This document shows, in pieces, positions 1 to 64,000 of a stretch of DNA of 64,000 bases. This DNA is from Coleofasciculus sp. D1-CHI-01 (GTDB lineage Bacteria; Cyanobacteriota; Cyanobacteriia; Cyanobacteriales; Coleofasciculaceae). Under the pieces are notes generated by a model. The model was not told the DNA's origin and searched no databases. It saw nothing but the letters and a program-made list of their open reading frames with translations. A program made the translations under genes and the position numbers. Location: the NCBI GenBank assembly GCA_040218875.1, contig JAVJQP010000092.1, one strand, 5' to 3'. How positions within the stretch are numbered: position 1 is the first letter of the stretch; every line of letters begins with the position of its first letter.

Positions 1-5
1 TTTGC

Positions 6-266
6 TTGACTTCGGAAGGAACAGACATTCTGAATAAAAGCTATAAAGTGAAAATATGTGCGTTAATTAGAAAAATATTAGAGCATGAAGCTTTCTATAA
101 AAGCTTTGAGTCTACTATGAGCAATGGAGAAATTCCTGAAAAAAATGAGGTTTGTGAAATTATGTCAACTTGTGATTTAAGTATAAGTCAAACAACTATA
201 GAAAGACGCTCTAGTACTGTTCGTGGATGGATAGCTTGGATATTGAAATTGACATCTGATGTTTGA
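6..266 (+). CDS. hypothetical protein, probably the C-terminal part of a gene starting left of the window
   Basis: The frame is open to the window edge. The sequence is clearly AT-richer than neighbouring genes. No motif was recognised. Confidence 0.25.
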   Translation: MTSEGTDILNKSYKVKICALIRKILEHEAFYKSFESTMSNGEIPEKNEVCEIMSTCDLSISQTTIERRSSTVRGWIAWILKLTSDV

Positions 267-364
267 CAGGGCGAAGAATTCGCGACGGCAATTTAGCCGT
301 CGAACCGAAAAATTTGGGCGCAAATGCGAGAGTCCCTACGAATGTTGCGAATGCGTTAATTTTT

Positions 365-372
365 GCGATCGC
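365..372. repeat. HIP1 octamer GCGATCGC (one example of many copies across the window, e.g. also 457-464 and 2895-2902)
   Basis: Exact GCGATCGC palindrome read in the sequence. The highly iterated palindrome is a cyanobacterial hallmark. Confidence 0.9.
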
Positions 373-427
373 TAACTGCTTTTTATGGCTTTGTGTTGAC
401 AAAAATTTTAATGTTATTCATAAAAAT

Positions 428-448
428 AGGGTGGGCATTGCCCACCCT
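428..448 (-). terminator. Rho-independent terminator downstream of the GH13 gene
   Basis: Hairpin agggtgggc-att-gcccaccct (8-9 bp GC-rich stem). On the minus strand it is followed by a T-rich run (attttta), 29 nt after the stop at 477. Confidence 0.6.
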
Positions 449-476
449 ACAAAGATGCGATCGCGGATTGGATGGC

Positions 477-2129
477 TTACTGCCAGACAAACACTTTGGC
501 TTCGTATCCGCCAAGGTCAAGGGTTAAAGTGTTATTGCTGGCTTCCACCTCATAGTTACCTGTCCATTCGTGCCAAATTCCATTCTCCGGAAAGTTGGAA
601 AGAGTATATCCAGTGAGGAAATTATCAGAAAAATTGGCAACGACAGCAACACGAGAGCCTTCACCATTCCAGCGCACATACGCCATAACTTTGGTGTTTG
701 CATCTTCAAAGAAGAAATTAATGTTCTCTGTATAGAGAGCCTGATTGTTTTTTCGCAGTCCGATTAACCCTTTATAGTAGTCGCACAACCCGCGATTATA
801 ATCATTACTCAGTAGTTGCCAATTAATCTTTCTGGATTCAATGGATTTCGGCTGATATTCCCCAAACTCTTCACCCATCCAGAGTAAGGGAATACCGACT
901 GCTGTCATTAACAAAACTGCCCCTAACTTGAGCCGTTTGAAAGCTTCTTCATCAAAGATTTCCCGATTGGCTAACTCAACCATCAGGCGTTCGTGATCGT
1001 GGTTACTTAGGTAATTTACGACATTAGTCGCTCCTAGGTAGCCTTGACGCTTACAATCAATCACATCCTTAAGAGATTCTAAATCAAACCTGTCACCACA
1101 GATATGAGGTTTGACCGTGTGGTAAAAGCTATCATGCCAGCAACCATCCATCGGTCCATCAACATTGGTGATGCTGGGATTTTCGGGGATGTATTCAGCC
1201 ACGTTGTAAAATGGCTTTGCCTCTGCCGTTTTTTTAGTCTCTTGGACAATCCAATGCATAAAATCGTAGCTAGCCATTTGCCGCGCCGCGTCGTAGCGAA
1301 TGCCATCAATATGATATTCCGTGATCCAGAAACGAACCACATCACCGATAAACTTCCGCGCTGGGTAAGTCTCTAGCTTTTCGTCATAATGTTCGTAGTT
1401 GAATTCGGGTCCCCAGTTGTTATCCGGGTCACGAGGAGAGTGATGATACCAGTAATCATAGTCAATTTGGGTGAGGGGGCTTTCTGATTCTGAGTGGTTG
1501 TAGATCCCATCCATAATCACACGAATCCCTTTGCCATGACACTCATCGATCAGATGTTTCAATTCATCGGTAGAACCATAGCTAGACTCAGTAGCAAAGA
1601 AATAGCGAGGATTGTACCCCCAACTGTAGTCACCGGGATATTCTTTGATAGGCATTAACTCAATGGCATTAATTCCCAGTTCCACCAGATAATCTAATTT
1701 TTCAATAACATGCTGGTAATTCCCCCGTGGATAAGGGTCATCTTCGCCACCGGAAAAGTCACCGACATGCATTTCATAGATGACTAATTCATGGTCAGGA
1801 GGTAGGGGTTTATCATCATGCATCCAAACGTAAGTATCAACGATGCGTTGTCCATCTTTGAGCCGCACGACGCAGTTTTGAGTCGAATCTTCAATATCGG
1901 TAGCGTAGGGATCATTGACCTCTACCCATTGATCGGCTTCAAAAAACCAAGATTTGGATTTAACCCGGAATTTGTATTTATAAATACCATCTTCAAGTTC
2001 AACGGACGTGCGAAAATACCCCTGCTTATCTTTCTCCATGGGAATTTCTTCCCAATTGGAGAAACAGCTAACCAATGAGGCTCCTTCGTTGTAAGGAGCA
2101 AATAAAGCAAATTCAATGGCAGCAGTCAT
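477..2129 (-). CDS. alpha-amylase family (GH13) glycoside hydrolase with N-terminal CBM48/E-set-like domain
   Basis: 550-aa ORF. The N-terminal beta-sandwich-like segment (GIYKYKFRV) is followed by GH13 conserved regions: GIRYDAARQM (region II Asp), AEYIPE (region III Glu) and NYLSNHDHERL (region IV). Confidence 0.85.
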   Translation of the reverse strand: MTAAIEFALFAPYNEGASLVSCFSNWEEIPMEKDKQGYFRTSVELEDGIYKYKFRVKSKSWFFEADQWVEVNDPYATDIEDSTQNCVVRLKDGQRIVDTYVWMHDDKPLPPDHELVIYEMHVGDFSGGEDDPYPRGNYQHVIEKLDYLVELGINAIELMPIKEYPGDYSWGYNPRYFFATESSYGSTDELKHLIDECHGKGIRVIMDGIYNHSESESPLTQIDYDYWYHHSPRDPDNNWGPEFNYEHYDEKLETYPARKFIGDVVRFWITEYHIDGIRYDAARQMASYDFMHWIVQETKKTAEAKPFYNVAEYIPENPSITNVDGPMDGCWHDSFYHTVKPHICGDRFDLESLKDVIDCKRQGYLGATNVVNYLSNHDHERLMVELANREIFDEEAFKRLKLGAVLLMTAVGIPLLWMGEEFGEYQPKSIESRKINWQLLSNDYNRGLCDYYKGLIGLRKNNQALYTENINFFFEDANTKVMAYVRWNGEGSRVAVVANFSDNFLTGYTLSNFPENGIWHEWTGNYEVEASNNTLTLDLGGYEAKVFVWQ

Positions 2130-2524
2130 TTATTTGATCCCCTTAGGGTAAAATAAGGATTGTTTAAACATGATGCTTATCATAAGCGGTATTTTCCAGA
2201 GATAGCTATCTAGCCGAAGATAGATATTGCAATGCCTCTGTCATTGTTATTGTCTATTCTCGTCTTCAATTTAACGTTGATGGGTTGGCAATTTGCTCCT
2301 CTTGTCGTGGACGTGAGGATTGTCCTCTTTCACTAGGAGTTCCCCAACTCGATACACCCGACTGGAGGATATATTTTTCCCAAGTCTTAAGTAATATAAA
2401 CAGGTGAGGACAAGTTTACCCCTCCGGGGATGGCATTGCCTGACAGTTCTCACCATCTGAACCCACAATCTAACGATGGACTGTCGCTTACAATCCGAGT
2501 TACTTCCATCATCAGAACACAACT

Positions 2525-3976
2525 ATGGCATCCTCTGACTCCCAAACCTCTATCCCTGAACCTTCAGACCAAGCGTGGGAATCCTCGGATTCTATTATCT
2601 CCGACGCCGACCAACCTCTAAGGAAATCCTCAAATAAGCCTAAATTATGGCTGGGGTTGTTACTCACTCTGTTAGTTTTCGGTGGTGGGGGTTGGGCGGC
2701 TTGGCGTTTTTTACTGCAAAATAACTCACCTCCCACCGCCCAGCAACCTCAAGCCACCCCGGTAAAACTGGAGCAGGTAGACTCAAGTACCCTGGAAGAC
2801 AGTTCTCAGTTTGTGAGTACCTTAGAGGCGGAACAAAAGGTCGAATTGCGACCTGAAACCGCTGGTCGAATTACCCGAATCGTTGCTTCATCAGGCGATC
2901 GCATCCAAGCTGGAGATATAATTCTACAACTGAAGCCAGAACGAAGTGAAGCTGAACTCAGAAGTGCGATCGCGGATGTGAATGCACAAACCGCTACCCT
3001 GAATAATGCTCAAGCCGAAGTCAGAGCCGCCCAAGCCGACATTGCCCGTCTCAAAGCGGAAGTGGGGCGTCAAGCGGCTGAAGTGCAAAGCCGAGAAGCA
3101 GACTTAGAACTGGCGCGAGTCAACTATCAACGGGCAGAACAGTTGGTGTCTCAGGGGGTTCAACCTAGACAAGAACTCGATGATAAAAAACGCGATCGCA
3201 ATCAAGCCATCGCCGCCCGTGATGCAGCCGCTCAAGCCTTAGCCGCCTCTAAGGAAGCCCTGAATGTGTCACAACAACGAGTCCAAGCCGCCCAAGCCAC
3301 GGAAGCTAGAGTCGCTGCGAACCTGTCTAGTGCGAGGGCGGATGTGGAGGTAAAACAGGAAGAGTTGCAATTTAATCGCGTCGTCGCTCCCATTGATGGA
3401 GTCGTTGGAGATATTCCCGTCAAAGTGGGAGACTATGTAAATGTGGGTGATACCCTCACCACCATTACTCAAAACCAAACCTTAGAAGTCGAAATTCCCA
3501 TTGACGAACAGGACAAAGAGAGGATGCGCCAGGGACTCACCGTGGAGCTACGGAACCAAGGTATCCCGGACAGTGAACCACCCATTGCAACAGGGCGGAT
3601 TAACTTTATTTCACCACAAGTGGATAAAAATACCCAAACCCTCTTGACAAAAGCAACTTTTTCTAATCCAAATGGTCGCCTGTACGATCAACAGAAAGTG
3701 GATGCACGAGTCATCTGGGAAAAACGCTCTGGGGTGTTAATTCCCGTTAATGCTGTGTCTCGTATGGCTGGTAAACCCTTTGTCTTTGTCGCCCAACCCC
3801 CAGAGGAAGCCAAACCGGGCGCACCTGAACTCATCGCCCAGCAACGACCAGTGAAATTGGGTAGTATTCAAGGGAATCGATATCAAGTTATCGAGGGTAT
3901 CGAACCTGGAGATAGAATCGTTGTCTCCGGTATCCTTAATTTGTCCGATGGTGCTGCGATTATTCCAGATTCTTAG
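2525..3976 (+). CDS. efflux RND transporter periplasmic adaptor (HlyD/AcrA-type membrane fusion protein)
   Basis: It has an N-terminal TM segment (LWLGLLLTLLVFGGGGWAAW), a long Ala/Gln-rich coiled-coil hairpin, and a RVVAPIDGVVGDIPVKVGDYV barrel/lipoyl-like segment. It lies directly upstream of an RND permease. Confidence 0.8.
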   Translation: MASSDSQTSIPEPSDQAWESSDSIISDADQPLRKSSNKPKLWLGLLLTLLVFGGGGWAAWRFLLQNNSPPTAQQPQATPVKLEQVDSSTLEDSSQFVSTLEAEQKVELRPETAGRITRIVASSGDRIQAGDIILQLKPERSEAELRSAIADVNAQTATLNNAQAEVRAAQADIARLKAEVGRQAAEVQSREADLELARVNYQRAEQLVSQGVQPRQELDDKKRDRNQAIAARDAAAQALAASKEALNVSQQRVQAAQATEARVAANLSSARADVEVKQEELQFNRVVAPIDGVVGDIPVKVGDYVNVGDTLTTITQNQTLEVEIPIDEQDKERMRQGLTVELRNQGIPDSEPPIATGRINFISPQVDKNTQTLLTKATFSNPNGRLYDQQKVDARVIWEKRSGVLIPVNAVSRMAGKPFVFVAQPPEEAKPGAPELIAQQRPVKLGSIQGNRYQVIEGIEPGDRIVVSGILNLSDGAAIIPDS

Positions 3977-4011
3977 TTATTTGTCATTCGTCATTCGTCA
4001 TTTGTGATAAT
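3977..4011. repeat. STRR-like tandem heptamer array (TCATT[CT]G family)
   Basis: ttatttg tcattcg tcattcg tcatttg tgataat, starting right after the adaptor stop codon. Confidence 0.85.
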
Positions 4012-4025
4012 TGAACGGTTAGGTC

Positions 4026-4083
4026 AGGGCGGGTTTAGTTATATCAGGGTGAAAACGAAACGTTAGTGATAAAACCCGCCCCT
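4026..4083. repeat. imperfect long-loop palindrome (agggcgggttt ... aaacccgcccct)
   Basis: About 11-bp arms with one bulge around a ~35-nt loop. The related gggcgg/ccgcc palindrome at 29747-29808 suggests a small repeat family. Confidence 0.5.
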
Positions 4084-4133
4084 ACAAAAGATGCTTCCCC
4101 ATCTCCCCCAGCTCCCCATTCCCTAAAATTTAA

Positions 4134-7100
4134 ATGTTTGTTGAATTTTTTATTAAACGACCTGTATTTACAACTGTTTGTTCCCTGATCATCTTACTCA
4201 TCGGAGCAATTAGTATTCCCACGCTTCCTGTTGCCCAATATCCTGATATTAGTCCCAAACAAGTTAGTGTCCAAGCCAACTATAACGGTGCCGATGCTCA
4301 AACCGTGGAAAATGCGGTGACGACTATCTTGGAACGGGCAATTAATGGTGTCGATGGGATGCGCTACATGACATCAAGTAGTAGTAATGATGGCACCAGT
4401 TCGATCAATATCACCTTTGCAGCAGACAAAGATCAAGATATTGCAGCAGTTGATGTCCAAAATCGCGTCTCTTTAGCTGAACCCCAATTGCCAGAATCTG
4501 TACTCCAAACCGGGGTCACGGTAAATAAGGAATCGGCTAACTTCCTAATGGCATTTGGTTTGTACTCAGAAAATGGTGAGTACGATAATCTCTTTTTAAG
4601 TAACTATGCAAACTTGTATTTGGTAGACGCCCTAAAACGAGTGAATGGGGTGGGAAATGTGCAAATTTTTGGCGAACGTACTTATGCGATGCGGCTTTGG
4701 CTTGATCCCCTGCGTCTTGCTAGTCGGAATCTGACGGCTCAAGATGTGGTGGATGCATTGCGGGAACAGAATATCCAGGTGGGTGCAGGGCGTATTGGTC
4801 AACCCCCCGCGCCAGAGGGACAGCAATATCAAATTGACTTACGGGCAATTAGCCGCTTGGAAACGGTTTCAGACTTTGAGGAATTGATTTTAGCCACCGA
4901 TGAAGATGGCACCCTGATTAAACTTAAAGACGTGGGACGTGTAGAATTGGGGGCGCAAAATTATGGCACGTTCCTGCGATTTCGGGCAAATGAAGCAGTC
5001 GGGTTGGGGATTAATACCGTTCCTGGGAGTAACGCCCTAGACGTAGGGAAAGCGGTGAAAGCAGAAATGGCAAAACTGGCGGCGGATTTCCCACCAGGGA
5101 TGACTTATGATATCGGGTTTGACACCACTGATTTTGTCAACCAGTCGCTGTCGGAAGTGGTGTTTACCCTGCTTAAAGCGGTGGGATTGGTGGTGTTGGT
5201 TATTTTTGTGTTTTTACAAGATTGGCGCACCACGATTATTCCGGCGATTACGATTCCCGTGTCTCTAATTGGTACGTTTGCCTTTGTCAAGATTTTTGAT
5301 TTTTCGATTAATAGTTTGACCTTATTTGGTCTAACCCTAGCCACGGGGATGGTGGTGGATGATGCAATTGTTGTAGTTGAAGATATCACCACCAAGATTC
5401 AACGGGGAGGGATTAAATCTCGACAAGCGGCGATTATTTCCATGCGGGAATTGGTGGGGGCAATTATCGCCACCTCATTGGTGTTAATGGCGGTATTTAT
5501 TCCAGTGGCTTTCTTTCCGGGGACAACGGGGGCGTTATATCGACAATTTGCGCTAACTATAGCCTTTTCAATTGCCGTTTCCACGTTTATGGCGCTGACG
5601 CTGACGCCAACCCTGTCTGGCTTAATCTTACGGCAAAAGCCAGAGGCGACCGGGTTTTGGGGTCACTTTTTTGATGGATTTAATTGGTTCCTAGAGGGAA
5701 TGCAGCAGCGATATCGACGATTTCTGATTATCCTGACTCGCGTGAAAACTCTGGTGATTGTGGCGTTTATTGGTTTATTAGCACTAACGGTGTGGGTTTA
5801 CGAAATTGTGCCATCCGCGTTTCTCCCGGATGAAGACCAAGGTTATTTTTTGACGATTGTCCAAGGACCAGAGGGTTCATCACTCAACTACACTCATGAT
5901 GTGATTGAGCAGATTGAAGATATTATTTTACCCTTGGATGAAGTGCGAGCCACGTTTGCGGTGGGGGGTTTTGGTTTTAGTGGGAATACGGCGAATAGCG
6001 CGATCGTTTTTACCACGCTGAAGCCTTGGTCAGAACGAACTGATCCCTCTCAGTCTGCTGAAGCTGTGATTAATAAAGTCCAGGGTGCTTTGTTTGGGAT
6101 TAAAGAAGCCAGAGTGTTTCCGGTGAATCCTCCCTCAATTCGCGGCTTGGGGAGTTTCGGTGGGTTTCAATTTCAACTGCAAGACCGCCGAGGTAATTTT
6201 AGCTTGGATTCGCTCATTGCAAATATGGGAAAATTGCTCGGTGCTGGTAATCAGAATCCCCAGTTGCAGGGGGTATTTAGTACCTATGCAGCCAATACCC
6301 CTCAGTTACAGATTGAGGTGAATCGTAATCGGGCGAAGGCGTTGGAGGTGGATATTGATGATATCTTTGAGACGTTGCAGACCTATTTAGGGTCGCGTTA
6401 TGTGAATGACTTTACCCTAGAACGACGCACCTATCGGGTTTATGTCCAAGCTGACGCTCAATTCCGCTCAAATCCAGAGGATATTAATCAACTTTATGTG
6501 CGTTCAGCACGGGATGAGATGATTCCTCTGGGGAATTTGGTCACGGTGACGCAAACCACAGGGGCGCAAACCATTAATCACTATAACTTGTTCCGCTCGA
6601 TTGAAATTAATGGGTCAGCCGCGTCGGGAGTTAGTTCGGGAGACGCAATTCAAGCCATGGAACAAGTCGCCGCCGAGGTATTACCGCCGGGATTAGGCTA
6701 TGAATGGTCTGGGTTATCGCTGGAGGAAATCCAGTCTGGCGGTCAAGCGACGATTATTTTCGGCTTTGGCTTGGTGTTTGTCTTCTTAGTGTTGGCGGCT
6801 CAATATGAAAGTTATATTGACCCGATTATTATTCTCTTGGCGGTTCCTCTGGCGATTTTGGGAGCGCTAATGGCGCAATCGTTGCGAGGTTTACCCAATG
6901 ATGTCTATTGTCAGATTGGCTTGGTGATGTTGATTGGTTTAGCCAGTAAGAACTCGATTCTGATTGTAGAATTTGCCAACCAGCTACGCGACCAAGGAAT
7001 GACGCTGAGGAAAGCCGCGATTGAGGCGGCGCAGCAGCGTTTGCGACCGATTTTGATGACAGCGATTTCTACATTGTTCGGGATTTTTCCCCTGGTAATC

Positions 7101-7313
7101 GCGACAGGTGCGGGATCAGGAAGCCGTCAATCCCTGGGAACGGCGGTGTTCGGGGGAATGTTCATCGCCACGTTCCTGAGTCTGTTTGTGGTTCCTATCC
7201 TCTATATTGTGATCAAATCGGGGAGCGATCGCTTATTTAATTCCTCTGGCAAAAACCAGAAGACACCGGAGTCACAAGAGCTTGAGCCGAAACCTGAAGT
7301 AACAATGCGGTAA
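4134..7313 (+). CDS. efflux RND transporter permease (AcrB/AcrD/AcrF family)
   Basis: 1059 aa. It has the typical N-terminus FFIKRPVFTTVCSLIILLIGAISIPTLPVAQYPDISP, two large periplasmic loops and 12 TM-type hydrophobic blocks. It is paired with the adaptor upstream. Confidence 0.92.
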   Translation: MFVEFFIKRPVFTTVCSLIILLIGAISIPTLPVAQYPDISPKQVSVQANYNGADAQTVENAVTTILERAINGVDGMRYMTSSSSNDGTSSINITFAADKDQDIAAVDVQNRVSLAEPQLPESVLQTGVTVNKESANFLMAFGLYSENGEYDNLFLSNYANLYLVDALKRVNGVGNVQIFGERTYAMRLWLDPLRLASRNLTAQDVVDALREQNIQVGAGRIGQPPAPEGQQYQIDLRAISRLETVSDFEELILATDEDGTLIKLKDVGRVELGAQNYGTFLRFRANEAVGLGINTVPGSNALDVGKAVKAEMAKLAADFPPGMTYDIGFDTTDFVNQSLSEVVFTLLKAVGLVVLVIFVFLQDWRTTIIPAITIPVSLIGTFAFVKIFDFSINSLTLFGLTLATGMVVDDAIVVVEDITTKIQRGGIKSRQAAIISMRELVGAIIATSLVLMAVFIPVAFFPGTTGALYRQFALTIAFSIAVSTFMALTLTPTLSGLILRQKPEATGFWGHFFDGFNWFLEGMQQRYRRFLIILTRVKTLVIVAFIGLLALTVWVYEIVPSAFLPDEDQGYFLTIVQGPEGSSLNYTHDVIEQIEDIILPLDEVRATFAVGGFGFSGNTANSAIVFTTLKPWSERTDPSQSAEAVINKVQGALFGIKEARVFPVNPPSIRGLGSFGGFQFQLQDRRGNFSLDSLIANMGKLLGAGNQNPQLQGVFSTYAANTPQLQIEVNRNRAKALEVDIDDIFETLQTYLGSRYVNDFTLERRTYRVYVQADAQFRSNPEDINQLYVRSARDEMIPLGNLVTVTQTTGAQTINHYNLFRSIEINGSAASGVSSGDAIQAMEQVAAEVLPPGLGYEWSGLSLEEIQSGGQATIIFGFGLVFVFLVLAAQYESYIDPIIILLAVPLAILGALMAQSLRGLPNDVYCQIGLVMLIGLASKNSILIVEFANQLRDQGMTLRKAAIEAAQQRLRPILMTAISTLFGIFPLVIATGAGSGSRQSLGTAVFGGMFIATFLSLFVVPILYIVIKSGSDRLFNSSGKNQKTPESQELEPKPEVTMR

Positions 7314-7494
7314 TATTTGTTAAAGGAATGCCGCCAAATGTATCAAAAACGATGAACAAAAATTATCTAATGTTAATAAATCCATAATTTTGTTGCAAAA
7401 ATTGACTTTAGTTACCCAGTTTCCCTAATCTTTGGTAAATGTAAACGTAGAATACAGCAAATTACTACAGTTTTTTCAGTTTAGGTTAGGGAAA

Positions 7495-7701
7495 ATGAAT
7501 AGTAAGCGAATTATTTTCTCCAGCGTTATCACGGGTATTGCGGGTGTAATTTTAGGCATCGGGGTGGCTGAAATTAATCATGCCGATCAGCGACCCAATG
7601 CCATGTCTCAATATGCCACAATTGGCGGGGTGATGGGATTAGCCGTGGGTGCGGGTCAACAGGCGCTGCGAGAATTAGAGGAATTGTCAGAAGAGTCATA
7701 A
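7495..7701 (+). CDS. small membrane protein (68 aa), function unknown
   Basis: An ATG at 7495 inside the 7432 TTG-started ORF. Two Gly/Ala-rich hydrophobic segments (VITGIAGVILGIGVA, IGGVMGLAVGAG). Confidence 0.4.
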   Translation: MNSKRIIFSSVITGIAGVILGIGVAEINHADQRPNAMSQYATIGGVMGLAVGAGQQALRELEELSEES

Positions 7702-7736
7702 GTAGGTGGGGACAATTAAAGTTAACGGCTGAGATC

Positions 7737-7778
7737 GTCATTTGTCATTCGTCATTTGTCATTTGTCATTTGTTATAC
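7737..7778. repeat. STRR-like tandem heptamer array GTCATT[TC] x6
   Basis: gtcattt gtcattc gtcattt gtcattt gtcattt gttatac read directly. Confidence 0.9.
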
Positions 7779-8038
7779 TCGCTACCCTTGAGAAGCAAGC
7801 TACGCCCTTTGTAAGGGTTTGAGGCTTGTTTACATAACTCCATAAGGTTGAATTTATTTCCGCAAACCTGCTTAATAGACGCGCTATATAGCGATCCTCG
7901 TATAACCAAGTAAATTTTAGCTGACAATTTAAGACTTTGAACCCGTTTTAACGGGTTTTAGCTTTTAGCCAGAACTTTAGTTCTCGGCTATTTCTGTGTG
8001 ACTTAAGCAATTTATTTCAGGCATTGACTACATCTTGA

Positions 8039-9394
8039 TTATCGGAATGACAGAACTTTTTTACGGTCGTTTTGCATAATTAATTCAAGTAACCAAAAAC
8101 AAACAACCGTTAAACCTGTCAAAACTGTACCCGTGGCAAAACACCAACTATATCCAAAACTCGCCGCTATATAGCCGCTGACAAGAGAACCCACCATTGT
8201 TGCCACCCCAATAATCGAATTATAGACTCCCAGAGCCATTCCTTCCTCACCTTTAGTTGCCAGACTTGCTACTGAAAGGGTACTGGCAACATTAATCACA
8301 GCCCAGGTTACACCCGTAAATAAATGAGCAAATCCAATCATAACTAAACTCGCTGGTGTTGGCTTTAAAAATGCCAGAAGGGTAAAAACAATAAAAACTG
8401 CCACCCGCACGGCTGTTCCCAGCGTTTGCCATCTAAGGCTGTCATGGTTTTGCACGAACCGACCGATGGGAAAATAGAGAAATGCCTCAATCAATGCCTT
8501 GCCAAAAATAATTAAGAAAATCAAGGAATTTGTCGCTCCCAAAACCTCAGCCAGAAAAATCGGGAAGGGAAGATAGACAATTTGAACCGCTAGAAAAAAT
8601 AGAGCCGAACACAGGTAATAAAGATAAAGGTGACTATAGAGGTTTTGATGTATCTGATTTAACCACTCTGGACGCAGAATAAAGTAAATCATCCGGGATG
8701 GATAAAACAGCACTCGCCGTTCAATAACACCGACAGAAAGTCGTCCGAGTAACGATGGGCTAAATAGGCGATTGGAACGAACCTGCTGCGGTTCCTGTAC
8801 CCAGATTAAACAGAGAATTAAGCTGAGAAATGTTGCCCCAGATGCAAAAACAAATAAACTTCGCATCGCTGAGACAGTACCCCACGAATCCGAGACAAGT
8901 TCTTGCCAAATCCCGCCGCCAATTAAAGCGATAACAAAACTCCAACCTCCAATCAGATAAAACCGACCAAAGGATTGAGACCATTGTTTTTCGGGAATAG
9001 TGTCTAATACGAGAGCAGTTGATACAGGAATAATGGCTGCCATCACAAATCCTGCCACTATACTGAATTGCTGCACTTGGATAAGATTGTCTGCCACACC
9101 AATCCGCCACATACACAAAGCAAATCCAACATATCCCAGAATTAGAAACGGGCGACGGTATCCTAATCGGTCAGAGAGATTTCCCCACAGGGTAAAAGCA
9201 ACCACACCAGCCAGGGAGACTAAGGAATTGGTTTTACCTACATCGGTGATACTCCCACCAACGACTTGCACGATAAACAGGGGAAGCAGGTTAATGAAAA
9301 AGCATTCTCCTATTTTGTACGGAACTAAATGGAAAAACCAAAGTGGCGTTGAAGATAACAAACTGATTTTAACCATAAGGTTTAGCCTGCTCAT
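8039..9394 (-). CDS. MFS transporter
   Basis: 451 aa, hydrophobic throughout (about 12 TM blocks). MFS motif-A-like GNLSDRLGYRRP between TM2 and TM3. Confidence 0.75.
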   Translation of the reverse strand: MSRLNLMVKISLLSSTPLWFFHLVPYKIGECFFINLLPLFIVQVVGGSITDVGKTNSLVSLAGVVAFTLWGNLSDRLGYRRPFLILGYVGFALCMWRIGVADNLIQVQQFSIVAGFVMAAIIPVSTALVLDTIPEKQWSQSFGRFYLIGGWSFVIALIGGGIWQELVSDSWGTVSAMRSLFVFASGATFLSLILCLIWVQEPQQVRSNRLFSPSLLGRLSVGVIERRVLFYPSRMIYFILRPEWLNQIHQNLYSHLYLYYLCSALFFLAVQIVYLPFPIFLAEVLGATNSLIFLIIFGKALIEAFLYFPIGRFVQNHDSLRWQTLGTAVRVAVFIVFTLLAFLKPTPASLVMIGFAHLFTGVTWAVINVASTLSVASLATKGEEGMALGVYNSIIGVATMVGSLVSGYIAASFGYSWCFATGTVLTGLTVVCFWLLELIMQNDRKKVLSFR

Positions 9395-9703
9395 CCCGGT
9401 TTAGATAAATGTGAAAGGCACTACCGTTTTCAGCGAGTATCGCTATTCAAAAGTAGAGACGTAGTAGGTTACGTCTTTTGAAAATTTAAAGAAGTCAAAA
9501 GGAATTTTATGTGGCTCATTTACGGTGAGAACAAGCCACATAAGACGGCTTTAAGTTTGCTATTGGCTTGGTGGCGAATTCCTGACTCTTCGTTGCTCAG
9601 AGCAAGTTTTCTGAAGCCAACAATTTGTAGTGAAGCTGCCAAGCTAATGCAAGATCTGTCCTGAGCAATATAGCCCGTGAATGCTAGATGTGAACGTTTC
9701 TGT

Positions 9704-9769
9704 TATAGCAATCGCCATAGCGGTTAGGACGCATCATTTATGTAGAGACGCGCTATGGCGCGTCTCTAC
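9704..9769. repeat. 66-bp dispersed repeat element ending in a GTAGAGACG...CGTCTCTAC palindrome (copy 1)
   Basis: tatagcaatcgccatagcggttaggacgcatcatttatgtagagacgcgctatggcgcgtctctac. A near-identical copy lies in inverse orientation at 39008-39072. Confidence 0.85.
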
Positions 9770-9898
9770 CCTAACGGATATGAGGTCTCCTTTAAAATCA
9801 AATGATTAGTATACATTTCTATATCCCTAAGTATACATCTTTTAAGCATCAATGGCTTGTTCCTTTTCCCTGTTCCCTCCCCTGACAAAGTGAGTGCG

Positions 9899-9926
9899 GT
9901 AGAGACGTTGCACCGAACATCTCTAC
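9899..9926. repeat. GTAGAGACG-N-CATCTCTAC palindromic unit (same family)
   Basis: gtagagacgttgcaccgaacatctctac. Further related units are at 9453-9476 and about 61838-61860. Confidence 0.7.
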
Positions 9927-9962
9927 TCGTTCATTAGTCAAAAAACGCAACAATGTCAAGGA

Positions 9963-11255
9963 TTATTTAGAAAACTCATAGACGACCAAAAGTCCATGGG
10001 CAGTTCCCAAACCTTGCTGGAAGTTCCACTCTAGATTCCGCAACAAATAGGCAAGTTGGGGTTCAACTAAATTGGCTCTAGGGTCTTCAAAACACAGTGT
10101 CGGTGCGGTGCGTACCACGTTGCGAATTGTACGGATCGCGTCTTGGACAACAGGGGGATAACCCGCTTGCGGTTCAGCGAGTAACTTATGAGGGTTGCGC
10201 CACTGATCTAGAGCCTCAATGCAGGCATAAACGACTGCATTCCAAGCATCTTGAAAATTGGAGAAGAAGCGATTGATATGAGGATGATCCGGATGAGGAT
10301 TGTACTGAAAAATTAACTGAGACAAATCGGTGCGACAGTTGATTTCATGCAGAGAGTTAATCGCCGCCCGAATTGGAGGGGCATCGGGATTGAATTCACG
10401 GGTATTCATGTGGCGACCCACCAAAATCGAGCGATCGCATAATCGTCGCCGGGAAATCTTTACCCCTTTATTTTCAGCTACGGCGTGGATAAACTGATCG
10501 AACTCCTCGCCACCCCAATACCGAATCTCGAATCGTTCCACCTCAATTTCGCCCCTAGCATCTGGGGGATAGATGTAGGACATCGAGTAGGTATTCATCG
10601 TAGATTGCTTCCCAGCCGATTCGCCCCAATAACGGGGCCACTCATAGGAATAGCGACCCAGAAAATCGCCCACAAAAATGGCTTTGTCTCCTATATGGTC
10701 GCAAATATCGCCAATCACTCTGGCTAATGAGCGATCGTTGAGGTGTGACAATGCCCCATAAGAAGAAAAGTAGATATCGTAGGTAGGTTCCCCCACAGCA
10801 ATGGGTAGCCCTTCATTTAAATCCGCGACCTCAAACTTGGTTTGCGGATGGTCAGCATGGAGAGTCGCGGCTTTCTCAATCATCGCTGGACTGATATCCA
10901 CACCCTTGTAGTGACCAATATCCTGATAATCCAGTACATTCTCAATCTGAGCATCGAGTGTTGGCAGAGTTCGGGGTAAACTCGTTAGGATACCTAAGCC
11001 TTCTCCTGCACCACAGCCCAAATCCATCACCCGAAGATCAGTTCCTTCCTCTTGCTTCTGGATAACCAGAGGACTGAGAAAATGACTCATGACATTACGG
11101 TTAAAGCGGTCTTCCCATAACCGTCTCACATTGTCATGTTTACCAAATAGACCGGGAGAATGATAGTCATAAGCACCAATCGCTACAGCTTTGGCGTAAT
11201 TTTTAAGAACGTCGAGTTGCTTCATGCGGTTGAGATTGTTGCTAATTAGGGACAT
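9963..11255 (-). CDS. class I SAM-dependent methyltransferase
   Basis: 430 aa. Motif I VMDLGCGAGEG followed by an acidic post-I position (YKGVDISP). The long C-terminal extension is of unknown function. Confidence 0.7.
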   Translation of the reverse strand: MSLISNNLNRMKQLDVLKNYAKAVAIGAYDYHSPGLFGKHDNVRRLWEDRFNRNVMSHFLSPLVIQKQEEGTDLRVMDLGCGAGEGLGILTSLPRTLPTLDAQIENVLDYQDIGHYKGVDISPAMIEKAATLHADHPQTKFEVADLNEGLPIAVGEPTYDIYFSSYGALSHLNDRSLARVIGDICDHIGDKAIFVGDFLGRYSYEWPRYWGESAGKQSTMNTYSMSYIYPPDARGEIEVERFEIRYWGGEEFDQFIHAVAENKGVKISRRRLCDRSILVGRHMNTREFNPDAPPIRAAINSLHEINCRTDLSQLIFQYNPHPDHPHINRFFSNFQDAWNAVVYACIEALDQWRNPHKLLAEPQAGYPPVVQDAIRTIRNVVRTAPTLCFEDPRANLVEPQLAYLLRNLEWNFQQGLGTAHGLLVVYEFSK

Positions 11256-11443
11256 TGGTCAATCTGATTCTCTAAACGACTGGGATTGATCCCAGCCTTA
11301 CCTTAGATACAGAAAAAGCCAGTTAATCTTACCACGCTCTGACTTTGCCCGATTGACTGTTCATCGCTAACCTCGTGAGACCTCGCATTCAGCGATCGAA
11401 AAGCTTGCGCGTAGCGCGTAAGCAATGGGCGAAGGAATAGAGG

Positions 11444-11974
11444 TCAAATCTTACCACTTTGAGTGGTAAGATTTGACAATCCAGTTGAAGGCACGACGAT
11501 TAAACCCGTGCTTCGCTGCAACAACCTGACTTTTTTGGCAGTAAACTGCCCAATTCGTTTCCAGTTTCCGTTAGAAACAGAAACCTGTGTTTTGGTGTCT
11601 CCAGAACACCAGCCCGTATAGGTTTTTCCGGCTTTTTCAGCTACAACCTTGTCTCCCTTTCTGAAGCTATGACGAGTAACCGTGCCGCCATACTTTCGTC
11701 GCTTGCCACCCTTGGATGGAACAAATAGGTGCAACTGCCGGCGGTTAATAGGTGGTCTGCGGATTACCGTAAACGGCGCTGGTGTTATATGAACACCACC
11801 CTCCCAGTTGCCATGCTTGGCATTCTTAGAATATCGCTCCCGCCATTGAATAAACTCAAACGCCGCTAGGCTCACACCATCAACAGCGTGTGTCTCTGGT
11901 GTCTGGTTAGCACGACTAGGTTTAGTCGGCATTAAGGGTTTGCCTGACTTTGATAGAACTGGTACTCGTAACAT
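11444..11974 (-). pseudogene. internally deleted IscB/IsrB-like (RRXRR/PLMP family) OMEGA nuclease remnant
   Basis: The N-terminus VLSKSGKPLMPTKPSRA is the PLMP-domain signature. The sequence then jumps directly to a RuvC-III-like THAVDGVSLA and the C-terminal beta-barrel segment (FRKGDKVVAEKAGKTYTGW ... KKVRLLQRSTGL). RuvC-I/II, the bridge helix and HNH are absent, and the ORF is 176 aa against several hundred aa for intact members. Confidence 0.6.
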
Positions 11975-11998
11975 GGGTGATAAACCTCACGAGTTAAG

Positions 11999-12084
11999 TT
12001 ATCAGTTATCAGTTACCAGGTATCGGTTATCATTTATCAGCCAATTACTGACCACTGATAACTGACCACTGACCACTGACCACT
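11999..12084. repeat. STRR-like tandem heptamer array (TTATCAG then CTGACCA variants, about 12 units)
   Basis: ttatcag ttatcag ttaccag gtatcgg ttatcat ttatcag ccaatta ctgacca ctgataa ctgacca ctgacca ctgacca. Confidence 0.9.
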
Positions 12085-12085
12085 A

Positions 12086-12340
12086 TGTCCCTTCCCACCA
12101 TCTCGGTTAAGATGTCCTGACTTAACAGCGACTCGACAAAAAGCCTTAAATGTAACTCGGACTAGGGAGGCATCCGAGAGTTTGTACCAAACCGAGACTC
12201 TATGTGGTATTCAACGGTTTAAACAGTCCGTTTGTCCGGCAATCCCCAACTTCAACGAAGTAAGTTGGGGTTATTGAATGTGTGCTGTTTATTAGCCTTG
12301 ACCCAGTATAAATTAGTTCATGAATAAAATTTAAGCCAGT
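12086..12340 (-). ncRNA. candidate omega-RNA (HEARO-type) remnant upstream of the IscB-like remnant
   Basis: Position 5' of the IscB-like ORF on the same strand. There are several local hairpins: gttaag/cttaac at 12106-12126, ctcgga/tccgag at 12166-12180, and the 9-bp stem ccccaactt/aagttgggg at 12244-12270. No covariance model could be run. Confidence 0.3.
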
Positions 12341-12359
12341 TCGGAAACAGCAGACCAGG

Positions 12360-14477
12360 ATGATCAACACCAACGAGTTGCAAACACGAGCCAAAATAAC
12401 TGAGCAGTTACCCGATATTCTCCAAGAATTGCATCGCTTATATCAGCCTCTGAAAGCGGGATGGGTTGCCGACTATATCCCAGAGTTGGCGCAAGCGAAT
12501 CCGGATTGGTTCGGGATTACGGTGGTGACGGTGGATGGTCAGGTTTATACTGTTGGTGATACGTCGATCCCGTTTACGATTCAGTCAATTTCAAAGCCGT
12601 TTGTCTATGGACTGGCTCTGGAAGATCATGGGTTGGACTATGTTTTGGAACGAATTGGGGTTGAACCAACCGGAGAAGCTTTTAATGAAATTATCGAACA
12701 TGAGGAGATCCAAGAGCGAAAGTATAATCCGATGGTGAATGCGGGCGCGATCGCAACCACCAGTTTGATTAAAGGGTTAGATTTATTTGAGCGGCAAACT
12801 CGCTTACTGCGTATGTTCCACCGCTATATCGGTCGAGAGGTGCAAGTGGATCAGGCGGTGTTTCAGTCCAAGAAGAAAACCGATAACCTGAATCGAGCGA
12901 TCGCCTATATCATGCAGAATTTTGGCTTGCTCGAAGGCAAGATTGATGACATTCTCGACCTTTACTTCCAGCAGTGCGCCTTAATGGTCAATTGCCAGGA
13001 CTTAGCGGTGATGGCGGGTACTCTGGCAAATGCTGGCATCAATCCAATTACAGGAGAACGCGCCCTGAAAGCTGATTATGTGAAAAACTTAATCAGCATC
13101 ATGTATACCTGCGGTCTGTATGACTTCTCCGGTCAATGGACGTACAAAGTCGGTCTACCTGCCAAAAGTGGTCTATCTGGGGCAATTATTGGTGTAGTTC
13201 CCAACCAAATGGGAATTGCTGTGTTTTCTCCTCCTCTAGGAGAACACAGTAAAAGCCTGCGAGGGGTCAAGGTGTTTGAAGCCCTATCACAGCACTTGCG
13301 ACTTCATGTCTTTGATAAAGTCGTTGACACGCCAGGTTATTTGCCAGAAACGATTAACCAAGACGGTAACAACAGTACTGAATGTCTGGACATTAACGAT
13401 GAGCAGTTAGCGATCTCCCAAAAAACACCGTCCTATCCCCAGTCGCGGGCAGTCGATGAAGGCACAACGAACACGCTACCGATGCGAGAACGCCCACCGA
13501 AAGTCACGCCAAAGCTCAACTCGGCAGCCATGATCGCTCAGTTGCATGTGAGTCCCACGTCCTTTATTACCGATTTGCGGGAATTACATCGCCAGTATCT
13601 TCCCCTCAGACAAGGGAAAATTTATGTGAGCGAACCGGATCTGGTGGAAATTAATCCCGATTGGTTTGGTATCTGTATTGTTACCGTCGATGGTCAAGTT
13701 TACACGGTTGGCGATTGGGAGCAACCGTTCTTAATTCAGTCCATCTCGAAAGTGTTTGCCTATGGAATGGCACTTTCGGATTGGGGACGAGATTATGTGG
13801 TCAGCCGAGTGGATGTAGAACCAACCGGAGATGCCTATAACTCGCTCATCAAGGTAGAAGAGAACTCCAAGCGCCCCTACAATCCCATGGTAAATACAGG
13901 TGCGATCGCGATTACCAATTTAATTGAGGGAAAAGGACCGGCTCATCGACTGAATCGTCTCCTGGAAATGTATCGTCGCTATGTGGGTCATCGTGTTTTT
14001 GTGGATACACCCAGCTTAGTGTCTGAACAAACCGCAGGCGATCGCAACTGGGCAATTGCGTACTTGTTGCGAAATTTTGGCATGATTTCTGGGGAAATCA
14101 AACAAACCCTGGATCTCTATCTCCAGCAGTGTTCGGTAATTATCAACTGCCACGATTTAGCGGTGATGGGAGCCACTCTTGCCAACAATGGGGTCAATCC
14201 GATGACGGGAGAACAGGCAATTCATTCCGATTATATTAAGGACTTACTCAGTGTTATGTTTACCTGTGGCATGTATGACTTTGCTGGGGAATGGGTGTAC
14301 AAAGTCGGGTTTCCAGCTAAGAGTGGCGTTGGGGGTGGCATTATTGGCGTTGTTCCCGGTGTCATGGGAATTGCCGTCTTTTCACCTCCCCTGGACAAGC
14401 GGGGGAACAGTATCCGGGGGATTAAAGTGTGTGAGGAACTATCGAGGCGCTTCGGCTTACACATCTTTCAATCATAA
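12360..14477 (+). CDS. glsA: tandem-duplicated glutaminase A (two complete glutaminase domains in one polypeptide)
   Basis: 705 aa. Two homologous halves each carry [19 protein letters not shown], the Ser-x-x-Lys motif (QSISKPF / QSISKVF), YNPMVN(A/T)GAIA and PAKSG(L/V)(S/G)G. They are joined by a linker of about 90 aa. Confidence 0.88.
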
Positions 14478-14490
14478 CGATTTGCCCCTC

Positions 14491-14607
14491 GGCTCCCCCG
14501 GCTCCCCCGGCTTCCCCGGCTCCCTCGGCTCCCCCGGCTCCCCCGGCTCCCTCGGCTCCCCCGGCTCCCCCAGCTCCCCCGGCTCCCTCGGCTCCCCCAG
14601 CTCCCCT
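14491..14607. repeat. tandem nonamer array GGCTCCCCC/GGCTCCCTC, 13 units
   Basis: Counted unit by unit from 14491. It fills the spacer between the convergent glsA and asnB genes, and the last unit overlaps the asnB stop codon. Confidence 0.95.
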
Positions 14608-16108
14608 AAACGGGTCGTTCTGACCAACGGGCAACGTTCGCCAGAATTGATTCCGGCTGCTCAAACACATCCATAAATATCTGGTGATAATAGCACTCTT
14701 CCGCAGAACGTAATGGCGCTTCTGGATGTTTCTGGCGATAGGTTTGGGCTTCCTCTTCACTCATTCCCTTTGCCAGCATTTGCGTTAATAAATCCACTGT
14801 GCCACTGCCTTCATCAAACTGCTCTTTCGTGCGCCAAACAATTTCAGAAGGTAGCAGATCCTCAAAGGCTTTTCGCAAAATCCATTTTTCGACTAATGGA
14901 TCACCCGCGAGTTTTAAATGGGCGGGAATTCTTTGACCGAGTTCAATCATTTTCAGATCCAAAAAGGGAACTCGTCCTTCCAGGGAGTGAGCCATGGTTA
15001 AACGGTCTACTCGCTGTAAGTTAATATTGTGCAGGCTAGTCACTGAGCGACGCAATTCGCGATGTAGTGTATCGTTATCGGGAATGCCTTTGTAGTAGGT
15101 GTAACCCGCAAACAGTTCATCAGCCCCCTCACCCGTGAGAATCACCTTGACATACTCGGCGGCGAGTCGTGAGGTAAAGTAACAGGGAATCGCACTGCGA
15201 ACTAAGTCTTGGTCAAAGGATTCCAAGGAATAAATAATTTCGGGTAGTTTTTCCTGAACTTCCTTGGGTGTAATTAGATATTCATGGTGAATCGTATCCA
15301 GATACTGGGAGACTAAACGGGCGGCTTTTATGTCTTTACTCCCTTCAATCCCCACGGAGAAGGTATGCAGTTTCTCGATATGCTGTCTGGCTACAGCCGT
15401 GGTGATACTGCTGTCTAAGCCACCGGAGAGGAAGCAACCGAGGGGAACATCACTCATTAGCCGCTTCACCACAGACGCTTCCACGGTTTCCCGCACTTCG
15501 CGAATTAAAGCGTCTGCATCTGCGTCTACCTCTGGCTGAATATCTGGCACTTGGTAGAACGTTGAAAACCCAGTTTCTGAGGAGAAAAAGGTGCCGGCTG
15601 GGAATTCCTGGACATTTTCGCACACATAAGCGATCGCTTTGAGTTCTGAGGCAAAAATAAACGCACCGTCTTTTTTACCGTAGTATAGAGGTTTAATGCC
15701 AATGGGATCACGGGCAGCAAAAAATTTATCCCCATCCGCGATCGCAAAAGCGTACATGCCATCGAGTTGCTCAACGGACTCGATTCCCTGATCTTCGTAC
15801 AGATGCAAAATTGCCTCTGTATCGCTTTTAGTCCGGAACTTAAATCGTTCCGCTAACTGGGGGAGTAACTGAGGAAAATTATAAATTTCGCCATTTCCGA
15901 CAATCACTCGCGCCTTGCGATCGCCGTATATCGGTTGGTTTCCCCCTTGCGGGTCCATAATACTCAACCGTCGATGTCCCAGAACACCTGCCTTAATCGG
16001 AGATACAAACATTCCTTCAGCGTCTGGACCTCGATGGATTAAAGTATCCATCATCTTTTTAACGCTGGTTTGATCAATTTGCCCCCATATTCCAGCAATA
16101 CCACACAT
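14606..16108 (-). CDS. asnB: asparagine synthase (glutamine-hydrolysing)
   Basis: The N-terminal MCGIAGIWG carries the Ntn catalytic Cys2. The synthetase domain has the SGGLDSS PP-loop motif. 500 aa. Confidence 0.9.
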   Translation of the reverse strand: MCGIAGIWGQIDQTSVKKMMDTLIHRGPDAEGMFVSPIKAGVLGHRRLSIMDPQGGNQPIYGDRKARVIVGNGEIYNFPQLLPQLAERFKFRTKSDTEAILHLYEDQGIESVEQLDGMYAFAIADGDKFFAARDPIGIKPLYYGKKDGAFIFASELKAIAYVCENVQEFPAGTFFSSETGFSTFYQVPDIQPEVDADADALIREVRETVEASVVKRLMSDVPLGCFLSGGLDSSITTAVARQHIEKLHTFSVGIEGSKDIKAARLVSQYLDTIHHEYLITPKEVQEKLPEIIYSLESFDQDLVRSAIPCYFTSRLAAEYVKVILTGEGADELFAGYTYYKGIPDNDTLHRELRRSVTSLHNINLQRVDRLTMAHSLEGRVPFLDLKMIELGQRIPAHLKLAGDPLVEKWILRKAFEDLLPSEIVWRTKEQFDEGSGTVDLLTQMLAKGMSEEEAQTYRQKHPEAPLRSAEECYYHQIFMDVFEQPESILANVARWSERPV

Positions 16109-16436
16109 TTATGCTATGCACTCCTTTTAGTTTGGGTTTCCATCGAGTGATTTTGCCAAGCCTATCAATTTTGACACATCGCTTAAAATTGGTCACATTG
16201 ATGGTTAATTAGTCTCTTACACTGCTTTTGGTAGTAAGTGAGGTACACAGACAGATCCCCGACAACTCCTACGAAGTCGGGGATCTTGCTTAGATTAATC
16301 ATTAACCCACGCCACCTAAACAAGTAGGGCATGGGCAATATACAATATACAACCAACACTATCCAGTCCAAGTTGAAAACTGGAGATTCTTTTCGGGAAA
16401 AACTACAGGTTTCAACCTAGACGCGGTTTCCATCAG

Positions 16437-17438
16437 TTATACATTCGCGGGCACTTGCGCCTTAGATGTTAACCGTTCGTAAGTGGTTCGCATCTTCAGC
16501 CCCACCAGAATCTGGAATAACCCAGAACCATTGTTAGAACCGGGATAGTCCTTATGCTTGAGCAACAGTTCGGTCATCTCACCATAGTATTTCGTGGAGG
16601 TATTGCTGAGGTGACTTTCGATGTAGATCATCTCCTCTAGATTGTCAAACTGACCATCCACTTCCAACACGGACACATCATGACCGAAGTAGCTATCCGG
16701 ACCATAGTATAGTTTGATCCCAGGATAAGCACAGGTCAACTTACGACCACAAGGTCTCCAGTCAATGGTAGATCCTTCATCAAACAGATAGACAGGCTCA
16801 AAGCCTTCTACACCTTCTTTCTGAACCAAGCGCACCCGCAGGATCTTGCTTTCCTTATCGTCTTTGAGAAGCTGAGTTGGCAATATCTGAATCACGACAT
16901 CAGCAAACTCTTTTTGGGGTTCGATATAAGCACTGAAGTCAGGGCGTCTAGCGTTAATGGACGCCAGAATATCTTCGTAGGTATGTCCCCGTTCTGCCAT
17001 ATCCCGCTGGATTTTCCAGTTTATCTTGACCTCATCACTGATATCAAGATAAACACCGAAATCAACTAGCGATCGCACGCGCTCATCATACAGGGGGTGC
17101 AATCCTTCGATCACCACGACTTTATTGGGTTCTACCCGTTCCGGTGGATCAAGTTCACCCGTCTCGTGGTTATAAATTGGCTTATCAATCGCCTGACCAT
17201 TTTTGAGCGCTTTGATTTGCTCATACATCAGGTCAAAATTATTCGCCTTGGGGTTAAGCGCTGTCACCCCTGCCGCTTTACGCCCTTTACGGTCTAAGCT
17301 GTGATAGTCATCCAAGCAGATGACCGTCATAAACTCTTCACCAAACAAGTCGGCTAAGCGATGCAGAAATGTGGACTTCCCGCATCCAGAGTCTCCAGCG
17401 ACGGCTATTAATACCACGCGGTCTAGCTGAGTGGTCAT
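16437..17438 (-). CDS. prk: phosphoribulokinase
   Basis: 333 aa. P-loop VAGDSGCGKSTF. The sequence ICLDDYHSLDRKGRK ... VIEGLHPLYDERVR is typical of cyanobacterial/plant PRK. Confidence 0.92.
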   Translation of the reverse strand: MTTQLDRVVLIAVAGDSGCGKSTFLHRLADLFGEEFMTVICLDDYHSLDRKGRKAAGVTALNPKANNFDLMYEQIKALKNGQAIDKPIYNHETGELDPPERVEPNKVVVIEGLHPLYDERVRSLVDFGVYLDISDEVKINWKIQRDMAERGHTYEDILASINARRPDFSAYIEPQKEFADVVIQILPTQLLKDDKESKILRVRLVQKEGVEGFEPVYLFDEGSTIDWRPCGRKLTCAYPGIKLYYGPDSYFGHDVSVLEVDGQFDNLEEMIYIESHLSNTSTKYYGEMTELLLKHKDYPGSNNGSGLFQILVGLKMRTTYERLTSKAQVPANV

Positions 17439-18092
17439 AGTTTCCCTCTAACGCAAAAAATAGTTTCAAATAGAGTTTCCAGCAATCCAAGTCCCAAGTC
17501 TAGGGTCAACCAGTCTGTTGATCGCGTGCCTTTAACCCGTCACGGATTTGCGACAGGTGTGAGTCTTCCTCAGCGGATAAGACTCCAACCAGACACGGGG
17601 TAAGTATTTAATACTAGCGGCTGTTAGTGGATTCTACCAAAATGAGATTATGTCTACAAGTCTTAACCTTTCTCCTCAATTCCTTAACATAATCCTAAAG
17701 TGAGTTGTGCAAATTGGATCAAAAAATTTCAAATTGACTCGATTTTAGCTGTTTGTCGGTCAATGACGGAGTTCTCCACCTGAGCCACCTGCTGAGAATT
17801 GCCTCCTATACAGATGCCTACAGGAGTCCTAAGAGTCGGAACTTTGCCAACTCAATCAATTAGACGTATTCTAGAGTATACATTGAACCTACTTCATTCC
17901 CCACCCAGTTGAGCCGAGTTAACGACTGTACACACTCCGCTTTGTCGTGAGCGTGTGGGCTAGAAGCCGAGTCTGTTGCCCAAACAGCGATTGGATGCAA
18001 TGCCACTCGGATTGGCATTACTGGGAATTCATCCCACACTGAATAAAAATTACAAGGTGGGAAATCTATTGCCGGATTAGCTAACGGGGGAA

Positions 18093-18220
18093 TATAGCGC
18101 TACGCGCTAGGCTTTCTTGCAATAGGCAATGGGCAATAGTGAAGAAAAACACTTACCTGACAAGGGATTGAGCGATTTAATTTTTTTTCTTTTGTCCTAA
18201 CATGTATGCGTAGCGCTATA
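18093..18220. mobile_element. MITE-like 128-bp insertion with perfect 13-bp terminal inverted repeats
   Basis: tatagcgctacgc (18093-18105) and gcgtagcgctata (18208-18220) are exact reverse complements. The interior is AT-rich and non-coding. It lies in the long region upstream of petH. Confidence 0.5.
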
Positions 18221-18356
18221 ACGGGAGTCCACAGCCAGGTATCAAGGTCAACGACCTGCCATCAACTCTACGGGATGAAGCGACTGAAACCCTGATTGGG
18301 AGGTTGCTTCATTCGTCGCGAATTGATGAAATGTTGTACTGAGCAATATATCGTAA

Positions 18357-19565
<1,209 letters not shown>

Positions 19566-19668
19566 TACGGCTCCCTTGGTCGCTAAACGCCAAACGTTTT
19601 TTGTCTAGCTTAGATTAGCGCGTCTACAGGTTGAGGATTGAATCCTCCAGTGTAGGCGCGTTCTTGGT

Positions 19669-19710
19669 CTGTTTCCTGTTCCCTGTTCCCTAACAAATGA
19701 CGAATGACTA
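19669..19710. repeat. STRR-like heptamer array switching from CTGTTCC to ATGAC[GT]A units
   Basis: ctgtttc ctgttcc ctgttcc ctaacaa atgacga atgacta in one continuous 7-nt phase. The ATGACGA units are the reverse complement of the TCATTCG-phase units at 3977-4011 (the same GTCATTC repeat). Confidence 0.8.
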
Positions 19711-19868
19711 TAAGACAGTTGCCCAAATCCTGAGAATTACGTTAAATTTGATTAAGCAGAAGTAAAGTTTCCTATTCAAACCACCGTTTAAGCTGGACTT
19801 TGTGCTAAACAAGAGGCTCTTTAAGAGCAAAAGCCAAACCAGAAAACAAATATCTAGAGGCATAAGCA

Positions 19869-21752
19869 ATGAAATTTTCCTGGAGAATTCTCCTACTTTG
19901 GACAATACCCGCTCTTGTCATTGGGTTTTTCCTATGGCAGGGAGCGTTTTCTCCGGCTGCTGGTGATTTAAGTCAAAATACCGCCAGCACCCGGATGAAT
20001 TATGGTCGCTTTTTAGAATACGTTGAGAAAGGGAGAGTCACGAGTGTTGACCTCTATGATGGGGGTCAAACGGCAATTGTAGAAGCGACTGACCCGGAGC
20101 TGAATAAAACGAATCGCTGGCGCGTCGATTTGCCTGCTAATTCTCCTGAGCTAATCACTAAGCTGAGAGAGGCTGATATTGCTTTAGATACCCATCCAGC
20201 ACGTCAAGATGGGGCTGTTTGGGGAATCTTAGGGAATTTAATTTTTCCGATTTTATTAATTGGTGGGTTATTTTTCCTCTTCCGTCGTTCCAGTAATATG
20301 GGCGGAGGTCCCGGTCAAGCGATGAACTTTGGTAAGTCTCGCGCCCGGTTCCAGATGGAAGCGAAAACGGGAATTCTTTTCGATGATGTGGCGGGAATTC
20401 AGGAAGCCAAGGAAGAATTACAGGAAGTGGTGACATTCCTGAAGCAGCCGGAACGGTTTACAGCAGTTGGCGCACGGATTCCGAAAGGGGTGCTGTTAGT
20501 TGGACCTCCGGGAACAGGTAAAACATTATTGGCAAAGGCGATCGCGGGTGAAGCTGGAGTTCCTTTCTTTAGTATCTCTGGTAGTGAATTCGTGGAAATG
20601 TTTGTCGGTGTGGGTGCATCCCGTGTCCGTGACTTGTTCAAGAAAGCCAAGGAAAATGCCCCTTGTCTGATCTTTATCGATGAGATTGACGCCGTAGGAC
20701 GACAACGGGGTGCTGGTATCGGCGGCGGTAATGATGAACGTGAGCAAACGTTGAACCAGTTGCTGACGGAGATGGATGGGTTTGAAGGCAATACCGGAAT
20801 TATCATTATTGCTGCCACCAACCGCCCTGATGTGTTAGACTCCGCCTTATTGCGTCCCGGACGGTTTGACCGTCAGGTGATTGTCGATGCGCCGGATTTG
20901 AAAGGACGGATTGGTATTCTGGAAGTCCATGCGCGGAATAAGAAACTGGCAACGGAAATTTCCATTGAAGCGATCGCGCGGCGCACTCCTGGATTTACTG
21001 GGGCAGATTTAGCCAACTTGTTGAATGAAGCGGCAATTCTGACAGCCCGTCGTCGTAAAGAGGCGATTACCATGCTGGAAATCAACGACGCTGTTGACCG
21101 GGTGGTAGCGGGTATGGAAGGCACACCGTTGGTGGATAGTAAGAGTAAGCGGTTAATTGCCTATCATGAAGTCGGTCATGCGATCGTGGGGACGGTGCTA
21201 AAGGATCATGATCCAGTGCAGAAAGTGACCTTAATTCCTCGGGGTCAAGCGCAAGGATTAACCTGGTTTACGCCCAGTGAAGAGCAAGGCTTAATTACAC
21301 GGGCGCAGCTTAAAGCCCGGATTACTGGGGCATTAGGCGGTCGTGCTGCCGAAGAAGAGATTTTTGGTCATTCTGAAGTTACCACAGGTGCCGGTGGCGA
21401 TTTACAGCAGGTGACGGGAATGGCGCGACAAATGGTGACTCGTTTCGGCATGTCCGATTTAGGTCCTTTGTCTCTGGAAAGTCAACAGGGAGAAGTATTC
21501 CTCGGTGGCGGCTTGACGAATCGGGCGGAGTATTCCGAAGAAGTCGCGTCTCGCATTGATGAACAAGTGCGCCGGATTGTGGAACATTGTCACGACGATG
21601 CTAAGCGGATTATGCGCGACAATCGCGTTGTAATTGACCGCTTGGTGGATCTGTTGATTGAGAGGGAAACCATTGACGGCGAGGAGTTTCGTCAGATTGT
21701 GACGGAATATACTCATGTTCCGGAGAAGGAGCAGTACGTTCCTGTGCTGTAA
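19869..21752 (+). CDS. ftsH: ATP-dependent zinc metalloprotease FtsH
   Basis: 627 aa. It has two N-terminal TM segments, Walker A GPPGTGKT, Walker [10 protein letters not shown]-type ([11 protein letters not shown]), an SRH region, and the zinc motif HEVGHA. Confidence 0.95.
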
Positions 21753-21780
21753 TTTCGGATAGTTTAATTGATTCATTGAG

Positions 21781-21810
21781 TAGGGATGGTGAATATCATC
21801 CCTATTTTTT
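21781..21810 (+). terminator. Rho-independent terminator of ftsH
   Basis: 8-bp stem tagggatg/catcccta with an 8-nt loop, followed by tttttt, 29 nt after the ftsH stop. Confidence 0.75.
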
Positions 21811-22000
21811 GTCTGTTTTAGGCGAGAAGCAAGAGGAGGCGATTGAAATCGCTGCTACACAAACATAGGCGAAGCCTTCCCGAAGGGTAGTCCGCCTGCG
21901 CGGACTGGGTTATAACGGGGATAGCGTTCCCCGGATTTGGTATTAGTCCAAATCTTTATTCTCGGCGATAATAGTGATTAGCTGAGCAAGAAGGCTAGCG

Positions 22001-22660
22001 ATGATTAATGTAATCGTCAAACCCAATACCATCGAGTTGCCAGCCGGAGCAGTGGTGAGAGTTCCTGGAACCTGGCAGGATTATCAAGTATTGCTGGAAC
22101 ATTTAGGCGAAGCTGCTTCGCAGCCGCTACGCTAACGCACTTCCCCTCGTGTCAAGTACCGCCATGGAGAACTACTACTAATGGTTCCTTTGCCTGAACA
22201 GGGTAAGCAACTGGACATTATCGTGGAAATGGTCAAGGTGTTGCTACGCCATCAGGGACTCAGGTTCGACTCTTACCACGAAACCACCATGGATTTACCC
22301 AATCATAGTGGTGTTATCCCGGATCATTTTTTCTATATTGGTGAGTTACCTGTGGTGGGAAAACGTCGGATTGATTGGAGTAGTGATCCGCCACCGGATT
22401 TGGCAATTGAGTGCGATGTTACCTCATTCACCAGTGTTAATGATTATTTGCCTTATCGAGTTAGGGAACTTTGGATTATTCGCCAACAAAAGATTAAAAT
22501 CTATCAGTTCCAGGATGGGCGGTATAGTTTGGTTGAACAGAGTCAGTTTTTCGGTGGATTTGACCTGAATGCTATCTTGACTGAGTGCATCAAAGACGCT
22601 TATGAACTTGGATCTGGCGCGATTGATAAATTGAGCGATCGCTATCCTCGCCAACGCTGA
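22001..22660 (+). pseudogene. Uma2-family (DUF820, PD-(D/E)xK) endonuclease interrupted by one in-frame TAA
   Basis: The ATG at 22001 and the ORF at 22181 share one reading frame, and the only stop between them is the TAA at 22133-22135. It sits in a ~30-nt segment containing a gctgc-ttc-gcagc mini-hairpin. The upstream part reads WQDYQVLLEHLGE. The downstream part reads KYRHGELLLMVPLPEQG ... PPDLAIECDVTS, typical of Uma2. Confidence 0.55.
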
Positions 22661-22721
22661 TAGAGAAGGTGTAGAGACCGAACATGGACGGTCTGGAGGA
22701 CGTTTTCATCTTCTCTGTGTG

Positions 22722-22954
22722 CCCACGTGCCACCCGTACTATGGTTTCCCGCAACCCCGCATCGGCTAACTCAGCGTTATCCTGCACAATCTAATCTGTC
22801 CTTCCTCACCATTGGGACAGGTTAATAGGGTATTCATCAGGGTTAGATAGGCTTGTTGGCGTGCGTCATCCATGGGGCAATCAGAAGGCAGGGGAATGGT
22901 TAGGGTTTGAGTATTTCTTTTTTGAATAAGTTTGACGTGATATTCCGTGGACAT
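22722..22954 (-). pseudogene. frameshifted N-terminal fragment of a TPR/CHAT-type cyanobacterial protein
   Basis: AYLTLMNTLLTCPNGEEGQI (frame 1) continues as LQDNAELADAGLRETIVRVA in another frame after a 2-nt shift near 22790. This leader is common at N-termini of cyanobacterial TPR/CHAT proteins. Nothing follows it. Confidence 0.4.
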
Positions 22955-23149
22955 AGTAATTCTTATCGGGTATTGCCAACCCGCGTTAGTTCTCCTATAG
23001 GGGCGACCCGCTTGCACCAATTAACAACGGTGTTTATCTAATTTACTCGGGTCGCCCTTAATTCAAGCCTTGATGGAAAAACTACGAGCTAAGGGTATTG
23101 ATCCAGAACAATTGTAAGTGTGATTGGGATTGATACGGAGTGGCATTCA

Positions 23150-23444
23150 AACTGAAGTTCCCCCAACCAAAAAATCAAAACTGCCTCACCGTGCGGCTTT
23201 CCGCGATTTTTTAGCCGCCGCACATGGGTACAATCGCTGAAACCTTGATGTAGCGTGGGTTTCAACCGATCTCTTGTCATATTGCCAAAATACCGCGTTG
23301 GCGGAGCCTGTTCCAAAGGAACGTATCGCGGTATTTTGGCAAGGGCTACATGGGTACAATTTTTGAGGGGGTTGAGCGCTAAAACCACCACGGAATAAGG
23401 CTTTAGCCTGGGTGCAGTACATCTGTATGGGGGGAACTTCAGTT
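23150..23444. mobile_element. 295-bp non-coding element bounded by perfect 15-bp terminal inverted repeats (MITE-like or structured RNA)
   Basis: aactgaagttccccc (23150-23164) is the exact reverse complement of gggggaacttcagtt (23430-23444). Inside is a perfect 16-bp hairpin, ttgccaaaataccgcg (23282-23297) / cgcggtattttggcaa (23327-23342), and a 13-nt direct repeat acatgggtacaat (23222-23234 and 23348-23360). Confidence 0.45.
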
Positions 23445-23492
23445 CAAAACAGATAGGGGAAATTAACTCAAGTTAGCCAATTCAACGGCTTA

Positions 23493-24731
23493 TCACTGAG
23501 GCAACGATCCTCGCAGCGCGTTGACTAAGCGATCAAACTCACGCTCAGCACGGCGAGGATGGACAAGATCTAATGTAGTCAGCATACTCAGCCGCGTGGG
23601 TAACTGATTTTGCTCGATTGGCGAGATTTTAACAGGTAGTAGGCGGTATGTACCTTCCTGAATACCCATTGTTTGCGCCAGGATGTTCTCAAACTCTGCC
23701 ATGTTATCTGTCAGATAGGCTTCCGAGAGTACGATAATAGTACGTTTGGACTGAGTAATGCCGCGCTCTATATTAACTACACGGGCTACGCCAGGGGTTT
23801 CAACATCGCCAGAAACAGCGAGGCGCAAATCGACTTTTTCTAATCGCGGTAGTAGTGTGTCCCACACCCAGGTAGTATCAGGCTCTTGATCTACATAACT
23901 GATGTAGGCATCATATCGAAAATTCTCTTCCACTATGGGGACAATACCTTTTTGACCACCTAAATAAAGAGCAATTGGGATATTCTCTTCTAGTTCTGCC
24001 TTGAAAATGGGGTGTTGGTTGGCGTTGTCAGCAGTAACTTTGGGTTGAAGATACTCAAACAGATCAAAAATCCGGATAAGACCGTCATTGCTTGGGATAC
24101 CGCCTTGTAAACCTGCTAGTAAGTGCTGGGTAAAAAGACTGTTAGCTGCACCAGGTAACACATAGGAAAATTCTGTGTCACGGGAAGATGCTAGAATTAC
24201 TCGTCCCTGTCCTTGCTGCAATACATCATAGTAGCTTTCTGGCAAGCCAGCTTTAATGACTAGACCAAATTTTTTGGGCTGACCAATACCACCTGAGTGA
24301 CAGCAATCAAAGATCACTACAATCTTTCTGGCGGGAATAGCCCTTAAAGCTTCAGTAAGCTGAATGCCAGAAATTGCTGTTTGAGCTATTGATGCCTCTG
24401 ATGTTGGGTCTGTCTCAACAGGTAACAGGTACTCACCAGTATGGGAACCACACTCAATTCGTCCACCGTGGCTAGAAATGTACAAGAATACTGTGGAGTC
24501 CTGATTACTAGTTTGAGTAAGGTGAGCCAGTGCTTGGCTAATAGCTGCTTTAGTAGCCTGCTCATCTAGCAGTAATTGTACGTTGTCTGGAGAGTACCCG
24601 CAGTGTAGGGGGTCAATAAGCAAGTTGTAGATATCCCGCGCATCCTTTAAGACAGTTGATGGGAGTTGTGTAAGGTTTTGGTAGTTGGCAATACCGACCA
24701 CTAGTGCGTATGCATTTTCCATTCCCGACAT
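23493..24731 (-). CDS. caspase-like (peptidase C14) - TIR domain fusion protein
   Basis: 412 aa. The caspase/metacaspase dyad contexts FLYISSHGG (His) and VIFDCCHSGG (Cys) are present. The C-terminal TIR-like module reads YDAYISY ... RTIIVLSEAYLTDNMAEFEN ... YRLLPVKI. An aggag SD lies 8 nt before the ATG. Confidence 0.75.
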   Translation of the reverse strand: MSGMENAYALVVGIANYQNLTQLPSTVLKDARDIYNLLIDPLHCGYSPDNVQLLLDEQATKAAISQALAHLTQTSNQDSTVFLYISSHGGRIECGSHTGEYLLPVETDPTSEASIAQTAISGIQLTEALRAIPARKIVVIFDCCHSGGIGQPKKFGLVIKAGLPESYYDVLQQGQGRVILASSRDTEFSYVLPGAANSLFTQHLLAGLQGGIPSNDGLIRIFDLFEYLQPKVTADNANQHPIFKAELEENIPIALYLGGQKGIVPIVEENFRYDAYISYVDQEPDTTWVWDTLLPRLEKVDLRLAVSGDVETPGVARVVNIERGITQSKRTIIVLSEAYLTDNMAEFENILAQTMGIQEGTYRLLPVKISPIEQNQLPTRLSMLTTLDLVHPRRAEREFDRLVNALRGSLPQ

Positions 24732-24859
24732 GAAGGGTCTCCTATTTAGCTAGACATGACCGATGGGACTGACAATAATAGATTTATAGTTAATTCATCC
24801 GCTCAATACCTAAATTGAGCTGAGGATTAGATACAGATACACCATTGCCATTGAACAGC
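24732..24859. promoter_or_regulatory. divergent promoter region shared by the two TIR genes
   Basis: A 128-bp AT-rich spacer between divergent starts. No specific boxes were assigned. Confidence 0.35.
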
Positions 24860-26206
24860 ATGATCGGTCAGAATGATTACCAGTATGATCTGTTCATTTC
24901 CTACACTACTACTGACCGCACTTGGGTTGAAAAACACCTATTACCTAAGCTGGGCTTGCCATCTAAGCGAGTTATTACTACTCAAGACTTCCGTCCTGGG
25001 GCAACGAAGGTCAATGAGTTCGAGCGTGCTGTCACCAAAAGTCACTACACTGTGTTGGTTTTCACCCCCAATTACAAAAAGGACAAGTGGTTTAAGTTAA
25101 GCGAGAATTTGGTCTCGTACTTGAGCGTAGCCGAGCAACACGATCGCCTGATTCCACTACTTTTAAAACCCTGTGATCTACCTTTACGTATCGATTACCG
25201 CGTCCACCTTGACTGTACTGACTCGAGTAATTGGGAGAGCGAACTTAGTCGCCTCCGTGCTTTGCTAGCTGAACAAGACCCGAATTTTGGAACTCAAACT
25301 CAAAGCTCGCAAACCGCGCATCTGTCGCCTATCCCCACCCTCTCAACCTTAAAGTTTGAAGTAGTAACAGTAGATGCCATGGGGAAAGTGGCTAACCGTT
25401 GCTCTAAAAAGGCACAGTACTTCATAGAAAGTTTAGGCGGTGTAGTTGAGCTAGAAATGGTTTCCATCCCAGGTGGTAAATTTACGATGGGATCACCTAA
25501 AGCAGAGGAAGCATCCCAGGAAGATGAACGTCCTCAACATCTAGTCACTGTCAAACCTTTCTTTATGGGTAAGTATCCTATTACTCAGGCGCAGTGGAGA
25601 GCGATCGCGTTCCTTGCGAAAATCAAACGCGAACTCAACCCTGACCCATCCTGTTTTAAGGGGGATAACTTACCTGTTGAACGAGTGTCCTGGTATCATG
25701 CACTAGAGTTTTGTCAGCGACTGTCGAGAGAAACGGGAAGAGAATACCGATTACCAAGTGAAGCTGAATGGGAATATGCCTGCCGCGCCAGAACATCAAC
25801 CCCATTCCATTTTGGTAAAACAGTTACAACTGATCTAGCCAACTATTGTGGACAAAACCGAGAAATTGAGGGAATTTTGGGCAAAGGAACTTATGGTAAT
25901 GAACCTTGTGGAGTTTATCACCAACGAACTACCGAGGTTGCTTGTTTTCCAGCTAACAGCTTCGGACTCTGTGACATGCATGGTAATGTCTGGGAGTGGT
26001 GTGCTGACTATGACCACCAGAACTATCAAAGCGCACCATTGGATGGTAATGCGTGGATAACTGATGGCAATTCAGAATATAGAAAATTGCGGGGTGGTTC
26101 CTGGGATTACTCTCCTCATTTCTGTCGTTGTGCATCTCGCTTTTCTGAAAATCCGAATATCCTCAACAAGGAATTTGGTTTTCGAGTTATTTTTTCTTCT
26201 GGGTAA
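24860..26206 (+). CDS. TIR domain - formylglycine-generating-enzyme (FGE/SUMF1-type) domain fusion protein
   Basis: The ATG at 24860 is preferred over the TTG at 24845. The N-terminal TIR-like module reads YDLFISYTTTD ... YTVLVFTPNYKKDKWFKLSEN ... RLIPLLLKPCDLP. The C-terminal FGE-sulfatase-type motifs are MVSIPGGKFTMGS, VERVSWYHALEFC, YRLPSEAEWEYACRA, HGNVWEWC, LRGGSW and FGFRV. Confidence 0.75.
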   Translation: MIGQNDYQYDLFISYTTTDRTWVEKHLLPKLGLPSKRVITTQDFRPGATKVNEFERAVTKSHYTVLVFTPNYKKDKWFKLSENLVSYLSVAEQHDRLIPLLLKPCDLPLRIDYRVHLDCTDSSNWESELSRLRALLAEQDPNFGTQTQSSQTAHLSPIPTLSTLKFEVVTVDAMGKVANRCSKKAQYFIESLGGVVELEMVSIPGGKFTMGSPKAEEASQEDERPQHLVTVKPFFMGKYPITQAQWRAIAFLAKIKRELNPDPSCFKGDNLPVERVSWYHALEFCQRLSRETGREYRLPSEAEWEYACRARTSTPFHFGKTVTTDLANYCGQNREIEGILGKGTYGNEPCGVYHQRTTEVACFPANSFGLCDMHGNVWEWCADYDHQNYQSAPLDGNAWITDGNSEYRKLRGGSWDYSPHFCRCASRFSENPNILNKEFGFRVIFSSG

Positions 26207-26216
26207 ATTTTTCTGA

Positions 26217-29200
26217 TTATTGAGTTCTGAGACTATAAATTCTTTCTTTTACATCTGCGATAGAGGATAAGTCTGAAATTTTTATGCTCGTCTCTCGGCG
26301 AATTTGAACCTTGGGATTTATTAGTGACCTCCTAATACACTGGCTTCTGTAAGGATGAGAAAGCCAATTCCAACTTCCGAAAACAGCAAATTTTGTGTCG
26401 CAAATCAAGATCTTTTCATTGGTTCCTTTACTTTCTATATGTATTGCTTCCCCTAATCGAATTAAATCTGAACCTGGATAATGATCAAATAATTCTTTCA
26501 GGTTTTTCTCGGCGTAAACATCATTATTATCATGTTCATTTTCCTCGCTAGTTTTGTGACCATAAACTAGTGTCACCTTCACTCCTCTTTCCAAAGCTGA
26601 AACAACATCATTAACAAAATATTTCGGTTCTTCTCCTCTAATCCAAGGCGTAACAATCACCAGTTCCTGTTCAGCTTGCTCAATTGCTTCTTTCAAAATA
26701 TTTAAATGATCACAATTATAAATCAGCACAGATCCCGGCTGTTGCTTAGGAATTTCAACCTCAGATTTATACTCTAAAATATTTCCCTGGTCTCGAATAT
26801 GTTCAACGAGTTGACGAGTATAATTTCCAGCTTTCTCTAGTCTGTAAAGATTACCCACTAGAATAAACAGTTCTTTAGCTCTCGATACGGCAACATTCAG
26901 AAGGTTGGGACGCCGATTAATCCAAGCAACGTTATCTTGCGGTCGGCACACCTTTGTTGAGAGGATAATTACCTTTTTCTCAGACCCTTGAAAAGCATGA
27001 ATCGTGCCAATAGATTTTTTATCTAAATCAGGCAAATTTCGACGCAAACCGTCCCTTAACGCATCAGCTTGAGCGCGAAACGCTGAAATCACACCAATAT
27101 CTTTTAGTGAGTAGCCTTGATTATATAAATGCTGGATTAAGTCACCTATTGCAGTAACTTCTTCCTGATTAACATTACCTTTAATATTTCCCTCAACATG
27201 ATAAGCAATCAAATTTGATTCTAGCAGTGAAGTAACGGGTGCTGTTTTAACTTCTAATCCATAGTTAGCAATTTTATTGCAATATTGAATAATGCTAGGT
27301 TGACAGCGGTAATGCTCAATCAAACAAATTCCTTTGCCCTTATCGTTGTTTTCTCCTCTTGCTCCTGCGGCGCGATGATAAGAAGTTGCACTATATTCTT
27401 CTGGACTATAACAATGGTAATCAATTTTAGTTAATCCTTTGTCAAGAAACGCTGTGTGAAAGTAGTTATCACGTCTCTGCTCACTCAAAGAGATTACAGG
27501 CTCTATTTGGAAAGGATCTCCAACAATAATAGCTTTGCGCGATCGCACTAACAGAGGAAAGGTCTGATGCAGTGGAATCATTCCGGCTTCATCTATAATT
27601 GTGCGGTCAACACATTCCTCTACCCACGGCAACATATTTCGTATTGAAAGTAATGTACTAGTAATCACTGGAAAAATTAAGCTCGAATATTTAATATTAT
27701 CATCTAAATTTTCTTCCATTTTATATTTATCTTTCCAATTTCCAGAAAGCATATTTACATACAGTTCTAAAGTAGATTTCACACGTTCTTTATAAAGGAG
27801 AGCTTGCTGATCAAGAAACAGCAGCGATAGTTTAAATAACTCTTGGTGCTTGTTATGAAAATTTTCATGAAATGAAGCGTAAAAATCTTCCAGTTCAGTT
27901 TCTAACCTCCGTTCCAAATCACTCAGTTCTGAGCCGATCTCATATCTTTCTCGCTCTCGACTGATTAGAATTTCAGAAATTTCTTGTAATTTTTCTTGTA
28001 CGCTTTTTAGCTCATCTGCTTTATCTAGTCGTTCTCTAACCAACTGCGCCTGTCTTACCAAATCACTGCGATTTTTGGGGGCTTCCACAGGAAAGGAGGT
28101 ACTAAATGTGCTTTGGATTGCGGAATGACAAGCTGACCTCGTATTAGCCAAAATATTTTGTTCTGTTTTGCCAATCAGCCACCGCCATAAACGAATCCAC
28201 CAAGGCAAATTTCCTGCGGGTAACTGTAACTCAGCCGTATCAAAGTGCAACTTAATTTGTCGATAAGCTTCTGTGGGAAATTGTTCATATTCTGCCAAGT
28301 ATTCAACTCGTATCTGAAAATTAATTTTAGCCTTTTTATCTCCATCTAATTGTTCTATAATTGCTTGGTATTTTCGTTTGAAACGAGGCATATTTTGTTC
28401 GGCGAATGATCTTTGGCAACGTAATTCTAAATGAGCCAATTCTTGCTGCCTCAGTTCATCTTTAATAGATTTTATTTGCTGTTTTATCTTAGTACTATGA
28501 TTTGCATTGAAACTAGTTTTTTGCAAGTAATCGATTGCAGCGTTTAACTTTTCGATCGCTCCTCCCGCAGATTTAATGTTAGGTGTGCTTCCTCCTTTAA
28601 GATAGAAAATACGGTTGTTCAAAGATTCATTCAGTTTCTCAATTACGTTTTCAACTGCTTTATTATTAGTGCTGCTAACAACGGTCAAATTATTAATATC
28701 CTCATCATTCTCAACCAGGCTAATTGCACGTTGTACTACCTGTTGAGCAATCAGATGAAGGATTAGAGTAGTTTTCCCAGAGCCGGGAGGACCCTGGACT
28801 GCCGTTACAGGTTCTGTTTGGGCATGTTTTATTGCTGTTAATTGCGAGTTAGTTGGTGCATGGGTTGGGAAAGCTCCCATATAGGTAATCTCATCTTGAT
28901 GATCTTGTGGTGTACCGAATAGATATTCGCGAGCTGGATGTCCTTGTTTCAACCAATATTTTGATCGTGACTTAATATCTTTTAAATCTTTCCGGAGCTT
29001 GCCAGTAAATCTGCCTCCGGTAAACTCAAACAAATATGGCTGTCCCTTAATTTGTTTACCAGAACGACGAGGTATAACAACCCGCTCCATCCACTCCTGA
29101 TAACTATCAAATGTTAGCTCAAACGTTGTTTCGAGAAAGCGTCGCAGTCCATCTTGGGTGATTAATTGCTCTTGCTGTTCATCATCCAGTTTTAGGAATG

Positions 29201-29585
29201 TGGCTAAGTTATATCCTGCTTCCGTGAGTGTCAGGTTATCTAGATTCCATCCATCTTCTCGGTACTCTCCTTTAAGTATGGATGTAATATCCAAGCTAAA
29301 CAGAGGACAAAAATAAGATGTTTTGTTTTCTACATCCAAAATTTGGGGAAACGACAAGACCCAAACAGCTTCCTGTTGATCTTTTGGTCTCTTGGCAACC
29401 TTTTGTTGCAGTTCTGAAAAGATATCTGTCTCAATTAATACATGATCACCTACTAGCTTTATACCCCGCTGTTTTACGGTATCCTGATTGGCTACTTTGA
29501 TTCTGGCGCTACTGTAATCGTCCAAAGCGATGTAGTCAAACCAGGCGTTGAGAATCGCGTCTACCTTGCTTACTTCGTTCAACAT
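26217..29585 (-). CDS. SF1 (Upf1/DNA2-like, COG1112-type) helicase with coiled-coil insertion and C-terminal PLD-like domain; Mokosh type II-like
   Basis: 1122 aa. Walker A GPPGSGKTT, motif II-like IIDEAGM, and late helicase motifs (GTIHAFQGSEKKVIILS, LNVAVSRAK). The C-terminal single HKD-type motif reads N-E-K-ILIC-D-TKFAVF-G-S-W-N (nt 26367-26420). The gene is AT-richer than the flanking genes. Confidence 0.7.
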   Translation of the reverse strand: MLNEVSKVDAILNAWFDYIALDDYSSARIKVANQDTVKQRGIKLVGDHVLIETDIFSELQQKVAKRPKDQQEAVWVLSFPQILDVENKTSYFCPLFSLDITSILKGEYREDGWNLDNLTLTEAGYNLATFLKLDDEQQEQLITQDGLRRFLETTFELTFDSYQEWMERVVIPRRSGKQIKGQPYLFEFTGGRFTGKLRKDLKDIKSRSKYWLKQGHPAREYLFGTPQDHQDEITYMGAFPTHAPTNSQLTAIKHAQTEPVTAVQGPPGSGKTTLILHLIAQQVVQRAISLVENDEDINNLTVVSSTNNKAVENVIEKLNESLNNRIFYLKGGSTPNIKSAGGAIEKLNAAIDYLQKTSFNANHSTKIKQQIKSIKDELRQQELAHLELRCQRSFAEQNMPRFKRKYQAIIEQLDGDKKAKINFQIRVEYLAEYEQFPTEAYRQIKLHFDTAELQLPAGNLPWWIRLWRWLIGKTEQNILANTRSACHSAIQSTFSTSFPVEAPKNRSDLVRQAQLVRERLDKADELKSVQEKLQEISEILISRERERYEIGSELSDLERRLETELEDFYASFHENFHNKHQELFKLSLLFLDQQALLYKERVKSTLELYVNMLSGNWKDKYKMEENLDDNIKYSSLIFPVITSTLLSIRNMLPWVEECVDRTIIDEAGMIPLHQTFPLLVRSRKAIIVGDPFQIEPVISLSEQRRDNYFHTAFLDKGLTKIDYHCYSPEEYSATSYHRAAGARGENNDKGKGICLIEHYRCQPSIIQYCNKIANYGLEVKTAPVTSLLESNLIAYHVEGNIKGNVNQEEVTAIGDLIQHLYNQGYSLKDIGVISAFRAQADALRDGLRRNLPDLDKKSIGTIHAFQGSEKKVIILSTKVCRPQDNVAWINRRPNLLNVAVSRAKELFILVGNLYRLEKAGNYTRQLVEHIRDQGNILEYKSEVEIPKQQPGSVLIYNCDHLNILKEAIEQAEQELVIVTPWIRGEEPKYFVNDVVSALERGVKVTLVYGHKTSEENEHDNNDVYAEKNLKELFDHYPGSDLIRLGEAIHIESKGTNEKILICDTKFAVFGSWNWLSHPYRSQCIRRSLINPKVQIRRETSIKISDLSSIADVKERIYSLRTQ

Positions 29586-29746
29586 CCCCTTCAGGCTACC
29601 TTGTATACCTTATTGTCCTTTCTAGCATTTTCTGGTTCCTGATTTCAATAGCCCAAGACTGGAAGGGAGTATCTCATCAAATGCTATCTAGCTTTTGACG
29701 GGTGATTTATAAAGTAAATCTTAAGATGCTATAAGTTTCGTTATTA

Positions 29747-29808
29747 GTGGGTTAGGGCGGACATGTTATTAAAGGTTATTTTCCTGATCAAGTACCCGCC
29801 TAACCCAC
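29747..29808. repeat. imperfect long-loop palindrome gtgggttagggcgg ... ccgcctaacccac
   Basis: About 13-bp arms (one bulge) around a ~35-nt loop, similar in style to 4026-4083. Confidence 0.5.
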
Positions 29809-30077
29809 GATGGCGGTGTGACACAGCTAAAATGGTGGAATAGATTTTACAGTTAAATCGGGCGCAAGGCTTTGCGCCCCTACGGTTTCTGAATGCAAGC
29901 GTTATCCATCAAAGTAAGCGTACCATGCCACTACTGGCTCGGAACCCTGGAGTCCTAGAGCTTTCTACCGGGTTCCTAGCAAAAGGGGGATAGTTAACCT
30001 AGATTGAGTATCAGGGAGCGGCATGTTAGATAAAATACCATTACCACAATCCCTAATGTAACATTCTCGAACTCAAC

Positions 30078-30401
30078 ATGACATCCTTACCACAGAAGCG
30101 CCAAGCAAGACGGGGACGGATATTCCCAGAATATACCATCCCGCCAGAAGAATTAGCCAGACGCAGAGCGAAACGCATTGAACTGGGCAAGCGTTGCCGA
30201 GTTATTTTTGAACGACTTCGCCCGGAACTGATTGAACAATACTACAATTGGTTCATTGCCATAGAACCCGATAGCGGCGACTATTTAATTGACCCAAAAC
30301 TAGACGGAGTGCTTCAAAAAGGACAAGAACGTTATGTCAATACTGATGTTAAGCTAACAATCTTTCGACTGAATGAAACCGGAACTTGCGGCACGATATG
30401 A
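30078..30401 (+). CDS. small hypothetical protein, upstream partner of a retropepsin-like protease
   Basis: 107 aa with a basic N-terminus. Its stop overlaps the next start in an ATGA arrangement (30398-30401). Confidence 0.5.
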   Translation: MTSLPQKRQARRGRIFPEYTIPPEELARRRAKRIELGKRCRVIFERLRPELIEQYYNWFIAIEPDSGDYLIDPKLDGVLQKGQERYVNTDVKLTIFRLNETGTCGTI

Positions 30402-30763
30402 TTGTAGGCAGGTTTGGTGAAAATGGGGAGTTGTTCTTTGAGATTGAACTGATAGCCGCAAATGGCGAACGTTTTGCCGTTGAAGCACTTCTAGATACGG
30501 GTTTTACCACAGGTTGGCTAGCACTTAACGCTCAGGATATCGAGGCGTTACAGTGGTCTGCGATCGCCTATGAAATCGACATGACAACGGCGCGAGGTAA
30601 TGAGCTTTTTGACCTCTATGCAGGAACGGTAATGATCGATAACCAAGAGTTTACCATTCCCGTTCACGTTGGAGAAGGACTCCCTGATATTTTAATCGGT
30701 TCTCAGTGGTTAGATAGTATCGAACTAATCGTAAAGAAACGAAAGGGTATTTTGACATTATAA
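30398..30763 (+). CDS. retropepsin-like (clan AA) aspartic protease
   Basis: The ATG at 30398 is translationally coupled to the upstream gene. It has the catalytic LLDTGFT (D-T-G) motif and the ILIGSQWL motif. About 121 aa, the single-lobe size typical of homodimeric retropepsin-like proteins. Confidence 0.65.
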   Translation: MIVGRFGENGELFFEIELIAANGERFAVEALLDTGFTTGWLALNAQDIEALQWSAIAYEIDMTTARGNELFDLYAGTVMIDNQEFTIPVHVGEGLPDILIGSQWLDSIELIVKKRKGILTL

Positions 30764-30851
30764 GTTCTGGAAAGGGAGTAAAATCAATTGTATTTTGTTG
30801 CACGGGGGGAACCAGAAAATACAGCGCTTTTGACGTTTATGGAATACAAAT

Positions 30852-30886
30852 ATGACAAATGACAAATGACAAATAACAATCAAACC
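30852..30886. repeat. STRR-like heptamer array ATGACAA x4-5 (reverse complement of TTGTCAT, a GTCATTT-type unit)
   Basis: atgacaa atgacaa atgacaa atgacaa ataacaa. It overlaps the stop of the REC-GGDEF gene. Confidence 0.9.
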
Positions 30887-31878
30887 TCAACCAAATTTCC
30901 CACCACGCGATCGCGCCCTTCTACCTTAGCTTTATACAGCGCTTGATCTGCCTCCGCAATTAGCCGCTCTGGAGTCGTTTTTGGCGGCGGAATTACTCCA
31001 GCTACACCACAACTTAAGGTGACAAACTTACTCACCCCAGACCCCTCATGCACAATCGCCCGCGACTTCAGTTTCGAGCGAATCGATTCTGCCACCTGCA
31101 TCGCACCTCTGAGGGAGGTATTCGGTAAAATCACCACAAATTCCTCCCCCCCATACCGAGCTACCACATCCGCTGGACGCTTTGCCGCTTTACGCAAAAT
31201 ATCAGCAACTTGTTTAAGACACTCATCTCCCGCTTGATGTCCATAGGTATCGTTATATGCCTTAAAAAAATCAATATCACACAAAATTAACGACAGAGGT
31301 GATTGTTCCCGCGCCAATCGTTTCCACTCCTGCTGCAACGCCTGATCAAACGCTCGACGATTGGCAATCTGAGTCAACCCATCCAAATCAACCAACCGTT
31401 GCAACTCCTGATTCATTTCCTCTAACTTCGCCTTCAGCACCCGTTCTTGCTCAATTTTGCAGTGTAACTCCGCCATCACCCAATGGGTATGCAGTAACCG
31501 ACGCACCCGTTGCCGCAGCACCGCCCAATGAATTGGTTTCGTGATATAGTCCGTAGCGCCCGCCTCGAACGCTCGGTCTACCGATTCCTGATTATTAAGT
31601 CCTGTAATCATCAAAACAGGTGGGCATTTCTGACCAAATCGTTCTTGTAACTGAGCGCAACAGGTAAACCCATCCATCACAGGCATCACCCCATCCAACA
31701 AAATAATATCGGGTAACTGTTCGGTGCAAAACGCCAGACATTGATGCCCATCCCCCACTTCTGACACCTGATACCCCTCCTGTTCCATCGCCCGACGCAG
31801 CACTAGGCGTAGGGTCTTTTCATCATCCACAATCAAAATCAGGGGAGGGTCACGGTGAAAGTCAGACTGATTCATCAT
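30880..31878 (-). CDS. response regulator receiver - GGDEF diguanylate cyclase
   Basis: REC motifs ([23 protein letters not shown]). The GGDEF domain has RYGGEEFVV. Its start overlaps the stop of the upstream kinase gene by 4 nt. Confidence 0.9.
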
Positions 31879-34800
31879 AGTTTCCTCGGATGCTCTTGTT
31901 GCAACGCAGTGACAACTCGCTCATACTCCGCATCAAACCGGGAAATCAGGGTGGAAGCATGCTCTAGGTTTCCCGTTTCCCCCAACGCTTCTAACTCAGC
32001 ACACAGTTGCGCCAAACCCGTTGCACCAATCGTCAGACTTGATGATTTCAATGCATGGGCAGATTGGTGCAGAGCATTAGCATCATCATGAGCGATCGCA
32101 TTCCGAATCGCTTGTACCCTAGGTGGGGAGTCTTCCAGATAACTGTCAATCACTTCCGCGATTAACCCCTCATAATCGTCTCCGGCAATTTCTCTTAAAT
32201 CTTGCAGCACTTGCCGATCCAAAGCAGGGGTGACACTGGAGTCTGAGGTTATTTCTGGCACAGATACGTCCTCTGAATAATCCGTTATGCTATCTCTGCC
32301 TTCTTGATCCAGCACTTGAGCATAAGTGGTTAAGGCTTGAACCAGGGCTTCCGGTCGAATCGGTTTACTGATATAGTCATTCATGCCTACTTGCAAACAT
32401 TGTTCTCGATCGCCCTGCATCGCATGAGCCGTCATGGCAATAATCCAGGGTTGGCAAGCTGACGACCATTCAGCCCGGATGCGGCGAGTTGCCTCCAATC
32501 CGTCCATTTCTGGCATCTGCACATCCATGAAAACAATCTGATAGGACTTACGACGCAGGGATTCCAGCGCCTCTTGTCCATTGTTCGCCACATCTGCGCG
32601 ATATCCTAAGCGCTGCAACATCTGGCGAGCCACCTTTTGATTGACCGCCACATCTTCAACTAGCAGAATGCTTAACGGTAACCTCTGGGCAAACTCAGCC
32701 TCAAGCCGTCCCGATGAGCGATCGCCCGGACGCACCGAAATCCGCCTACGTCCTAAAATTGCCACAAAAATATTATAAAGCTGGGATTGCTTAATCGGCT
32801 TGGTCAGAAATGCCGCAAACTTGGGCATATCATCGGGTTGATATGGGGTTTGCCGACCCACAGAACTGAGCATGACCAAGGGGAGTTGTTCATTATTCGG
32901 TAACACCTGGATTTGTAACGCTAAGGTCAAACCATCCATTTCTGGCATTTGCCAATCCAAAACCGCCAGATCAAAAGGTTCCGAATCGGCTAACCAATTC
33001 AGCGCTTGCTCTCCTGATGCGGCTGTTTTCACCTCCATTCCCCACGACTGCGCCTGTAGGGTGATAATCTGCCGATTCGTCGCATTATCATCCACTACCA
33101 GTAACCGTTTTCCTCGTAACTCCGGTTGGGGTGTATCCAACTCCGCCGTGACCGAATTGGGGTCTGATTTCACTACAATCGTGAAATAAAACGTCGAACC
33201 TTTCCCTACCTCACTTTCTGCCCACAAGCGCCCGCCCATCCGTTCACTCAAGCGCTTACTAATCGCTAAACCCAATCCTGTCCCACCATAATTGCGCGTC
33301 ATCGACGCATCCACCTGAGAGAACGGTTTAAACAACCGATTCATGCGATCGCGCGGAATCCCAATTCCCGTATCTCTGACCGTAAATTGCAGTTCGTAGG
33401 TTTCTTGGTTGTCAATCCGACTTGGATACGCTTTAATCTCCTGTCTAGGGGCTTCCCCAAGGGCGGGTTTAGTCAACTTATCGGTTTGTGGCAAAATGTT
33501 ATCGGTCAAACCCGCCCCTACACCGGATACTTCCCCAGACAACGCTCGACTCATCACCGATACCACCACTTCCCCCTGTTCAGTAAACTTCACCGCATTA
33601 CTCAGCAAATTCACCAGAATCTGTCGCAGGCGGGTAATATCACCCACCACATTGGTCGGTGTTTGGGGTTCAATTAAATAAGCGAGTTCCAATCCCTTCG
33701 CCGCCGTTTGAGAGGCAACTAAATCTAACGCTTCCTCAATACAAACATGCACATCAAAGGGGTGTTCCTCTAACTCCAATTTGCCGGATTCTATTTTCGA
33801 GAAGTCCAGAATATCATTAATAATCGTCAGTAACGCTTCACCACTACTACTAATCGTATTGGCAAAGTCTTGCTGTTGCGGCGTCAATTCCGTATCCAAC
33901 AACAACCCAGCCATACCAATCACCGCATTCATCGGCGTGCGGATTTCATGGCTCATCATTGCCAGAAACTCACTTTTTGCCCGATTAGCGACTTCGGCTT
34001 CCCGTTTCGCTTTATGTAGGGCGAGGTTCTTGAGTGTCAGTTCTTCCCGCCGTTGCTTTTCCTGTTCTAAGAGTTGAGCTTGAGCTAAAGCAATCCCAAC
34101 TTGCGCCGCCACCGCTTCTAACAGTTCAATTTCATCATTACTCCACTGACGGAAGCGATCGCATTGATGCAGGCAAATAATACCATTGGTCTGCTCCTGA
34201 TACGAAGTACGCACCGAAAGCATGGATTTAAGACCAATCTGACGGCAAAGCTGATTCCCCCCCTCTAGTTGTGGATCAGTATAAACATTCTCGGAACTCA
34301 CCGCTTGGTCTTGCGCCAGCACCGCTTGGGCGTGAGGATTGCCTAAAACTGGAATCGTTTGCTCTCGGGTTGACTCGTAACCGGGTTCTAGATACTCAGC
34401 CACCAACGGAATTTGCGGACTTGGCACGTCCAGGTAAGTATGAATCAGACAACGATTTACACCGAAAACCTGACCCACTTGCGTCGCCGCCGTCTGAAAA
34501 ATATGCTTACTGTCTAAGCTTTGGCGAATTTCTTGGGTAATTTGTTTGAGCAGCAACATCCGTTGCAATTGCCGCTCTAATAAGGTTCTGGCTTGTTGAC
34601 GTTCGATCTCATGACCCACCCACTGTGCCATGAGTTTGAGCAGTTGAGGAGACGCCGAGCGATTTTTGGCGGTGAGGGTGGGACGTTGATGGAGACTTAA
34701 AAAGCACAGCGCCCCATACACGTTTCCCGCTACCTTGACACTCGTACCCAGATAGGATTTAATTCCAAACGTGAGACAGGCTTGATGATTTGCCCATTCT

Positions 34801-37520
34801 GTATCTTCAGCCGACTCGAACGCGATCGGTTCCTTGGCGTGAATCGTTTCGCTGCAAATTGTCTGTCCTAATTCAAAGGTATCTCCCGCCTGCACCTGTC
34901 GAGGTGATTTAGGCGGAACTTGAGCTGCAATCACCAGACAGCGCCCTTGTTCAATCTGAGACACAATACCGACATCGTGACCAAAATGACGCCGCCCCAA
35001 GGCCAAGAGTCCTTGTAGGCGTTGCTCAAACGTGAGTTTGGGTGCAGCAGCCACTCGATATAAAGCCCGAATCGCGGCTTCGTCTTGGCGCTGTTGTTGT
35101 TCAATCTGTTTGCGCTCGGTAATATTACGGATAATCCCAATAATCTGATTGTCCAAAAATGGCACGAGTCGGGCTTCATAATTTTGCTCCCCTGTCTCTA
35201 AGGATAAGGAATAGTCCAGACTAACTGGGGATTGGCTCTGAATTACCTGCGCGATCGCCCCCTGAATTTTATCACTCACATCAGCAGGGAGAACATTGTA
35301 TACAGGTTCTCCCAGAAACTGTTCTGGCTCGACGTATAATTCACCCAAATTTGGGGCTTTATAGTCGAGAATGCTTCCATCTTGGCTCAAGCGAAAATAC
35401 AAATCGGGAAGGGCGTTAAAAATCGCTTGCAGTTCTGAGTTTTTCTGATATAGTTCTTCCTCGGCTTGTTTGCGATGGGTGATATTACCAAAGGTAACGG
35501 CAAACCCGTCCCCTAATTTGACGGCGGCGATTTGAAACCAAGCCTGAATTCCTTCGTGGTGGTAATGAAATTCTCGCTCAAGCGGAATCCCCGTTTCGGT
35601 TACCTGAACATAGAAATCAAACAGCCCTTCCTGGCGATTTCCCGGCATTTCCATGAGTAACTGCTGACCCATCAGTTCCTCACTCGTTCGTCCCACCATG
35701 CGTTCAGCAGCAGGATTAATCAGCAGCCATTTAAAATCAATAATCGTCCCTTGGCGATCGCGAACCGCTTCAAATGCCATCACCCCATCTAAGGAACTAT
35801 TTAAGACCCCCGATAGCAGGGATTGGGAATATTCGAGGGCGGCTTGACTTTCTTTTACATCTGTGATATCGATACAAGAACCGATATAACCGAGAAAACT
35901 ACCATCCGTGCCAAACCGAGGTACACCTGTATCTAAGAGCCAACGGTATTCCCCATCAGCGCGTCGCAGTCGGTATTCCAGGCGAAAGGCTTGGCGAAGG
36001 TTAAAGGCATGAGTATAGGTTTGTCGGCAATTCTCCTTGTCTGCTGGATGTACCGCCTCTAGCCATCCCTCGCCCAGTTCATCCTCTAAACGGCGTCCAG
36101 TAAAGTTCAACCAGGAGCGGTTGAAAAACGTACAACGTCCATCGGTTCCAGCCACCCACAACAGTACAGGCGCACTATCTGCCATCGCCCGGAAGCGGGC
36201 TTCACTCTCCCGTAAGGCGGCTTCGGCTTGCTTGCGTTGAGTTACGTCATGAGCAACACAATAAATTAATCCTTCTTCAACTAAGGCTTTCGCATTCCAC
36301 AACAGCCAACGATAGGAACCATCGGAACAGCGATAGCGATTTTCAAAGGCGATGGAATCTTTCCCCGTTGTCAGTCGTTCAGCTTCCGCCAGAGTCGCGG
36401 CGCGATCATCGGGATGAACCAATTCCAGATAGGGTTGGGCTAAGAGTTCAGCTTCACTCCACCCCAAGGTTTTTTCCCAAGCGGGATTCAGGCGTCTAAA
36501 ATAGCCATCAAACCCCGCAATACAAAGCATATCAACGGACAGGTCAAAGATGCGATCGCGTTCTTGTTCGGCTTGGCGACGTTCACTAATATCAGTTTGA
36601 ATGCCAATATAGTGGGTGAGTTTGCCATGGCGATCGCGGATGGGGGAAATGGACAATTCATTCCAGAAGCGTGTACCGTCTTGGCGATGGTTTTGTAAGA
36701 CAATGTGACAGTCTTGTTCGTTTTGCAGTGCCGCTTTTAGTTTATCTAAGCCAGGTTGTTGATGATTATCTCCTTGTAAGAAGCGACAGTTTTTTCCCAA
36801 AACCTCTTGAGCTGAATAACCGGTAATTCGCTCAAAGCCGGGATTGACGAAAATAATCGGATTATCGGGTACATTTGGATCAGTAATCAGGATACCATTA
36901 CTACTGGCTGCGATCGCCCGTTCCAACAGTTGTAAGCGCACCTCAGTCGGCTGGCGATCGCTAATATCACGAATCAGCCAGAGAATTCCCACAACGTTTC
37001 CTTCGCTATCGTTAACGACACTATTGAGGGTTTCGCTGCTAAAACTATCCCCCGTTTGGCGTTGATAGTTTATCAGTTTGGACTGATTGAAATCCGCCGA
37101 ATCCGGATTCATCGTCTGTGGATCAAACTCTTCAGGATTCGCATACAACTGCGATAAGGGTTGTCCCACTAAGGCTTCTGGTTGATACCCAAAAAGCTGA
37201 TTAAAAGCTGAGTTAACCTTAACGATAAAACCGTCTGTATCCGTAACAACTACCGCCTGAGGAATCGCTTGAAACAATGGGGCGAAGTCGGTTGGTATTG
37301 TTTGACTCAAGTGTTCTGGCGAATTGGCAAAAGCGGTAGCATTTCTTTTTCGTTGAGTTTGTCTTAAGCCAACTAAACCTATAGCCAGTAACCCGATGAC
37401 AGCGAAGACACCGCCATACATTAGCACTGGGCGAATTGGGCTGGAATCCAAAAGCCAGCCAGCTAAATTACACCAATGAATCAACCCATCGATTAACAGT
37501 CGATTGAAAAAGGGAAACAT
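31875..37520 (-). CDS. multi-PAS/GAF hybrid sensor histidine kinase with two receiver domains and a C-terminal HPt domain
   Basis: 1881 aa. It has N-terminal TM segments and repeated PAS/PAC modules (e.g. [22 protein letters not shown]). It has two GAF-like regions, the H-box [12 protein letters not shown] and the G2 box [10 protein letters not shown]. It has two REC domains ([20 protein letters not shown]) and an HPt motif [12 protein letters not shown]. Confidence 0.92.
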
Positions 37521-38465
37521 ACAAACAAACTCTACCGAGTGGAGAAACTTGGGCTTATTTCAGTCAGCGATAACGATAAAGGGACTGAACATAAGGATTC
37601 AGGGTAGTAAGCTGTTCGGCATTTAAACCATAATGTCAAGAATTGCGAAATCCTTGTAGTGCGAGCATCTTGCTCGCTACCCATTCCCAATTTAAATGCG
37701 TGACAGCTTACACGCGGACGCCAGAAAAACCGACTATTCAAATCAGTGAACTGAGTCATGGCAAAATGTTTTTGACGTTTGACGTCCAAGATCGTGCGGT
37801 ACTAAGGTAATGCAGTGACAGTTTTCCTCCCCATATCCCAGAGTCAAAGTTACGATTTTTTCTGACTTTAGAAACATCCCTGTTGCAAAAGCGGGTCGGT
37901 TATATCTGCCATGCATAGAGTTGAACACTTAACTAGCTTATCTACCCACAACTAGACTGCAAAGCTCTGCGTAGTTTTTCCTGATTTGTCGGGCTAAACT
38001 GCAAAAAAAATTAAAAAAAATTTACGTATTGATTAGGAAATTAATAAATTATAACATCAGCATTAAATGGCAAAAAAGTCAAATAGTTTGTAGTTTTCCT
38101 AGAGGAATTTACCACTCAATGCAGCAACAAAAATCGAGAGTGGCAAGCCGTCTCTTGATTGTGCCTAATCTGACTGAAAACGATTAGTCGTGTTCTAGAC
38201 ATTCAGCTACTTTGCCGCTACCCACTTCAGAATTCGTTTATTAATGATTCCTCCAGGTTAATGGCAAGGTGAGAAAAAATAGAACAGCTTAATTTCTATA
38301 ATAAACGATCAAGCACGCTATTGAAATACTCGGTGGCGCTATCTGGGCTAAATCAAGACAGTCATAGACGTGGCTGTGCCAGAGTTTTCAGTATGCTAAC
38401 TTAGCTAGGGACTCGCAAAAGCGCGTATACTCAACCCTGAGAATCCTCGACGACAGTGAAAGCCC

Positions 38466-38897
38466 ATGCAAATCTATACCAGGCAATTGCGGGTGCGGCA
38501 TTATGAAATTGATGTCCTCGGACATGTCAACAATGGTGTTTACCAGAATTATCTTGAACAAGCCGCCGTGGAACACGCCCAACTCCTGGGTTACTCCTTG
38601 GCACAATGCCGAAATCTAGGAGGTGTGTTTGTCATGCGTCGGATTGCGATTGACTACCTGCGTCCAGCAATGGCAGATGATACCCTAGAAATCACCACTT
38701 GGCTACAGCAGATGAAAGGAACCCGGGCAATTAGACACTATGAAATTCATCGATTGGCAGAAGTGCAACCCTTAGTCATTGCTGAAGCAATCTGGGTGTG
38801 GGTGGATGGGGTTACGATGCGCCCACGGGGAATTCCTAAAGAGATTCTGACGACTTTCGAGTCAATCCAACCCTCTGATGAGCTGTCATACACTTAA
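38466..38897 (+). CDS. acyl-CoA thioesterase, 4HBT/YbgC-like hotdog fold
   Basis: 143 aa. The N-terminal VRHYEIDVLGHVNNGVYQNYLEQA is the typical hotdog thioesterase signature. Confidence 0.8.
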   Translation: MQIYTRQLRVRHYEIDVLGHVNNGVYQNYLEQAAVEHAQLLGYSLAQCRNLGGVFVMRRIAIDYLRPAMADDTLEITTWLQQMKGTRAIRHYEIHRLAEVQPLVIAEAIWVWVDGVTMRPRGIPKEILTTFESIQPSDELSYT

Positions 38898-39007
38898 TTT
38901 TAATCCCACTCACTTAAGCTTGATTTGTTAATTTAAATTAAGCTTAATCGTTAAACCAGACTGAAATTATAGCAGTAGACACATTGATTAGGACTTTCCG
39001 AACTGTT

Positions 39008-39072
39008 GTAGAGACGTTGCATGCAACGTCTCTACCAAATGATGCGCCCTAACCGCTATGGCGGTTGCTATA
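39008..39072. repeat. 65-bp dispersed repeat element (copy 2, inverse orientation relative to 9704-9769)
   Basis: The reverse complement reads tatagcaaccgccatagcggttagggcgcatcatttggtagagacgttgcatgcaacgtctctac. It is nearly identical to copy 1 except for the palindrome loop. Confidence 0.85.
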
Positions 39073-39171
39073 TTATCCATCCAGTCGGAAGTCCTATTGA
39101 GGTAAATTTCACCAGCGAGTTAAAATTATGGCGTTTTATAGACGCATAATCGAAACAAATACATTTACAAA

Positions 39172-39948
39172 ATGCAGAAACGAAAACGTTTATTCCGGTT
39201 GGCATTATTCTTGTCTCTAGTCGCATTAGTTGTGTCACTGGTTGTCAATATCTTCCTCTTCTCGCAAGCCAAATCGTACTACCTACAACTGAACAAAACT
39301 AATCTCGATCCCCTCGGACTACAAACTTTTAGTGGGGATGCGTTAGCTGATCGTTCATCGAGTGATTCTCCAGTAACCGTTGTCTTCTTTGGTGACTCGC
39401 GAGCAGCAATGTGGGTTGAGCCAGACAATATTAACAATGTTTCTTTTATTAATCGTGGCATTGGCAGTCAAACGTCAACTCAGGTATGGGGACGTTTTGA
39501 TCAACATATTTTACCCTTACATCCCGATATTATCGTTGTGCAAGTTGGGATTAACGATTTGAAAACAATCCCGCTATTCCCTAAGCAAAAATCCACCATT
39601 ATTAGTAACTGTAAGACTAATATCCACAAGATTGTCGCTCGTGCAGTCAAACAGGATGCGACCGTTATTTTAACCACCATTTTCCCCATTGGTCCGGTTC
39701 CCCTGATTCGTCAACCGTTTTGGTCACCTGATGTCGCCAAAGCCGTTGAGGATGTCAATGCTTACCTCTACTCGCTAAAAGCCAAAAATGTCTTAATTTT
39801 AGATGCCTATTCACTTTTGGTAGAGGATCAGCAGGTTAAAAGTCAGTACATTTACGATACGTTACATATCAATCCCAGGGGGTATAAGCTGCTAAATCAT
39901 GAGTTAAAAAAAATGCTCTTGGCTGGATTAATAGACATTCATAAATAA
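39172..39948 (+). CDS. SGNH/GDSL-family hydrolase
   Basis: Signal/TM N-terminus. Block I VVFFGDSRA (GDS), block III GINDL, block V DTLHINPRGY (DxxH). Confidence 0.8.
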   Translation: MQKRKRLFRLALFLSLVALVVSLVVNIFLFSQAKSYYLQLNKTNLDPLGLQTFSGDALADRSSSDSPVTVVFFGDSRAAMWVEPDNINNVSFINRGIGSQTSTQVWGRFDQHILPLHPDIIVVQVGINDLKTIPLFPKQKSTIISNCKTNIHKIVARAVKQDATVILTTIFPIGPVPLIRQPFWSPDVAKAVEDVNAYLYSLKAKNVLILDAYSLLVEDQQVKSQYIYDTLHINPRGYKLLNHELKKMLLAGLIDIHK

Positions 39949-40141
39949 TAAGTAATAATTCAATGGGTAAGATGGGTTTAGCGAGTCAAGCAAGCCTAGC
40001 CAGTAATAATTGCTTAACTTGAGGATTGGCGGCGATTATAAAATTAGTATATCTATCCATGGGCAGAAGCTAAGGTTATCATTAGCCGCTATGATTAGCA
40101 TTTCAAGCCTATTTCGGTTTTACACTTCAAAGGAGATGGCA

Positions 40142-40498
40142 ATGTTACAATTTTTAATCAATTTTCAGCGACGGATTGGCAAAATGCTTTGGGCTTTAAG
40201 TTTAATTACTTTAATCAATCTAGGGGGTTTATTACTCCTGAGCAATCAAGCCGCGTTAGCTGACTCTGATACACCCTTGACGACTCCACCAAAAACAGAA
40301 AAGACTGAATTAGGATTGTCACAGCAAGAGAAAGAAGAAGCCTACGAAGAAGCCACAGAAGCACTGTCGAAAGATCCGAAAAAAGGGGTAAAAAAACTTT
40401 ACGAAGAGGAAAAGGAAAAGTATGAAGAATCTCAGCCTGATAAGAACGTGTTGGAAAAAGCGAAAGATATGATTGAAGGGCTAAAAAACACTGATTAA
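40142..40498 (+). CDS. secreted Lys/Glu-rich hypothetical protein
   Basis: The ATG at 40142 sits 6 nt after an aaggag SD. It has a signal-like segment LWALSLITLINLGGLLLLSNQAALA followed by a charged, low-complexity tail. Confidence 0.45.
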   Translation: MLQFLINFQRRIGKMLWALSLITLINLGGLLLLSNQAALADSDTPLTTPPKTEKTELGLSQQEKEEAYEEATEALSKDPKKGVKKLYEEEKEKYEESQPDKNVLEKAKDMIEGLKNTD

Positions 40499-40560
40499 AC
40501 GCACCTGAAAGCCCCCCAAAAAGTTATCCGGGCGACTATTCACCAGTGTTTAGTCGTCCT

Positions 40561-40770
40561 GTTTGTAGTTTGTCGTTTGTAGTAAGGGATGCGAGCCTAT
40601 CAGCGCGTCAACGTAGGAACTAACAGTTGTATAATTTAACTGTGCAAGGTTAGAGTTTGTAGTAAGGGCTTTAGCCTACTCAGCGCGTCAACGTAGGAAC
40701 TAACCTCAACGTTATATTGGCGCTAAAGCGCAACTACAAGCGCAACTACAAGCGCAACTACAAGCGCAAG
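40561..40770. repeat. REP/REPIN-like repeat block flanking the RAYT gene (left copy)
   Basis: The block starts with GTTTGTA heptamers, followed by two ~45-bp units (gtttgtagtaaggg.t...agcct..cagcgcgtcaacgtaggaactaac). It ends with an inverted arm, ggcgctaaagcgcaactacaag, plus a caactacaagcg tandem. It is about 90% identical to the block at 41367-41576. Confidence 0.85.
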
Positions 40771-40779
40771 GACAAACTT

Positions 40780-41379
40780 ATGTACAACTATCGCTACCTT
40801 ACTCCCATCCAAAAAGCTGAAATCCTTGAATACCGTAGACTTCAAGGCTTTCCTCCTCATTCTCCGCCCCATCCTTTTCAAAATAAACCTTTCTACCTGC
40901 TAACGGCGGCTTGCTACGAACACAAACCCCGTATCAATAGTATCTCTCGTCGTCAGGAACTTTTAGACCAATTATTTAAGAATTTCCTAGACGCAGGTAT
41001 TGAAATCCTCGCCTGGGTCATTTTAACTAATCATTATCATGTATTAGTCAATACCGTTGAGTTTAAGCGGGTGAGTGGTATTTTTCGCCTGATTCATGGT
41101 AGACTGGCTCGTCAGTGGAATCTAGAAGATAAGTTAAGGGGAAAAGTTTGGTATTCTTACTGCGATCGCGCGATTCGTTCGCAACGTCATTATTATGCTA
41201 CTTTAAACTATATCCACTACAATCCGGTGAAACATAATTATGTTGAATCTCCCTATGATTGGGACACAAGTAGTGTTCACTGGTATTTGCAGGAAAGGGG
41301 GCGAGAGTGGTTGAGACAGTGTTGGGTTGGATTTCCTGTTCAAGATTACGGGAAAGAGTGGGATAAGTTTAGTTTGTAG
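40780..41379 (+). CDS. REP-associated tyrosine transposase (RAYT, IS200/IS605-like Y1 HUH enzyme)
   Basis: HUH motif NHYHVLV and catalytic Tyr motif YIHYNPVKH. The preferred start is the ATG at 40780, because the 40717 TTG extension only translates the repeat as NYKR x3. The stop TAG lies inside the right repeat block. Confidence 0.85.
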   Translation: MYNYRYLTPIQKAEILEYRRLQGFPPHSPPHPFQNKPFYLLTAACYEHKPRINSISRRQELLDQLFKNFLDAGIEILAWVILTNHYHVLVNTVEFKRVSGIFRLIHGRLARQWNLEDKLRGKVWYSYCDRAIRSQRHYYATLNYIHYNPVKHNYVESPYDWDTSSVHWYLQERGREWLRQCWVGFPVQDYGKEWDKFSL

Positions 41380-41576
41380 TTTGTAGTTTGTAGTAAGGGA
41401 TGCGAGCCTACTCAGCGCTTCAATGTAGGATCTAACAGTTGTATGATTTAACTGTGCAAGGTTAGAGTTTGTAGTAAGGGATGCGAGCCTATCAGTACTT
41501 CAATGTAGGATCTAACCTCAACGTTATACCGGCGCTAAAGCGCAACTACAAGCGCAACTACAAGCGAAATGTAAAC
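41367..41576. repeat. REP/REPIN-like repeat block flanking the RAYT gene (right copy, direct orientation)
   Basis: Same internal organisation as 40561-40770, with scattered substitutions (cagcgcttcaatgtaggatctaac versus cagcgcgtcaacgtaggaactaac). Confidence 0.85.
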
Positions 41577-41927
41577 TTTATGTTAAAAAAGTAACGAAAA
41601 CTACACGTTATTGGCAATTTAATCAAGTCCCGTGAAATAATCGTAGTAAGGACAAATCGCACCGACTTTAATCTTTTCTAGATCAAGGAGAGATTAAACT
41701 GTTGTTTTGTTTATTGATAAGCGCGATCGCGCCTATATATAAGTTTTGCTTAATTCTAACCCAAAATTACTCAACTGGCGCTGGAGTCTGGACATTAGAG
41801 ACTTGAATCGCCAAGCAAGCTGTGCTGGTGATTAAGTTTCCTGGTTCAATCCCAATCCCAGGGGGCGATTTGTCTGGCGATGAAATTCTCTCTAATTTTA
41901 GTTCAATCCCTTATGAGGAACAATGGA

Positions 41928-43238
41928 ATGTCTGATTCATTATTAGCTGATGCTAGCACCCGATTGCACGCGGCGATGAAACATGTCTCGATTTCCGAAG
42001 ATGCGATCGCACGCTTAAAGCATCCTAAAATGAGCCTGAGTGTGTCCATCCCGGTTCGCATGGATGATGGCTCATTAACCATGGTACAAGGATATCGAGT
42101 TCGATATGATGACACCAGGGGACCCGGAAAAGGCGGTGTACGCTATCATCCCAACGTTACTCTGGATGAAGTTCAATCCCTAGCCTTTTGGATGACGTTT
42201 AAATGTGCGGTATTAAATTTACCCTTTGGTGGTGCGAAGGGGGGAGTTACGGTTAATCCCAAAAGCTTATCCAAACTGGAACTCGAACGCCTCAGTCGCG
42301 GCTACATTGACGCGATCGCCGATTTTATTGGACCGGATGTGGATATTCTCGCCCCTGATGTTTATACCAATGCGATGATTATGGGGTGGATGATGGATCA
42401 ATATAGTATCATCCGGCGTCAAATTAGTCCCGCTGTCGTTACTGGGAAACCCATCACCATGGGCGGAAGTGTGGGGCGCGATAGCGCAACTGCGACGGGG
42501 GCTTACTTTGTGATTGAATCCATGGCACCTAAACTGGATTTGATTCCCCAATACACGACAATCGCGATTCAGGGATTTGGTAAAGCCGGGGCGGTATTGG
42601 CAGAATTGCTGGCGAAAGCGGGGTATAAAGTTGTTGCCATCAGTGATTCTCAAGGCGGAATTTATGCTAAAAAAGGCTTAGATATTCCCAGTATTCGCCA
42701 GTATAAAATGTTAAGTCAAAGTCTGCAAGCGGTTTACTGTCAAGACACGGTTTGTAATATTGTTGAACATGAACAGTTAACCAATGCCGAACTCTTAGGC
42801 TTAGATGTAGACATTCTGATTCCGGCGGCGTTGGAGAATCAAATTACCCAGGATAATGTTAACGATGTCCGCGCCCGCTATATCTTTGAAGTCGCCAATG
42901 GTCCGATTACTTCAGAGGCGGATAAGGTTTTAGACAGCAAAGGAGTTCTGGTATTTCCCGATATTTTGGTTAATGCGGGTGGGGTGACAGTGAGCTATTT
43001 TGAATGGGTACAAAACCGCAGTGGACTCTATTGGAAAATGGCAAAAGTGAATGAAAATCTGAAGCAGAAAATGGTGGAAGAAAGCCAATATATTTGGTTA
43101 ATTGCCAAAGAGTTAGCGGTTTCCCTGCGAACCGCTGCTTATGTTCATGCGTTGAATCGCTTAGGGGAAGCCCTTAATGCTAAAGGAACCCGAGACTACT
43201 ATGTCAATGGTCGCATTCCTGGCATGAATTCCCGGTAA
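41928..43238 (+). CDS. gdhA: Glu/Leu/Phe/Val-family dehydrogenase, most likely glutamate dehydrogenase
   Basis: Catalytic-Lys region GPGKGGVRYHP and LPFGGAKGG. Rossmann motif IQGFGKAGA. The preferred start is the ATG at 41928 with a gagga SD 8 nt upstream. Confidence 0.88.
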   Translation: MSDSLLADASTRLHAAMKHVSISEDAIARLKHPKMSLSVSIPVRMDDGSLTMVQGYRVRYDDTRGPGKGGVRYHPNVTLDEVQSLAFWMTFKCAVLNLPFGGAKGGVTVNPKSLSKLELERLSRGYIDAIADFIGPDVDILAPDVYTNAMIMGWMMDQYSIIRRQISPAVVTGKPITMGGSVGRDSATATGAYFVIESMAPKLDLIPQYTTIAIQGFGKAGAVLAELLAKAGYKVVAISDSQGGIYAKKGLDIPSIRQYKMLSQSLQAVYCQDTVCNIVEHEQLTNAELLGLDVDILIPAALENQITQDNVNDVRARYIFEVANGPITSEADKVLDSKGVLVFPDILVNAGGVTVSYFEWVQNRSGLYWKMAKVNENLKQKMVEESQYIWLIAKELAVSLRTAAYVHALNRLGEALNAKGTRDYYVNGRIPGMNSR

Positions 43239-43306
43239 TTCGGGTTTGCTGAATAAGTGGTGAGGTGAGGGGGAGATGGGGAACAAAATTTCTATAGCCC
43301 ATTACC

Positions 43307-43334
43307 CTGTTTCCTATTCCCTATTCCCTAATCT
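43307..43334. repeat. short heptamer array CT[GA]TT[TC]C
   Basis: ctgtttc ctattcc ctattcc ctaatct in the spacer between gdhA and the RAMP gene. Confidence 0.7.
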
Positions 43335-43403
43335 TGGAGTACGGTTTGTAAGTTGTCTCGGAAACTTAGTATGAATCGTTGCTACATTTGCTACCTTCAC
43401 TTA

Positions 43404-45581
43404 TCACCGACGCTTGGGTGGTTTTGGAGGTCTGGCAAAAGCTGGATTGCCACTTCCCTTATCCTCTCGTCCACCCTCCTTTTTTAGACGAGTGGGCGAT
43501 TTAGATTTTTTAAGCACAGGCTTACTTCCCTTTGCTTTTGGCTGGGGAGATGGATTGGGTTTGTTTATCTTCCGGTTATCTTCCCATCCTATTACTTGTA
43601 AAGGAGTCGGTAGAACGGGACGCTCTTTATACTCATTTTTATCAGTTCCAATCCTTGGCTGGTGATCACGCTCAATTTCCATATATCGTGCTTCATTGCT
43701 GGAAACACCAGACCAACTGAGCATTGCTAGAAGCATCTTGATACGGGGTAATTCTTCTAAAGTTGTGGCTTTACCTGTGTTCGGCTGATCTGCCTCGCTG
43801 ATATGATTGAGGACATACTTTTCAAACGCTTTCACACATCTGTGGTGTGTGTCAGCGGCATCAGATTTTTCTCCGATATGCCAGTTATTATCTTGAAATA
43901 GCTTTTTGTATCGTTGTTTGCGATCACTCAGATGTATCTGATAAGTAATCTTGATGGCTCCCATTCCCAGTGGTTTACCCATGCCAATTGACAGACGATA
44001 CTCTTCCTTTTGTGCAATATTCAGTACCCAAAGGATAGCACCAAGCTCCACATCACTAAGATTCTCAAAATCGATAGTAAATGTAAAAGAGACTCCAGCT
44101 TTAATCGGCTTTATCTGAGTGGTTTGGCTTTCTGAAGCTTCAGGATCATTAAGCACAACTGAAGGCGAACGTCCTTTGTGCCAGTAGAGCTTATGTCCTC
44201 GGATCACTGTTTCCGCTTCTGGTTTATTGGCATAGTGCTTTAATTCGCGCTTTCTTGCTTCTGGGTCAGTTTGAACTAAGTAGTGCTGAAATGTAGTCGG
44301 TTTAGGACTAGCTAAAATCTTAGGCGTAATTGGGTCATTTTTTAACCAGATCTCATCACCAGCCATTCTTTCACAGATGGCATCACTGATAAAGACACGT
44401 CCAGCACGCGCTTGATTTTTTTTCTGTTTTTCATTTCTAACATAGCCAAATATGGTTTCAGCCATATCTAAGATTTCAGCGTTGTGTAAATAGTCGGGAA
44501 CAAAATCAACGGCTGAAGCCGCACGTCCATCACCTGTAGAAGAGTAGGGAACACGAAAATTGGGACTTTGACCAAATAAAGTTACAATTTTTTCTTGCTG
44601 TGGCTGACAGTAAAAAATAGCACGACCCTGTGTTAAAACACCCAATTTTTCGTCAAATGGGTTTTTCTCATAGGGGGCTTTTCCTTTCTGAAAGGTGGTT
44701 AAGGCATGGCAGTAATGCTCAATCGCATCATCACTAATCTTGAGAAGTTTGGCATTGGTGTCAGGTTCTCGAATTAGGCAGTGATTTTTGCGCTGGAGGT
44801 TATCTGGATTATCACTAGCTTCCAACATATTACCACTCGTGACTAATACACCTCTGTATTTGTAAGCCTCACAGTCACTGCTGACATCTTTAGCAAACTG
44901 ACGACCATTTTTAGGATACAAATTCCCAAAACTGATGTTGTATTTATATTGTGGGCGGTAGTCTGAAGATTTCATGGGGATAAGTTCAGTAATTTTCCCA
45001 CACAAGTTTTTTTCTTGAACCAAAATAAACGGTTTATTCTCAATGGCAAGTGCCGGACGAATGTACCAACCATCAGCTTGCTTGGTAAGATAACCTGCCT
45101 TAACCTTTCTTCCCTTATCTAGATACTTTTCATATTCTTTTTTTAACGGTTCATCTTTGTCGGCAGCAACCGCACGGAAAAAAAATCGTTGTTGCTCAGA
45201 TACCTGTTCAAGCTTACCAAAGCTAACAATTTCTACCAAAGTCCGCAACAACCCCCTCAAACTACTACCAGGCAGAGTAGGACGCTGATTTGACGGGGTG
45301 GTGAAGAAATCTGCTCGTTTACGGCGCTGCTCTGAAGTCAAATCTTCATTATTTTTATCCCCAAAATTGGCAAAGTCAGTTGGAGTTAAACCACTCCGAA
45401 TATATAGAGGTGATTCAGTGATTAATGTGCATATAATTTGACCTGTATGCCGATTTGGGCAATATCTTTCATTGTCAGGCAAAGGTTCTGCTGGAACGAT
45501 TGTGTCAGGTAATTCGACAAAATTGTACGGCGCGATCGCCTTACGATCTTCCGGTACTTTTTTGAGATGTTTGGGAAGCAT
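43404..45581 (-). CDS. large CRISPR-associated RAMP protein (TIGR03986-like) with Lys/Pro-rich basic tail
   Basis: 725 aa. N-terminal APYNFVELPD. RAMP signature LPGSSLRGLLRTLVEIVS and G-rich loop SIGMGKPLGMGAIK. The last ~55 aa are basic and low-complexity (KPNPSPQPKAKGSKPVLKKSKSP ... RPPKPPKRR). It is the last gene of the Cas10 operon. Confidence 0.65.
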   Translation of the reverse strand: MLPKHLKKVPEDRKAIAPYNFVELPDTIVPAEPLPDNERYCPNRHTGQIICTLITESPLYIRSGLTPTDFANFGDKNNEDLTSEQRRKRADFFTTPSNQRPTLPGSSLRGLLRTLVEIVSFGKLEQVSEQQRFFFRAVAADKDEPLKKEYEKYLDKGRKVKAGYLTKQADGWYIRPALAIENKPFILVQEKNLCGKITELIPMKSSDYRPQYKYNISFGNLYPKNGRQFAKDVSSDCEAYKYRGVLVTSGNMLEASDNPDNLQRKNHCLIREPDTNAKLLKISDDAIEHYCHALTTFQKGKAPYEKNPFDEKLGVLTQGRAIFYCQPQQEKIVTLFGQSPNFRVPYSSTGDGRAASAVDFVPDYLHNAEILDMAETIFGYVRNEKQKKNQARAGRVFISDAICERMAGDEIWLKNDPITPKILASPKPTTFQHYLVQTDPEARKRELKHYANKPEAETVIRGHKLYWHKGRSPSVVLNDPEASESQTTQIKPIKAGVSFTFTIDFENLSDVELGAILWVLNIAQKEEYRLSIGMGKPLGMGAIKITYQIHLSDRKQRYKKLFQDNNWHIGEKSDAADTHHRCVKAFEKYVLNHISEADQPNTGKATTLEELPRIKMLLAMLSWSGVSSNEARYMEIERDHQPRIGTDKNEYKERPVLPTPLQVIGWEDNRKINKPNPSPQPKAKGSKPVLKKSKSPTRLKKEGGREDKGSGNPAFARPPKPPKRR

Positions 45582-46164
45582 TGTTCAATTCCTTTTCAGT
45601 AGTTAAATCAACAAGACGACTTAGAGAGATACGAGCTACTCCATCATCATCATAGGTAATGTAGTGATGTACAATGAGACGCACTGGGTTAATCAGTTGA
45701 TGGCGATCGCCTAATTCTATCTCACTAAATGGTACGGCGTGTCTGAATCCTTGGGAACCATGCCTAAGTAAGGTAAAGTTATCTCGCTTTTCCCCATGAG
45801 TTCCCCAGAGAATCTGTCTTTCTGGGATTTTGTCTACCTCTGAATTATCTTGGACTAGACGCGATCGCCAAGTTTCACCCGCCCGCCAAAGTAATACTTC
45901 CCCATGTTTACCAAAGATACGGCATTGTTGAAGGGTGAGGACTCGTAGAGATGGAAAATCTACGTTAAACTCAGGCTGGTGAAATATCTGTTCCGCTGTG
46001 GTTAATTTACCTGAATCAAAGCGACCCCAAATTACACCGTCTTCAGCATGAGCTAGCAGATAATTTAGGTTCCAGGTTATCGCTTGTTTTTCTAACCAAT
46101 ATCTAAGCGTTTCATCATCTACAATCCCATCAATAGGAAGCTTTTGGCATAACACTTTGTTCAT
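45541..46164 (-). CDS. csx19: Csx19-like (TIGR03984-like) type III-D accessory protein
   Basis: 207 aa. The call rests on position between two RAMP genes and the LLAHAEDGVIWGR segment, recalled as typical of this cyanobacterial family. Its start overlaps the upstream stop by 4 nt, and its 3' end overlaps the next start by 41 nt. Confidence 0.45.
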   Translation of the reverse strand: MNKVLCQKLPIDGIVDDETLRYWLEKQAITWNLNYLLAHAEDGVIWGRFDSGKLTTAEQIFHQPEFNVDFPSLRVLTLQQCRIFGKHGEVLLWRAGETWRSRLVQDNSEVDKIPERQILWGTHGEKRDNFTLLRHGSQGFRHAVPFSEIELGDRHQLINPVRLIVHHYITYDDDGVARISLSRLVDLTTEKELNNASQTSQKSTGRS

Positions 46165-47630
46165 TCTATCAACTCCCCAGAAAAATCAATCACAAATGCT
46201 TCTAAACCGTTGGCATCACTAATTTGCAGATGTTCTCCATCTTGGAAGATTGTCCAGGTTTGTGTGGCTTTTCCGGGAATCTGTCGTCTCATTTTTGCTT
46301 TGATTCCCTGCAACCGTCCCCGTCCAATACTACTTTCACCCCCAACAGGTAAATCACTTGTCCACAAATCTTTGAGCAATAGGAGTAGTAAACCTATTTC
46401 AGCCTTCCTTGGCTGGCGCAACTCTAGTTCCAAAGTTAGCCGCGTTTCATCACTACCAAATATCGGCTGTTCGCTGAACAAAGCACCGTGGTAAGTACCA
46501 CCTGTAAAACGGTCAATGGCGATGCGGTTTTGCACCAATTCAGCAGTATTTTCGATAACGCTTTCATGTACCACCAGGCGGCTGGCTTTTGCTTGTTTAC
46601 TGTTTTTCTCGACAAAGCCGAATACATCATTGACAATTTTTTGTGCCATTTTCTCGGGCTTGTCCAAGGTATTAACAATACGTTCAGCACGATGGCGTAA
46701 AACACCTGCTAGACTGGTTCCAGATAGCACAGGTTTGAGTTCACCGTCTCGATGCGATCGCAAATGCACCACATCAGGCGCACAACCCGTGGAGTCTTGA
46801 CCTGAGCGAATTAGCAAGGGACTGGCGAGTTTAAACGTAGCTTCGAGGAAGAAGCGATCGCGTTTATCTTCCTCTTCATCTAAAGATACTCCAAAAGCCG
46901 TAGCAATTGACGAATACGTTTCGTATTCTGGTGATAATTCTGTACACCAATGCTCAAATAGTAACCATTCTAATCTTTTCTCATCTTGAGTGAGGTCAAA
47001 TTCCCAGACTTGCCACGCTTTCACTGTACAGCGACCAAAGCCCCGTCGCTTTTTCATCCCAATGCTAATTTCACCAAGTTCTAAGCCTCGTAAGGCTAAC
47101 GCTAGTGATTTAACTAGCCGATCTTCATAATTGAGTTGTTTTGTTTTGTCTCTTTTTTGCTCTACCAGTAGCTCAAAGTAGAGAGGGAATTCAGTTCCAG
47201 CACTTAATAGCTCTAAGTCGTATTTCTGACCTTTTTTGGCTGTACCCGTTTTTCCTTCAATTTCTACTCCATCTCTCAATTCCACAGTGGGTATCTTGCT
47301 ACTGATGGCATCATTCACAATTAATGGACTTTGTTCACCATCATCATTACGACGGGTTCCACCAAATAGGGAAGTAGCGCGATCGCACTCTTGTTCACCT
47401 GTCACATACCCATGCTCATACTCACGTAAGTAATTTCTCAAAGCACCTGCAATAGATGAACCTGTTAAAAGAGCATGGTCACTAATACTATCTCTGAGTA
47501 AGGCTAAATCAGTTGGACTATCTGCATCACCACTTCCCAGACAAGTAGGAGTATCTAAAATTAATGTACCTCGTACAATGATGCATTTAGCAATAGGGCG
47601 TTGGTGGCGGTTCAGGCGTTCAATACTCAT
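46161..47630 (-). CDS. fused double RAMP protein (Cas7-Cas7, Csm3/Cmr4-like)
   Basis: 489 aa with two RAMP modules. Module 1 reads CLGSGDADSPTDLALLRD ... LTGSSIAGALRNYL ... IGMKKRRGFGRC. Module 2 reads LSGTSLAGVLRHRAERI ... GGESSIGRGRL, giving two G-rich loops. Confidence 0.7.
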   Translation of the reverse strand: MSIERLNRHQRPIAKCIIVRGTLILDTPTCLGSGDADSPTDLALLRDSISDHALLTGSSIAGALRNYLREYEHGYVTGEQECDRATSLFGGTRRNDDGEQSPLIVNDAISSKIPTVELRDGVEIEGKTGTAKKGQKYDLELLSAGTEFPLYFELLVEQKRDKTKQLNYEDRLVKSLALALRGLELGEISIGMKKRRGFGRCTVKAWQVWEFDLTQDEKRLEWLLFEHWCTELSPEYETYSSIATAFGVSLDEEEDKRDRFFLEATFKLASPLLIRSGQDSTGCAPDVVHLRSHRDGELKPVLSGTSLAGVLRHRAERIVNTLDKPEKMAQKIVNDVFGFVEKNSKQAKASRLVVHESVIENTAELVQNRIAIDRFTGGTYHGALFSEQPIFGSDETRLTLELELRQPRKAEIGLLLLLLKDLWTSDLPVGGESSIGRGRLQGIKAKMRRQIPGKATQTWTIFQDGEHLQISDANGLEAFVIDFSGELIE

Positions 47631-49198
47631 TAGTTTCTCTCCTTAGTTGCCTTCTTCGCCACTGCCATAATTAGCCGTAGCGTGTACTTTTCAGCTAGCT
47701 TATCTTGTCGGGCGCGATCGTCATCGAATTGGCGCTCTACATCAGCAATTTTGACTTCTATACCATTAATCCAATCTGTCGGATTTTTCAACCACTCCTC
47801 TAGCTGTTGCTTGAAGGATTTATTTCCTATTTTTGTGCGCTCAAACTGATTACGGGCATTAGAAGGTAAGTTATTTAGTAGCGAGACAACTAAACTACAA
47901 TCCCCGTTGGGAAGTGCTTGTCGGGCAACAGATTGCAGTCGTGATAATTGGCTGTTACTCATGCCCTCATCCAAGCTTAAATATCCAACTTGTTTTTGAA
48001 GATATTGTTCTAGCTTTTGCTCCAACAGTCTTTGTGCCATCTGTTCAGCTATCAGCCGCGAACCTTCACTTAACGCAAGTAAGCCAGAGGGACTCGATAA
48101 CTTGGGCAAAATTACTTGAATATATTCACTTTCTATCCAATTTACAGCAATTCGCCCAAAGCCATCTTCTCTTCTCTCTCCAATTCCGCTAGCTTCAAGT
48201 CGCTGAATTTGTTCTGAAGTAATTTCAATATCTTCACCTTCAAAAACAATCACACTCCCTGCTGTTAAAACTGGAACTTGAGGTAAAGGCAATCCCCATT
48301 TGCGGTTAAAGCCACCGATTAGAGTGCTGCTAGTGAAAATACCTCCTGGTTTAGGTTGAGGCAAGGTTATATTTAAAACATCCTCAATTGCTTGTTTAAT
48401 TAAACTTGGATCGGCTACAGGTTGACCCTGATCGTTTCTTAACAGCGTGTCACTGAGAAGGGTAATGCTTAAAACTTCATCATTTTCTCGATCTTCTGCT
48501 GGAATCCCTATTTCACTCCAATTCGTGCTAGATTGTTGGGGGGGGATAATTTTAGTCTGTCCGTATCCCGCACTTTGAGAACCTCCAAACCAGATATTGG
48601 GTTCGACTAATAAATTCTGAATTGTTTCTACATCGTCATCTTCACAAAGAATGATAGATTGAAAGGTTTGTCCTGCATCTAAAGCCTCGTAGCGGAAGAG
48701 TTCACCTTGATTATCTGTCGATCTCCCTTTTTTGCGATCGCGAAAATTATGAATATTAATCCGTCGCTTTTCTTTATATAACTTTACAACTCCTCCTTCC
48801 TTTGCCCAGAAGTATTCACCAACAGCTTTCGGCGTTTCTGGGTCTTCTCCTTTCTCAATACTGAAATCATATACAGTTATAGGCAAATTATCAGTAAATT
48901 CTGCATCCTTATCCTTGAACCAAGACAAAGGTAGAGGAAGAGTTCGTTTATTTTTTTGACTCAAAATATACGCATTTAAGTAGCGAGTCCTTTTAGCATC
49001 AAAGAAAAGTCGCTTCACTTCATCATTGCTTAAATCAAGTTCTGACAAGTGATACTGCCTCATATAACGCCCAATAATTGCACCACGAATCATACTACCA
49101 GGAATATAAGGATATGACACGTCACTATTTGGATCGCCTTGAAATGAAGTAGCAAGAACGGGTTGCTGAGTTTCTAAGGTTAAAATAATGGCTTTCAT
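47630..49198 (-). CDS. csx10: Csx10-like RAMP protein (Cas5/Csm5-position subunit of type III-D)
   Basis: 522 aa. N-terminal YPYIPGSMIRGAIIGRY and G-rich loop SGIGERREDGFGRI. Its stop shares 1 nt with the next start (TAATG). Confidence 0.6.
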   Translation of the reverse strand: MKAIILTLETQQPVLATSFQGDPNSDVSYPYIPGSMIRGAIIGRYMRQYHLSELDLSNDEVKRLFFDAKRTRYLNAYILSQKNKRTLPLPLSWFKDKDAEFTDNLPITVYDFSIEKGEDPETPKAVGEYFWAKEGGVVKLYKEKRRINIHNFRDRKKGRSTDNQGELFRYEALDAGQTFQSIILCEDDDVETIQNLLVEPNIWFGGSQSAGYGQTKIIPPQQSSTNWSEIGIPAEDRENDEVLSITLLSDTLLRNDQGQPVADPSLIKQAIEDVLNITLPQPKPGGIFTSSTLIGGFNRKWGLPLPQVPVLTAGSVIVFEGEDIEITSEQIQRLEASGIGERREDGFGRIAVNWIESEYIQVILPKLSSPSGLLALSEGSRLIAEQMAQRLLEQKLEQYLQKQVGYLSLDEGMSNSQLSRLQSVARQALPNGDCSLVVSLLNNLPSNARNQFERTKIGNKSFKQQLEEWLKNPTDWINGIEVKIADVERQFDDDRARQDKLAEKYTLRLIMAVAKKATKERN

Positions 49199-49206
49199 CC
49201 AACTTT

Positions 49207-49869
49207 TTATTTTTCCTTAATGTCTTTGCCAAAATTATTTAGATGTTGATGGGTAATGTCATTTCCTTCTGAATCGTGTAACCTACATTGAACGTGACCT
49301 CGACCTCGATTACGTCCACTACCTAAGCGTCGGAGTGCCATAGCACCAACAGCTAAAAGCGATAGCATTTCATCATTTGGAGTTTTCTCAAAAATTAAGT
49401 CAGCCGTGAAACAAAGGTCACGTAAAACAACACGGTAGGAACGTAAACTTCCCTCATCTGATGTACCCGATTGTGGGTCTATTGCAGTTTGACGACGGAT
49501 AGTTGTCAGGGAATCAAGCACCTCCGTTTTTGTTAAAGTTTCATCTTGGATTTGGAAGGCAACGGCTTGACGCAAGTCATCGGGTAAACAAGCATCTTCC
49601 ACATGAACTGCTGCCATTGTTCCAAGGGTGCTACCAAGCGTACCGAACAAGTTACAAGCAACCTTCTCCCAATCCTGTTTATACTCAGAAAGTACAGCAA
49701 TTAAGTTATCGCATTCTTCACTCAGTAATCCTTTGAGAGTGCGTCCTCGTAAGTAGGGAAATCCATAAGGATCATGCTCTACTTCTTGATCGATTAAACC
49801 CGCTACTCCATCCCCACGTCCAAAGGTGGTATCACTCAACAGTTTGATTTTCAGTTGATACGTTGACAT
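49207..49869 (-). CDS. RAMP protein, Cas7 (Csm3/Cmr4-like)
   Basis: 220 aa. TTFGRGDGVAGLIDQEV, YLRGRTLKGLLSEEC, and G-rich loop RLGSGRNRGRGHV. Confidence 0.7.
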   Translation of the reverse strand: MSTYQLKIKLLSDTTFGRGDGVAGLIDQEVEHDPYGFPYLRGRTLKGLLSEECDNLIAVLSEYKQDWEKVACNLFGTLGSTLGTMAAVHVEDACLPDDLRQAVAFQIQDETLTKTEVLDSLTTIRRQTAIDPQSGTSDEGSLRSYRVVLRDLCFTADLIFEKTPNDEMLSLLAVGAMALRRLGSGRNRGRGHVQCRLHDSEGNDITHQHLNNFGKDIKEK

Positions 49870-49873
49870 CTGA

Positions 49874-51526
49874 TTATTCCCTCAATGATATATAAAAATC
49901 CATTGCTTCGATAGCATCAAAATAGCCACAAATGCCATTCAGCCAACCTTTTTTAGCTAAATCTGTACTTTGACCGCTAAATTCTGGGAATAGTGGTAGT
50001 TGCTCATCTTTTATTTGGTAGTTTTTGAGGAACTTCTGAGTTGCATCTATCCCTTGACGCAGCACTTCTCGTAAGGCAATAACCTTATTACGACGACCTT
50101 TCCAGTTATCATCTTCGTTAAAATGTTGGACTACTTTTGTGAAACCTTTCCAAGTCCGCCAATCGCTATCTTGTTCTTTTCTCAAACTTATAGGTCGCAT
50201 TTCTAATGAAGCAACTTCCTGGAAATCAGGAATTTTTACGCGATACTCGCGCTCACGAATTTCTGAAATTGAACCGCTTAAGCCACTAGCTGCTAAATGC
50301 CAATCTAAAGCTGAAAAATCTCTTTTGTTTTCATCTTTAACAAACCTTTTTGCATTTCGACACAAGTCTTCGCTAAGTTCATAAGCTCGTGCAAAAGGGT
50401 AATGAGTTTTTACAACGCAAATTCCCGCACAAGCTCTGATAGGCTTGGGCTTGCCATCGGCATCGGCAATGGGTTGTTTTTCCAGTTCTTCAAGATAGAT
50501 TGCTGCCAGTTCAAGCCCTAAGCGTCCATCACAAACAAAAGTAACATCATCACCGCCATAGACGAGAGGACGGAATGGTAAGTAATTATCTTTTATCTCA
50601 AAATAACCTTTGACTTTTTTCTTTCCGTTTTCATCTGTTTGAATCGATTGAACCAGTATCTCTATTACCGTTTTCAGCGCATTAATACCAGCCTGATTAA
50701 CGCTATGGGACAGTTCACGCATAGCAATAATGTAGTCTCGATTGGATTTATCCTTGCCAAACTCTTGAAATCGTTTACCCATACCATTACCATCAGCATG
50801 AATCACAGCAACATAGCTGGAATCTCCTTCTGAACGCCCCATATAGTCAGTTCTTAGGGGAAAATTATAAATCTCGGAAGTCGTGTTGAGTAATTTTTCT
50901 CTAAGTTGACGATTTGCAAAATGAACTGCGTCCAGTTTTTTCTGAATTTCTCTAGAAATTAGATAAGGCTCGTCATCTTCAAATTTTTCACTCATTCCTA
51001 CAGCAACTAATTGAGTCGATCTGCAAGTTGCTGTTACGCTTAAACCTAGTAATGGTGCAGAGGGTATTCTGCTTCGCTTTTTGGCATCCAAATCATTTTT
51101 CATCAAATCCTGAACTACCTGATAAAGAGATTGATTATCCCAATCAAACTCTTTATGGACAGCTACTAAATTGATACCCTGTGCTTCTTCTAAAATTCGC
51201 TTACTCAAAATCTGAGTAAACTGCACGGCATACTGCTTGTCTGAAAAAAGCAATACTGTATTACCGCCACCTGCATAAACTAACTCAGCAGCTAGTTCGT
51301 CATCTTCGATGTGCGGTTTTGCATCTGGTTGATGTTTTTCAGGATCGAATGCGTAAACTTCTTGGTGAATTTGGTCTTTCAACATACCTAAAGCATTTCT
51401 CGCCCAGTTATCAGTTGCTTGAGAAACTAAGTAAGATGCACCAATATTTTCGCGTAGGCGGTTACTCCCAAAAATATAGGGTTGAATCCCAGTTGTATCT
51501 AGTACAGTGACAGTGAATTTTCTCAT
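49874..51526 (-). CDS. cas10: Cas10-like cyclase/polymerase subunit, short form without HD domain
   Basis: 550 aa. The palm-1 motif LDTTGIQPYIF starts at residue 9, followed by YAGGGNTVLLF. Palm 2 reads VIHADGNGMG and then LVYGGDDVTFVCDG (GGDD at nt 50546-50557). The start overlaps the stop of the CARF gene by 4 nt, so there is no room for an upstream HD domain. Confidence 0.75.
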   Translation of the reverse strand: MRKFTVTVLDTTGIQPYIFGSNRLRENIGASYLVSQATDNWARNALGMLKDQIHQEVYAFDPEKHQPDAKPHIEDDELAAELVYAGGGNTVLLFSDKQYAVQFTQILSKRILEEAQGINLVAVHKEFDWDNQSLYQVVQDLMKNDLDAKKRSRIPSAPLLGLSVTATCRSTQLVAVGMSEKFEDDEPYLISREIQKKLDAVHFANRQLREKLLNTTSEIYNFPLRTDYMGRSEGDSSYVAVIHADGNGMGKRFQEFGKDKSNRDYIIAMRELSHSVNQAGINALKTVIEILVQSIQTDENGKKKVKGYFEIKDNYLPFRPLVYGGDDVTFVCDGRLGLELAAIYLEELEKQPIADADGKPKPIRACAGICVVKTHYPFARAYELSEDLCRNAKRFVKDENKRDFSALDWHLAASGLSGSISEIREREYRVKIPDFQEVASLEMRPISLRKEQDSDWRTWKGFTKVVQHFNEDDNWKGRRNKVIALREVLRQGIDATQKFLKNYQIKDEQLPLFPEFSGQSTDLAKKGWLNGICGYFDAIEAMDFYISLRE

Positions 51527-52848
51527 CTCGCATCTCGCTCATTATTGCAAATCCATTCAGCAATTTTGTCTGAAAGATCAAGTAAATCATCACGCCCGAA
51601 TACAGCTAGCTTGTAGTCTATTTTTCCACCTTCCGGAGAAGGATTTAAAACATTTACGATTTCTGTCTCTAGGGCATTAACATCTTTTTCGCTAGTGCAA
51701 CAGACTAAAGCAACTCGTGCTTCATCCCCACCGAGTTGTCGCGCTCTGATATAAGCTTCAAAAAGTTTTGATTTACAATCGAATTTACGCTCTATAGTTG
51801 TACAAGAAATGGCAAATAATTGATAGCCACGCATAAAAGCAACATCAAACTGGAATTTAGTATTTTTCGGATAGATTGGATTCCGAATCCAAAATGAAGT
51901 AGCACTATCGTCAATGGATAGCTCTTTAGGAATATTTTGCACTTGCTGTAAAACATAATGCTCCAGCCATTCACCATCCAGCCATTTGCAAGTAGATTCC
52001 AAGCTTTTCAAACCTTGGTCTTTAACAGTCTGAAGGGATAGTTTTTTAGCGGCTACACCTAACTGAGCTAATGCTTGATTAATAGCCTGATAGTTTTGGA
52101 GTTCAACAGTTTTATTGTCCCTTGTTATTTCTAACCGCAAGTCAGGCAATTCTAGGAGCTTACTTTCGCTTAACCATTTATTTTTATCTTTGGGCTTTCT
52201 AGCAGATTCCCGCAAAACTTGGTTACACCAAGTACGCCATAGTTTTATTAACTGCTCATTTGTATGAAACTCAGCAAAGGCTCGTGCAGCATCAGGTAAC
52301 TCCGGCTGGTAAATAGGCTCTGATTTCTCTTGCCACATCCATCCATGTATTTGAAAAACTTTAGCAAGTTTTACTTCCAGACATTCTGGTTTAACTTTGA
52401 GGCGGATGCGATCGCCATCTTCCCGATCGATACACATCTCTAGCTTGCGTGGATCGAGATAGCTAAAAACAGTGTCGGGACGCTCTTTGCTGAAAACGGC
52501 TCTGTAAGCGTGTACAGCCATCGCTTTTGTACCACCCGTATAATTCAATCCAATTTTTCCCACTTTGATAGCTTCTAGTTTTGGACGAATCGCCTCTTTA
52601 ATATGATAAGCATCGGATTCGTAATCATTAAGTGGCACAAGTTGAGCCGTCTTTAAGCCAATTGGCTCGTTACTCAATATTGTTTGTAAACGCTCCGCTG
52701 GATCTTTTGTACCCTTTGAATAAACCAGATAGGGCGTACCTCCCTTGTTTAACAAGAGTCTGGCTGCTACATAATTAGGCAAGGGATTCTCACCAATGAG
52801 CAAGAACAGATGATCGACTTTGTACTTATTCAACTCAGATGTGTTCAT
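51523..52848 (-). CDS. CARF-domain protein with C-terminal PD-(D/E)xK-like (Card1/Can2-type) fold, first gene of the operon
   Basis: The preferred start is the ATG at 52848 (MNTSELNKYKV). The N-terminal Rossmann-like HLFLLIGENPLPNYVAA and LNYTGGTKAM match CARF signatures. The C-terminal GEWLEHYVLQQV ... FDVAFMRGYQLFAISCTT aligns with the nuclease core of Card1/Can2-type effectors. Confidence 0.6.
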   Translation of the reverse strand: MNTSELNKYKVDHLFLLIGENPLPNYVAARLLLNKGGTPYLVYSKGTKDPAERLQTILSNEPIGLKTAQLVPLNDYESDAYHIKEAIRPKLEAIKVGKIGLNYTGGTKAMAVHAYRAVFSKERPDTVFSYLDPRKLEMCIDREDGDRIRLKVKPECLEVKLAKVFQIHGWMWQEKSEPIYQPELPDAARAFAEFHTNEQLIKLWRTWCNQVLRESARKPKDKNKWLSESKLLELPDLRLEITRDNKTVELQNYQAINQALAQLGVAAKKLSLQTVKDQGLKSLESTCKWLDGEWLEHYVLQQVQNIPKELSIDDSATSFWIRNPIYPKNTKFQFDVAFMRGYQLFAISCTTIERKFDCKSKLFEAYIRARQLGGDEARVALVCCTSEKDVNALETEIVNVLNPSPEGGKIDYKLAVFGRDDLLDLSDKIAEWICNNERDAR

Positions 52849-53054
52849 AGTGGCTAACCTGGGTATGACGTTGCTGCTGGGGTGAGATAGGCGATCGCTC
52901 TTCCTTAATCTAATCCAACTTATCTCCATGGGATTGAGAGGGGGACGAGTCGAGGGCGCGATCGCCTCTGTACCAAAAATTATGCCATCCATTCGGAAAC
53001 ACCCCCTTCCGATACTTGATAGGCTATAAGCCACACTCAACAAAACAAAAACTG
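52849..53054. promoter_or_regulatory. divergent promoter region between the Cas10 operon and the WYL gene
   Basis: A 206-bp spacer between divergent starts, and a natural operator location for a WYL-type regulator. No boxes were assigned. Confidence 0.35.
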
Positions 53055-54491
53055 ATGTCTGATCTATTCTTTCGCCATCCCCCCCAACCTCAACTCCTGC
53101 AACAGTTAGCCAAAGGACTTTTGCCACAAAATCACCATCTCACCCGGGCGATGAGATTATGGGTTTGGCTGCGCTGGCTGTATGGAGATCAGGGATACGC
53201 CACTTTACCCGACAGCTTCACCTACGCCGATTGGCGTCAAGCCTTCTTCAGCTCAACCCATCAGGATGAGAAACAAAACGATATTCTCCAGCACCATGAA
53301 CCCAACTGCGCCTGCACGAAAACCACCAGAGAATGGCTCAAAGAATTGAATATAGCCATTGATGAATGGCAAGAATCCCTACAACAACACCTGTCAATTT
53401 CCGATTCTGACCTGAAAAAATTGCTCCAAGAACGGCTATTTGCTCAAGTTCGTAAATCCCTTCAGAGTGACTTAGATTTACTGGTTGATCTTAACTGGCT
53501 GCAACGAGTTCCTCACTCAACCGGGAGAAGCAAGAACTACCGCCGTGTCCAAGTATTGCCCATTTCTCAGCAACCAGAAAACCGAATCTCTGACAGCAAC
53601 CTGACGCATCAAGAGCAGGTTTATTTGGCAGAAACCGTAGAAATGGTGAGTTTTCTCGACCCCACTATCCCGTTGTTAATTGAGCAAATTTCTCCCCATC
53701 CCCAGGAAGATACTCATCGTGTCTTTTTATACGTTGATTACTTAGTCCCGGAATCCACTCAAAAACAAGACCAAGTGGATCAACTTCAGGGACAATTGCA
53801 GGAAATTTGGGATTCTGGACAAATTTATCCCCTACTCATGACTTATCACAGCGCTCATTTGGGTTTAATCAAAGAATGCGTTGTCTATCCGGTTTGCATC
53901 TATTATATGGAACGGGCAAAATACTTATGTGCCTATGGCAGCACTCCCAAAAGCGAAATCAACTGGCACAATTATCGCCTCGACCGAATTTGCTCAGAGT
54001 GGCTGATGCCATTGGATTGGACTGATCCCCGCGTTCCTCAGTTGTTGCAGGAGCAATACAAGAAGAACCAACTGCCCACGCCCACAACGGTTCACACGAA
54101 GCTGAAACAAGCCTGGGGATTTGATTTCTATAAACCATCAGCGTTGATGGTAATCCGGTTCAACCAGAAGTTTCACGATCACTATATTCGAGGTACGTTC
54201 TTGCATCACACCTTTGCCCCGATTAACTATCAGCAAGCCACCCGTTTCATAAAACAACATACGCCCAATCCCGAACACATAAATACTCTGTTAGACATTC
54301 TTGAACATCGCTCTCCTGATGATGGTTACTACCAAGCTCAATACCGTATTAACGATTATCACGTCATCCGGCGCTTACGGGCTTTAGGTGCAGAGGTAGA
54401 AGTCTTGCTACCTTGGGCATTGCGGGAACGAATCGCTCTCAATCTGCAAGAAACTGGGAACTACTATCGGCACAAAACTTTAACGTTGTAA
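53055..54491 (+). CDS. WYL-domain protein (TIGR03985-like CRISPR-associated putative regulator)
   Basis: The preferred start is the ATG at 53055. The WYL signature AKYLCAYGSTPKSEINWHNYRLDRI is present. It is transcribed divergently from the type III operon. Confidence 0.6.
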   Translation: MSDLFFRHPPQPQLLQQLAKGLLPQNHHLTRAMRLWVWLRWLYGDQGYATLPDSFTYADWRQAFFSSTHQDEKQNDILQHHEPNCACTKTTREWLKELNIAIDEWQESLQQHLSISDSDLKKLLQERLFAQVRKSLQSDLDLLVDLNWLQRVPHSTGRSKNYRRVQVLPISQQPENRISDSNLTHQEQVYLAETVEMVSFLDPTIPLLIEQISPHPQEDTHRVFLYVDYLVPESTQKQDQVDQLQGQLQEIWDSGQIYPLLMTYHSAHLGLIKECVVYPVCIYYMERAKYLCAYGSTPKSEINWHNYRLDRICSEWLMPLDWTDPRVPQLLQEQYKKNQLPTPTTVHTKLKQAWGFDFYKPSALMVIRFNQKFHDHYIRGTFLHHTFAPINYQQATRFIKQHTPNPEHINTLLDILEHRSPDDGYYQAQYRINDYHVIRRLRALGAEVEVLLPWALRERIALNLQETGNYYRHKTLTL

Positions 54492-54498
54492 TCCTCAA

Positions 54499-54981
54499 TT
54501 ACCTCGTAAAATTACTGCTGGTTTTGCTGAAATCAGACGCCGGATGTTTCACTTCGTAAGCATTCAACTTATTATTCAGTTCTCGAATGCGGCGGGAAAG
54601 TAAGCGGATAATATTAATCGCAATTCCTGGTGTCTCATCAATGGCGTCATACAATTGCAATTGAGTCAGCATCAGACATTCGCAGGTTTCCAGGGTTGTC
54701 ACCGAAGCCGAACGCGGTTCAGCATCAAACAGTGACATCTCGCCAAAACAAGCACCTTGCTTCAGATAAGCCAAGTCGCGATCGCCAATGTGAACCCGCA
54801 CGGAACCGGACACCACAATATAAAGCGATCGCCCTTCTTCCCCTTGAGTGACAATCGTATGATCACTGGGGAAGGATAACTCATCCATAACCGAAGCAAC
54901 GCGCACCAAAAAATCGTCCCGCAATTCCTGAAAAATGGGGACGCCCCTGACAAAAAGTAAACGCTCAACGCTGGTTAACAT
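54499..54981 (-). CDS. cyclic nucleotide-binding domain protein
   Basis: 160 aa. The cNMP-binding cassette reads GACFGEMSLFDAEPRSASV. Confidence 0.85.
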   Translation of the reverse strand: MLTSVERLLFVRGVPIFQELRDDFLVRVASVMDELSFPSDHTIVTQGEEGRSLYIVVSGSVRVHIGDRDLAYLKQGACFGEMSLFDAEPRSASVTTLETCECLMLTQLQLYDAIDETPGIAINIIRLLSRRIRELNNKLNAYEVKHPASDFSKTSSNFTR

Positions 54982-55163
54982 GGGGTTAGCGGGTAGCTGC
55001 TGGGGATTGGTGCCAAGTGTAGCTGCACAAAGCTCTAGTTTACTTTATCCCACTTTGACTGATAATAGAGGAATTCAGGAACCATAAACACACCAATCTG
55101 CAAGATATCCCTGAAAATTAAGCCAATAACCCCTTAATAAACCCTTTCCTAACGACTGCTCCA

Positions 55164-58100
55164 TCAGCTCACTAGACCAAATTCGTTACTCATCTGTTGA
55201 GCTACCGCCGCCACCAACCGATCGGAATCATGTTTGAGCATCGGTAGTAATTCGATACAAGAACGGGGCGATGCGGCTTTCAAATAGGTTAAAACCGCTT
55301 CTCGGACAAAACCCGTGGGATGACGCAGACAGACTAACGTTGCTGCTGGTGTCAAACTTATATAAGCCCCCCGCGCTAAATGGAAACAACAAGCCAGCGT
55401 CCAATCCGAGAGAAAATGACGAAACTCAATTAATTGTCGCACGCGATCGCTGGGATTCATCGGTTGATAAGACACCAATTCCTGCAAACACGACAGCTTT
55501 TCGGTAAACGAACGGCGATCAAACAGGGCTAAAAAAGCTTGCTTTTGGGGAATATCTATGGTATTATCCAATATTTCTATCCCCATAGCAATATTAGATC
55601 GGGACTCAGATTGCAGATTAAAGGATGCTGCTTGAATTGCACCAACGGGATAAAGAAACTTCATCAGCAAAAAACAATTCTCCAGCAAATCCTTTTGCTG
55701 ATCATTTAGCGCTCGTCGCAGCAAATCTGCCTCCTGTCCACTGATCAGTTCTGGCTTCAAATCCACCAGAGCGGCATAAATCTGACCCAAAAACAGCAGT
55801 TCTTGCTCAATTAACGTCTCAATCCCACTCCGTCCCAACTGATCTAGCACCACATCGATTCCTTGCTCATTGGGAATTTTCAATAAGCTGCGGAGGATAT
55901 TACGACGGCTGATCCCCCAACTCGTCATTAGCTGTTGCACCAGATAGTTCAGGGTTTCGGGTGTACCAATCTCCGCCAACGCCGTCCAAGCTTGTACCCG
56001 AACTAAATCCGGTTTATGGATATCTTCTGCCAACTCCAGCAGCAACGGAATGGCTTCATTCCCCAGACGCACCAACGCCATGCGAGCCGCTTCACGAGTT
56101 GATTTATAATAAAGTCCTCGTACTAGCGATGGATAAGACTCTTCCAAATGAGTTGCCGCAATCACCTCTAATAAAGCGCAACGAACACGCAACGATTCAT
56201 CTTTTAACAGATGAGGAATATAAACTCTCAAGGCTTGCAAATACTCTGCCTCTCCTAAGGCTCGTGTCCCCATAACTCGTTCTCGTTCCCGTTTTGAGTT
56301 CACCATTCGCCGCAGGATCTCTGTCGCTTCCGCCTTCTCTTGCGAGGTTCCCCGACGTAAGATGATTGCGGCGGCTGTAGCTCGTACCATCGGATCAACG
56401 GTTCCGTGTAGATAAGGTTTAATCGTGTAAATATCCAATTCCGGTTGAGTCAACCAAACATAGCGCAGCGCCAACGCCAACACTTCTGGCGGCGGTTTCT
56501 GCTCAATCAAAACCTGTACATCCCGACAATAGGCGGGGTTGGGATACTCCAACATCGCCTCTAGACTCTGACACTGAAGCGCAATAGAAAGGCGAGGTAA
56601 AAGGGGAGCCAGTACCTCACCCACATTCGTAGGATCAATCTGGGATAACAGTTGAATACAAGAGCGTTTATCCGCTTCCGTACCCGGTTGTTCCAAGGTT
56701 TCGATTACCGTTCGCTTGAACGCCTTTAAGTCCACATCCGAAAACCCTAAGCGTCCTTGTTCAGCGCTATCAACGAGCAAGGTAACGTAAGTCGAGCGCA
56801 TTGACCAAGCACTCAGCAACCAGATTAGGGAGAAAAACACAATGGCAAGAATAAACATACCACTCTGCCATTGTTGAATTTGGGTTTCTGGCTGTCCTGG
56901 GAATAGGTGATGCAACAGCCAAATCCCAGCCAGCATACTAATGCCCGTAACACCCGTAGTTATGGGTTCGGCAATTCCCTGGACTCGGGTTTGCAGGGCA
57001 TTACGAATTCCTTCGGGTATCGGTTGAAACAAGAACGGTTCAATGCCAGCAATTAAGGTATAGCGCAGGAGTTCGTCAATAAACCGCAGGAAAATTAGAC
57101 CGACGAATAATCCAGTCACGAATCCGGGAATGGTCATGACTGCACCGAATAGCTTAAGGATCACATCCAGTAAACCACTCAATGTGATTAAGCCCATAAT
57201 CGCTAAGGACGTAGGTAGCATCATCGCAGCGACAAAGACGCCCAGACGTTCCACAGCGCGACTGGATAGGAACCACTGAGAGGTGAGTTCAAATATGCCG
57301 ACAATCCCACTGAATAACCCCAAAAACCCAGCAATATCTGAGGCTTCTAAATTTGCCTCTAATTGACCCAGATACTGGAACTCTACCAGCAGATACAGGG
57401 CTTCACCGAGAATAAAAAAGGCAAATAACGGCACAATATAGCGTTGTAGATGTCCGGTCGTGCGGCGAACCACAAATTTCTGGTCATCGTCTTCCCAATC
57501 CCTTGTGGGTAAGTTAGGAAAGGCTTGCTGGTAGCGTTGGGTTAAATAAAACAAAGTGCCAGCGCCAACCATCATCATCAACGCCGCCACCACGAGAACG
57601 TTTTGAATTGTGCCGACAACCAACAGCAGCAGGGGTAAAGAAAAGCCGGAAATCACATCAGCCACTAAGAGTCCTGATGACACAATCGGATAGGTGCGCT
57701 TAATTTCCCGAATATTGAATAATTGATTCGCGGCAACTTGAGAGTTGAGATCATTGAGAACTTCGACCGCATCCATCCACAATCGCAACAGAAAAACGGT
57801 ACCCAAGGCGATTAACCCGTTTAAATAGCTAAAGCCTAGGGTCAACCGTAAGATCAACAAGGGTACGCACGTTAGGAAAGCGACTGTGACTAAGACACGC
57901 CTCATCGGTACCCGTTCTTGTAGCCAAGAGTATAAGACACCTAGTCCAGACACCATCAGGGAGCTGGCGATATAAATGACGGGTAACCACTTTGCACCGT
58001 ATTCGTCCAAGAACAGTGCTGTCGCACTATACTCAAACCAAAGCAGCCCAACTGAGGTAGCAGTGTAGAAGGCGAACATCAAAAAGGTGCGCTCGCCTTC

Positions 58101-58178
58101 TTCTGGACGAAGATTGACCAATTCTAGGATTCGCCGTACCCATTCATTTTGAATGCGAGTACGAGTTTGTAGTTTCAT
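55164..58178 (-). CDS. multi-pass transporter-like N-terminal domain (MFS/ATP:ADP-antiporter-like) fused to a C-terminal HEAT-repeat domain
   Basis: 1004 aa. The first ~470 aa form about 11-12 hydrophobic helices. The remainder is helical-repeat sequence with HEAT-like units (e.g. DPMVRATAAAIILRRG, DESLRVRCALLEVIAA, VREAVLTYLKAA). Confidence 0.6.
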   Translation of the reverse strand: MKLQTRTRIQNEWVRRILELVNLRPEEGERTFLMFAFYTATSVGLLWFEYSATALFLDEYGAKWLPVIYIASSLMVSGLGVLYSWLQERVPMRRVLVTVAFLTCVPLLILRLTLGFSYLNGLIALGTVFLLRLWMDAVEVLNDLNSQVAANQLFNIREIKRTYPIVSSGLLVADVISGFSLPLLLLVVGTIQNVLVVAALMMMVGAGTLFYLTQRYQQAFPNLPTRDWEDDDQKFVVRRTTGHLQRYIVPLFAFFILGEALYLLVEFQYLGQLEANLEASDIAGFLGLFSGIVGIFELTSQWFLSSRAVERLGVFVAAMMLPTSLAIMGLITLSGLLDVILKLFGAVMTIPGFVTGLFVGLIFLRFIDELLRYTLIAGIEPFLFQPIPEGIRNALQTRVQGIAEPITTGVTGISMLAGIWLLHHLFPGQPETQIQQWQSGMFILAIVFFSLIWLLSAWSMRSTYVTLLVDSAEQGRLGFSDVDLKAFKRTVIETLEQPGTEADKRSCIQLLSQIDPTNVGEVLAPLLPRLSIALQCQSLEAMLEYPNPAYCRDVQVLIEQKPPPEVLALALRYVWLTQPELDIYTIKPYLHGTVDPMVRATAAAIILRRGTSQEKAEATEILRRMVNSKRERERVMGTRALGEAEYLQALRVYIPHLLKDESLRVRCALLEVIAATHLEESYPSLVRGLYYKSTREAARMALVRLGNEAIPLLLELAEDIHKPDLVRVQAWTALAEIGTPETLNYLVQQLMTSWGISRRNILRSLLKIPNEQGIDVVLDQLGRSGIETLIEQELLFLGQIYAALVDLKPELISGQEADLLRRALNDQQKDLLENCFLLMKFLYPVGAIQAASFNLQSESRSNIAMGIEILDNTIDIPQKQAFLALFDRRSFTEKLSCLQELVSYQPMNPSDRVRQLIEFRHFLSDWTLACCFHLARGAYISLTPAATLVCLRHPTGFVREAVLTYLKAASPRSCIELLPMLKHDSDRLVAAVAQQMSNEFGLVS

Positions 58179-58240
58179 TTAGCAGTTTTTCCTTAGTCGT
58201 TAGTCCTAAGTCATTAGCTATAGTCCATAGCGGCTAACCC

Positions 58241-58268
58241 ATGACTAATGACTAATGACCAATGAACC
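58241..58268. repeat. STRR-like heptamer array ATGAC[TC]A
   Basis: atgacta atgacta atgacca atgaacc between infC and the transporter gene. Confidence 0.85.
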
Positions 58269-58274
58269 CAAGTC

Positions 58275-58802
58275 TTATTTTTTGGAAGAGAGTAGCATCA
58301 TCATATTACGACCTTCCCGTTTGGGGGCTTGCTGCACTTCAGCAACGTCCTGTAAATCCGTTGCCATGCGCTTGAGCAAGTCTTCGGCTAAATTAGCGTG
58401 CTGAATTTCTCGCCCCCGAAAGGTAATCGTGGCTTTAACTTTATCTCCTGATTTCAGAAAGCGCCTAGCTGCGTTGACACGCACCTGGTAGTCATGATCA
58501 TCAATCTTATAGCGCATCTTGACTTCTTTAACGTCCGCCGTGTGTTGCTTCTTCCGGGCTTCGCGGGCTTTCTTCTCCTGTTCAAATTTGTATTTGCCGT
58601 AGTCCATGATGCGGCACACGGGCGGATCTGCCTTATCGCTAACCAAGACAAGATCCAACTCTTTTTCCTCAGCGATGCGTAAAGCCTCTTGAGGAGCAAT
58701 GATTCCTAGCTGTGTGCCATCGGTATCAATCGCACGAATCTTAGGATAGCGGATTCTTTCGTTGATTTGGGGTAGATCACGTTGGCGTCTTCTATCACTC
58801 AC
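58275..58802 (-). CDS. infC: translation initiation factor IF-3
   Basis: 175 aa. [22 protein letters not shown] ... [19 protein letters not shown] ... ITFRGREI are canonical IF-3. The ORF uses a GTG start. Confidence 0.95.
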
Positions 58803-59065
58803 GGGTGTCTGCTTGAATTTCTAGTTGTTAAGGGTTGGATAAAAGTAAGCGGATTTTACTTGCCATTTTACTGACTCTGATCCAGTTTCTGTCCATCTTT
58901 TTAACCTAACTTCCAAATTGCCGGGGGATGGCAGAGAAACCCTCACCAGAGAGGGAATATTTGAGGCGTTTGTTAGTCCTGATTTTTCCTGGGTTAGGGG
59001 GCATCTGCTGTAGAGAGTAACCTGAAGAAACCACTACAATAATAGGTAAGGAATTGTAAACGTTT

Positions 59066-59989
59066 TTGAAGTTGAGGCATGGTGTGAATCCATCGGTATC
59101 GTGGCAGCAACGAGTCGGCAATCAACGAGACTGGGTTTGGCAAGGTTGGCAGACTCGTTATACTTATATTCGTCCACCGCAGTCTCACTCAACATTGACT
59201 TCTCCCGTTCTGCTGCTGCATGGATTTGGTACTTCCATCGGACATTGGCGTCATAACCTACCTGTACTGGGTCAGAACTACCCGGTTTATGCGCTAGATC
59301 TGTTGGGGTTTGGCAGTTCGCGCAAAGCTGGGACAACCTATACGATTGAGTTGTGGGTCAATCAAGTGTATGAATTCTGGCGAACCTTGATCCAACACCC
59401 TGTAGTGTTAGTGGGTAACTCAATCGGTTCACTGGTGGCTCTGAGCGCAGCCGCCACTCACCCGGAGATGGTTAAGGGACTTGCCTTGGTTAATTTGCCA
59501 GATTTTTCCCTCCGAGAAGAGGCACTTCCGGCTTGGCTGAGACCTGTGGTATCAACGGTTGAGGGTCTAGTTGCGTCTCCTGTGGTTCTCCAAAGTCTTT
59601 TTTATCTGCTGCGACGCCCATCCATTGTCCAGAAATGGGCAGGACTTGCTTATGCCAACCCTAGGGCTATTGATGCAGAATTAGTGGACATTCTCACCCA
59701 GCCTGCTCGCGATCGCGGGGCGGCGGCTACATTTAGTGCGCTGTTTAAAGGGATGACCTCATCTAAATTTGGTCCTCCGGTCAAATCGATTTTGCCGACT
59801 TTGGATAGTCCTATACTGTTAATCTGGGGGCGTCAAGACCGGATGATTCCTTCCCAGTTAGCCCAGCAGTTTGCCGCTCTCAACCCGAATATCAAGTTGA
59901 TCGAGTTGGATAATGCGGGTCATTGTCCTCATGATGAATGCCCAGAACAGTTTAATCAGATATTACTCGATTGGTTAGCTGGGATTTAG
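59066..59989 (+). CDS. alpha/beta-fold hydrolase
   Basis: HGFG oxyanion motif (LLLHGFGTS), nucleophile elbow GNSIGS, and a C-terminal AGHCPHDE catalytic His region. The start is uncertain (TTG at 59066 or GTG at 59084). Confidence 0.8.
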   Translation: MKLRHGVNPSVSWQQRVGNQRDWVWQGWQTRYTYIRPPQSHSTLTSPVLLLHGFGTSIGHWRHNLPVLGQNYPVYALDLLGFGSSRKAGTTYTIELWVNQVYEFWRTLIQHPVVLVGNSIGSLVALSAAATHPEMVKGLALVNLPDFSLREEALPAWLRPVVSTVEGLVASPVVLQSLFYLLRRPSIVQKWAGLAYANPRAIDAELVDILTQPARDRGAAATFSALFKGMTSSKFGPPVKSILPTLDSPILLIWGRQDRMIPSQLAQQFAALNPNIKLIELDNAGHCPHDECPEQFNQILLDWLAGI

Positions 59990-60101
59990 GTCATTCGTCA
60001 TTTGTCATTCGTCATTCGTCATTCGTCATTCGTTTCCTCCATCTTCCCCATCTTCCCCATCTTCCCCATCTCCTGATAACTGATAACTGATAACTGATAA
60101 C
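59990..60101. repeat. composite of three different tandem micro-arrays: GTCATT[CT] x6, ATCTTCCCC x3, TGATAAC x4
   Basis: Units counted directly: 59990-60031, 60041-60067 and 60074-60101. The composite starts 1 nt after the hydrolase stop codon. Confidence 0.95.
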
Positions 60102-60182
60102 TCCCCCATGTCCCTCAGCTTCTCGCACCCTAGTTCCTCTAGGTTAAGATCGAAGCGGAATGTGAAACGTCTCCTGCGTCCT

Positions 60183-60368
60183 ATGAACAGCGCCGATTTT
60201 ACCGATACCTTACAATGGACACCCGAAGCTAAAGCGAAACTCAAAAAAATACCTTATTTTGTGCGTACTCAAGCTCGACAACGGATTGAGCATTTAGCTC
60301 GTGAGGCTGATTTGGATGTCGTTACCGTAGATATTGTTGAGCAAGCTAGGATTGAGTTTGGTCAATAG
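60183..60368 (+). CDS. PCP-reductase-like small protein (protochlorophyllide reductase C-terminal-like domain)
   Basis: The ATG at 60183 is preferred. [30 protein letters not shown] is the typical signature of this small cyanobacterial/plastid family. Confidence 0.6.
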
Positions 60369-60454
60369 TCAGTCACTCGTACAGGTGGGCGCAAGGATAG
60401 CCTGCCTTTGTCAACTACATTCAGTTCTGTCCATAGCCCTCAACCCTTTACCAA

Positions 60455-60482
60455 GGGCAAAGGACAAAGGACAAAGGACAAA
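60455..60482. repeat. heptamer array GGACAAA x4
   Basis: gggcaaa ggacaaa ggacaaa ggacaaa. Confidence 0.9.
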
Positions 60483-60567
60483 GAACCATCTTAACCGTTA
60501 ACTTTTATACCGACCTACTTATTCAAATGTCTCAACTATTATATAGGCTTGTATTGCAGTTATTCTC

Positions 60568-61269
60568 ATGCCATTGATAATCCTGGTTGTAGATGACAAC
60601 CTAGGTACTCGTCTTTCTGTGAGCGATTACCTGGAAATGTCAGGCTATTCAGTTGTAACGGCAGAAGATGGTCAAGAGGCTCTGTCTCTGATTGATAAGT
60701 ATCATCCTCACCTAATCGTCACCGATATCAATATGCCGAAATTGAATGGCTATGAACTTGTGCAACAAGTTCGGAAACGACCAGCTTTCCGCTTGTTACC
60801 TGTGGTTTTTTTAACGGAGCGCAGTAGTACTGAGGAGCGGATTAAGGGCTACCAATTAGGATGTGACTTGTATTTGCCCAAACCCTTTGAAATGAAGGAA
60901 TTGAGTGCTGTAATTCGGAATCTGCTGGAACGGTCTCAGATGATGCAAGCCGAATTGCGATTCTCTTCTACTGATACAGGACAATCACCCCCATCGCCAG
61001 AGACTCCGGATACTCTGCCCAAATCCGAATCAACTCCCCGTGCGATCGCCTCCCCCACCTCCCCATCCAATGTACTGCATCTGACTCAACGGGAACAACA
61101 GGTTTTAGACTTACTGACCACAGGGTTATCCAATAGCGAAATTGGGAACAAGCTACACCTGAGTCCTCGGACGATTGAAAAATACGTCAGCAGTCTCCTG
61201 AGAAAAACAGAAACCAGCAACCGTGCCGAAATTGTGCGTTTTGCCCTAGAAAATCATTTAGTTGATTGA
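60568..61269 (+). CDS. response regulator, REC + LuxR/NarL-type HTH, with Pro/Ser-rich linker
   Basis: REC motifs (ILVVDDN, LIVTDINMPKLNG, LPKPF). HTH segment LTQREQQVLDLLTTGLSNSEIGNKLHLSPRTIEKYVSSLLRK. Confidence 0.9.
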   Translation: MPLIILVVDDNLGTRLSVSDYLEMSGYSVVTAEDGQEALSLIDKYHPHLIVTDINMPKLNGYELVQQVRKRPAFRLLPVVFLTERSSTEERIKGYQLGCDLYLPKPFEMKELSAVIRNLLERSQMMQAELRFSSTDTGQSPPSPETPDTLPKSESTPRAIASPTSPSNVLHLTQREQQVLDLLTTGLSNSEIGNKLHLSPRTIEKYVSSLLRKTETSNRAEIVRFALENHLVD

Positions 61270-61500
61270 CTAAATCGCTTTGTTGTGATATGTGATTTCG
61301 TCGGCTGATTCATGATGGAAATCATCACCCAGTATGGGCGGAGTCGTTCATTTCTGTTCTGTCAATCAGTTGACCACATTGCCAACTGATTTAAGGCACA
61401 ATAGTAGTAAGGGCTAGCTGGAGTTGCTAGGGATCAATTTGAAAGAATTGACAATTAGTAACTCTAACGCTAAAATACCGAATTCACACTGCTTTAGACC

Positions 61501-61752
61501 ATGCTTCAAGACACTCGAACCATACGCTACTATCAGCAACTTACAGATGCTCTAGTTTTTATGTGGAACCGGGGATATCGCTTTGACGAACTGCGGTTAT
61601 ACATTGATGGCTATCTTGATGCTCTTCGACATAGTAATGCTATAGAAGTTTATTTGATTCATCGCTTGGAGGAAGACGCTGTTCGTTATCTACGCGATCC
61701 CTCCAACTTTGAAGCTGTACCCTTACCAGAACCCGAAACCGATTACTATTAA
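61501..61752 (+). CDS. small conserved hypothetical protein
   Basis: An 83-aa ORF with an ATG start, followed by a strong terminator. No motif was recognised. Confidence 0.45.
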   Translation: MLQDTRTIRYYQQLTDALVFMWNRGYRFDELRLYIDGYLDALRHSNAIEVYLIHRLEEDAVRYLRDPSNFEAVPLPEPETDYY

Positions 61753-61892
61753 AACTCGATGAGGTAATTAGGTGTAGGCGCTCTCCCTTCACCTGTGTCA
61801 ACTTAAGCCACAATCCTTGCCAATCTCCGGTAGCTCCCAGACGCGCCATGGCACGTCTCTACATTGTTCTTAGGTTAAGGTTAAGCATAGTT

Positions 61893-61918
61893 AAAAAGCC
61901 TGCTTAAGCAGGCTTTTT
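61893..61918. terminator. bidirectional Rho-independent terminator
   Basis: aaaaagcctgc-ttaa-gcaggcttttt: a GC-rich stem flanked by an A-tract and a T-tract, between the convergent genes 61501-61752 (+) and grxD (-). Confidence 0.8.
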
Positions 61919-61957
61919 GATTGGTTTTGCGCTTTCTAGCTTAGAACGGCGAAGATG

Positions 61958-62281
61958 TCAAGATGCCAATGCCACTTCGACCATCTCCTGTAATTCGCCG
62001 TTCTGATAAAGCTCGATCATCACATCTGAACCACCAATGAATTCGCCGTTGACGTAAACTTGGGGAATTGTGGGCCAATTGGAATAGTCCTTAATACCTT
62101 GACGCACTTCCGGATCATCAAGAATATTCACGGTTGCGTAGGAAACACCCAAGGTATTCAGGATTTGGACGACATTGTTGGAAAAACCACATTGGGGCAT
62201 CAGTTTGGTGCCTTTCATAAACACCACAATTTTGTCCTGGTTGATGAGCTGGTCAATCCGTTCTTTAACTGCTGGCGTCAT
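61958..62281 (-). CDS. grxD: monothiol (Grx4-family) glutaredoxin
   Basis: CGFS active site (PQCGFSNN). [18 protein letters not shown]. The preferred start is the ATG at 62281 (MTPAVKERI). Confidence 0.9.
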
Positions 62282-62334
62282 AGCTTTGCTGAAATGTCTT
62301 TTGTAGTTTTGTATGGGTCTAGTGTAGCGAGAGT

Positions 62335-62595
62335 TTATACAGCCTGACGGGTAGCTTGCCAAGATGCAGGGGTATAGGTTTTCAGCGCTAGGGCGTGAAT
62401 GGCTTCGCTTGCCATTGCTTGCTGGAGAGCGCCATAAACAAGCTGGTGCTGTTTTACCAAGCTTTTGCCTTCAAACTGGGAGGACACAACAATCGCTTGC
62501 AGATGATCACCGCCGCCGGTTAAGTCTTGTACCTGTACCTGAGCATCAGGAAGTTCTGCTTTGATCATTGTCTCAACTTGCTCTGGACTAATCAT
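62335..62595 (-). CDS. bolA: BolA-family protein
   Basis: [33 protein letters not shown] and HALALKT are typical BolA motifs. It is adjacent to its usual partner, the monothiol glutaredoxin. Confidence 0.85.
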
Positions 62596-62632
62596 ACCCA
62601 CTCCATTTTTCTTCAACGTTCTACATACTAAT

Positions 62633-63259
62633 TTAACGTTCTGGAGTCACGGATGAAGTCGGTTCGCTATTGCCAGAGGGGGGGAAGGGAGAACCGACGA
62701 ATCCCAATTCAAAAAGCTGCTGGTAAGCTTTTTTACCCAAATCACGGGTGGGATTCTGAGAACGAATGATCTGAATCAGTAAGGGAACCGCTAATTCCGG
62801 TTGATCTTGGGCGCGATGTACCAACGCCAATTGATAGGTGGCTTCATCCCGCATTTCTGCCGTTTGCAGCGCGTTTTGCCGATGTTCATTGAAAATCCGG
62901 TTATCAATTCCCGAAAAACTGTCAGCTAACTGCTGATAGAAATTAGACAATTGGTTGAAAACTTGACGCGCCTGCTGAAGTTTTTGAGAGGCTAACGTAT
63001 AGTCTTGAGCTTCAATGGCTTGATTTGCCTCTACCATTAACCGCTGTCCCCCCTGTAAACTCAGCAGGCTATCGTCCTGAGTTAAGGGGCGTAGCTCACT
63101 AGAATCATCTGGCTCAGGCTGCATTTGGCTGACCTCTTCTGGAAGCGCAGCCACTTGAGTTTGAGCGTGGGCGGGGGATAAGAGCGCCACACTTGTAGTG
63201 AAGGGAAAGGCAACAAGGCAGGTAAAGCCAAGGCTATGAATCGTTCCAGAAGAGATCAT
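62633..63259 (-). CDS. secreted hypothetical protein with TPR-like helical region
   Basis: A signal-like N-terminus ending AHAQ, then a helical Gln/Ala-rich sequence. Confidence 0.5.
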
Positions 63260-63546
63260 GTAAAAAATAGGGATAATATTTTAACAAACACAGAAACCTT
63301 CGGGTATCTTACCATCGCCAGATGCGGCAAGGGGAGTCAGATGACGATCGCTAAACTTGAGGGCAGAAAATTTGCCGTCCATCACTAACCATCAGCGATG
63401 ACCCGATTACCAGGCAGTGGGGCACTCTTACCAGCTAGACTGAAACAATACCCGGAAGGTTTCTTAGAAATCCGGAGTAATAGGATCAAGAAAAATAGTC
63501 ATAATTTAATGATCTTGTACGATTGACGAGTAATCTATTCTAAACC

Positions 63547-64000
63547 ATGATCCCGCATCCTGATTCTCTGCCAGACGATTCTCCTCAAACCACGCCGATT
63601 CCCGAAGAAAGCATCGGTCTGCTCCTGCAACGGGGCGGTGAAGAACTAGGATTACTAAAGGTGCGCGATCGCTTCACTATGCGCTCCCCTGAAATCCCCG
63701 TCGAGCAGCTCGAACAAGCCCTGAGTATCCACCACCAGCGTCAAATTCCCCGCACTCAGCTAGCCGAATTTACGGTTGACGCCGAACACCGGGATGAGAC
63801 AATGCAAGCGGCACGCGATCGCGAACATGTTGTCTTTGCTAGTCATGTCTACCAACTCAAGGACGATCCAGCGACCTTCATTTACCTGGGCGATCAACTG
63901 ACGATTCAATTTCACCCCGACACCGATGACGCCAAAATCTCCGCCATTGAGACCGAATTTGGCTTAAAATCCGTGCGATCGCTCATTGGTATTCCCAACA
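63547..64000 (+). CDS. hypothetical protein, 5' partial (runs off the right edge)
   Basis: An ATG at 63547 followed by 151 codons without a stop to the window end. Codon usage resembles neighbouring core genes. It is not in the ORF track because no stop is reached. Confidence 0.5.
   Translation, partial: MIPHPDSLPDDSPQTTPIPEESIGLLLQRGGEELGLLKVRDRFTMRSPEIPVEQLEQALSIHHQRQIPRTQLAEFTVDAEHRDETMQAARDREHVVFASHVYQLKDDPATFIYLGDQLTIQFHPDTDDAKISAIETEFGLKSVRSLIGIPN

What the first reader, a model, noticed from the sequence alone, without database searches (positions are those of the whole stretch)
23493..26206. Divergent caspase-TIR and TIR-FGE(SUMF1) gene pair: candidate uncharacterised two-protein TIR immune/cell-death module
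Seen in the sequence: two genes fire divergently from a 128-bp spacer. One product joins a caspase/metacaspase fold with intact dyad contexts (YISSHGG, FDCCHSGG) to a C-terminal TIR-like domain (YDAYISY ... IIVLSEAYL ... AEFEN ... RLLPV). The other carries a TIR-like domain of the same flavour (YDLFISY ... VLVFTPNY ... KWFKLSEN ... RLIPLLL) fused to an FGE/SUMF1-type domain (GGKFTMGS, RVSWYHALEFC, SEAEWEYACRA, HGNVWEWC, RGGSW, GFRV). Established knowledge: bacterial TIR domains are NAD-consuming or signal-generating immune modules (Thoeris, TIR-STING CBASS, short pAgo/SPARTA). Caspase-like proteases execute cell death in bacterial gasdermin and CRISPR-linked systems. FGE-type domains recur as presumed ligand-binding modules in cyanobacterial conflict proteins. 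Inference: the FGE domain senses, the two TIR domains hetero-assemble, and the caspase domain is the output. I know of no experimentally characterised system with this pairing.
Basis: partly seen in the sequence, partly recalled or inferred. Interest (0 to 1): 0.8.

Follow-up and report, generated by a model that had tools for sequence, protein, structure and literature searches.

The report
TIR-bridged caspase, lectin-fold sensor, helicase module
The two genes are real and look like two parts of a three-gene cyanobacterial cell-death or immunity module, in which matching Toll-like TIR domains probably tie a caspase protease to a lectin-fold protein that always sits beside a Mokosh-like helicase.

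Summary
Gene A (23493-24731, minus strand) is a Peptidase_C14 caspase with an intact His88/Cys144 dyad plus a C-terminal TIR domain. Gene B (24860-26206, plus strand) is an N-terminal TIR domain plus a non-catalytic FGE/C-type-lectin-fold domain. A 128-bp spacer separates them.

Three comparative results change the picture.

1. The caspase-TIR family is large (438 hits in species genomes). In 31 of 35 loci with full flanks it sits near a second gene that starts with a TIR domain, usually TIR-nSTAND1-WD40.
2. The catalytic Glu of the TIR domain is kept in caspase-TIR (71/75). It is absent from all 50 nSTAND1-type partner TIRs and from gene B (Ser81). Both window TIRs resemble animal TLR and MyD88 TIRs most closely. 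This points to an adaptor role rather than Thoeris-style signalling.
3. The FGE domain of gene B belongs to a clade that always lies next to a Mokosh-II-like helicase-PLD gene (here 26217-29585). This holds in 17 of 17 other loci with usable flank. In that clade the N-terminus of the FGE protein is EAD10, EAD1, a fused caspase or, here, TIR. The PLD catalytic His is Asn in all 18 clade members.

The window therefore holds a TIR-for-EAD swap of a three-gene module. It is a new variant of the computationally predicted adaptor-coupled conflict systems. No function has been tested.

The parts
23493..24731 (-). Gene A: caspase-TIR protein, 412 aa
   Evidence: ORF. Pfam Peptidase_C14 plus TIR_2. More than 1445 full-length homologues at about 70-98% identity. 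438 matches in species genomes.
23988..24710 (-). Peptidase_C14 (orthocaspase) domain, residues 8-248. Catalytic His88 is at 24468-24470 and Cys144 at 24300-24302.
   Evidence: Pfam E 3e-20. The dyad aligns with the Yca1 catalytic residues. Both residues are invariant in alignment A1.
23523..23906 (-). C-terminal TIR domain of gene A, residues 276-403. Glu348 (23688-23690) sits at the WxxxE catalytic position.
   Evidence: Pfam TIR_2 E 8e-11. The best solved relatives are TLR6, TLR1, TLR10 and MyD88. Glu is present in 71/75 family members.
24732..24859 (.). 128-bp divergent spacer. It holds a promoter-like site on the plus strand at 24751-24779.
   Evidence: Sequence. Consensus scan gave TAGACA-17-AATAAT, 10/12 matches. 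The number of such sites in the region does not exceed the shuffles.
24860..26206 (+). Gene B: TIR-FGE protein, 448 aa from the ATG
   Evidence: ORF. Pfam TIR_2 plus FGE-sulfatase. The same gene was called on L081.
24893..25255 (+). N-terminal TIR domain of gene B. Ser81 (25100-25102) occupies the catalytic-Glu position. A BB-loop-like FRPG motif is present.
   Evidence: Pfam. Alignment with TLR2. Column analysis. 60% identity to the TIR of a TIR-nSTAND1-FGE partner in L015.
25454..26191 (+). FGE-sulfatase / C-type-lectin-fold domain, predicted non-catalytic
   Evidence: Pfam E 6e-57. The best solved relatives are PvdO and the DGR variable protein TvpA. Human FGE Cys336 aligns with Tyr417, while Cys341 is kept. 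64-74% identical to FGE domains of EAD10-, EAD1- and caspase-FGE proteins.
26217..29585 (-). Helicase-PLD protein, 1122 aa, Mokosh type II (MkoC)-like, lying tail-to-tail with gene B. Walker A is GPPGSGKT. The PLD motif reads T-N-E-K-ILICD...GSWNW, with Asn1056 (26418-26420) in place of the catalytic His.
   Evidence: PADLOC MkoC E 9e-105. Pfam AAA_11, AAA_12 and PLDc_2. Adjacent to an FGE gene in 17/17 related loci with usable flank and in 2 further distinct caspase-FGE loci. Asn in 18/18 clade members, against His in two outgroup proteins.
22181..22660 (+). Uma2-family putative endonuclease. This is context only and is probably not part of the module.
   Evidence: Pfam Uma2 E 7e-13. PADLOC PDC-S17. 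A Uma2 fragment also flanks the pair on L081.

Best explanation
Genes A and B, together with the helicase-PLD gene at 26217-29585, form one adaptor-coupled cell-death or immunity module.

Proposed mechanism:
- The FGE/lectin-fold protein (gene B) works with the Mokosh-like helicase. The helicase's PLD domain has lost its catalytic His, so it probably no longer acts as the nuclease effector. These two proteins form the sensing side.
- On activation, B's N-terminal TIR domains are brought together. This TIR resembles TLR TIRs and lacks the catalytic Glu.
- The clustered TIRs nucleate homotypic TIR-TIR assembly with the TIR of the caspase-TIR protein (gene A).
- Induced proximity then switches on the caspase. 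It may also switch on NADase activity in A's own TIR, which keeps the Glu.
- The outcome is death or arrest of the infected cell.

The logic matches CARD-mediated caspase recruitment in the apoptosome, and the 'EAD principle' predicted for bacterial conflict systems, with TIR in the adaptor role.

Shown here: the domain content, the state of the catalytic residues, and the two conserved gene associations. Inferred: the physical TIR-TIR contact, the direction of signalling, which protein senses what, and the defensive role.
For: 1. Caspase-TIR is a conserved constant component: 78% mean column identity in an alignment of homologues named from Cyanobacteria and Chloroflexota. A second gene with an N-terminal TIR lies within 10 kb in 31/35 loci with full flanks and in 65/80 loci overall. 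That gene is almost always on the same strand and often abuts the caspase-TIR gene.
2. The partners are sensor-like. Of 48 partners scanned, 48 have TIR_2, 39 have nSTAND1 and about 22 have WD40 propellers. Two carry a C-terminal FGE domain after nSTAND1.
3. Glu at the WxxxE position is found in 71/75 caspase-TIRs, in 0/50 nSTAND1-type partner TIRs, and in neither of the two window-lineage TIR-FGE proteins, which have Ser. A sensor TIR that cannot be a canonical NADase argues for scaffolding.
4. Both window TIRs hit TLR1/2/6/10 best among solved structures, and gene A's TIR also matches MyD88. The BB-loop Gly is conserved.
5. Slot equivalence: FGE domains 60-74% identical to gene B's carry EAD10, EAD1, EAD8+EAD10 or a fused Peptidase_C14 domain at the N-terminus.
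6. In the EAD10-FGE loci, a nearby caspase of about 320 aa (34% identical to gene A's caspase domain) ends in a segment that matches EAD10 (hhalign probability 95%, E 3e-8).
7. The FGE gene and the helicase-PLD gene are adjacent in 13/13 loci (tail-to-tail) and 4/4 loci (head-to-head) with usable flank. They are also adjacent at 2 further distinct caspase-FGE loci. The genes outside the pair differ from locus to locus.
8. The PLD His is replaced by Asn in 18/18 clade members, but is kept in two outgroup Mokosh-type proteins.
9. The surroundings look defensive: Uma2 lies beside the module, and a type III CRISPR-Cas cluster lies 14 kb away.
Against: - No experiment has been done, and no usable structure model was obtained. 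The AF2 models had pLDDT of about 50, and no multimer test was possible.
- The exact divergent caspase-TIR / TIR-FGE pair is seen only in three closely related assemblies. Its own conservation therefore says little.
- Cognate TIR pairs are no more alike than non-cognate pairs (32.4% against 31.7% identity), so there is no pair-specific signal.
- Gene B lacks the NTPase that drives oligomerisation in the usual partners. Another way of clustering must be assumed.
- A's TIR keeps the Glu, so an enzymatic role for TIR in the system is not excluded.
- The fused caspase in the caspase-FGE proteins is not detectably similar to gene A's caspase by BLAST.
- Tail-to-tail genes are separate transcripts.
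Confidence: 0.55

Rival explanations
1. Thoeris-like nucleotide signalling. One TIR converts NAD+ into a signal molecule, or simply depletes NAD+, and this activates the caspase, as in type IV Thoeris.
For: Type IV Thoeris pairs a TIR protein with a caspase-like protease that is activated by N7-cADPR. Gene A's TIR keeps the catalytic Glu in 71/75 family members. Partners of the BNR and TPR types also keep Glu (12/12).
Against: Gene B's TIR has Ser at the catalytic position, as do none-with-Glu among all 50 nSTAND1-type partners. In Thoeris the infection-sensing protein is the one that makes the signal. [quoted passage not shown] Both window TIRs resemble scaffold-type animal TIRs most closely. 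PADLOC gave no Thoeris match.
Confidence: 0.13
2. The two genes are neighbours by accident in a defence islet. Gene B works only with the helicase-PLD. Gene A is a separate effector whose true TIR-STAND partner lies elsewhere in the genome or has been lost.
For: The link between FGE and helicase-PLD does not need a caspase-TIR: it holds in 17/17 loci with other N-termini. The divergent orientation is atypical for caspase-TIR partners. The pair is seen only in one narrow lineage. About 11% of caspase-TIR loci with full flanks have no nearby TIR gene.
Against: A TIR gene directly abutting a caspase-TIR gene is the family rule (31/35). Gene B's TIR falls in the partner-TIR clade: 60% identical to the L015 partner, and 55% identical to a TIR-nSTAND1 fragment. 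Sister FGE loci recruit a caspase through matching EAD10 segments or by fusion. A caspase tied to this FGE protein is therefore expected.
Confidence: 0.17
3. The module is not antiviral. It serves developmental or stress-induced cell death, kin recognition, or regulatory signalling in a filamentous cyanobacterium.
For: FGE/CLec proteins with kinase, orthocaspase or TIR N-termini have been proposed as regulatory signalling proteins in cyanobacteria. A kin-recognition role has been raised for related systems. The flanking genes are housekeeping genes: FtsH, FNR and phosphoribulokinase.
Against: The helicase is a close HMM match to the Mokosh defence protein MkoC. The pair moves between unrelated genomic contexts, like a mobile defence cassette. 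The same domain logic has been shown experimentally to be antiviral in CARD- and protease-coupled systems.
Confidence: 0.1

Closest known systems
EAD-coupled NTPase/FGS conflict systems predicted by Kaur, Burroughs, Iyer and Aravind (eLife 2020, PMC7159879; eLife 2021, PMC8195603)
   Same: The sensor protein has a C-terminal FGS (FGE) domain and a variable N-terminal adaptor or effector slot. The same adaptor domain is repeated on a neighbouring effector such as a caspase. Systems of this type are enriched in multicellular cyanobacteria, and nSTAND1 is the usual central NTPase.
   Different: Here the repeated adaptor is a TIR domain, which those papers treat as an enzymatic effector. It is not one of the EAD, Death-like or TRADD-N domains. 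Gene B has no NTPase. The obligate neighbour is a Mokosh-like helicase-PLD, which I did not find described there. No DGR element is in the window.
Bacterial CARD-containing gasdermin and NLR-like defence systems (Wein et al. 2023, PMC10312443; CARD-NLR-like system, PMC13236601)
   Same: These are experimentally shown cases in which a homotypic adaptor domain is needed for protease-mediated activation of a cell-death effector.
   Different: The adaptor there is CARD-like (death fold), not TIR. The protease is trypsin-like and the effector is gasdermin. Neither an FGE domain nor a helicase-PLD is involved.
Type IV Thoeris (Rousset et al. 2025; bioRxiv 10.1101/2024.10.24.620036)
   Same: It is a TIR protein plus a caspase-like protease encoded side by side, and the caspase acts as the abortive-infection effector.
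   Different: In Thoeris the TIR protein is short, stands alone and is catalytic (E79), and it signals through diffusible N7-cADPR. [quoted passage not shown] Here the caspase itself carries a TIR, and the partner TIR lacks the catalytic Glu and is fused to an FGE domain.
Mokosh type II (MkoC)
   Same: It is a single polypeptide with an SF1 helicase and a C-terminal PLD-like domain. The PADLOC MkoC model matches at E 9e-105 over nearly its full length. Mokosh is described as an RNA helicase plus a PLD nuclease.
   Different: In this clade the HKD catalytic His is Asn (18/18). The gene is never alone: it always sits next to an X-FGE gene.
Animal Apaf-1/caspase-9 apoptosome and TLR/MyD88 signalling
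   Same: The canonical partner, TIR-NTPase-WD40, paired with caspase-TIR mirrors CARD-NB-ARC-WD40 paired with CARD-caspase. The TIRs are most similar in sequence to TLR and MyD88 TIRs.
   Different: This is analogy only and no orthology is shown. The adaptor is TIR rather than CARD, and the window variant lacks the NTPase.

Membership tests
Peptidase C14 (active orthocaspase/metacaspase) | Caspase fold with a catalytic His-Cys dyad | tested here: met
   Pfam E 3e-20. SSHGG and DCCHSG align with the catalytic His and Cys motifs of Yca1. Both residues are invariant in alignment A1.
NADase-type TIR domain | Catalytic Glu in the WxxxE position of helix alpha-C | tested here: met
   This row is for gene A. 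Glu348 is present, and Glu occupies this position in 71/75 family members. Activity itself was not tested, and the TLR1, TLR2 and TLR6 TIRs in the alignments have Glu at this position too.
NADase-type TIR domain | Catalytic Glu in the WxxxE position of helix alpha-C | tested here: not met
   This row is for gene B. It has W77-F-K-L-S81, with Ser at the Glu position and Glu82 one residue later. None of the 50 nSTAND1-type partner TIRs has Glu here.
Type IV Thoeris | Short stand-alone catalytic TIR protein (ThsB-like) in an operon with the caspase | tested here: not met
   Gene B is a 448-aa TIR-FGE fusion without the catalytic Glu, and it is transcribed divergently. See for the Thoeris definition.
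Type IV Thoeris | Caspase-like effector (ThsE) activated by N7-cADPR through a C-terminal ligand-binding domain | not testable with these tools
   No ThsE sequence or model was available, because PADLOC v2.0 predates it. Gene A's C-terminal domain is a TIR, whereas the paper calls the ThsE C-terminus a domain of unknown function.
EAD-coupled conflict systems (Kaur et al.) | The same adaptor domain sits on the N-terminus of the sensor and on a nearby effector | tested here: met
   TIR is on both proteins here, and in 31/35 caspase-TIR loci with full flanks. The EAD10 version occurs in sister loci.
EAD-coupled conflict systems (Kaur et al.) | The adaptor is one of the described non-enzymatic EAD, Death-like or TRADD-N domains | tested here: not met
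   The adaptor candidate is TIR_2/TIR, and neither A nor B has an EAD Pfam match.
Formylglycine-generating enzyme (true FGE/SUMF1) | Catalytic cysteine pair (human Cys336 and Cys341) | tested here: not met
   Cys336 aligns with Tyr417 and only Cys341 is kept. The best solved relative is PvdO, and the DGR variable protein TvpA also matches. All NCBIfam equivalog scores are far below cut-off.
DGR-diversified variable protein | A template repeat and reverse transcriptase, and a hypervariable C-terminal region | tested here: not met
   The window has no second copy of the 3' region and no other FGE copy, and none of the 33 window ORFs scanned with Pfam matched a reverse transcriptase family. The VR-like segment is conserved across homologues. 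A template repeat elsewhere in the genome cannot be excluded.
Mokosh type II (MkoC) | SF1 helicase plus PLD-like domain in one protein | tested here: met
   PADLOC MkoC E 9e-105, covering model positions 248-1108 of 1136. Pfam AAA_11, AAA_12 and PLDc_2.
Mokosh type II (MkoC) | Intact HxK(x)4D catalytic motif in the PLD nuclease | tested here: not met
   The motif reads TNEKILICD. Asn replaces His in 18/18 clade members, while His is present in Acinetobacter and Anabaena relatives.
Antiviral STAND / NLR-like (Avs, bNACHT, nSTAND1) sensors | Central STAND NTPase between the N-terminal effector or adaptor and the C-terminal sensor | tested here: not met
   Gene B has no NTPase domain. Canonical partners of caspase-TIR do have one: nSTAND1 in 39/48.

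The most novel reading that the evidence does not exclude
Bacteria use catalytically dead, TLR-like TIR domains as pure homotypic adaptors that recruit a TIR-tagged caspase. That would be a prokaryotic counterpart, and possibly a forerunner, of animal TIR scaffold signalling and of the apoptosome. In this window the TIR adaptor wires a previously unrecognised sensor pair to the caspase. The pair is a nuclease-dead Mokosh-like helicase plus an FGE/lectin-fold protein.
Probability: 0.4. Interest if true: 0.85.

Novelty: new variant of a known kind. Interest (0 to 1): 0.68.

Why it matters
To my knowledge, the bacterial TIR domains characterised so far act as enzymes (NADases or signal synthases), while scaffold-type TIR signalling is regarded as a feature of animals.

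This study identifies a family found in 438 species-representative genomes in which a caspase carries a TIR and its sensor partner carries a Glu-less TIR. That gives a direct, cheap experimental test of whether TIR-TIR scaffolding and proximity-induced caspase activation exist in bacteria.

The work also reveals a strictly conserved pairing between a Mokosh-like helicase whose PLD has lost its catalytic His and an FGE/lectin-fold protein. This suggests how a known defence nuclease may have been rewired to a protease output.

Finally, the series of fused caspase-FGE, EAD10-bridged and TIR-bridged versions is a natural experiment in adaptor swapping.

Tried and rejected
- **Structure prediction.** AF2 models of A (pLDDT 50.7) and B (pLDDT 50.4) were too poor for fold searches or residue geometry.
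- **DGR hypothesis for the FGE domain.** The window has no template repeat and no second FGE copy. The VR-like codons are a mix of NNT and NNC, and the segment is conserved among homologues. Rejected for this window.
- **Gene B as a deletion derivative of TIR-nSTAND1-FGE.** The TIR is 60% identical to the L015 partner, but the FGE domain is only 29% identical. It is 64-74% identical to the EAD-FGE and caspase-FGE clade instead. Domain shuffling fits better than deletion.
- **Pair-specific similarity of cognate TIRs.** None was found.
- **A constant third gene between TIR-nSTAND1 and caspase-TIR.** The intervening genes are heterogeneous: several have no Pfam match, and others are FecR, an alpha/beta hydrolase or a metallophosphoesterase.
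- **Word-indexed homologue search with gene B's TIR alone.** It gave only 3 hits.
- **Exhaustive representative search with full-length gene B.** It was swamped by multi-FGE proteins. It showed one independent TIR-FGE architecture, P0352, which has a different TIR type.
- **Named defence systems.** PADLOC and NCBIfam gave nothing for A, B or the canonical partners beyond the generic 'caspase' model, a weak PDC-S66 match and a repeat-region match to HEAT-ARM_XIII in the WD40 partner.


Full report
**1.

Gene A is 23493..24731 on the minus strand (412 aa). Gene B ends at 26206 on the plus strand. It starts at TTG 24845 or, more likely, at ATG 24860 (448 aa). The ATG gives the quoted 128-bp spacer and is the start called on an independent metagenome contig.

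The Pfam matches are far beyond chance:
- Gene A: Peptidase_C14 at residues 8-248 (E 3e-20) and TIR_2 at 276-403 (E 8e-11).
- Gene B: TIR_2 at 17-137 (E 3e-15) and FGE-sulfatase at 204-449 (E 6e-57).

Gene A's SSHGG and DCCHSG motifs align with the catalytic His and Cys motifs of yeast metacaspase Yca1. His88, Cys144 and TIR Glu348 are invariant in 20 homologues.

PADLOC and NCBIfam assign neither protein to a named defence system. The only hits are the generic 'caspase' model, a weak PDC-S66 match, and a 'caspase, EACC1-associated type' match below its cut-off.

**2. Gene A belongs to a large, highly conserved family that travels with a second TIR gene**

More than 1445 full-length homologues were found, at about 70-98% identity. 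Their source names include Cyanobacteria and Chloroflexota. A scan of one genome per species found 438 relatives. These include Actinomycetota, Planctomycetota, Acidobacteriota and others.

I called ORFs in the 80 fetched loci and searched them with the window's domains. A second gene beginning with a TIR domain lies within 10 kb in:
- 65 of 80 loci overall;
- 42 of 47 loci with at least 4 kb on both sides;
- 31 of 35 loci with at least 9 kb on both sides.

This second gene is nearly always on the same strand. It often lies within 0-200 bp of the caspase-TIR gene, upstream or downstream.

A Pfam scan of 48 of these partners gave TIR_2 in 48, nSTAND1 in 39 and WD40 propellers in about 22. Individual cases include:
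- TIR-nSTAND1-FGE in L015, and probably also in L010, where only a BLAST match to the FGE domain was obtained;
- TIR-TPR and TIR-AAA_35;
- a four-gene cassette found in 9 loci: TIR-BNR/sortilin, then a roughly 1000-aa protein with no Pfam match, then a LysM protein, then caspase-TIR.

The canonical arrangement, TIR-NTPase-WD40 plus caspase-TIR, has the layout of Apaf-1 plus caspase-9, with TIR where CARD would be. The canonical partner also has no named PADLOC system.

**3. The TIR domains look like adaptors, not signal generators**

I aligned 76 partner TIRs, 75 caspase-TIR TIRs, and the TLR2 and TLR6 TIRs. The alignment is anchored by the conserved W and F of the WxxxE helix. The residues at the catalytic-Glu column are:
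- caspase-TIR proteins: Glu in 71 of 75;
- nSTAND1-type partners: Glu in 0 of 50 (they have V, I, G, A, T, S or F);
- BNR-type partners: Glu in 9 of 9;
- TPR-type partners: Glu in 3 of 3;
- gene B and its L001 orthologue: Ser, followed by Glu one residue later.

Gene B's TIR is closest to nSTAND1-type partner TIRs. It is 60% identical to the L015 partner and 44-54% identical to ten others. It is 55% identical to a TIR-nSTAND1 fragment.

Among solved structures, both window TIRs hit animal TLR1, TLR2, TLR6 and TLR10 best, and gene A's TIR also matches MyD88. In gene B the BB-loop 'F-x-P-G' matches TLR2's 'F-I-P-G'. The BB-loop Gly is invariant, or nearly so, in both families.

A sensor-side TIR that lacks the catalytic Glu is hard to reconcile with a Thoeris-type scheme. 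In Thoeris the infection-sensing TIR makes the signal, for example type IV Thoeris TIR E79.

**4. Gene B's FGE domain is a binding module from a family with a swappable N-terminal slot**

Human FGE Cys336 aligns with Tyr417 of gene B, and only Cys341 is kept. The best solved relative is PvdO, and the DGR variable protein TvpA also matches. The domain is therefore not an FGE enzyme.

Full-length relatives of gene B are limited to its own lineage (P0121, 94% identity). Otherwise the best hits match only the FGE part, at 60-74% identity. Their N-termini are EAD10, EAD1, EAD8+EAD10, a Peptidase_C14 domain, or regions with no Pfam match.

This fits the 'strict syntax' of FGS proteins noted by Kaur et al., and it fits their EAD principle.

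The window shows no sign of DGR diversification:
- there is no template-repeat copy and no second FGE copy;
- none of the 33 window ORFs scanned with Pfam matched a reverse transcriptase family;
- the VR-like segment is conserved among homologues.

**5. The twist: the FGE gene is locked to the neighbouring helicase-PLD gene**

The 1122-aa product of 26217..29585 lies tail-to-tail with gene B, 10 bp away. It matches the PADLOC MkoC model (Mokosh type II) at E 9e-105.

I looked up neighbours of EAD10-FGE in Nostoc and EAD1-FGE in Mastigocoleus. Both show the same tail-to-tail helicase-PLD, 64-66% identical to the window's. A metagenome scan with these helicases then gave 59 loci. ORF analysis of those loci showed three clades:
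- **At least 54% identity to the window protein:** an X-FGE gene lies immediately downstream, convergent, in 13 of 13 distinct loci with usable flank.
- **50-52% identity:** the FGE gene lies immediately upstream, divergent, in 4 of 4 loci.
- **36-42% identity, about 960 aa, no PLD:** no FGE gene was found in any of these loci. This form is common on small cyanobacterial plasmids.

The genes outside the pair differ between loci, so this is a functional linkage rather than inherited synteny.

Caspase-FGE fusion proteins from Microcoleus and Scytonema also sit tail-to-tail with the helicase. They are preceded by an alpha/beta-hydrolase-like gene and, in Scytonema, a NERD gene.

In six of the EAD10-FGE loci, a caspase of about 320 aa lies nearby. 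It is 34% identical to gene A's caspase domain. Its C-terminal tail matches the second half of EAD10 (hhalign probability 95%, E 3e-8).

This gives a series of three arrangements:
- caspase fused to FGE;
- caspase-EAD10 plus EAD10-FGE;
- caspase-TIR plus TIR-FGE, as in the window.

Each is next to the helicase-PLD. Gene B thus sits at the junction of two independent conserved associations. Its TIR links it to caspase-TIR, and its FGE domain links it to the helicase.

**6. The PLD domain of this helicase clade lacks its catalytic His**

All 18 clade members read T-N-[E/Q]-[K/R]-x-L-x-x-D...GSWNW. An Acinetobacter single-gene helicase-PLD reads THEKILLID, and an Anabaena MkoB-like protein reads THCKILISD. 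The Walker A motif, GPPGSGKT, is intact.

It is established knowledge that the His of the HxK(x)4D motif is the catalytic nucleophile in the PLD superfamily. I therefore infer that this clade is nuclease-dead. It would act as sensor or scaffold, with the caspase taking over as effector. This is inference only.

**7. Most likely mechanism (confidence about 0.55)**

The helicase and the FGE protein together detect an invader. The FGE protein's Glu-less TIR clusters and nucleates the TIR of the caspase-TIR protein. Proximity then activates the caspase, and possibly NADase activity in gene A's Glu-bearing TIR.

In systems characterised experimentally:
- proteases fused to sensors cleave latent effectors such as alpha/beta-hydrolases, EACC1 and Pepco;

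What the caspase cleaves in the window system is unknown.

**8. Rivals**

- Thoeris-like signalling: confidence 0.13.
- Accidental neighbours in a defence islet: 0.17.
- A non-defence role: 0.10.

These are set out in the rival explanations section, each with the results that would refute it.

**9. Comparison with what is known, and novelty**

The individual architectures have been catalogued:
- metacaspase-FGE, and metacaspases with a TIR domain, in 2012;
- TIR-like N-termini among CLec variable proteins or their paralogues;
- [EAD/TIR/caspase]-nSTAND1-FGS proteins.

The adaptor-coupling logic has also been predicted. For CARD it has been shown experimentally.

I did not find the following in the searchable literature:
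- TIR used as the repeated adaptor between a caspase and its sensor;
- the asymmetry in catalytic Glu between the two TIRs;
- the obligate pairing of FGE with a helicase-PLD, or the His-to-Asn change in that PLD.

The library is open-access only, so absence from it is not proof. My rating is 'new variant of a known kind'.

**10. Limits**

- Everything here is comparative, and there are no functional data.
- Both structure models failed.
- The exact A/B pair is known from one narrow lineage only.
- ORF calling in the loci was mechanical.
- The 80-locus sample is the best-scoring subset of 438 matches.

Noticed in passing
window 43404-53127 (minus strand): A cluster that looks like a type III CRISPR-Cas effector. 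It has four RAMP-family proteins, a short Cas10/Cmr2-palm protein (550 aa) and a protein with a Card1-like endonuclease domain. Tandem Repeats Finder found no array, but it is not suited to CRISPR arrays.
   Followed up: partly
window 26418-26420 (Asn1056 of the helicase-PLD); loci L082-L128: The PLD HKD motif has Asn in place of the catalytic His in all 18 members of the FGE-linked helicase-PLD clade. Two outgroup Mokosh-type proteins keep His.
   Followed up: yes
L011, L012, L019, L030, L038, L049, L056, L060, L068: A recurrent four-gene cassette that ends or begins with caspase-TIR. The order is TIR-BNR/sortilin protein (about 556 aa, catalytic Glu present), a 1000-1180-aa protein with no Pfam match, a LysM protein (about 310 aa), then caspase-TIR.
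   Followed up: partly
L026, L041, L066 (Actinomycetota): An alpha/beta-hydrolase gene sits between TIR-nSTAND1 and caspase-TIR, and in L026 and L041 a LytR_cpsA_psr gene lies upstream. This recalls the alpha/beta-hydrolase zymogens cleaved by caspase-like proteases in PMC12642450. A similar hydrolase-like gene precedes caspase-FGE in L146 and L147.
   Followed up: partly
L045 (Nodularia) 6962-9853; plasmid hits H1-H15: A PLD-less relative of the helicase (about 960 aa, 36-42% identity) lies directly upstream of caspase-TIR in Nodularia. The same form is common on 30-60-kb cyanobacterial plasmids. FGE genes never accompany it.
   Followed up: partly
L085, L087, L090, L093 (also L147, L148): A NERD-like protein of about 220 aa often lies just upstream of the helicase-PLD or of the caspase. 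The copy I read (L085) has hydrophobic stretches near its N-terminus that look like membrane helices. It is absent from the window.
   Followed up: no
window 26108-26113 (gene B residues 417-418): Within the otherwise conserved VR-like segment of the FGE domain, the window and P0121 have Tyr-Ser where L001 has Asp-Phe. Most other differences between strains are charge changes in the TIR domain.
   Followed up: no
window 22181-22660: A Uma2-family putative endonuclease (PADLOC candidate PDC-S17) lies next to the module. Uma2 genes also occur next to related loci L081, L082 and L145.
   Followed up: no
window 14486-14606: A tandem array of a 9-bp unit, CCCCCGGCT, with 13.4 copies, lies between the glutaminase gene and the asparagine-synthase gene. 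Several heptamer arrays occur elsewhere (7737, 11997, 59990).
   Followed up: no
L094 3812-6298: In one head-to-head FGE/helicase locus, the gene next to the FGE gene encodes an 828-aa protein with a weak TIR match. This may be another TIR link to the module.
   Followed up: no

Follow-up and report, generated by a model that had tools for sequence, protein, structure and literature searches.

The 64,000-nt stretch of Coleofasciculus sp. D1-CHI-01 DNA analyzed here as a whole (the window) contains a gene which raises the question of how a Mokosh-type defense protein could work when the histidine of its nuclease motif is missing. In Mokosh type II proteins (MkoC, e.g., the E. coli YjhR-type) a Upf1/COG1112-like SF1 helicase is followed, in one polypeptide, by a single C-terminal PLD-fold domain, and the window protein has the same organization. 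The ATPase and the PLD active site are the known mechanistic requirements of Mokosh, because the defense depends on the helicase ATP-binding motifs and is abolished by mutation of the PLD active site (10.1101/2022.05.11.491447). The window protein and its closest relatives, which form one cyanobacterial clade, have asparagine or another residue in place of the catalytic histidine. Here, we describe the domains of this protein, the distribution of the histidine loss, and the genes that accompany the helicase.

Domain organization of the helicase protein

The open reading frame is located on the minus strand and encodes 1122 amino acids from an ATG start, as originally predicted. Its features are as follows.

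26217..29585, minus strand: whole gene of the MkoC-like helicase with a predicted pseudo-PLD domain (1122 aa, ATG start)
28857..29585, minus strand: N-terminal alpha/beta domain, aa 1–243 (domain model pLDDT 82)
26766..28856, minus strand: Upf1-like SF1B helicase core, aa 244–940 (Pfam AAA_11 and AAA_12; Foldseek)
28767..28793, minus strand: Walker A motif GPPGSGKTT, aa 265–273 (G265, P267, G268, G270, and K271 invariant)
27675..28580, minus strand: helical stalk/coiled-coil insertion in RecA1, aa 336–637 (DSSP on the AlphaFold2 model)
26220..26738, minus strand: C-terminal PLD-fold domain, predicted pseudo-nuclease, aa 950–1122 (Pfam PLDc_2, profile, Foldseek)
26367..26420, minus strand: degenerate HKD motif N1056-E-K1058-ILIC-D1063-TKFAVF-G1070-S-W-N1073 (translation and alignments)

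The helicase core was matched by Pfam AAA_11 at residues 246–413 and in a second stretch, and by AAA_12 at residues 802–912, while Foldseek comparison of the helicase retrieved SETX/Sen1, IGHMBP2, Aquarius, and Upf1 with E values between 1e-18 and 1e-13. The motifs quoted in the original prediction were all found, which are GPPGSGKTT (265–273), IIDEAGM (663–669), FQGSEKKVIILS (865–876), and VAVSRAK (898–904). The ATP-binding motifs are present (Walker A, DEAG, GDPxQ, FQGSE, and VAVSRAK); Walker A, DEAG, and motifs III, V, and VI are intact, with no variation at their key residues among 81 sequences. The long coiled-coil-like insertion proposed to interrupt the core was also seen in the AlphaFold2 model of the whole protein (pLDDT 90.2, pTM 0.80), in which residues 361–637 are predicted to be almost wholly helical, with helices, among others, at 361–429 (69 residues) and 506–562 (57 residues). 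This stalk is the least conserved part of the protein, with a mean identity of 0.41.

The N-terminal region, which had been left without an assignment, has no Pfam match in residues 1–243, and the domain gave neither a PDB sequence match nor a significant fold match (best PDB E 0.63, best BFVD E 0.02). It is common to the cyanobacterial relatives, and it is a new domain specific to the clade. The proposed Mokosh type II architecture was confirmed by the match of the PADLOC MkoC profile to residues 243–1084 (E 9e-105), which makes the protein a clear homologue of MkoC, and 23 of 23 tested clade members matched this profile as well. The motif GS[WF]NWLS is also common to MkoC and the clade proteins. 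On the other hand, the N-terminal 243 amino acids of the window protein are outside the MkoC profile, whose match begins at residue 243, which is a difference from Mokosh type II.

Two other assignments of this protein were considered. CoCoNuT type III-C systems, which are cyanobacterial and combine a McrBC-linked Upf1-like CnuH with a 2xPLD effector, likewise contain a Upf1-like helicase, coiled-coil elements, and PLD domains, whereas the window protein has only one PLD domain, which forms part of the helicase polypeptide and is devoid of the histidine. This assignment was rejected because there are no McrBC genes in the window, as neither McrB nor McrC was detected in Pfam scans of its ORFs of at least 180 aa. 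The second one, a housekeeping helicase of RNA metabolism unrelated to defense, could be suggested by the fact that Upf1-like helicases perform RNA surveillance in eukaryotes and by the presence of petH, ftsH, and signaling genes in the window flanks (Pfam). This explanation is very improbable, because the flanks vary, with the gene at a different genomic position in every genome examined, and the neighbors across the clade loci include toxin-antitoxin, NERD, Uma2, transposase, caspase, TIR, and EAD genes; hence, the family is not a housekeeping one conserved in synteny. Additionally, the best model match is MkoC, and the gene is AT-richer than its surroundings, as had been noted, with a GC content of 0.382 and a low GC3 of 0.306, compared to 0.40–0.42 for the two TIR genes and 0.44–0.51 for the flanking genes.

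Loss of the HKD histidine across one clade

The prediction of one C-terminal PLD-like domain was confirmed by the match of PLDc_2 to residues 964–1074 (E 1.2e-7). The domain profile retrieved NucT (6ehi, E 7e-8), Nuc (1byr), Zucchini (4ggj), and poxvirus F13, and the Foldseek comparison with NucT gave a TMt of 0.67. The fold and the motif spacing are the same as in the single-HKD nucleases NucT, Nuc, and Zucchini (PLD6). In the PLD/HKD nuclease superfamily, a homodimer builds a single active site out of two HKD motifs. The residues C958, H960, H1077, and C1083 of this domain may form a Cys/His metal site.

The reading of the HKD motif that had been put forward was reproduced by translation of nt 26367–26420, whose reverse complement consists of AAT GAA AAG (N-E-K), ATC TTG ATT TGC (ILIC), GAC (D), ACA AAA TTT GCT GTT TTC (TKFAVF), and GGA AGT TGG AAT (G-S-W-N). 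Hence, K1058 is kept in the window protein, while the catalytic histidine is replaced by N1056. BLASTP against a C-terminal fragment of yjhR, an MkoC-type pseudogene of E. coli K-12, aligned N1056 with the histidine of HSKIVIEDEELLCVGSFN (E 7e-20), and in a domain-profile alignment with 57 relatives N1056 was again opposite to histidine, so that no histidine of the window protein was placed at the catalytic position.

The same loss was observed throughout the clade. None of the 63 aligned members has histidine at this position, which is occupied by asparagine in 59, aspartate in three, and glutamate in one, while in the protein P0123 it is serine. The lysine position contains arginine in 42 of these 63 members and lysine in 19, and asparagine and glutamine are also seen. 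On the other hand, H-x-K is kept in all 18 aligned outgroup relatives and in E. coli YjhR. Therefore, the clade differs from Mokosh type II in that the H-x-K(x4)D active site is absent from its PLD domain. In a neighbor-joining tree built from helicase columns only, every protein without the histidine was located within one clade, which answers the question whether N-x-K defines a clade: N-x-K/R marks a single monophyletic cyanobacterial one. The remaining part of the PLD-fold domain is under constraint and has a confidently predicted fold. D1063, G1070, W1074, L1075, and S1076 are invariant in the clade, S1071 and N1073 are mostly kept, and the mean identity of the domain is 0.53, which is higher than that of the stalk. 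The sister clade is devoid of the entire PLD domain.

The loss of the catalytic histidine, together with the absence of the whole PLD domain from the sister clade, could be taken to mean that the gene is a decaying relic of Mokosh that is turning into a pseudogene. This is the least probable of all explanations considered, because the 1122 codons form an intact reading frame, the same motif occurs in more than 100 full-length homologues, and the conservation is strong throughout a protein with a confident predicted fold.

Because the nucleophilic histidine is replaced by asparagine and the lysine is usually arginine in the clade, we infer that the nuclease activity of its PLD-fold domain was lost. 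The natural sequence of the clade is equivalent to that of the engineered inactive H124N variant of H. pylori NucT, which showed no nuclease activity on either ssDNA or RNA, but bound ssDNA with a KD of ~2 nM (PMC5714352). The earlier suggestion that the PLD domain could have a non-catalytic role in binding or dimerization is in agreement with this experiment. The HKD histidine is also naturally replaced in the PLD folds of poxvirus F13/OPG057 and FAM83 DUF1669, both of which were retrieved by the domain profile, even though these unrelated proteins differ from the window protein in having no helicase fusion. The role of F13 is in membrane wrapping, while FAM83 DUF1669 serves in kinase scaffolding. 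F13 has an asparagine at the position of N1056, within a natural N-x-K-x4-D motif, which presumably is still required for its function, and therefore the asparagine variant need not be inert.

This last point is also consistent with another explanation, in which the domain would still be a nuclease, using another residue, e.g., H960 or H1077, or a water molecule activated by N1056, the protein would be an ordinary single-gene Mokosh II, and the FGS gene next to it would belong to a separate system. The conservation of the domain, in which D1063, G1070, S1071, and N1073 are mostly kept, and the near invariance of H960 and H1077 in the clade could be explained in this way. However, H960 is equally invariant in the relatives that have the catalytic histidine and H1077 is present in 12 of 18 of them, which argues that neither residue is its replacement. 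Moreover, the H124N variant of NucT is inactive (PMC5714352), both the histidine position (N, D, E; S in P0123) and the lysine position (R, K, N, Q) drift, and only this clade shows the adjacency of an FGS gene (27 of 28 loci). Hence, retained nuclease activity appears unlikely.

A conserved FGS partner and matching caspase adaptors

Two genes next to the helicase gene are considered below.

24845..26206, plus strand: TIR-FGS gene, conserved partner (TIR aa 14–137; FGE-sulfatase/C-type-lectin-fold aa 196–452)
23493..24731, minus strand: caspase-TIR gene, divergent from TIR-FGS (Peptidase_C14 aa 8–248, TIR aa 275–403)

The TIR-FGS gene (Pfam FGE-sulfatase E 6e-57, TIR_2 E 3e-15) ends 10 bp before the stop codon of the helicase gene, so that the two genes form a tail-to-tail pair, in agreement with the original prediction. 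There, this TIR-FGE neighbor was regarded as mere context, but the comparison of loci showed that its partnership with the helicase is conserved in this clade alone. Of the 28 clade loci that could be assessed, 27 have an FGS gene on the opposite strand at a distance of 0–173 bp, versus none of 18 loci of the closest relatives (0/14 in the PLD-less sister clade and 0/4 among the nearest histidine-bearing relatives), and there was no FGS neighbor at ~40 loci of distant helicases. The sole clade locus without an FGS gene, L038, includes only 165 bp upstream of the helicase gene, and a divergent partner was perhaps cut off there. The pairwise distance matrices of the helicase and the FGS protein are also correlated (r 0.81–0.84). 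When metagenome contigs were scanned with a basal-clade alignment for the start of the FGS linkage, the matches listed were distant gut-metagenome helicases only. The clade-wide FGS pairing of a Mokosh-type helicase is a new observation. While canonical Mokosh type II consists of a single gene, the helicase of this clade has an FGS partner gene and often also a caspase gene, and the conservation of the FGS partner suggests a multi-gene rather than a single-gene system.

Because the helicase and FGS genes converge and do not form an operon, their co-expression is not guaranteed. The strictly convergent layout, with a gap of 6–24 bp, might allow antisense control via overlapping 3′ ends. A scan of positions 23000–30900 for promoters and terminators gave counts at or below the shuffled expectation. 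At one locus (L010), the only one with VMAP/MoxR nearby, an EAD10-VMAP/MoxR ternary system adjoins, and the FGS protein could belong to that system instead.

The FGS partner carries an additional module, which differs among the loci. It is TIR in the window, and EAD10, EAD1, caspase, or CHAT elsewhere; EAD10, EAD1, or caspase precedes the FGS domain, while CHAT follows it in one locus. The caspase-TIR protein of the window has the His/Cys dyad in the SSHGG and DCCHSGG motifs, and it was recognized by both Pfam and NCBIfam, the latter as “caspase, EACC1-associated type”. A caspase gene is located at most 1.3 kb away in ~10 other clade loci, while it is missing at about half of the clade loci. 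Where the FGS partner carries EAD10, the caspase has an EAD10-like tail, in which the motif GK[FY]ITNINEAxxxHIGD resembles the EAD10 motif GKYxVNIAxGxxIHIGD, a similarity that was judged by eye and is unscored. In the window, TIR stands in for both EAD10 and the caspase tail, as one TIR is on the FGS protein and the other on the caspase.

These features are similar to those of the EAD/FGS conflict systems (Kaur, Burroughs, Iyer, Aravind 2020, 2021), which have the same layout of an effector or EAD joined to FGS, caspase and TIR effectors, paired adaptors on neighboring genes, and a strong bias toward filamentous cyanobacteria. They differ in the NTPase, since an SF1 helicase with a fused, predicted pseudo-PLD domain is present instead of a STAND, MoxR-vWA, or GTPase core, and in that DGR diversification of FGS was not found in the window. 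The FGS domain is well conserved across the loci, including its C-terminus, while one internal loop of ~25 residues is hypervariable. The possibility that TIR-FGS is the target of a DGR in the window was rejected, since the FGS C-terminus is conserved and no direct repeat involving 24845–26206, as would be expected of a template/variable pair, is present within these 64 kb; a DGR could be located elsewhere in the genome.

In published models, FGS senses invaders inside the cell and is coupled both to NTPases and to effectors recruited by EADs (PMC7159879, PMC8195603). This could suggest that the signal flows in the reverse direction, with the lectin fold of FGS sensing the invader, and the helicase with its pseudo-PLD domain replacing the STAND or MoxR-vWA NTPase as an NTP-dependent regulator or threshold, or acting as a downstream, nucleic-acid-directed effector. 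The [effector/EAD]-FGS layout of the partner and the hypervariable loop are consistent with such a role. On the other hand, an SF1 helicase or PLD partner of FGS is not mentioned in these studies (PMC7159879, PMC8195603), FGS is otherwise highly conserved and no DGR repeat is present in the window, and Mokosh helicases are thought to recognize phage RNA (10.1101/2022.05.11.491447), which makes the reversed flow doubtful.

A proposed division of sensing and killing

We propose, with a probability of about 0.6, that this locus encodes a derivative of Mokosh type II that turned into a multi-gene system, in which a sensor helicase with a pseudo-nuclease domain would signal via recruited TIR and caspase effectors. 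Because Mokosh defense needs the PLD active site, the effector of this clade would have to come from elsewhere. In the proposed mechanism the Upf1-like helicase, with its intact ATPase, the N-terminal domain of the clade, and the helical stalk, would engage invader RNA or ssDNA. The PLD-fold domain would no longer cleave, but could be retained for binding of phosphate or nucleic acid, for dimerization, or for protein docking. The killing would be supplied by the neighboring FGS protein of the C-type-lectin fold. Its N-terminal module would either act directly as the effector, as with TIR in the window and caspase at other loci, or serve as an adaptor (EAD10, EAD1). Such an adaptor would recruit the adjacent caspase in a like-with-like manner, by TIR–TIR contacts in the window, and by EAD10 with the EAD10-like tail elsewhere. 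This would be expected to deplete NAD+ and/or to cause proteolysis, leading to abortive infection in a filamentous cyanobacterium. We infer that the proteins physically interact, that the signal passes from the helicase to the effectors, and that the system has a role in defense.

A more far-reaching form of this proposal is tentative. The RNA-sensing helicase could be an apoptosis-like hub, in which the pseudo-PLD domain docks or holds the ligand for a lectin-fold adaptor that assembles TIR and caspase homotypically, and it could represent a bacterial counterpart of the animal RIG-I-like pathways, with their succession of helicase sensor, adaptor, and death effector, derived from a MOV10L1/Zucchini-type ancestor similar to the piRNA pathway.

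The clade provides a natural experiment, in which the domain persisted without its nuclease site, and a partner bearing cell-death modules arose at the same point of the tree. Automated defense annotation would label such loci as plain Mokosh II, so that the presumably inactive site would be overlooked, as would the partner genes. The clade also adds a documented case of the probable change from a nuclease to a pseudo-enzyme inside an immune protein. It links the studies of Mokosh and piRNA-like helicase-nuclease proteins with those of the EAD/FGS/caspase conflict systems of multicellular bacteria, which have so far been separate. By uncoupling the sensing part of Mokosh from the effector part, this clade would offer a handle on what the helicase recognizes.

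The helicase gene and its surroundings

The open reading frame at 26217-29585 on the minus strand was confirmed as real, and from its ATG start it encodes a protein of 1122 aa containing all the motifs quoted in the original prediction, with N-E-K-ILIC-D-TKFAVF-G-S-W-N encoded at nt 26367-26420. As had been proposed, its stop codon lies 10 bp from the end of the TIR-FGE gene, here called TIR-FGS (24845-26206, plus strand; FGS, FGE-sulfatase fold), and the gene has a higher AT content than those around it (GC 0.382, GC3 0.306), compared to GC3 values of 0.40-0.42 for the two TIR genes and 0.44-0.51 for the flanking genes. The presence among the latter of ftsH and of petH with a CpcD domain (Pfam) indicates that the window is cyanobacterial. 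The suggested identity as a Mokosh type II protein agrees with the PADLOC model of MkoC, the single-gene protein of that system, which matched aa 243-1084 (E 9e-105) as well as 23 of 23 tested members of the cyanobacterial clade lacking the His of the HKD motif (the non-His clade).

Domains of the helicase-PLD protein
aa 1-243: N-terminal domain, alpha/beta (AlphaFold2 model)
aa 246-413 and a second stretch: AAA_11 (Pfam)
RecA1 domain, split by a nearly all-helical insertion (about aa 336-637) that includes one helix of 69 and one of 57 residues (AlphaFold2 model)
RecA2 domain, after RecA1 and the insertion (AlphaFold2 model)
aa 802-912: AAA_12 (Pfam)
aa 953-1121: C-terminal domain, alpha/beta (AlphaFold2 model)
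aa 964-1074: PLDc_2 (Pfam, E 1.2e-7)

The AlphaFold2 model, obtained with an alignment of 81 sequences, was confident (mean pLDDT 90.2, pTM 0.80). A Foldseek search against the PDB matched SETX/Sen1, IGHMBP2, Aquarius, Upf1, ZNFX1 and Dna2 (E 1e-18 to 1e-11), which are Upf1-like SF1B RNA/DNA helicases. The C-terminal domain was matched by Foldseek to H. pylori NucT (TMt 0.67), while its sequence profile matched NucT (E 7e-8), poxvirus F13/OPG057, Nuc, Zucchini/PLD6 and FAM83A. The N-terminal domain, modelled by itself with a pLDDT of 82, gave nothing significant in fold searches against the PDB and BFVD, and did not align to the MkoC profile.

Other features of the window
3974-4013, 7735-7788 and 59981-60048: intergenic tandem heptanucleotides TCATTTG/TCATTCG, which we take to resemble cyanobacterial STRR-type repeats
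14468-14624: twelve tandem 9-nt units, CCCCGGCTC-like, spanning the 3' ends of a glutaminase ORF (12360-14477) and an asparagine-synthase ORF (14606-16108, minus)
30078-30763, plus: upstream of the helicase gene, a small ORF of 107 aa overlapped by another of 125 aa, the latter with a weak retroviral-type aspartyl protease match (E 0.003, below the Pfam cutoff)
40600-41583: two copies of a ~160-bp element, 812 bp apart and 90-94% identical, overlapping ORF 40717-41379 and each ending in tandem 12-mers AAGCGCAACTAC (repeat families D3-D5)
43404-53127, minus: effector locus of a type III CRISPR-Cas system, some 14 kb away from the helicase module, where a Cas10/Cmr2-palm protein (49874-51526) and a Card1-like CARF endonuclease (51523-53127) are encoded along with several RAMP proteins

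Asparagine at the position of the catalytic histidine

The claim that Asn replaces the catalytic His held in comparisons at several depths. In BLASTP, N1056 pairs with the His of HSKIVIEDEELLCVGSFN in the C-terminal fragment of E. coli K-12 yjhR (E 7e-20), an MkoC-type pseudogene. A word-indexed search returned 157 homologues (~1115-1130 aa, identity down to 43%), almost all with the motif TN[EQA][KR]ILxCDxKFAVxGSWNWLSH, and the 120 listed were all cyanobacterial or from metagenomic contigs. When 1.84 billion representatives were searched exhaustively with a profile, 32,580 relatives emerged; among the best 150, the PLD domain was reached in 57, where all distant relatives had T-H-x-K, and N, D or S occurred only in the closest group. 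The profile alignment placed N1056 at the catalytic position, with no His there in any clade member.

Residues in the 81-sequence alignment (63 non-His clade, 18 outgroup)
Position 1056 (His): clade N 59, D 3, E 1; outgroup H 18
Position 1058 (Lys): clade R 42, K 19, N 1, Q 1; outgroup K 18
D1063, G1070, W1074, L1075, S1076: invariant in both

A neighbour-joining tree built from helicase columns only grouped all non-His proteins, so the motif marks one clade, and remodelling of the catalytic dyad was a single event at the clade base. The sister group consists of two His-bearing proteins (P0124, P0125) and a ~960-aa cyanobacterial clade, which has lost the PLD domain entirely. In the clade alignment the PLD domain had a mean identity of 0.53, between the values of the stalk (0.41) and the helicase core (0.66-0.74); judged from these sequences, the PLD-fold domain is kept under constraint despite the remodelling of its dyad.

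In Mokosh, PLD active-site mutations abolish defence (Millman et al., 10.1101/2022.05.11.491447). The NucT crystal entry matched by the C-terminal profile is an engineered H124N mutant, which folds and purifies as the wild type does, shows no activity towards ssDNA or RNA even when present in 10-fold excess, and still binds ssDNA with a KD of ~2 nM (PMC5714352). The natural N1056 sequence thus matches a form proven to be binding-competent and cleavage-dead, and by this analogy the helicase-PLD protein has probably lost nuclease activity. The positive charge kept at the Lys position (K or R) would fit phosphate binding rather than catalysis. Poxvirus F13 has a natural N-x-K-x4-D motif, which is still needed for its function, so Asn variants are not necessarily inert.

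Residues C958, H960, H1077 and C1083 (~26337-26714, minus) vary little or not at all within the non-His clade, and His-bearing relatives mostly share them; they may form a structural metal site, reminiscent of the Zucchini zinc site. Continued catalysis through another residue is unlikely. His-bearing relatives have H960 just as invariantly and often have H1077 as well (12/18), so neither has the look of a substitute; position 1056 itself varies between N, D, E and S; and NucT H124N is dead.

Linkage to an FGS gene

The pairing of the helicase with an FGS gene is an addition to the original prediction. An FGS gene directly adjoined the helicase gene in 7/7 looked-up contexts. GTDB representative genomes were then surveyed by calling ORFs and searching them with profiles seeded from the window proteins; the basal clade members P0114, P0117 and P0119-P0123 lie outside these gene-context data. 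At 27 of 28 assessable distinct non-His loci the opposite strand carries an FGS gene at a distance of 0-173 bp, the sole exception (L038) having just 165 bp of upstream sequence. In the usual layout the two genes converge and either lie 6-24 bp apart or overlap slightly, and three loci (L006, L008, L021) are divergent. No FGS neighbour was found in the PLD-less sister clade (0/14 loci), at the four nearest His-bearing relatives (L089-L092, 0/4) or at distant helicases (0 of ~40 loci). The helicase and FGS distance matrices correlated with r of 0.81-0.84 (21 loci), as strongly as those of the helicase core and the PLD domain of the same protein (r 0.76). The 10-bp gap at 26207-26216, like the gaps of 6-24 bp at most homologous loci, has no room for a terminator, so the helicase and FGS transcripts probably have overlapping 3' ends. 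Neither a housekeeping role nor a decaying relic agrees with the genomic location, which differs from genome to genome, with the defence-type neighbours, or with the more than 100 intact, conserved homologues.

The FGS proteins share the junction motif F[ED]FEVVTVDxxGxE, while the attached module differs.

Modules attached to FGS
EAD10: most loci
EAD1: L016
Fused caspase: L017, L022, L026
CHAT, C-terminal: L021
Unassigned sequence: L011, L027
TIR: window

In about ten loci a caspase gene (~321 aa) lies at most 1.3 kb away, and its C-terminal tail, GK[FY]ITNINEAxxxHIGDVYNK, resembles by eye the second half of EAD10 on the FGS partner, GKYxVNIAxGxxIHIGDRxY. In the window, TIR takes the place of both the EAD10 module and the caspase tail, as TIR-FGS stands beside a caspase-TIR gene (23493-24731, minus) with an intact His/Cys dyad. 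Under the 'EAD principle' (PMC7159879, PMC8195603), such a matched adaptor swap is expected between components that interact; in these papers FGS is combined with cores of the STAND, MoxR-vWA or GTPase type, and there is no mention of an SF1 helicase or PLD partner.

Further arrangements were seen at other loci. In a Nodularia MAG (L030, 5962-14788), a PLD-less helicase paralogue has a caspase-TIR gene 148 bp downstream in the same orientation, whose C-terminal region is by eye closely like that of the window, and next come TIR-AAA_35 and an AAA_35-NACHT STAND, so the caspase-TIR module also travels with other NTPases. At L010 (1-4106), the caspase, helicase-PLD and EAD10-FGS genes have EAD10-VMAP, a MoxR-type AAA and a large gene as neighbours; these look like a VMAP ternary system sharing the EAD10 adaptor with the FGS partner. 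In three genomes (L001, L004 and L005) a NERD-domain gene (~195-219 aa) lies upstream of the helicase gene, and none was found near the module in the window.

Comparison with known systems and a proposed mechanism

The helicase-PLD protein is like Mokosh type II in architecture and profile score, but it lacks the PLD active site, a defining feature, and a second feature, single-gene autonomy, probably fails as well. Its partner and effectors are like those of EAD/FGS conflict systems, while the NTPase is not. CoCoNuT was rejected, as Pfam scans of window ORFs of at least 180 aa showed no McrBC genes. Searches of the open-access literature turned up neither the His-less clade nor a pairing of such a helicase with FGS.

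The homology, the absence of the His throughout the clade, the conservation and the gene linkage were observed directly. As regards physical contacts, signalling direction and a role in defence, we infer that the helicase, which has both a novel N-terminal domain and a stalk, would engage invader nucleic acid, and that the pseudo-PLD domain would bind instead of cleaving, or dimerise, or dock a partner. The main rival explanation uses the same parts, with the FGS protein as the sensor and the helicase as an NTP-dependent regulator. In our preferred reading, in which the helicase acts first, the FGS protein would link the helicase event to the TIR and caspase effectors via homotypic adaptors, and the end point would be abortive infection.

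Follow-up and report, generated by a model that had tools for sequence, protein, structure and literature searches.

An intact type III-D CRISPR effector operon of Coleofasciculus sp. D1-CHI-01, separated from array and cas6 and with a probable crRNA supply in trans

The type III-Dv complex of Synechocystis sp. PCC 6803 (PDB 8S9T/8BMW; Schwartz et al. 2024, PMC11026444) comprises a Cas10 without a working HD domain and with GGDD, Cas7, Cas5, Cas7-2x, Cas7-insertion and Csx19, the last being an essential structural subunit. Its Cas7, Cas5 and Cas11 are fused in one protein, its accessory protein is Csm6/Csx1, and cas6-2a, cas1, cas2 and an array adjoin the effector genes. [quoted passage not shown] Concerning the origin of the guides, the filamentous cyanobacterium Anabaena sp. 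PCC 7120, whose arrays are fragmented around the chromosome, serves as the model for in-trans crRNA supply: its III-D Cas6 (Alr1482), encoded in a cassette that adjoins two arrays, was shown by experiment to process remote orphan arrays (Reimann et al. 2020, preprint 10.1101/2020.04.14.041012, which cites Hou et al. 2019). Exceptional loci that lack an array are on record for each type III subtype (PMC12669027).

The 64-kb stretch of Coleofasciculus sp. D1-CHI-01 analyzed here (the window) presents the same parts as the Synechocystis system, in the same order. As described in the initial annotation, seven minus-strand genes, encoding CARF-nuclease, Cas10, Cas7, Csx10, Cas7-2x, Csx19 and Cas7-insertion in that order, and a divergent plus-strand WYL gene span positions 43404-54491; the ORF coordinates yield the overlaps (4, 1, 4 and 41 nt) and the spacers (165 bp and 7 bp) reported there. 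None of the eight ORFs is interrupted, and genes overlap at four junctions. HMM searches matched all the proposed families (Cas10, Csx10, TIGR03984/03985/03986 and CARF), and every subunit matches either the crRNA-guided complex 8S9T or a curated III-D family, although the similarity to chains A, C, D and E of the former is only moderate (phmmer E values 1e-8 to 1e-31, local alignments).

Cas10 (49874..51526, minus strand, 550 aa; protein P0001) begins directly at the DTTGIQ motif and has no HD domain, as in III-D2 (the Synechocystis Cas10 lacks a working one); its cyclase palm is intact. It matches PADLOC Cas10d over its full length (512.9 bits) and PDB 8s9t_C (1.6e-31), and its HADGNGMG and YGGDDV motifs are invariant across 19 homologs, in agreement with the intact GGDD noticed earlier. 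In contrast to the single Synechocystis fusion, Cas7 and Csx10 are separate genes. The stand-alone Cas7 (49207..49869, minus strand, 220 aa; Pfam RAMPs 59.5 bits) aligns to the Cas7 domain of 8s9t_A (residues 5-204), with D27 at the position of catalytic D26. Csx10, a Cas5 variant (47630..49198, minus strand, 522 aa), matches TIGR02674 (E 1.2e-46, its score of 159.7 bits lying below the curated cut-off of 177.3) and PADLOC Cas5_IIId (9.1e-56); its residues 147-353 align with residues 381-588 of the Cas7-Cas5-Cas11 fusion 8s9t_A, and its C-terminal third is possibly Cas11-like.

Cas7-2x (46161..47630, minus strand, 489 aa), with two fused Cas7 domains matched by Pfam RAMPs in two stretches (135 bits), corresponds to 8s9t_D, named Cas7-2x (2.7e-23), its D41 aligning to D33 of the mutated D29/D31/D33 cluster; both catalytic residues, Cas7 D27 and Cas7-2x D41, are thus kept. 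Csx19 (45541..46164, minus strand, 207 aa) is recognized by TIGR03984 (124.3 bits, cut-off 35) and has no sequence match in the PDB, the solved Csx19 chain included; its gene shares the 41-nt overlap with its neighbour. The latter encodes the Cas7-insertion subunit (43404..45581, minus strand, 725 aa), a RAMP of the TIGR03986 family (420.7 bits, cut-off 161), a family also present in III-D2. Its best PDB match is indeed a III-D2 chain (9wxh_D, 1.5e-19), with 8s9t_E at 1.3e-12.

The accessory protein, where Synechocystis has Csm6/Csx1, is a CARF protein with a PD-(D/E)xK nuclease domain (Can2/Card1-like, DUF1887; 51523..52848, minus strand, 441 aa counted from the ATG at 52848), supported by Pfam Card1_endonuc (35.6 bits) and CARF_Card1 (21.7 bits), PADLOC CARF4--CARF_PDDEXK (514 bits), and the PDB entries 8q3y (DUF1887, 4.6e-27) and 7bdv (Can2). 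The presence of Csx19, Cas7-2x and this CARF effector sets the window apart from III-D2 and points to cyclic oligoadenylate (cOA) rather than SAM-AMP as the messenger. The divergent gene (53055..54491, plus strand) encodes a WYL/WCX-domain CRISPR-associated regulator of 478 aa from the ATG at 53055, its start being either 53016 or 53055 (TIGR03985 287.4 bits, cut-off 60; PADLOC HTH-WYL 582.9 bits), and occupies the same divergent position in loci L014, L015 and L028 (see below). The intergenic region between it and the operon (52849..53054) presumably carries the promoters of both, judging from its position, and contains no repeat or RNA family that our searches could find.

The limits of the unit are given by a sister genome, L006 (GCA_040221695.1), whose flanks are 95-97% identical in blastn; homology stops at 43240 and restarts at 54492, next to the gdhA stop at 43238 and the WYL stop at 54491, and L006 carries in between a 1.1-kb interval with a 206-aa cas-associated PD-(D/E)xK gene. 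An empty site with such sharp breakpoints shows that operon and WYL regulator form a discrete cassette of 11,251 bp (43241..54491), which is dispensable, since the sister MAG lacks it. On either side it is bordered by a gene of the chromosomal backbone, gdhA at one end and a cNMP-binding gene at the other.

Unlike in Synechocystis and Anabaena, neither an array nor cas6, cas1 or cas2 adjoins the cassette. Repeat, PADLOC and tblastn searches agree with the earlier statement that the 64 kb hold none of them, and none was found within about 7 kb and 3 kb past the two window edges. Tandem Repeats Finder (TRF), two k-mer scans and a repeat finder detected no repeat-spacer array in the window, the III-D repeat core is not found there even at 3 mismatches, and Rfam gave no match; Rfam and the repeat-core search likewise yielded no alternative structured RNA or repeat within the cassette. 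For the 78 ORFs outside the operon that reach 75 aa or more, the best 25 of 34 PADLOC families include no Cas6, Cas1 or Cas2 match (the other nine have E > 8e-6), and tblastn of the window with Cas6, Cas1, Cas2, Cas4, Cas3' and Cas10d queries was negative. The absence of a repeat-spacer array thus stands, with one correction to the earlier description of contiguous tandem repeats only: 80-nt-spaced repeats, the only spaced ones, occur at 40.56-41.58 kb, and these correspond to sequences flanking a REP-associated tyrosine transposase, not to a CRISPR array.

A cas6 and an array exist elsewhere in the genome. A 108-kb contig of the same MAG encodes a Cas6 (P0279), Csx3 and a III-B RAMP. In locus L220, the DNA around the exact P0279 gene, cas6 is accompanied by an array of 11 repeats, by csx3 and by a III-B cassette, so that the only cas6 found for this genome, unlike that of Anabaena 7120, adjoins a III-B cassette. 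cas1 and cas2 were not located for the D1-CHI-01 genome. P0279 is 58-60% identical to Cas6 proteins beside III-D modules and only 25-29% to those of type I-D; by sequence it classes as a III-D-linked Cas6, and this solo family is expected to be of the Alr1482 type. The 36-nt L220 repeat has the CCCC-N4-GGGG stem of the family, to which the Synechocystis repeat (...CCCCGTCAGGGGACTGAAAC) also belongs, and ends in the 8-nt tag ATGGAAAC, which combines variants of III-D-adjacent arrays (ACTGAAAC, ACGGAAAC, ATTGAAAC); the exact tag was not seen beside any III-D module in the surveyed loci. The link between this contig and that of the window is MAG binning, backed by co-occurrence in assemblies holding the window's strain (L221 with L008, L224 with L009). 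A relative with a closed 7.8-Mb chromosome, Ga0573880_002, backs it as well: there the orthologous array-less operon lies at about 4.23 Mb and cas6 with arrays at about 2.94 Mb, some 1.3 Mb apart.

To assess how usual such a separation is, arrays up to 10 kb from cas10 were counted in 51 related genomic loci, all of them with full flanks. About a third (some 17 of the 51) have an array within that distance and only 4 a detectable cas6; hence, a missing nearby array is normal for the clade, and the initial expectation of cas6 and an array as the usual neighbours of cyanobacterial III-D loci was too strong. Lineages with an 85% identical Cas10 moreover keep the operon, likewise array-less, at the same place in the chromosome. 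The complete form is represented by L028 ([Phormidium] sp. LEGE 05292; Cas10 86% identical), with a 31-repeat array, cas6, csx3 and WYL followed by divergent CARF and cas10 through cas7-insertion. On three plasmids (L013-L015, from Anabaena cylindrica PCC 7122, Nostoc sp. ATCC 53789 and Planktothrix agardhii) the module adjoins a type I-D system with cas6, cas4, cas1, cas2 and arrays. These four loci resemble the window in module, divergent TIGR03985 gene and CARF gene, and differ from it in having array, cas6 and csx3 past the WYL gene and/or a complete type I-D after the RAMP gene.

Taken together, we consider it probable that the cassette is a conventional crRNA-guided III-D effector of the Csx19-containing III-D1/III-Dv lineage, split from array and cas6 and receiving crRNAs in trans; it would have no array beside it since a matching Cas6 and array are present at another locus of the genome. 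The first of the two options initially proposed, guides borrowed from a distant array, is thus well supported by the III-D-type Cas6 and same-family array of the MAG, by Ga0573880_002 and by the Anabaena 7120 precedent. In the proposed mechanism, the distant Cas6 would cut the pre-crRNA of its adjoining array, and a complex of Cas10 with Csx10 (Cas5), Csx19, Cas7, Cas7-2x and Cas7-insertion would bind the crRNA. When this crRNA pairs with a foreign transcript, the Cas7 aspartates would cleave RNA and the GGDD cyclase of Cas10 would be switched on; its cyclic oligoadenylate would activate the co-encoded CARF nuclease to degrade nucleic acids, the WYL protein probably acting as transcription regulator of the divergent operon. 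That the L220 array feeds this complex is suggested by repeat and Cas6 family; the neighbouring III-B cassette may be the main or only user of that array.

A different array, such as a type I-D or orphan one, could supply the crRNAs instead, their processing possibly falling to a host RNase or to a different Cas6. On the plasmids and in L028, type I-D systems are physically linked to the module, which in A. cylindrica shares the I-D repeat, and crRNA maturation by RNase is described for Synechocystis (PMC12464536); we nevertheless regard this as improbable, given that I-D genes or other arrays were not seen in any retrieved Coleofasciculus DNA and that P0279 is of the specifically III-D-linked type.

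It is similarly improbable that the cassette is an orphaned, no longer used remnant heading for decay. It is dispensable, a Uma2 gene insertion breaks the 3' end of csx19 in L010-L012 and the CARF gene is mosaic among strains, but intact ORFs with overlapping junctions and invariant catalytic motifs speak against decay, as does selection. Between the window and L011, two array-less Coleofasciculus lineages, dN/dS is 0.12-0.26 for Cas10, Cas7, Csx10, Cas7-2x and Cas7-insertion, 0.16 for WYL, and higher for the CARF gene (0.30) and Csx19 (0.38), at most 0.38 for every gene; the cassette genes are under purifying selection. Other sequencing runs and other assemblies likewise contain exact copies of cassette parts: one of the Cas10-Cas7 segment lies in a Logan run, and the WYL end is 99.8% identical in DNA to an Elkhorn Slough contig.

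The second option initially proposed, a guide-independent or differently guided module producing second messenger upon a cue other than a crRNA target (e.g. stress or a non-CRISPR RNA), is very improbable and finds no support: array, cas6, cas1 and cas2 are indeed missing from the 64 kb and flanks, most close relatives likewise lack a nearby array, and the array-less state is kept in place with genes under purifying selection, but every crRNA-handling subunit (Cas5/Csx10, Csx19 and five Cas7 domains, RNA-cleavage aspartates included), needless without a guide, is retained, close homologs adjoin arrays, the cassette holds no alternative structured RNA or repeat, and the compatible Cas6 and array in the same genome are what the initial annotation itself had named as refuting it.

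The operon in the window is therefore most likely a satellite III-D effector obtaining its crRNAs in trans. Such an effector with matching Cas6 and array at another locus is a common arrangement in filamentous cyanobacteria, and the locus represents an intact, ordinary III-D effector operon in a mat-forming cyanobacterium.

The initial annotation had drawn seven minus-strand genes running from 52848 to 43404 with a divergent gene beside them, and the ORF map agrees, the plus-strand gene being located at 53016/53055-54491. The overlaps of 4, 1, 4 and 41 nt within the operon, as well as the spacers of 165 bp to gdhA and 7 bp to the cNMP-binding gene, match the ORF coordinates, and profile searches uphold every family named at that stage, i.e. 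CARF, Cas10, Cas7, Csx10, Cas7-2x, Csx19, RAMP and WYL. Cas10 (550 aa) matches the PADLOC Cas10d profile over its full length (512.9 bits) and chain C of the solved Synechocystis sp. PCC 6803 III-Dv complex (8s9t_C, phmmer, 1.6e-31). As is typical of III-D modules, it lacks an HD domain; its N-terminus begins at the palm motif, and across 19 homologs both HADGNGMG and YGGDDV are unchanged. Csx10 is hit by TIGR02674 with an E value of 1.2e-46, yet at 159.7 bits it stays below the curated cut-off of 177.3; it also matches PADLOC Cas5_IIId (9.1e-56) and aligns with the Cas5 portion of the Cas7-Cas5-Cas11 fusion (8s9t_A). Csx19 scores 124.3 bits with TIGR03984 against a cut-off of 35, and gave no match among PDB sequences. 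The 725-aa RAMP, an insertion-bearing Cas7, scores 420.7 bits with TIGR03986 and aligns with 8S9T chain E, its stronger match being a III-D2 chain. The 220-aa Cas7 corresponds to the N-terminal Cas7 domain of the 8S9T fusion, with D27 opposite the catalytic D26, and Cas7-2x to chain D, with D41 opposite D33. The set of Cas7 domains expected of the subtype is present, with catalytic aspartates aligned to 8S9T in these two proteins and the TIGR03986 protein as the insertion-bearing member.

The cassette is therefore best explained, from its gene families, as a type III-D effector module of the Csx19-containing III-D1/III-Dv lineage. Its subunits can be mapped by sequence on the chains of the Synechocystis III-Dv complex, which holds a 37-nt crRNA derived from Cas6-2a and requires Csx19 for assembly (PMC11026444), the main difference being that Cas7 and Csx10 are unfused in the window. 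In this respect the architecture stands between III-D1 and III-Dv, as Cas7 has yet to be joined to Cas5-Cas11. Identity with III-D2 was rejected since the gene content differs from the definition in PMC13294483, by which III-D2 produces SAM-AMP and is equipped with Cas7x3, CorA and a toxin-antitoxin module.

The first gene of the operon combines an N-terminal CARF domain and a C-terminal PD-(D/E)xK domain of the Can2/Card1, DUF1887 type. It matches PADLOC CARF4--CARF_PDDEXK over its full length (514 bits), PF09002 with 35.6 bits (cut-off 26.4) and PF23400 with 21.7 bits, below the cut-off of 24.6; among PDB entries, the DUF1887 protein 8q3y is matched across both domains (4.6e-27), and Can2 structures are matched as well. 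A CARF and PD-(D/E)xK partner matching DUF1887 and Can2 structures implies cyclic oligoadenylate (cOA) signalling, and from the intact GGDD and the family membership we infer that cOA, as cyclic tetra-adenylate produced by Cas10, would activate the CARF-nuclease. The WYL protein belongs to its family over the full length (TIGR03985, 287.4 bits against a cut-off of 60; PADLOC HTH-WYL, 582.9 bits) and has a putative regulatory role. Its gene also lies divergently beside the III-D operon on the plasmid loci L014 and L015 and in [Phormidium] sp. LEGE 05292 (L028).

The claim that the 64 kb contain no CRISPR array held in four independent scans of the window, which found zero repeat-spacer arrays; the core of the III-D family repeat is absent from it with up to 3 mismatches allowed, and an Rfam scan of the window gave zero matches. 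Likewise, and in agreement with the initial annotation, none of its non-operon ORFs of at least 75 aa resembles Cas6, Cas1 or Cas2. A single PADLOC CARF3--CARF match (E 4.3e-8) appeared in 1 of 78 non-operon ORFs, which was not among the 20 ORFs scanned again individually. An array with cas6 just beyond the window edges, named at the outset as what would make the locus an ordinary satellite effector, was not seen within approximately 3.1 kb to the left and 7.3 kb to the right, nor was any cas gene. Hence, the adjacent array and cas6 that are typical of III-D loci, without being a classification criterion, are missing at this cassette. Array-like repeats spaced by 80 nt at 40.56-41.58 kb were discarded, as they flank a REP-associated tyrosine transposase absent from the sister MAG GCA_040221695.1 (L006). 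The transposase gene (40780-41379, within 40560-41580; NF047646, 91.8 bits) lies between two direct-repeat modules of approximately 190 nt, each of which contains (AAGCGCAACTAC)n and a duplicated unit of 80 nt; because the gene and one module are missing from the sister, the insertion is recent.

The remaining window is ordinary cyanobacterial chromosome, with petH, prk, ftsH, gdhA and infC. A small defence islet at 22181-29585 includes a Uma2-family gene, a caspase-TIR protein (23493-24731), a TIR protein with an FGE-sulfatase domain (24845-26206) and a helicase-PLD protein of 1122 aa with a match to Mokosh MkoC (PADLOC, 9.2e-105). FtsH matches IetA/TRIP13 and the cNMP domains match Pycsar effectors at the level of shared domains only, and both were discarded as false leads. 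A 9-nt tandem repeat, CCCCCGGCT, with 13.4 copies (14486-14606), separates the end of a two-domain glutaminase gene (12360-14477) from an asparagine synthase gene (14606-16108).

The absence of a nearby array is not unusual among III-D relatives. From the best 80 of 389 relatives in GTDB species representatives, 51 loci have full 10-kb flanks around cas10, a distance reaching only about 4 kb past the RAMP gene and 7 kb past the WYL gene; a true array lies within those 10 kb in approximately 17, and Cas6 was detectable with the queries used in 4. Within the closest clade among these 80 (Microcoleus, Limnoraphis, Kastovskya and Tychonema), whose Cas10 proteins are 78-86% identical, the complete arrangement is found in L028 only, where array, cas6, csx3 and the WYL gene are followed by the divergent genes for CARF and from cas10 to cas7-insertion, and then by a type I-D cas3'. 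In three plasmid loci a complete type I-D system lies next to the module, which in A. cylindrica shares the I-D repeat. Every array found belongs to one repeat family, which is that of the Synechocystis III-Dv repeat: 35-37 nt, with a CCCC-N4-GGGG stem and the tag ACTGAAAC, ACGGAAAC or ATTGAAAC. Previous work points in the same direction, since in Anabaena 7120 arrays are fragmented and the III-D Cas6 uses remote ones (10.1101/2020.04.14.041012), and in the 2025 classification most III-B, III-C, III-E and III-F loci are without arrays, and array-less exceptions are recorded for every type III subtype (PMC12669027). An ISME J paper mentioning Csx19 deals with a different organism, and a literature search on CRISPR in PCC 7420 had no result.

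The window Cas10 is 100% identical to the protein named by NCBI from the MAG Coleofasciculus sp. D1-CHI-01. An exact look-up of this protein found only a 2.5-kb contig, and the 208-aa gene at the window edge had no record; the strain is present in Elkhorn Slough mat metagenomes and ENA assemblies as well. A cluster look-up places Cas6 (MEQ8536844.1), Csx3 (MEQ8536842.1) and a III-B RAMP protein (MEQ8536832.1) of D1-CHI-01 on one 108-kb contig. The DNA around this Cas6 (L220) shows the order cas6, an Imm30-domain gene, array, csx3 and III-B cas10, and in the array 11 copies of the repeat CTTGACAAGCCCACTTCCCCGAAAGGGGATGGAAAC are separated by spacers of 32-40 nt. The same Cas6, again with an array, is also present in those assemblies in which the window's strain is found. 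This Cas6 is 58-60% identical to those beside III-D modules, against 25-29% to I-D Cas6; a search with the L028 Cas6 returned no Coleofasciculus protein in the best 120 of 1,269 matches. A Cas6 together with an array of the compatible family, the genome-level test of III-D membership, is thus found in the same genome. The arrangement recurs on the 7.78-Mb chromosome Ga0573880_002, which has a 374-aa Cas6, two short arrays and csx3 before a III-B cassette at approximately 2.93-2.95 Mb, and the III-D ortholog at 4.22-4.24 Mb. Spacers differ between strains, hence the arrays turn over. No spacer matched the window, the fetched loci or INPHARED phages, and the one spacer tried against IMG/VR had no match.

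A scan of metagenomes with the repeat core matched at least 120 stretches, and among the matches listed is a contig (L100) from an Elkhorn Slough sample in which the window's strain is also present; the RAMP protein of L100 clusters at 90% identity or more with proteins of D1-CHI-01, PCC 7420 and the 7.78-Mb chromosome. Beyond the distal end of its III-B cassette, the family repeat occurs in two or three degenerate copies at irregular intervals (397-640), probably a decayed mini-array; such copies are absent at the equivalent place in the III-B region of chromosome Ga0573880_002 (L216).

Of the two readings offered by the initial annotation, crRNA supply from a distant array and a guide-independent or differently guided module, the first is the best explanation. 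As far as can be read from the genome, the compatible array elsewhere does exist, in the form of the D1-CHI-01 Cas6 and the 11-repeat array, and the cassette would be a III-D effector of the standard kind, guided by crRNAs delivered in trans; Cas6 and the array are probably used jointly with the III-B system of the same genome. In such a scheme, the distant array (repeat CTTGACAA...GGGGATGGAAAC) would act as the source of pre-crRNA, and the crRNAs supplied would carry the 8-nt 5' tag ATGGAAAC and be bound by the III-D complex, which would then cleave complementary RNA. Taken furthest, the second reading would hold that III-D complexes of Coleofasciculus and many array-less relatives work independently of Cas6-processed crRNA, with a non-CRISPR RNA or stress leading to cOA and then to the CARF nuclease, which would make the complex a guide-independent suicide or dormancy switch; nothing positive was found in its support, and we consider it very improbable.

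Comparison with related loci shows that the cassette is a discrete unit. The flanks in L006 are 95-97% identical to the window, and homology ends at 43240, two bases past the gdhA stop, and restarts at 54492, one base past the WYL stop, with an interval of 1.1 kb instead of the 11,251-bp cassette. These sharp ends indicate that operon and WYL gene form one unit in a variable slot. The equivalent site of 43241-54491 harbors in L006 (2824-3444) a lone gene for a 206-aa CRISPR-associated PD-(D/E)xK protein (PADLOC PDLC01472, 5.5e-44), so the gdhA/cNMP junction is a variable slot for defence-related genes. In the C. chthonoplastes-like loci L010-L012 (L011 on the 7.78-Mb contig), the cassette keeps the junction with cNMP-binding, HEAT-repeat and infC genes and the far flank differs; no array or cas6 was found within 10 kb of it. 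Compared with L011, the window genes for Cas10, Cas7, Csx10, Cas7-2x and Cas7-insertion have dN/dS values of 0.12-0.26; the value is 0.16 for WYL, 0.30 for CARF and 0.38 for Csx19. These values indicate that the array-less cassette is maintained by selection.

The cassette is also mosaic. Among Coleofasciculus orthologs the CARF gene has approximately 93% DNA identity in its N-terminal part and 69% in its C-terminal half, and in locus L008, with 99.4% identical flanks, the middle part is different and the product has 538 aa (window 51858-52739; L008 456-1496; L010/L011 9220-9921). Recombination is thus swapping this accessory gene. In L010/L011 (15330-16894, corresponding to window 45604-45711) a Uma2-family gene has entered the 3' end of csx19, and approximately 108 nt are duplicated; what remains is a Csx19 of 193 aa and a fragment of 94 aa, the latter keeping the overlap with the RAMP gene. 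Across genera the operon (43404-51526) is mosaic as well, as seen in tblastn comparisons with L016, L018 and L028: Cas10, Cas7 and Csx10 are 77-88% identical to their Phormidium, Kastovskya and Microcoleus counterparts with dS of only 0.3-0.9, whereas Cas7-insertion is only 38-51% identical with saturated dS, and WYL dS also reaches saturation at two of these three loci. The pattern suggests that the stretch from cas10 to csx10 has recently been exchanged horizontally.

The locus would be one more case of type III effector modules split from arrays and sharing crRNAs, a known tendency, also general to CRISPR loci of filamentous cyanobacteria, which gives it little weight as a discovery. It does document that an effector-only cassette of 11.25 kb is either present or cleanly absent at a fixed chromosomal slot, and makes D1-CHI-01 a natural test case for whether III-D and III-B complexes share one Cas6 and one array.
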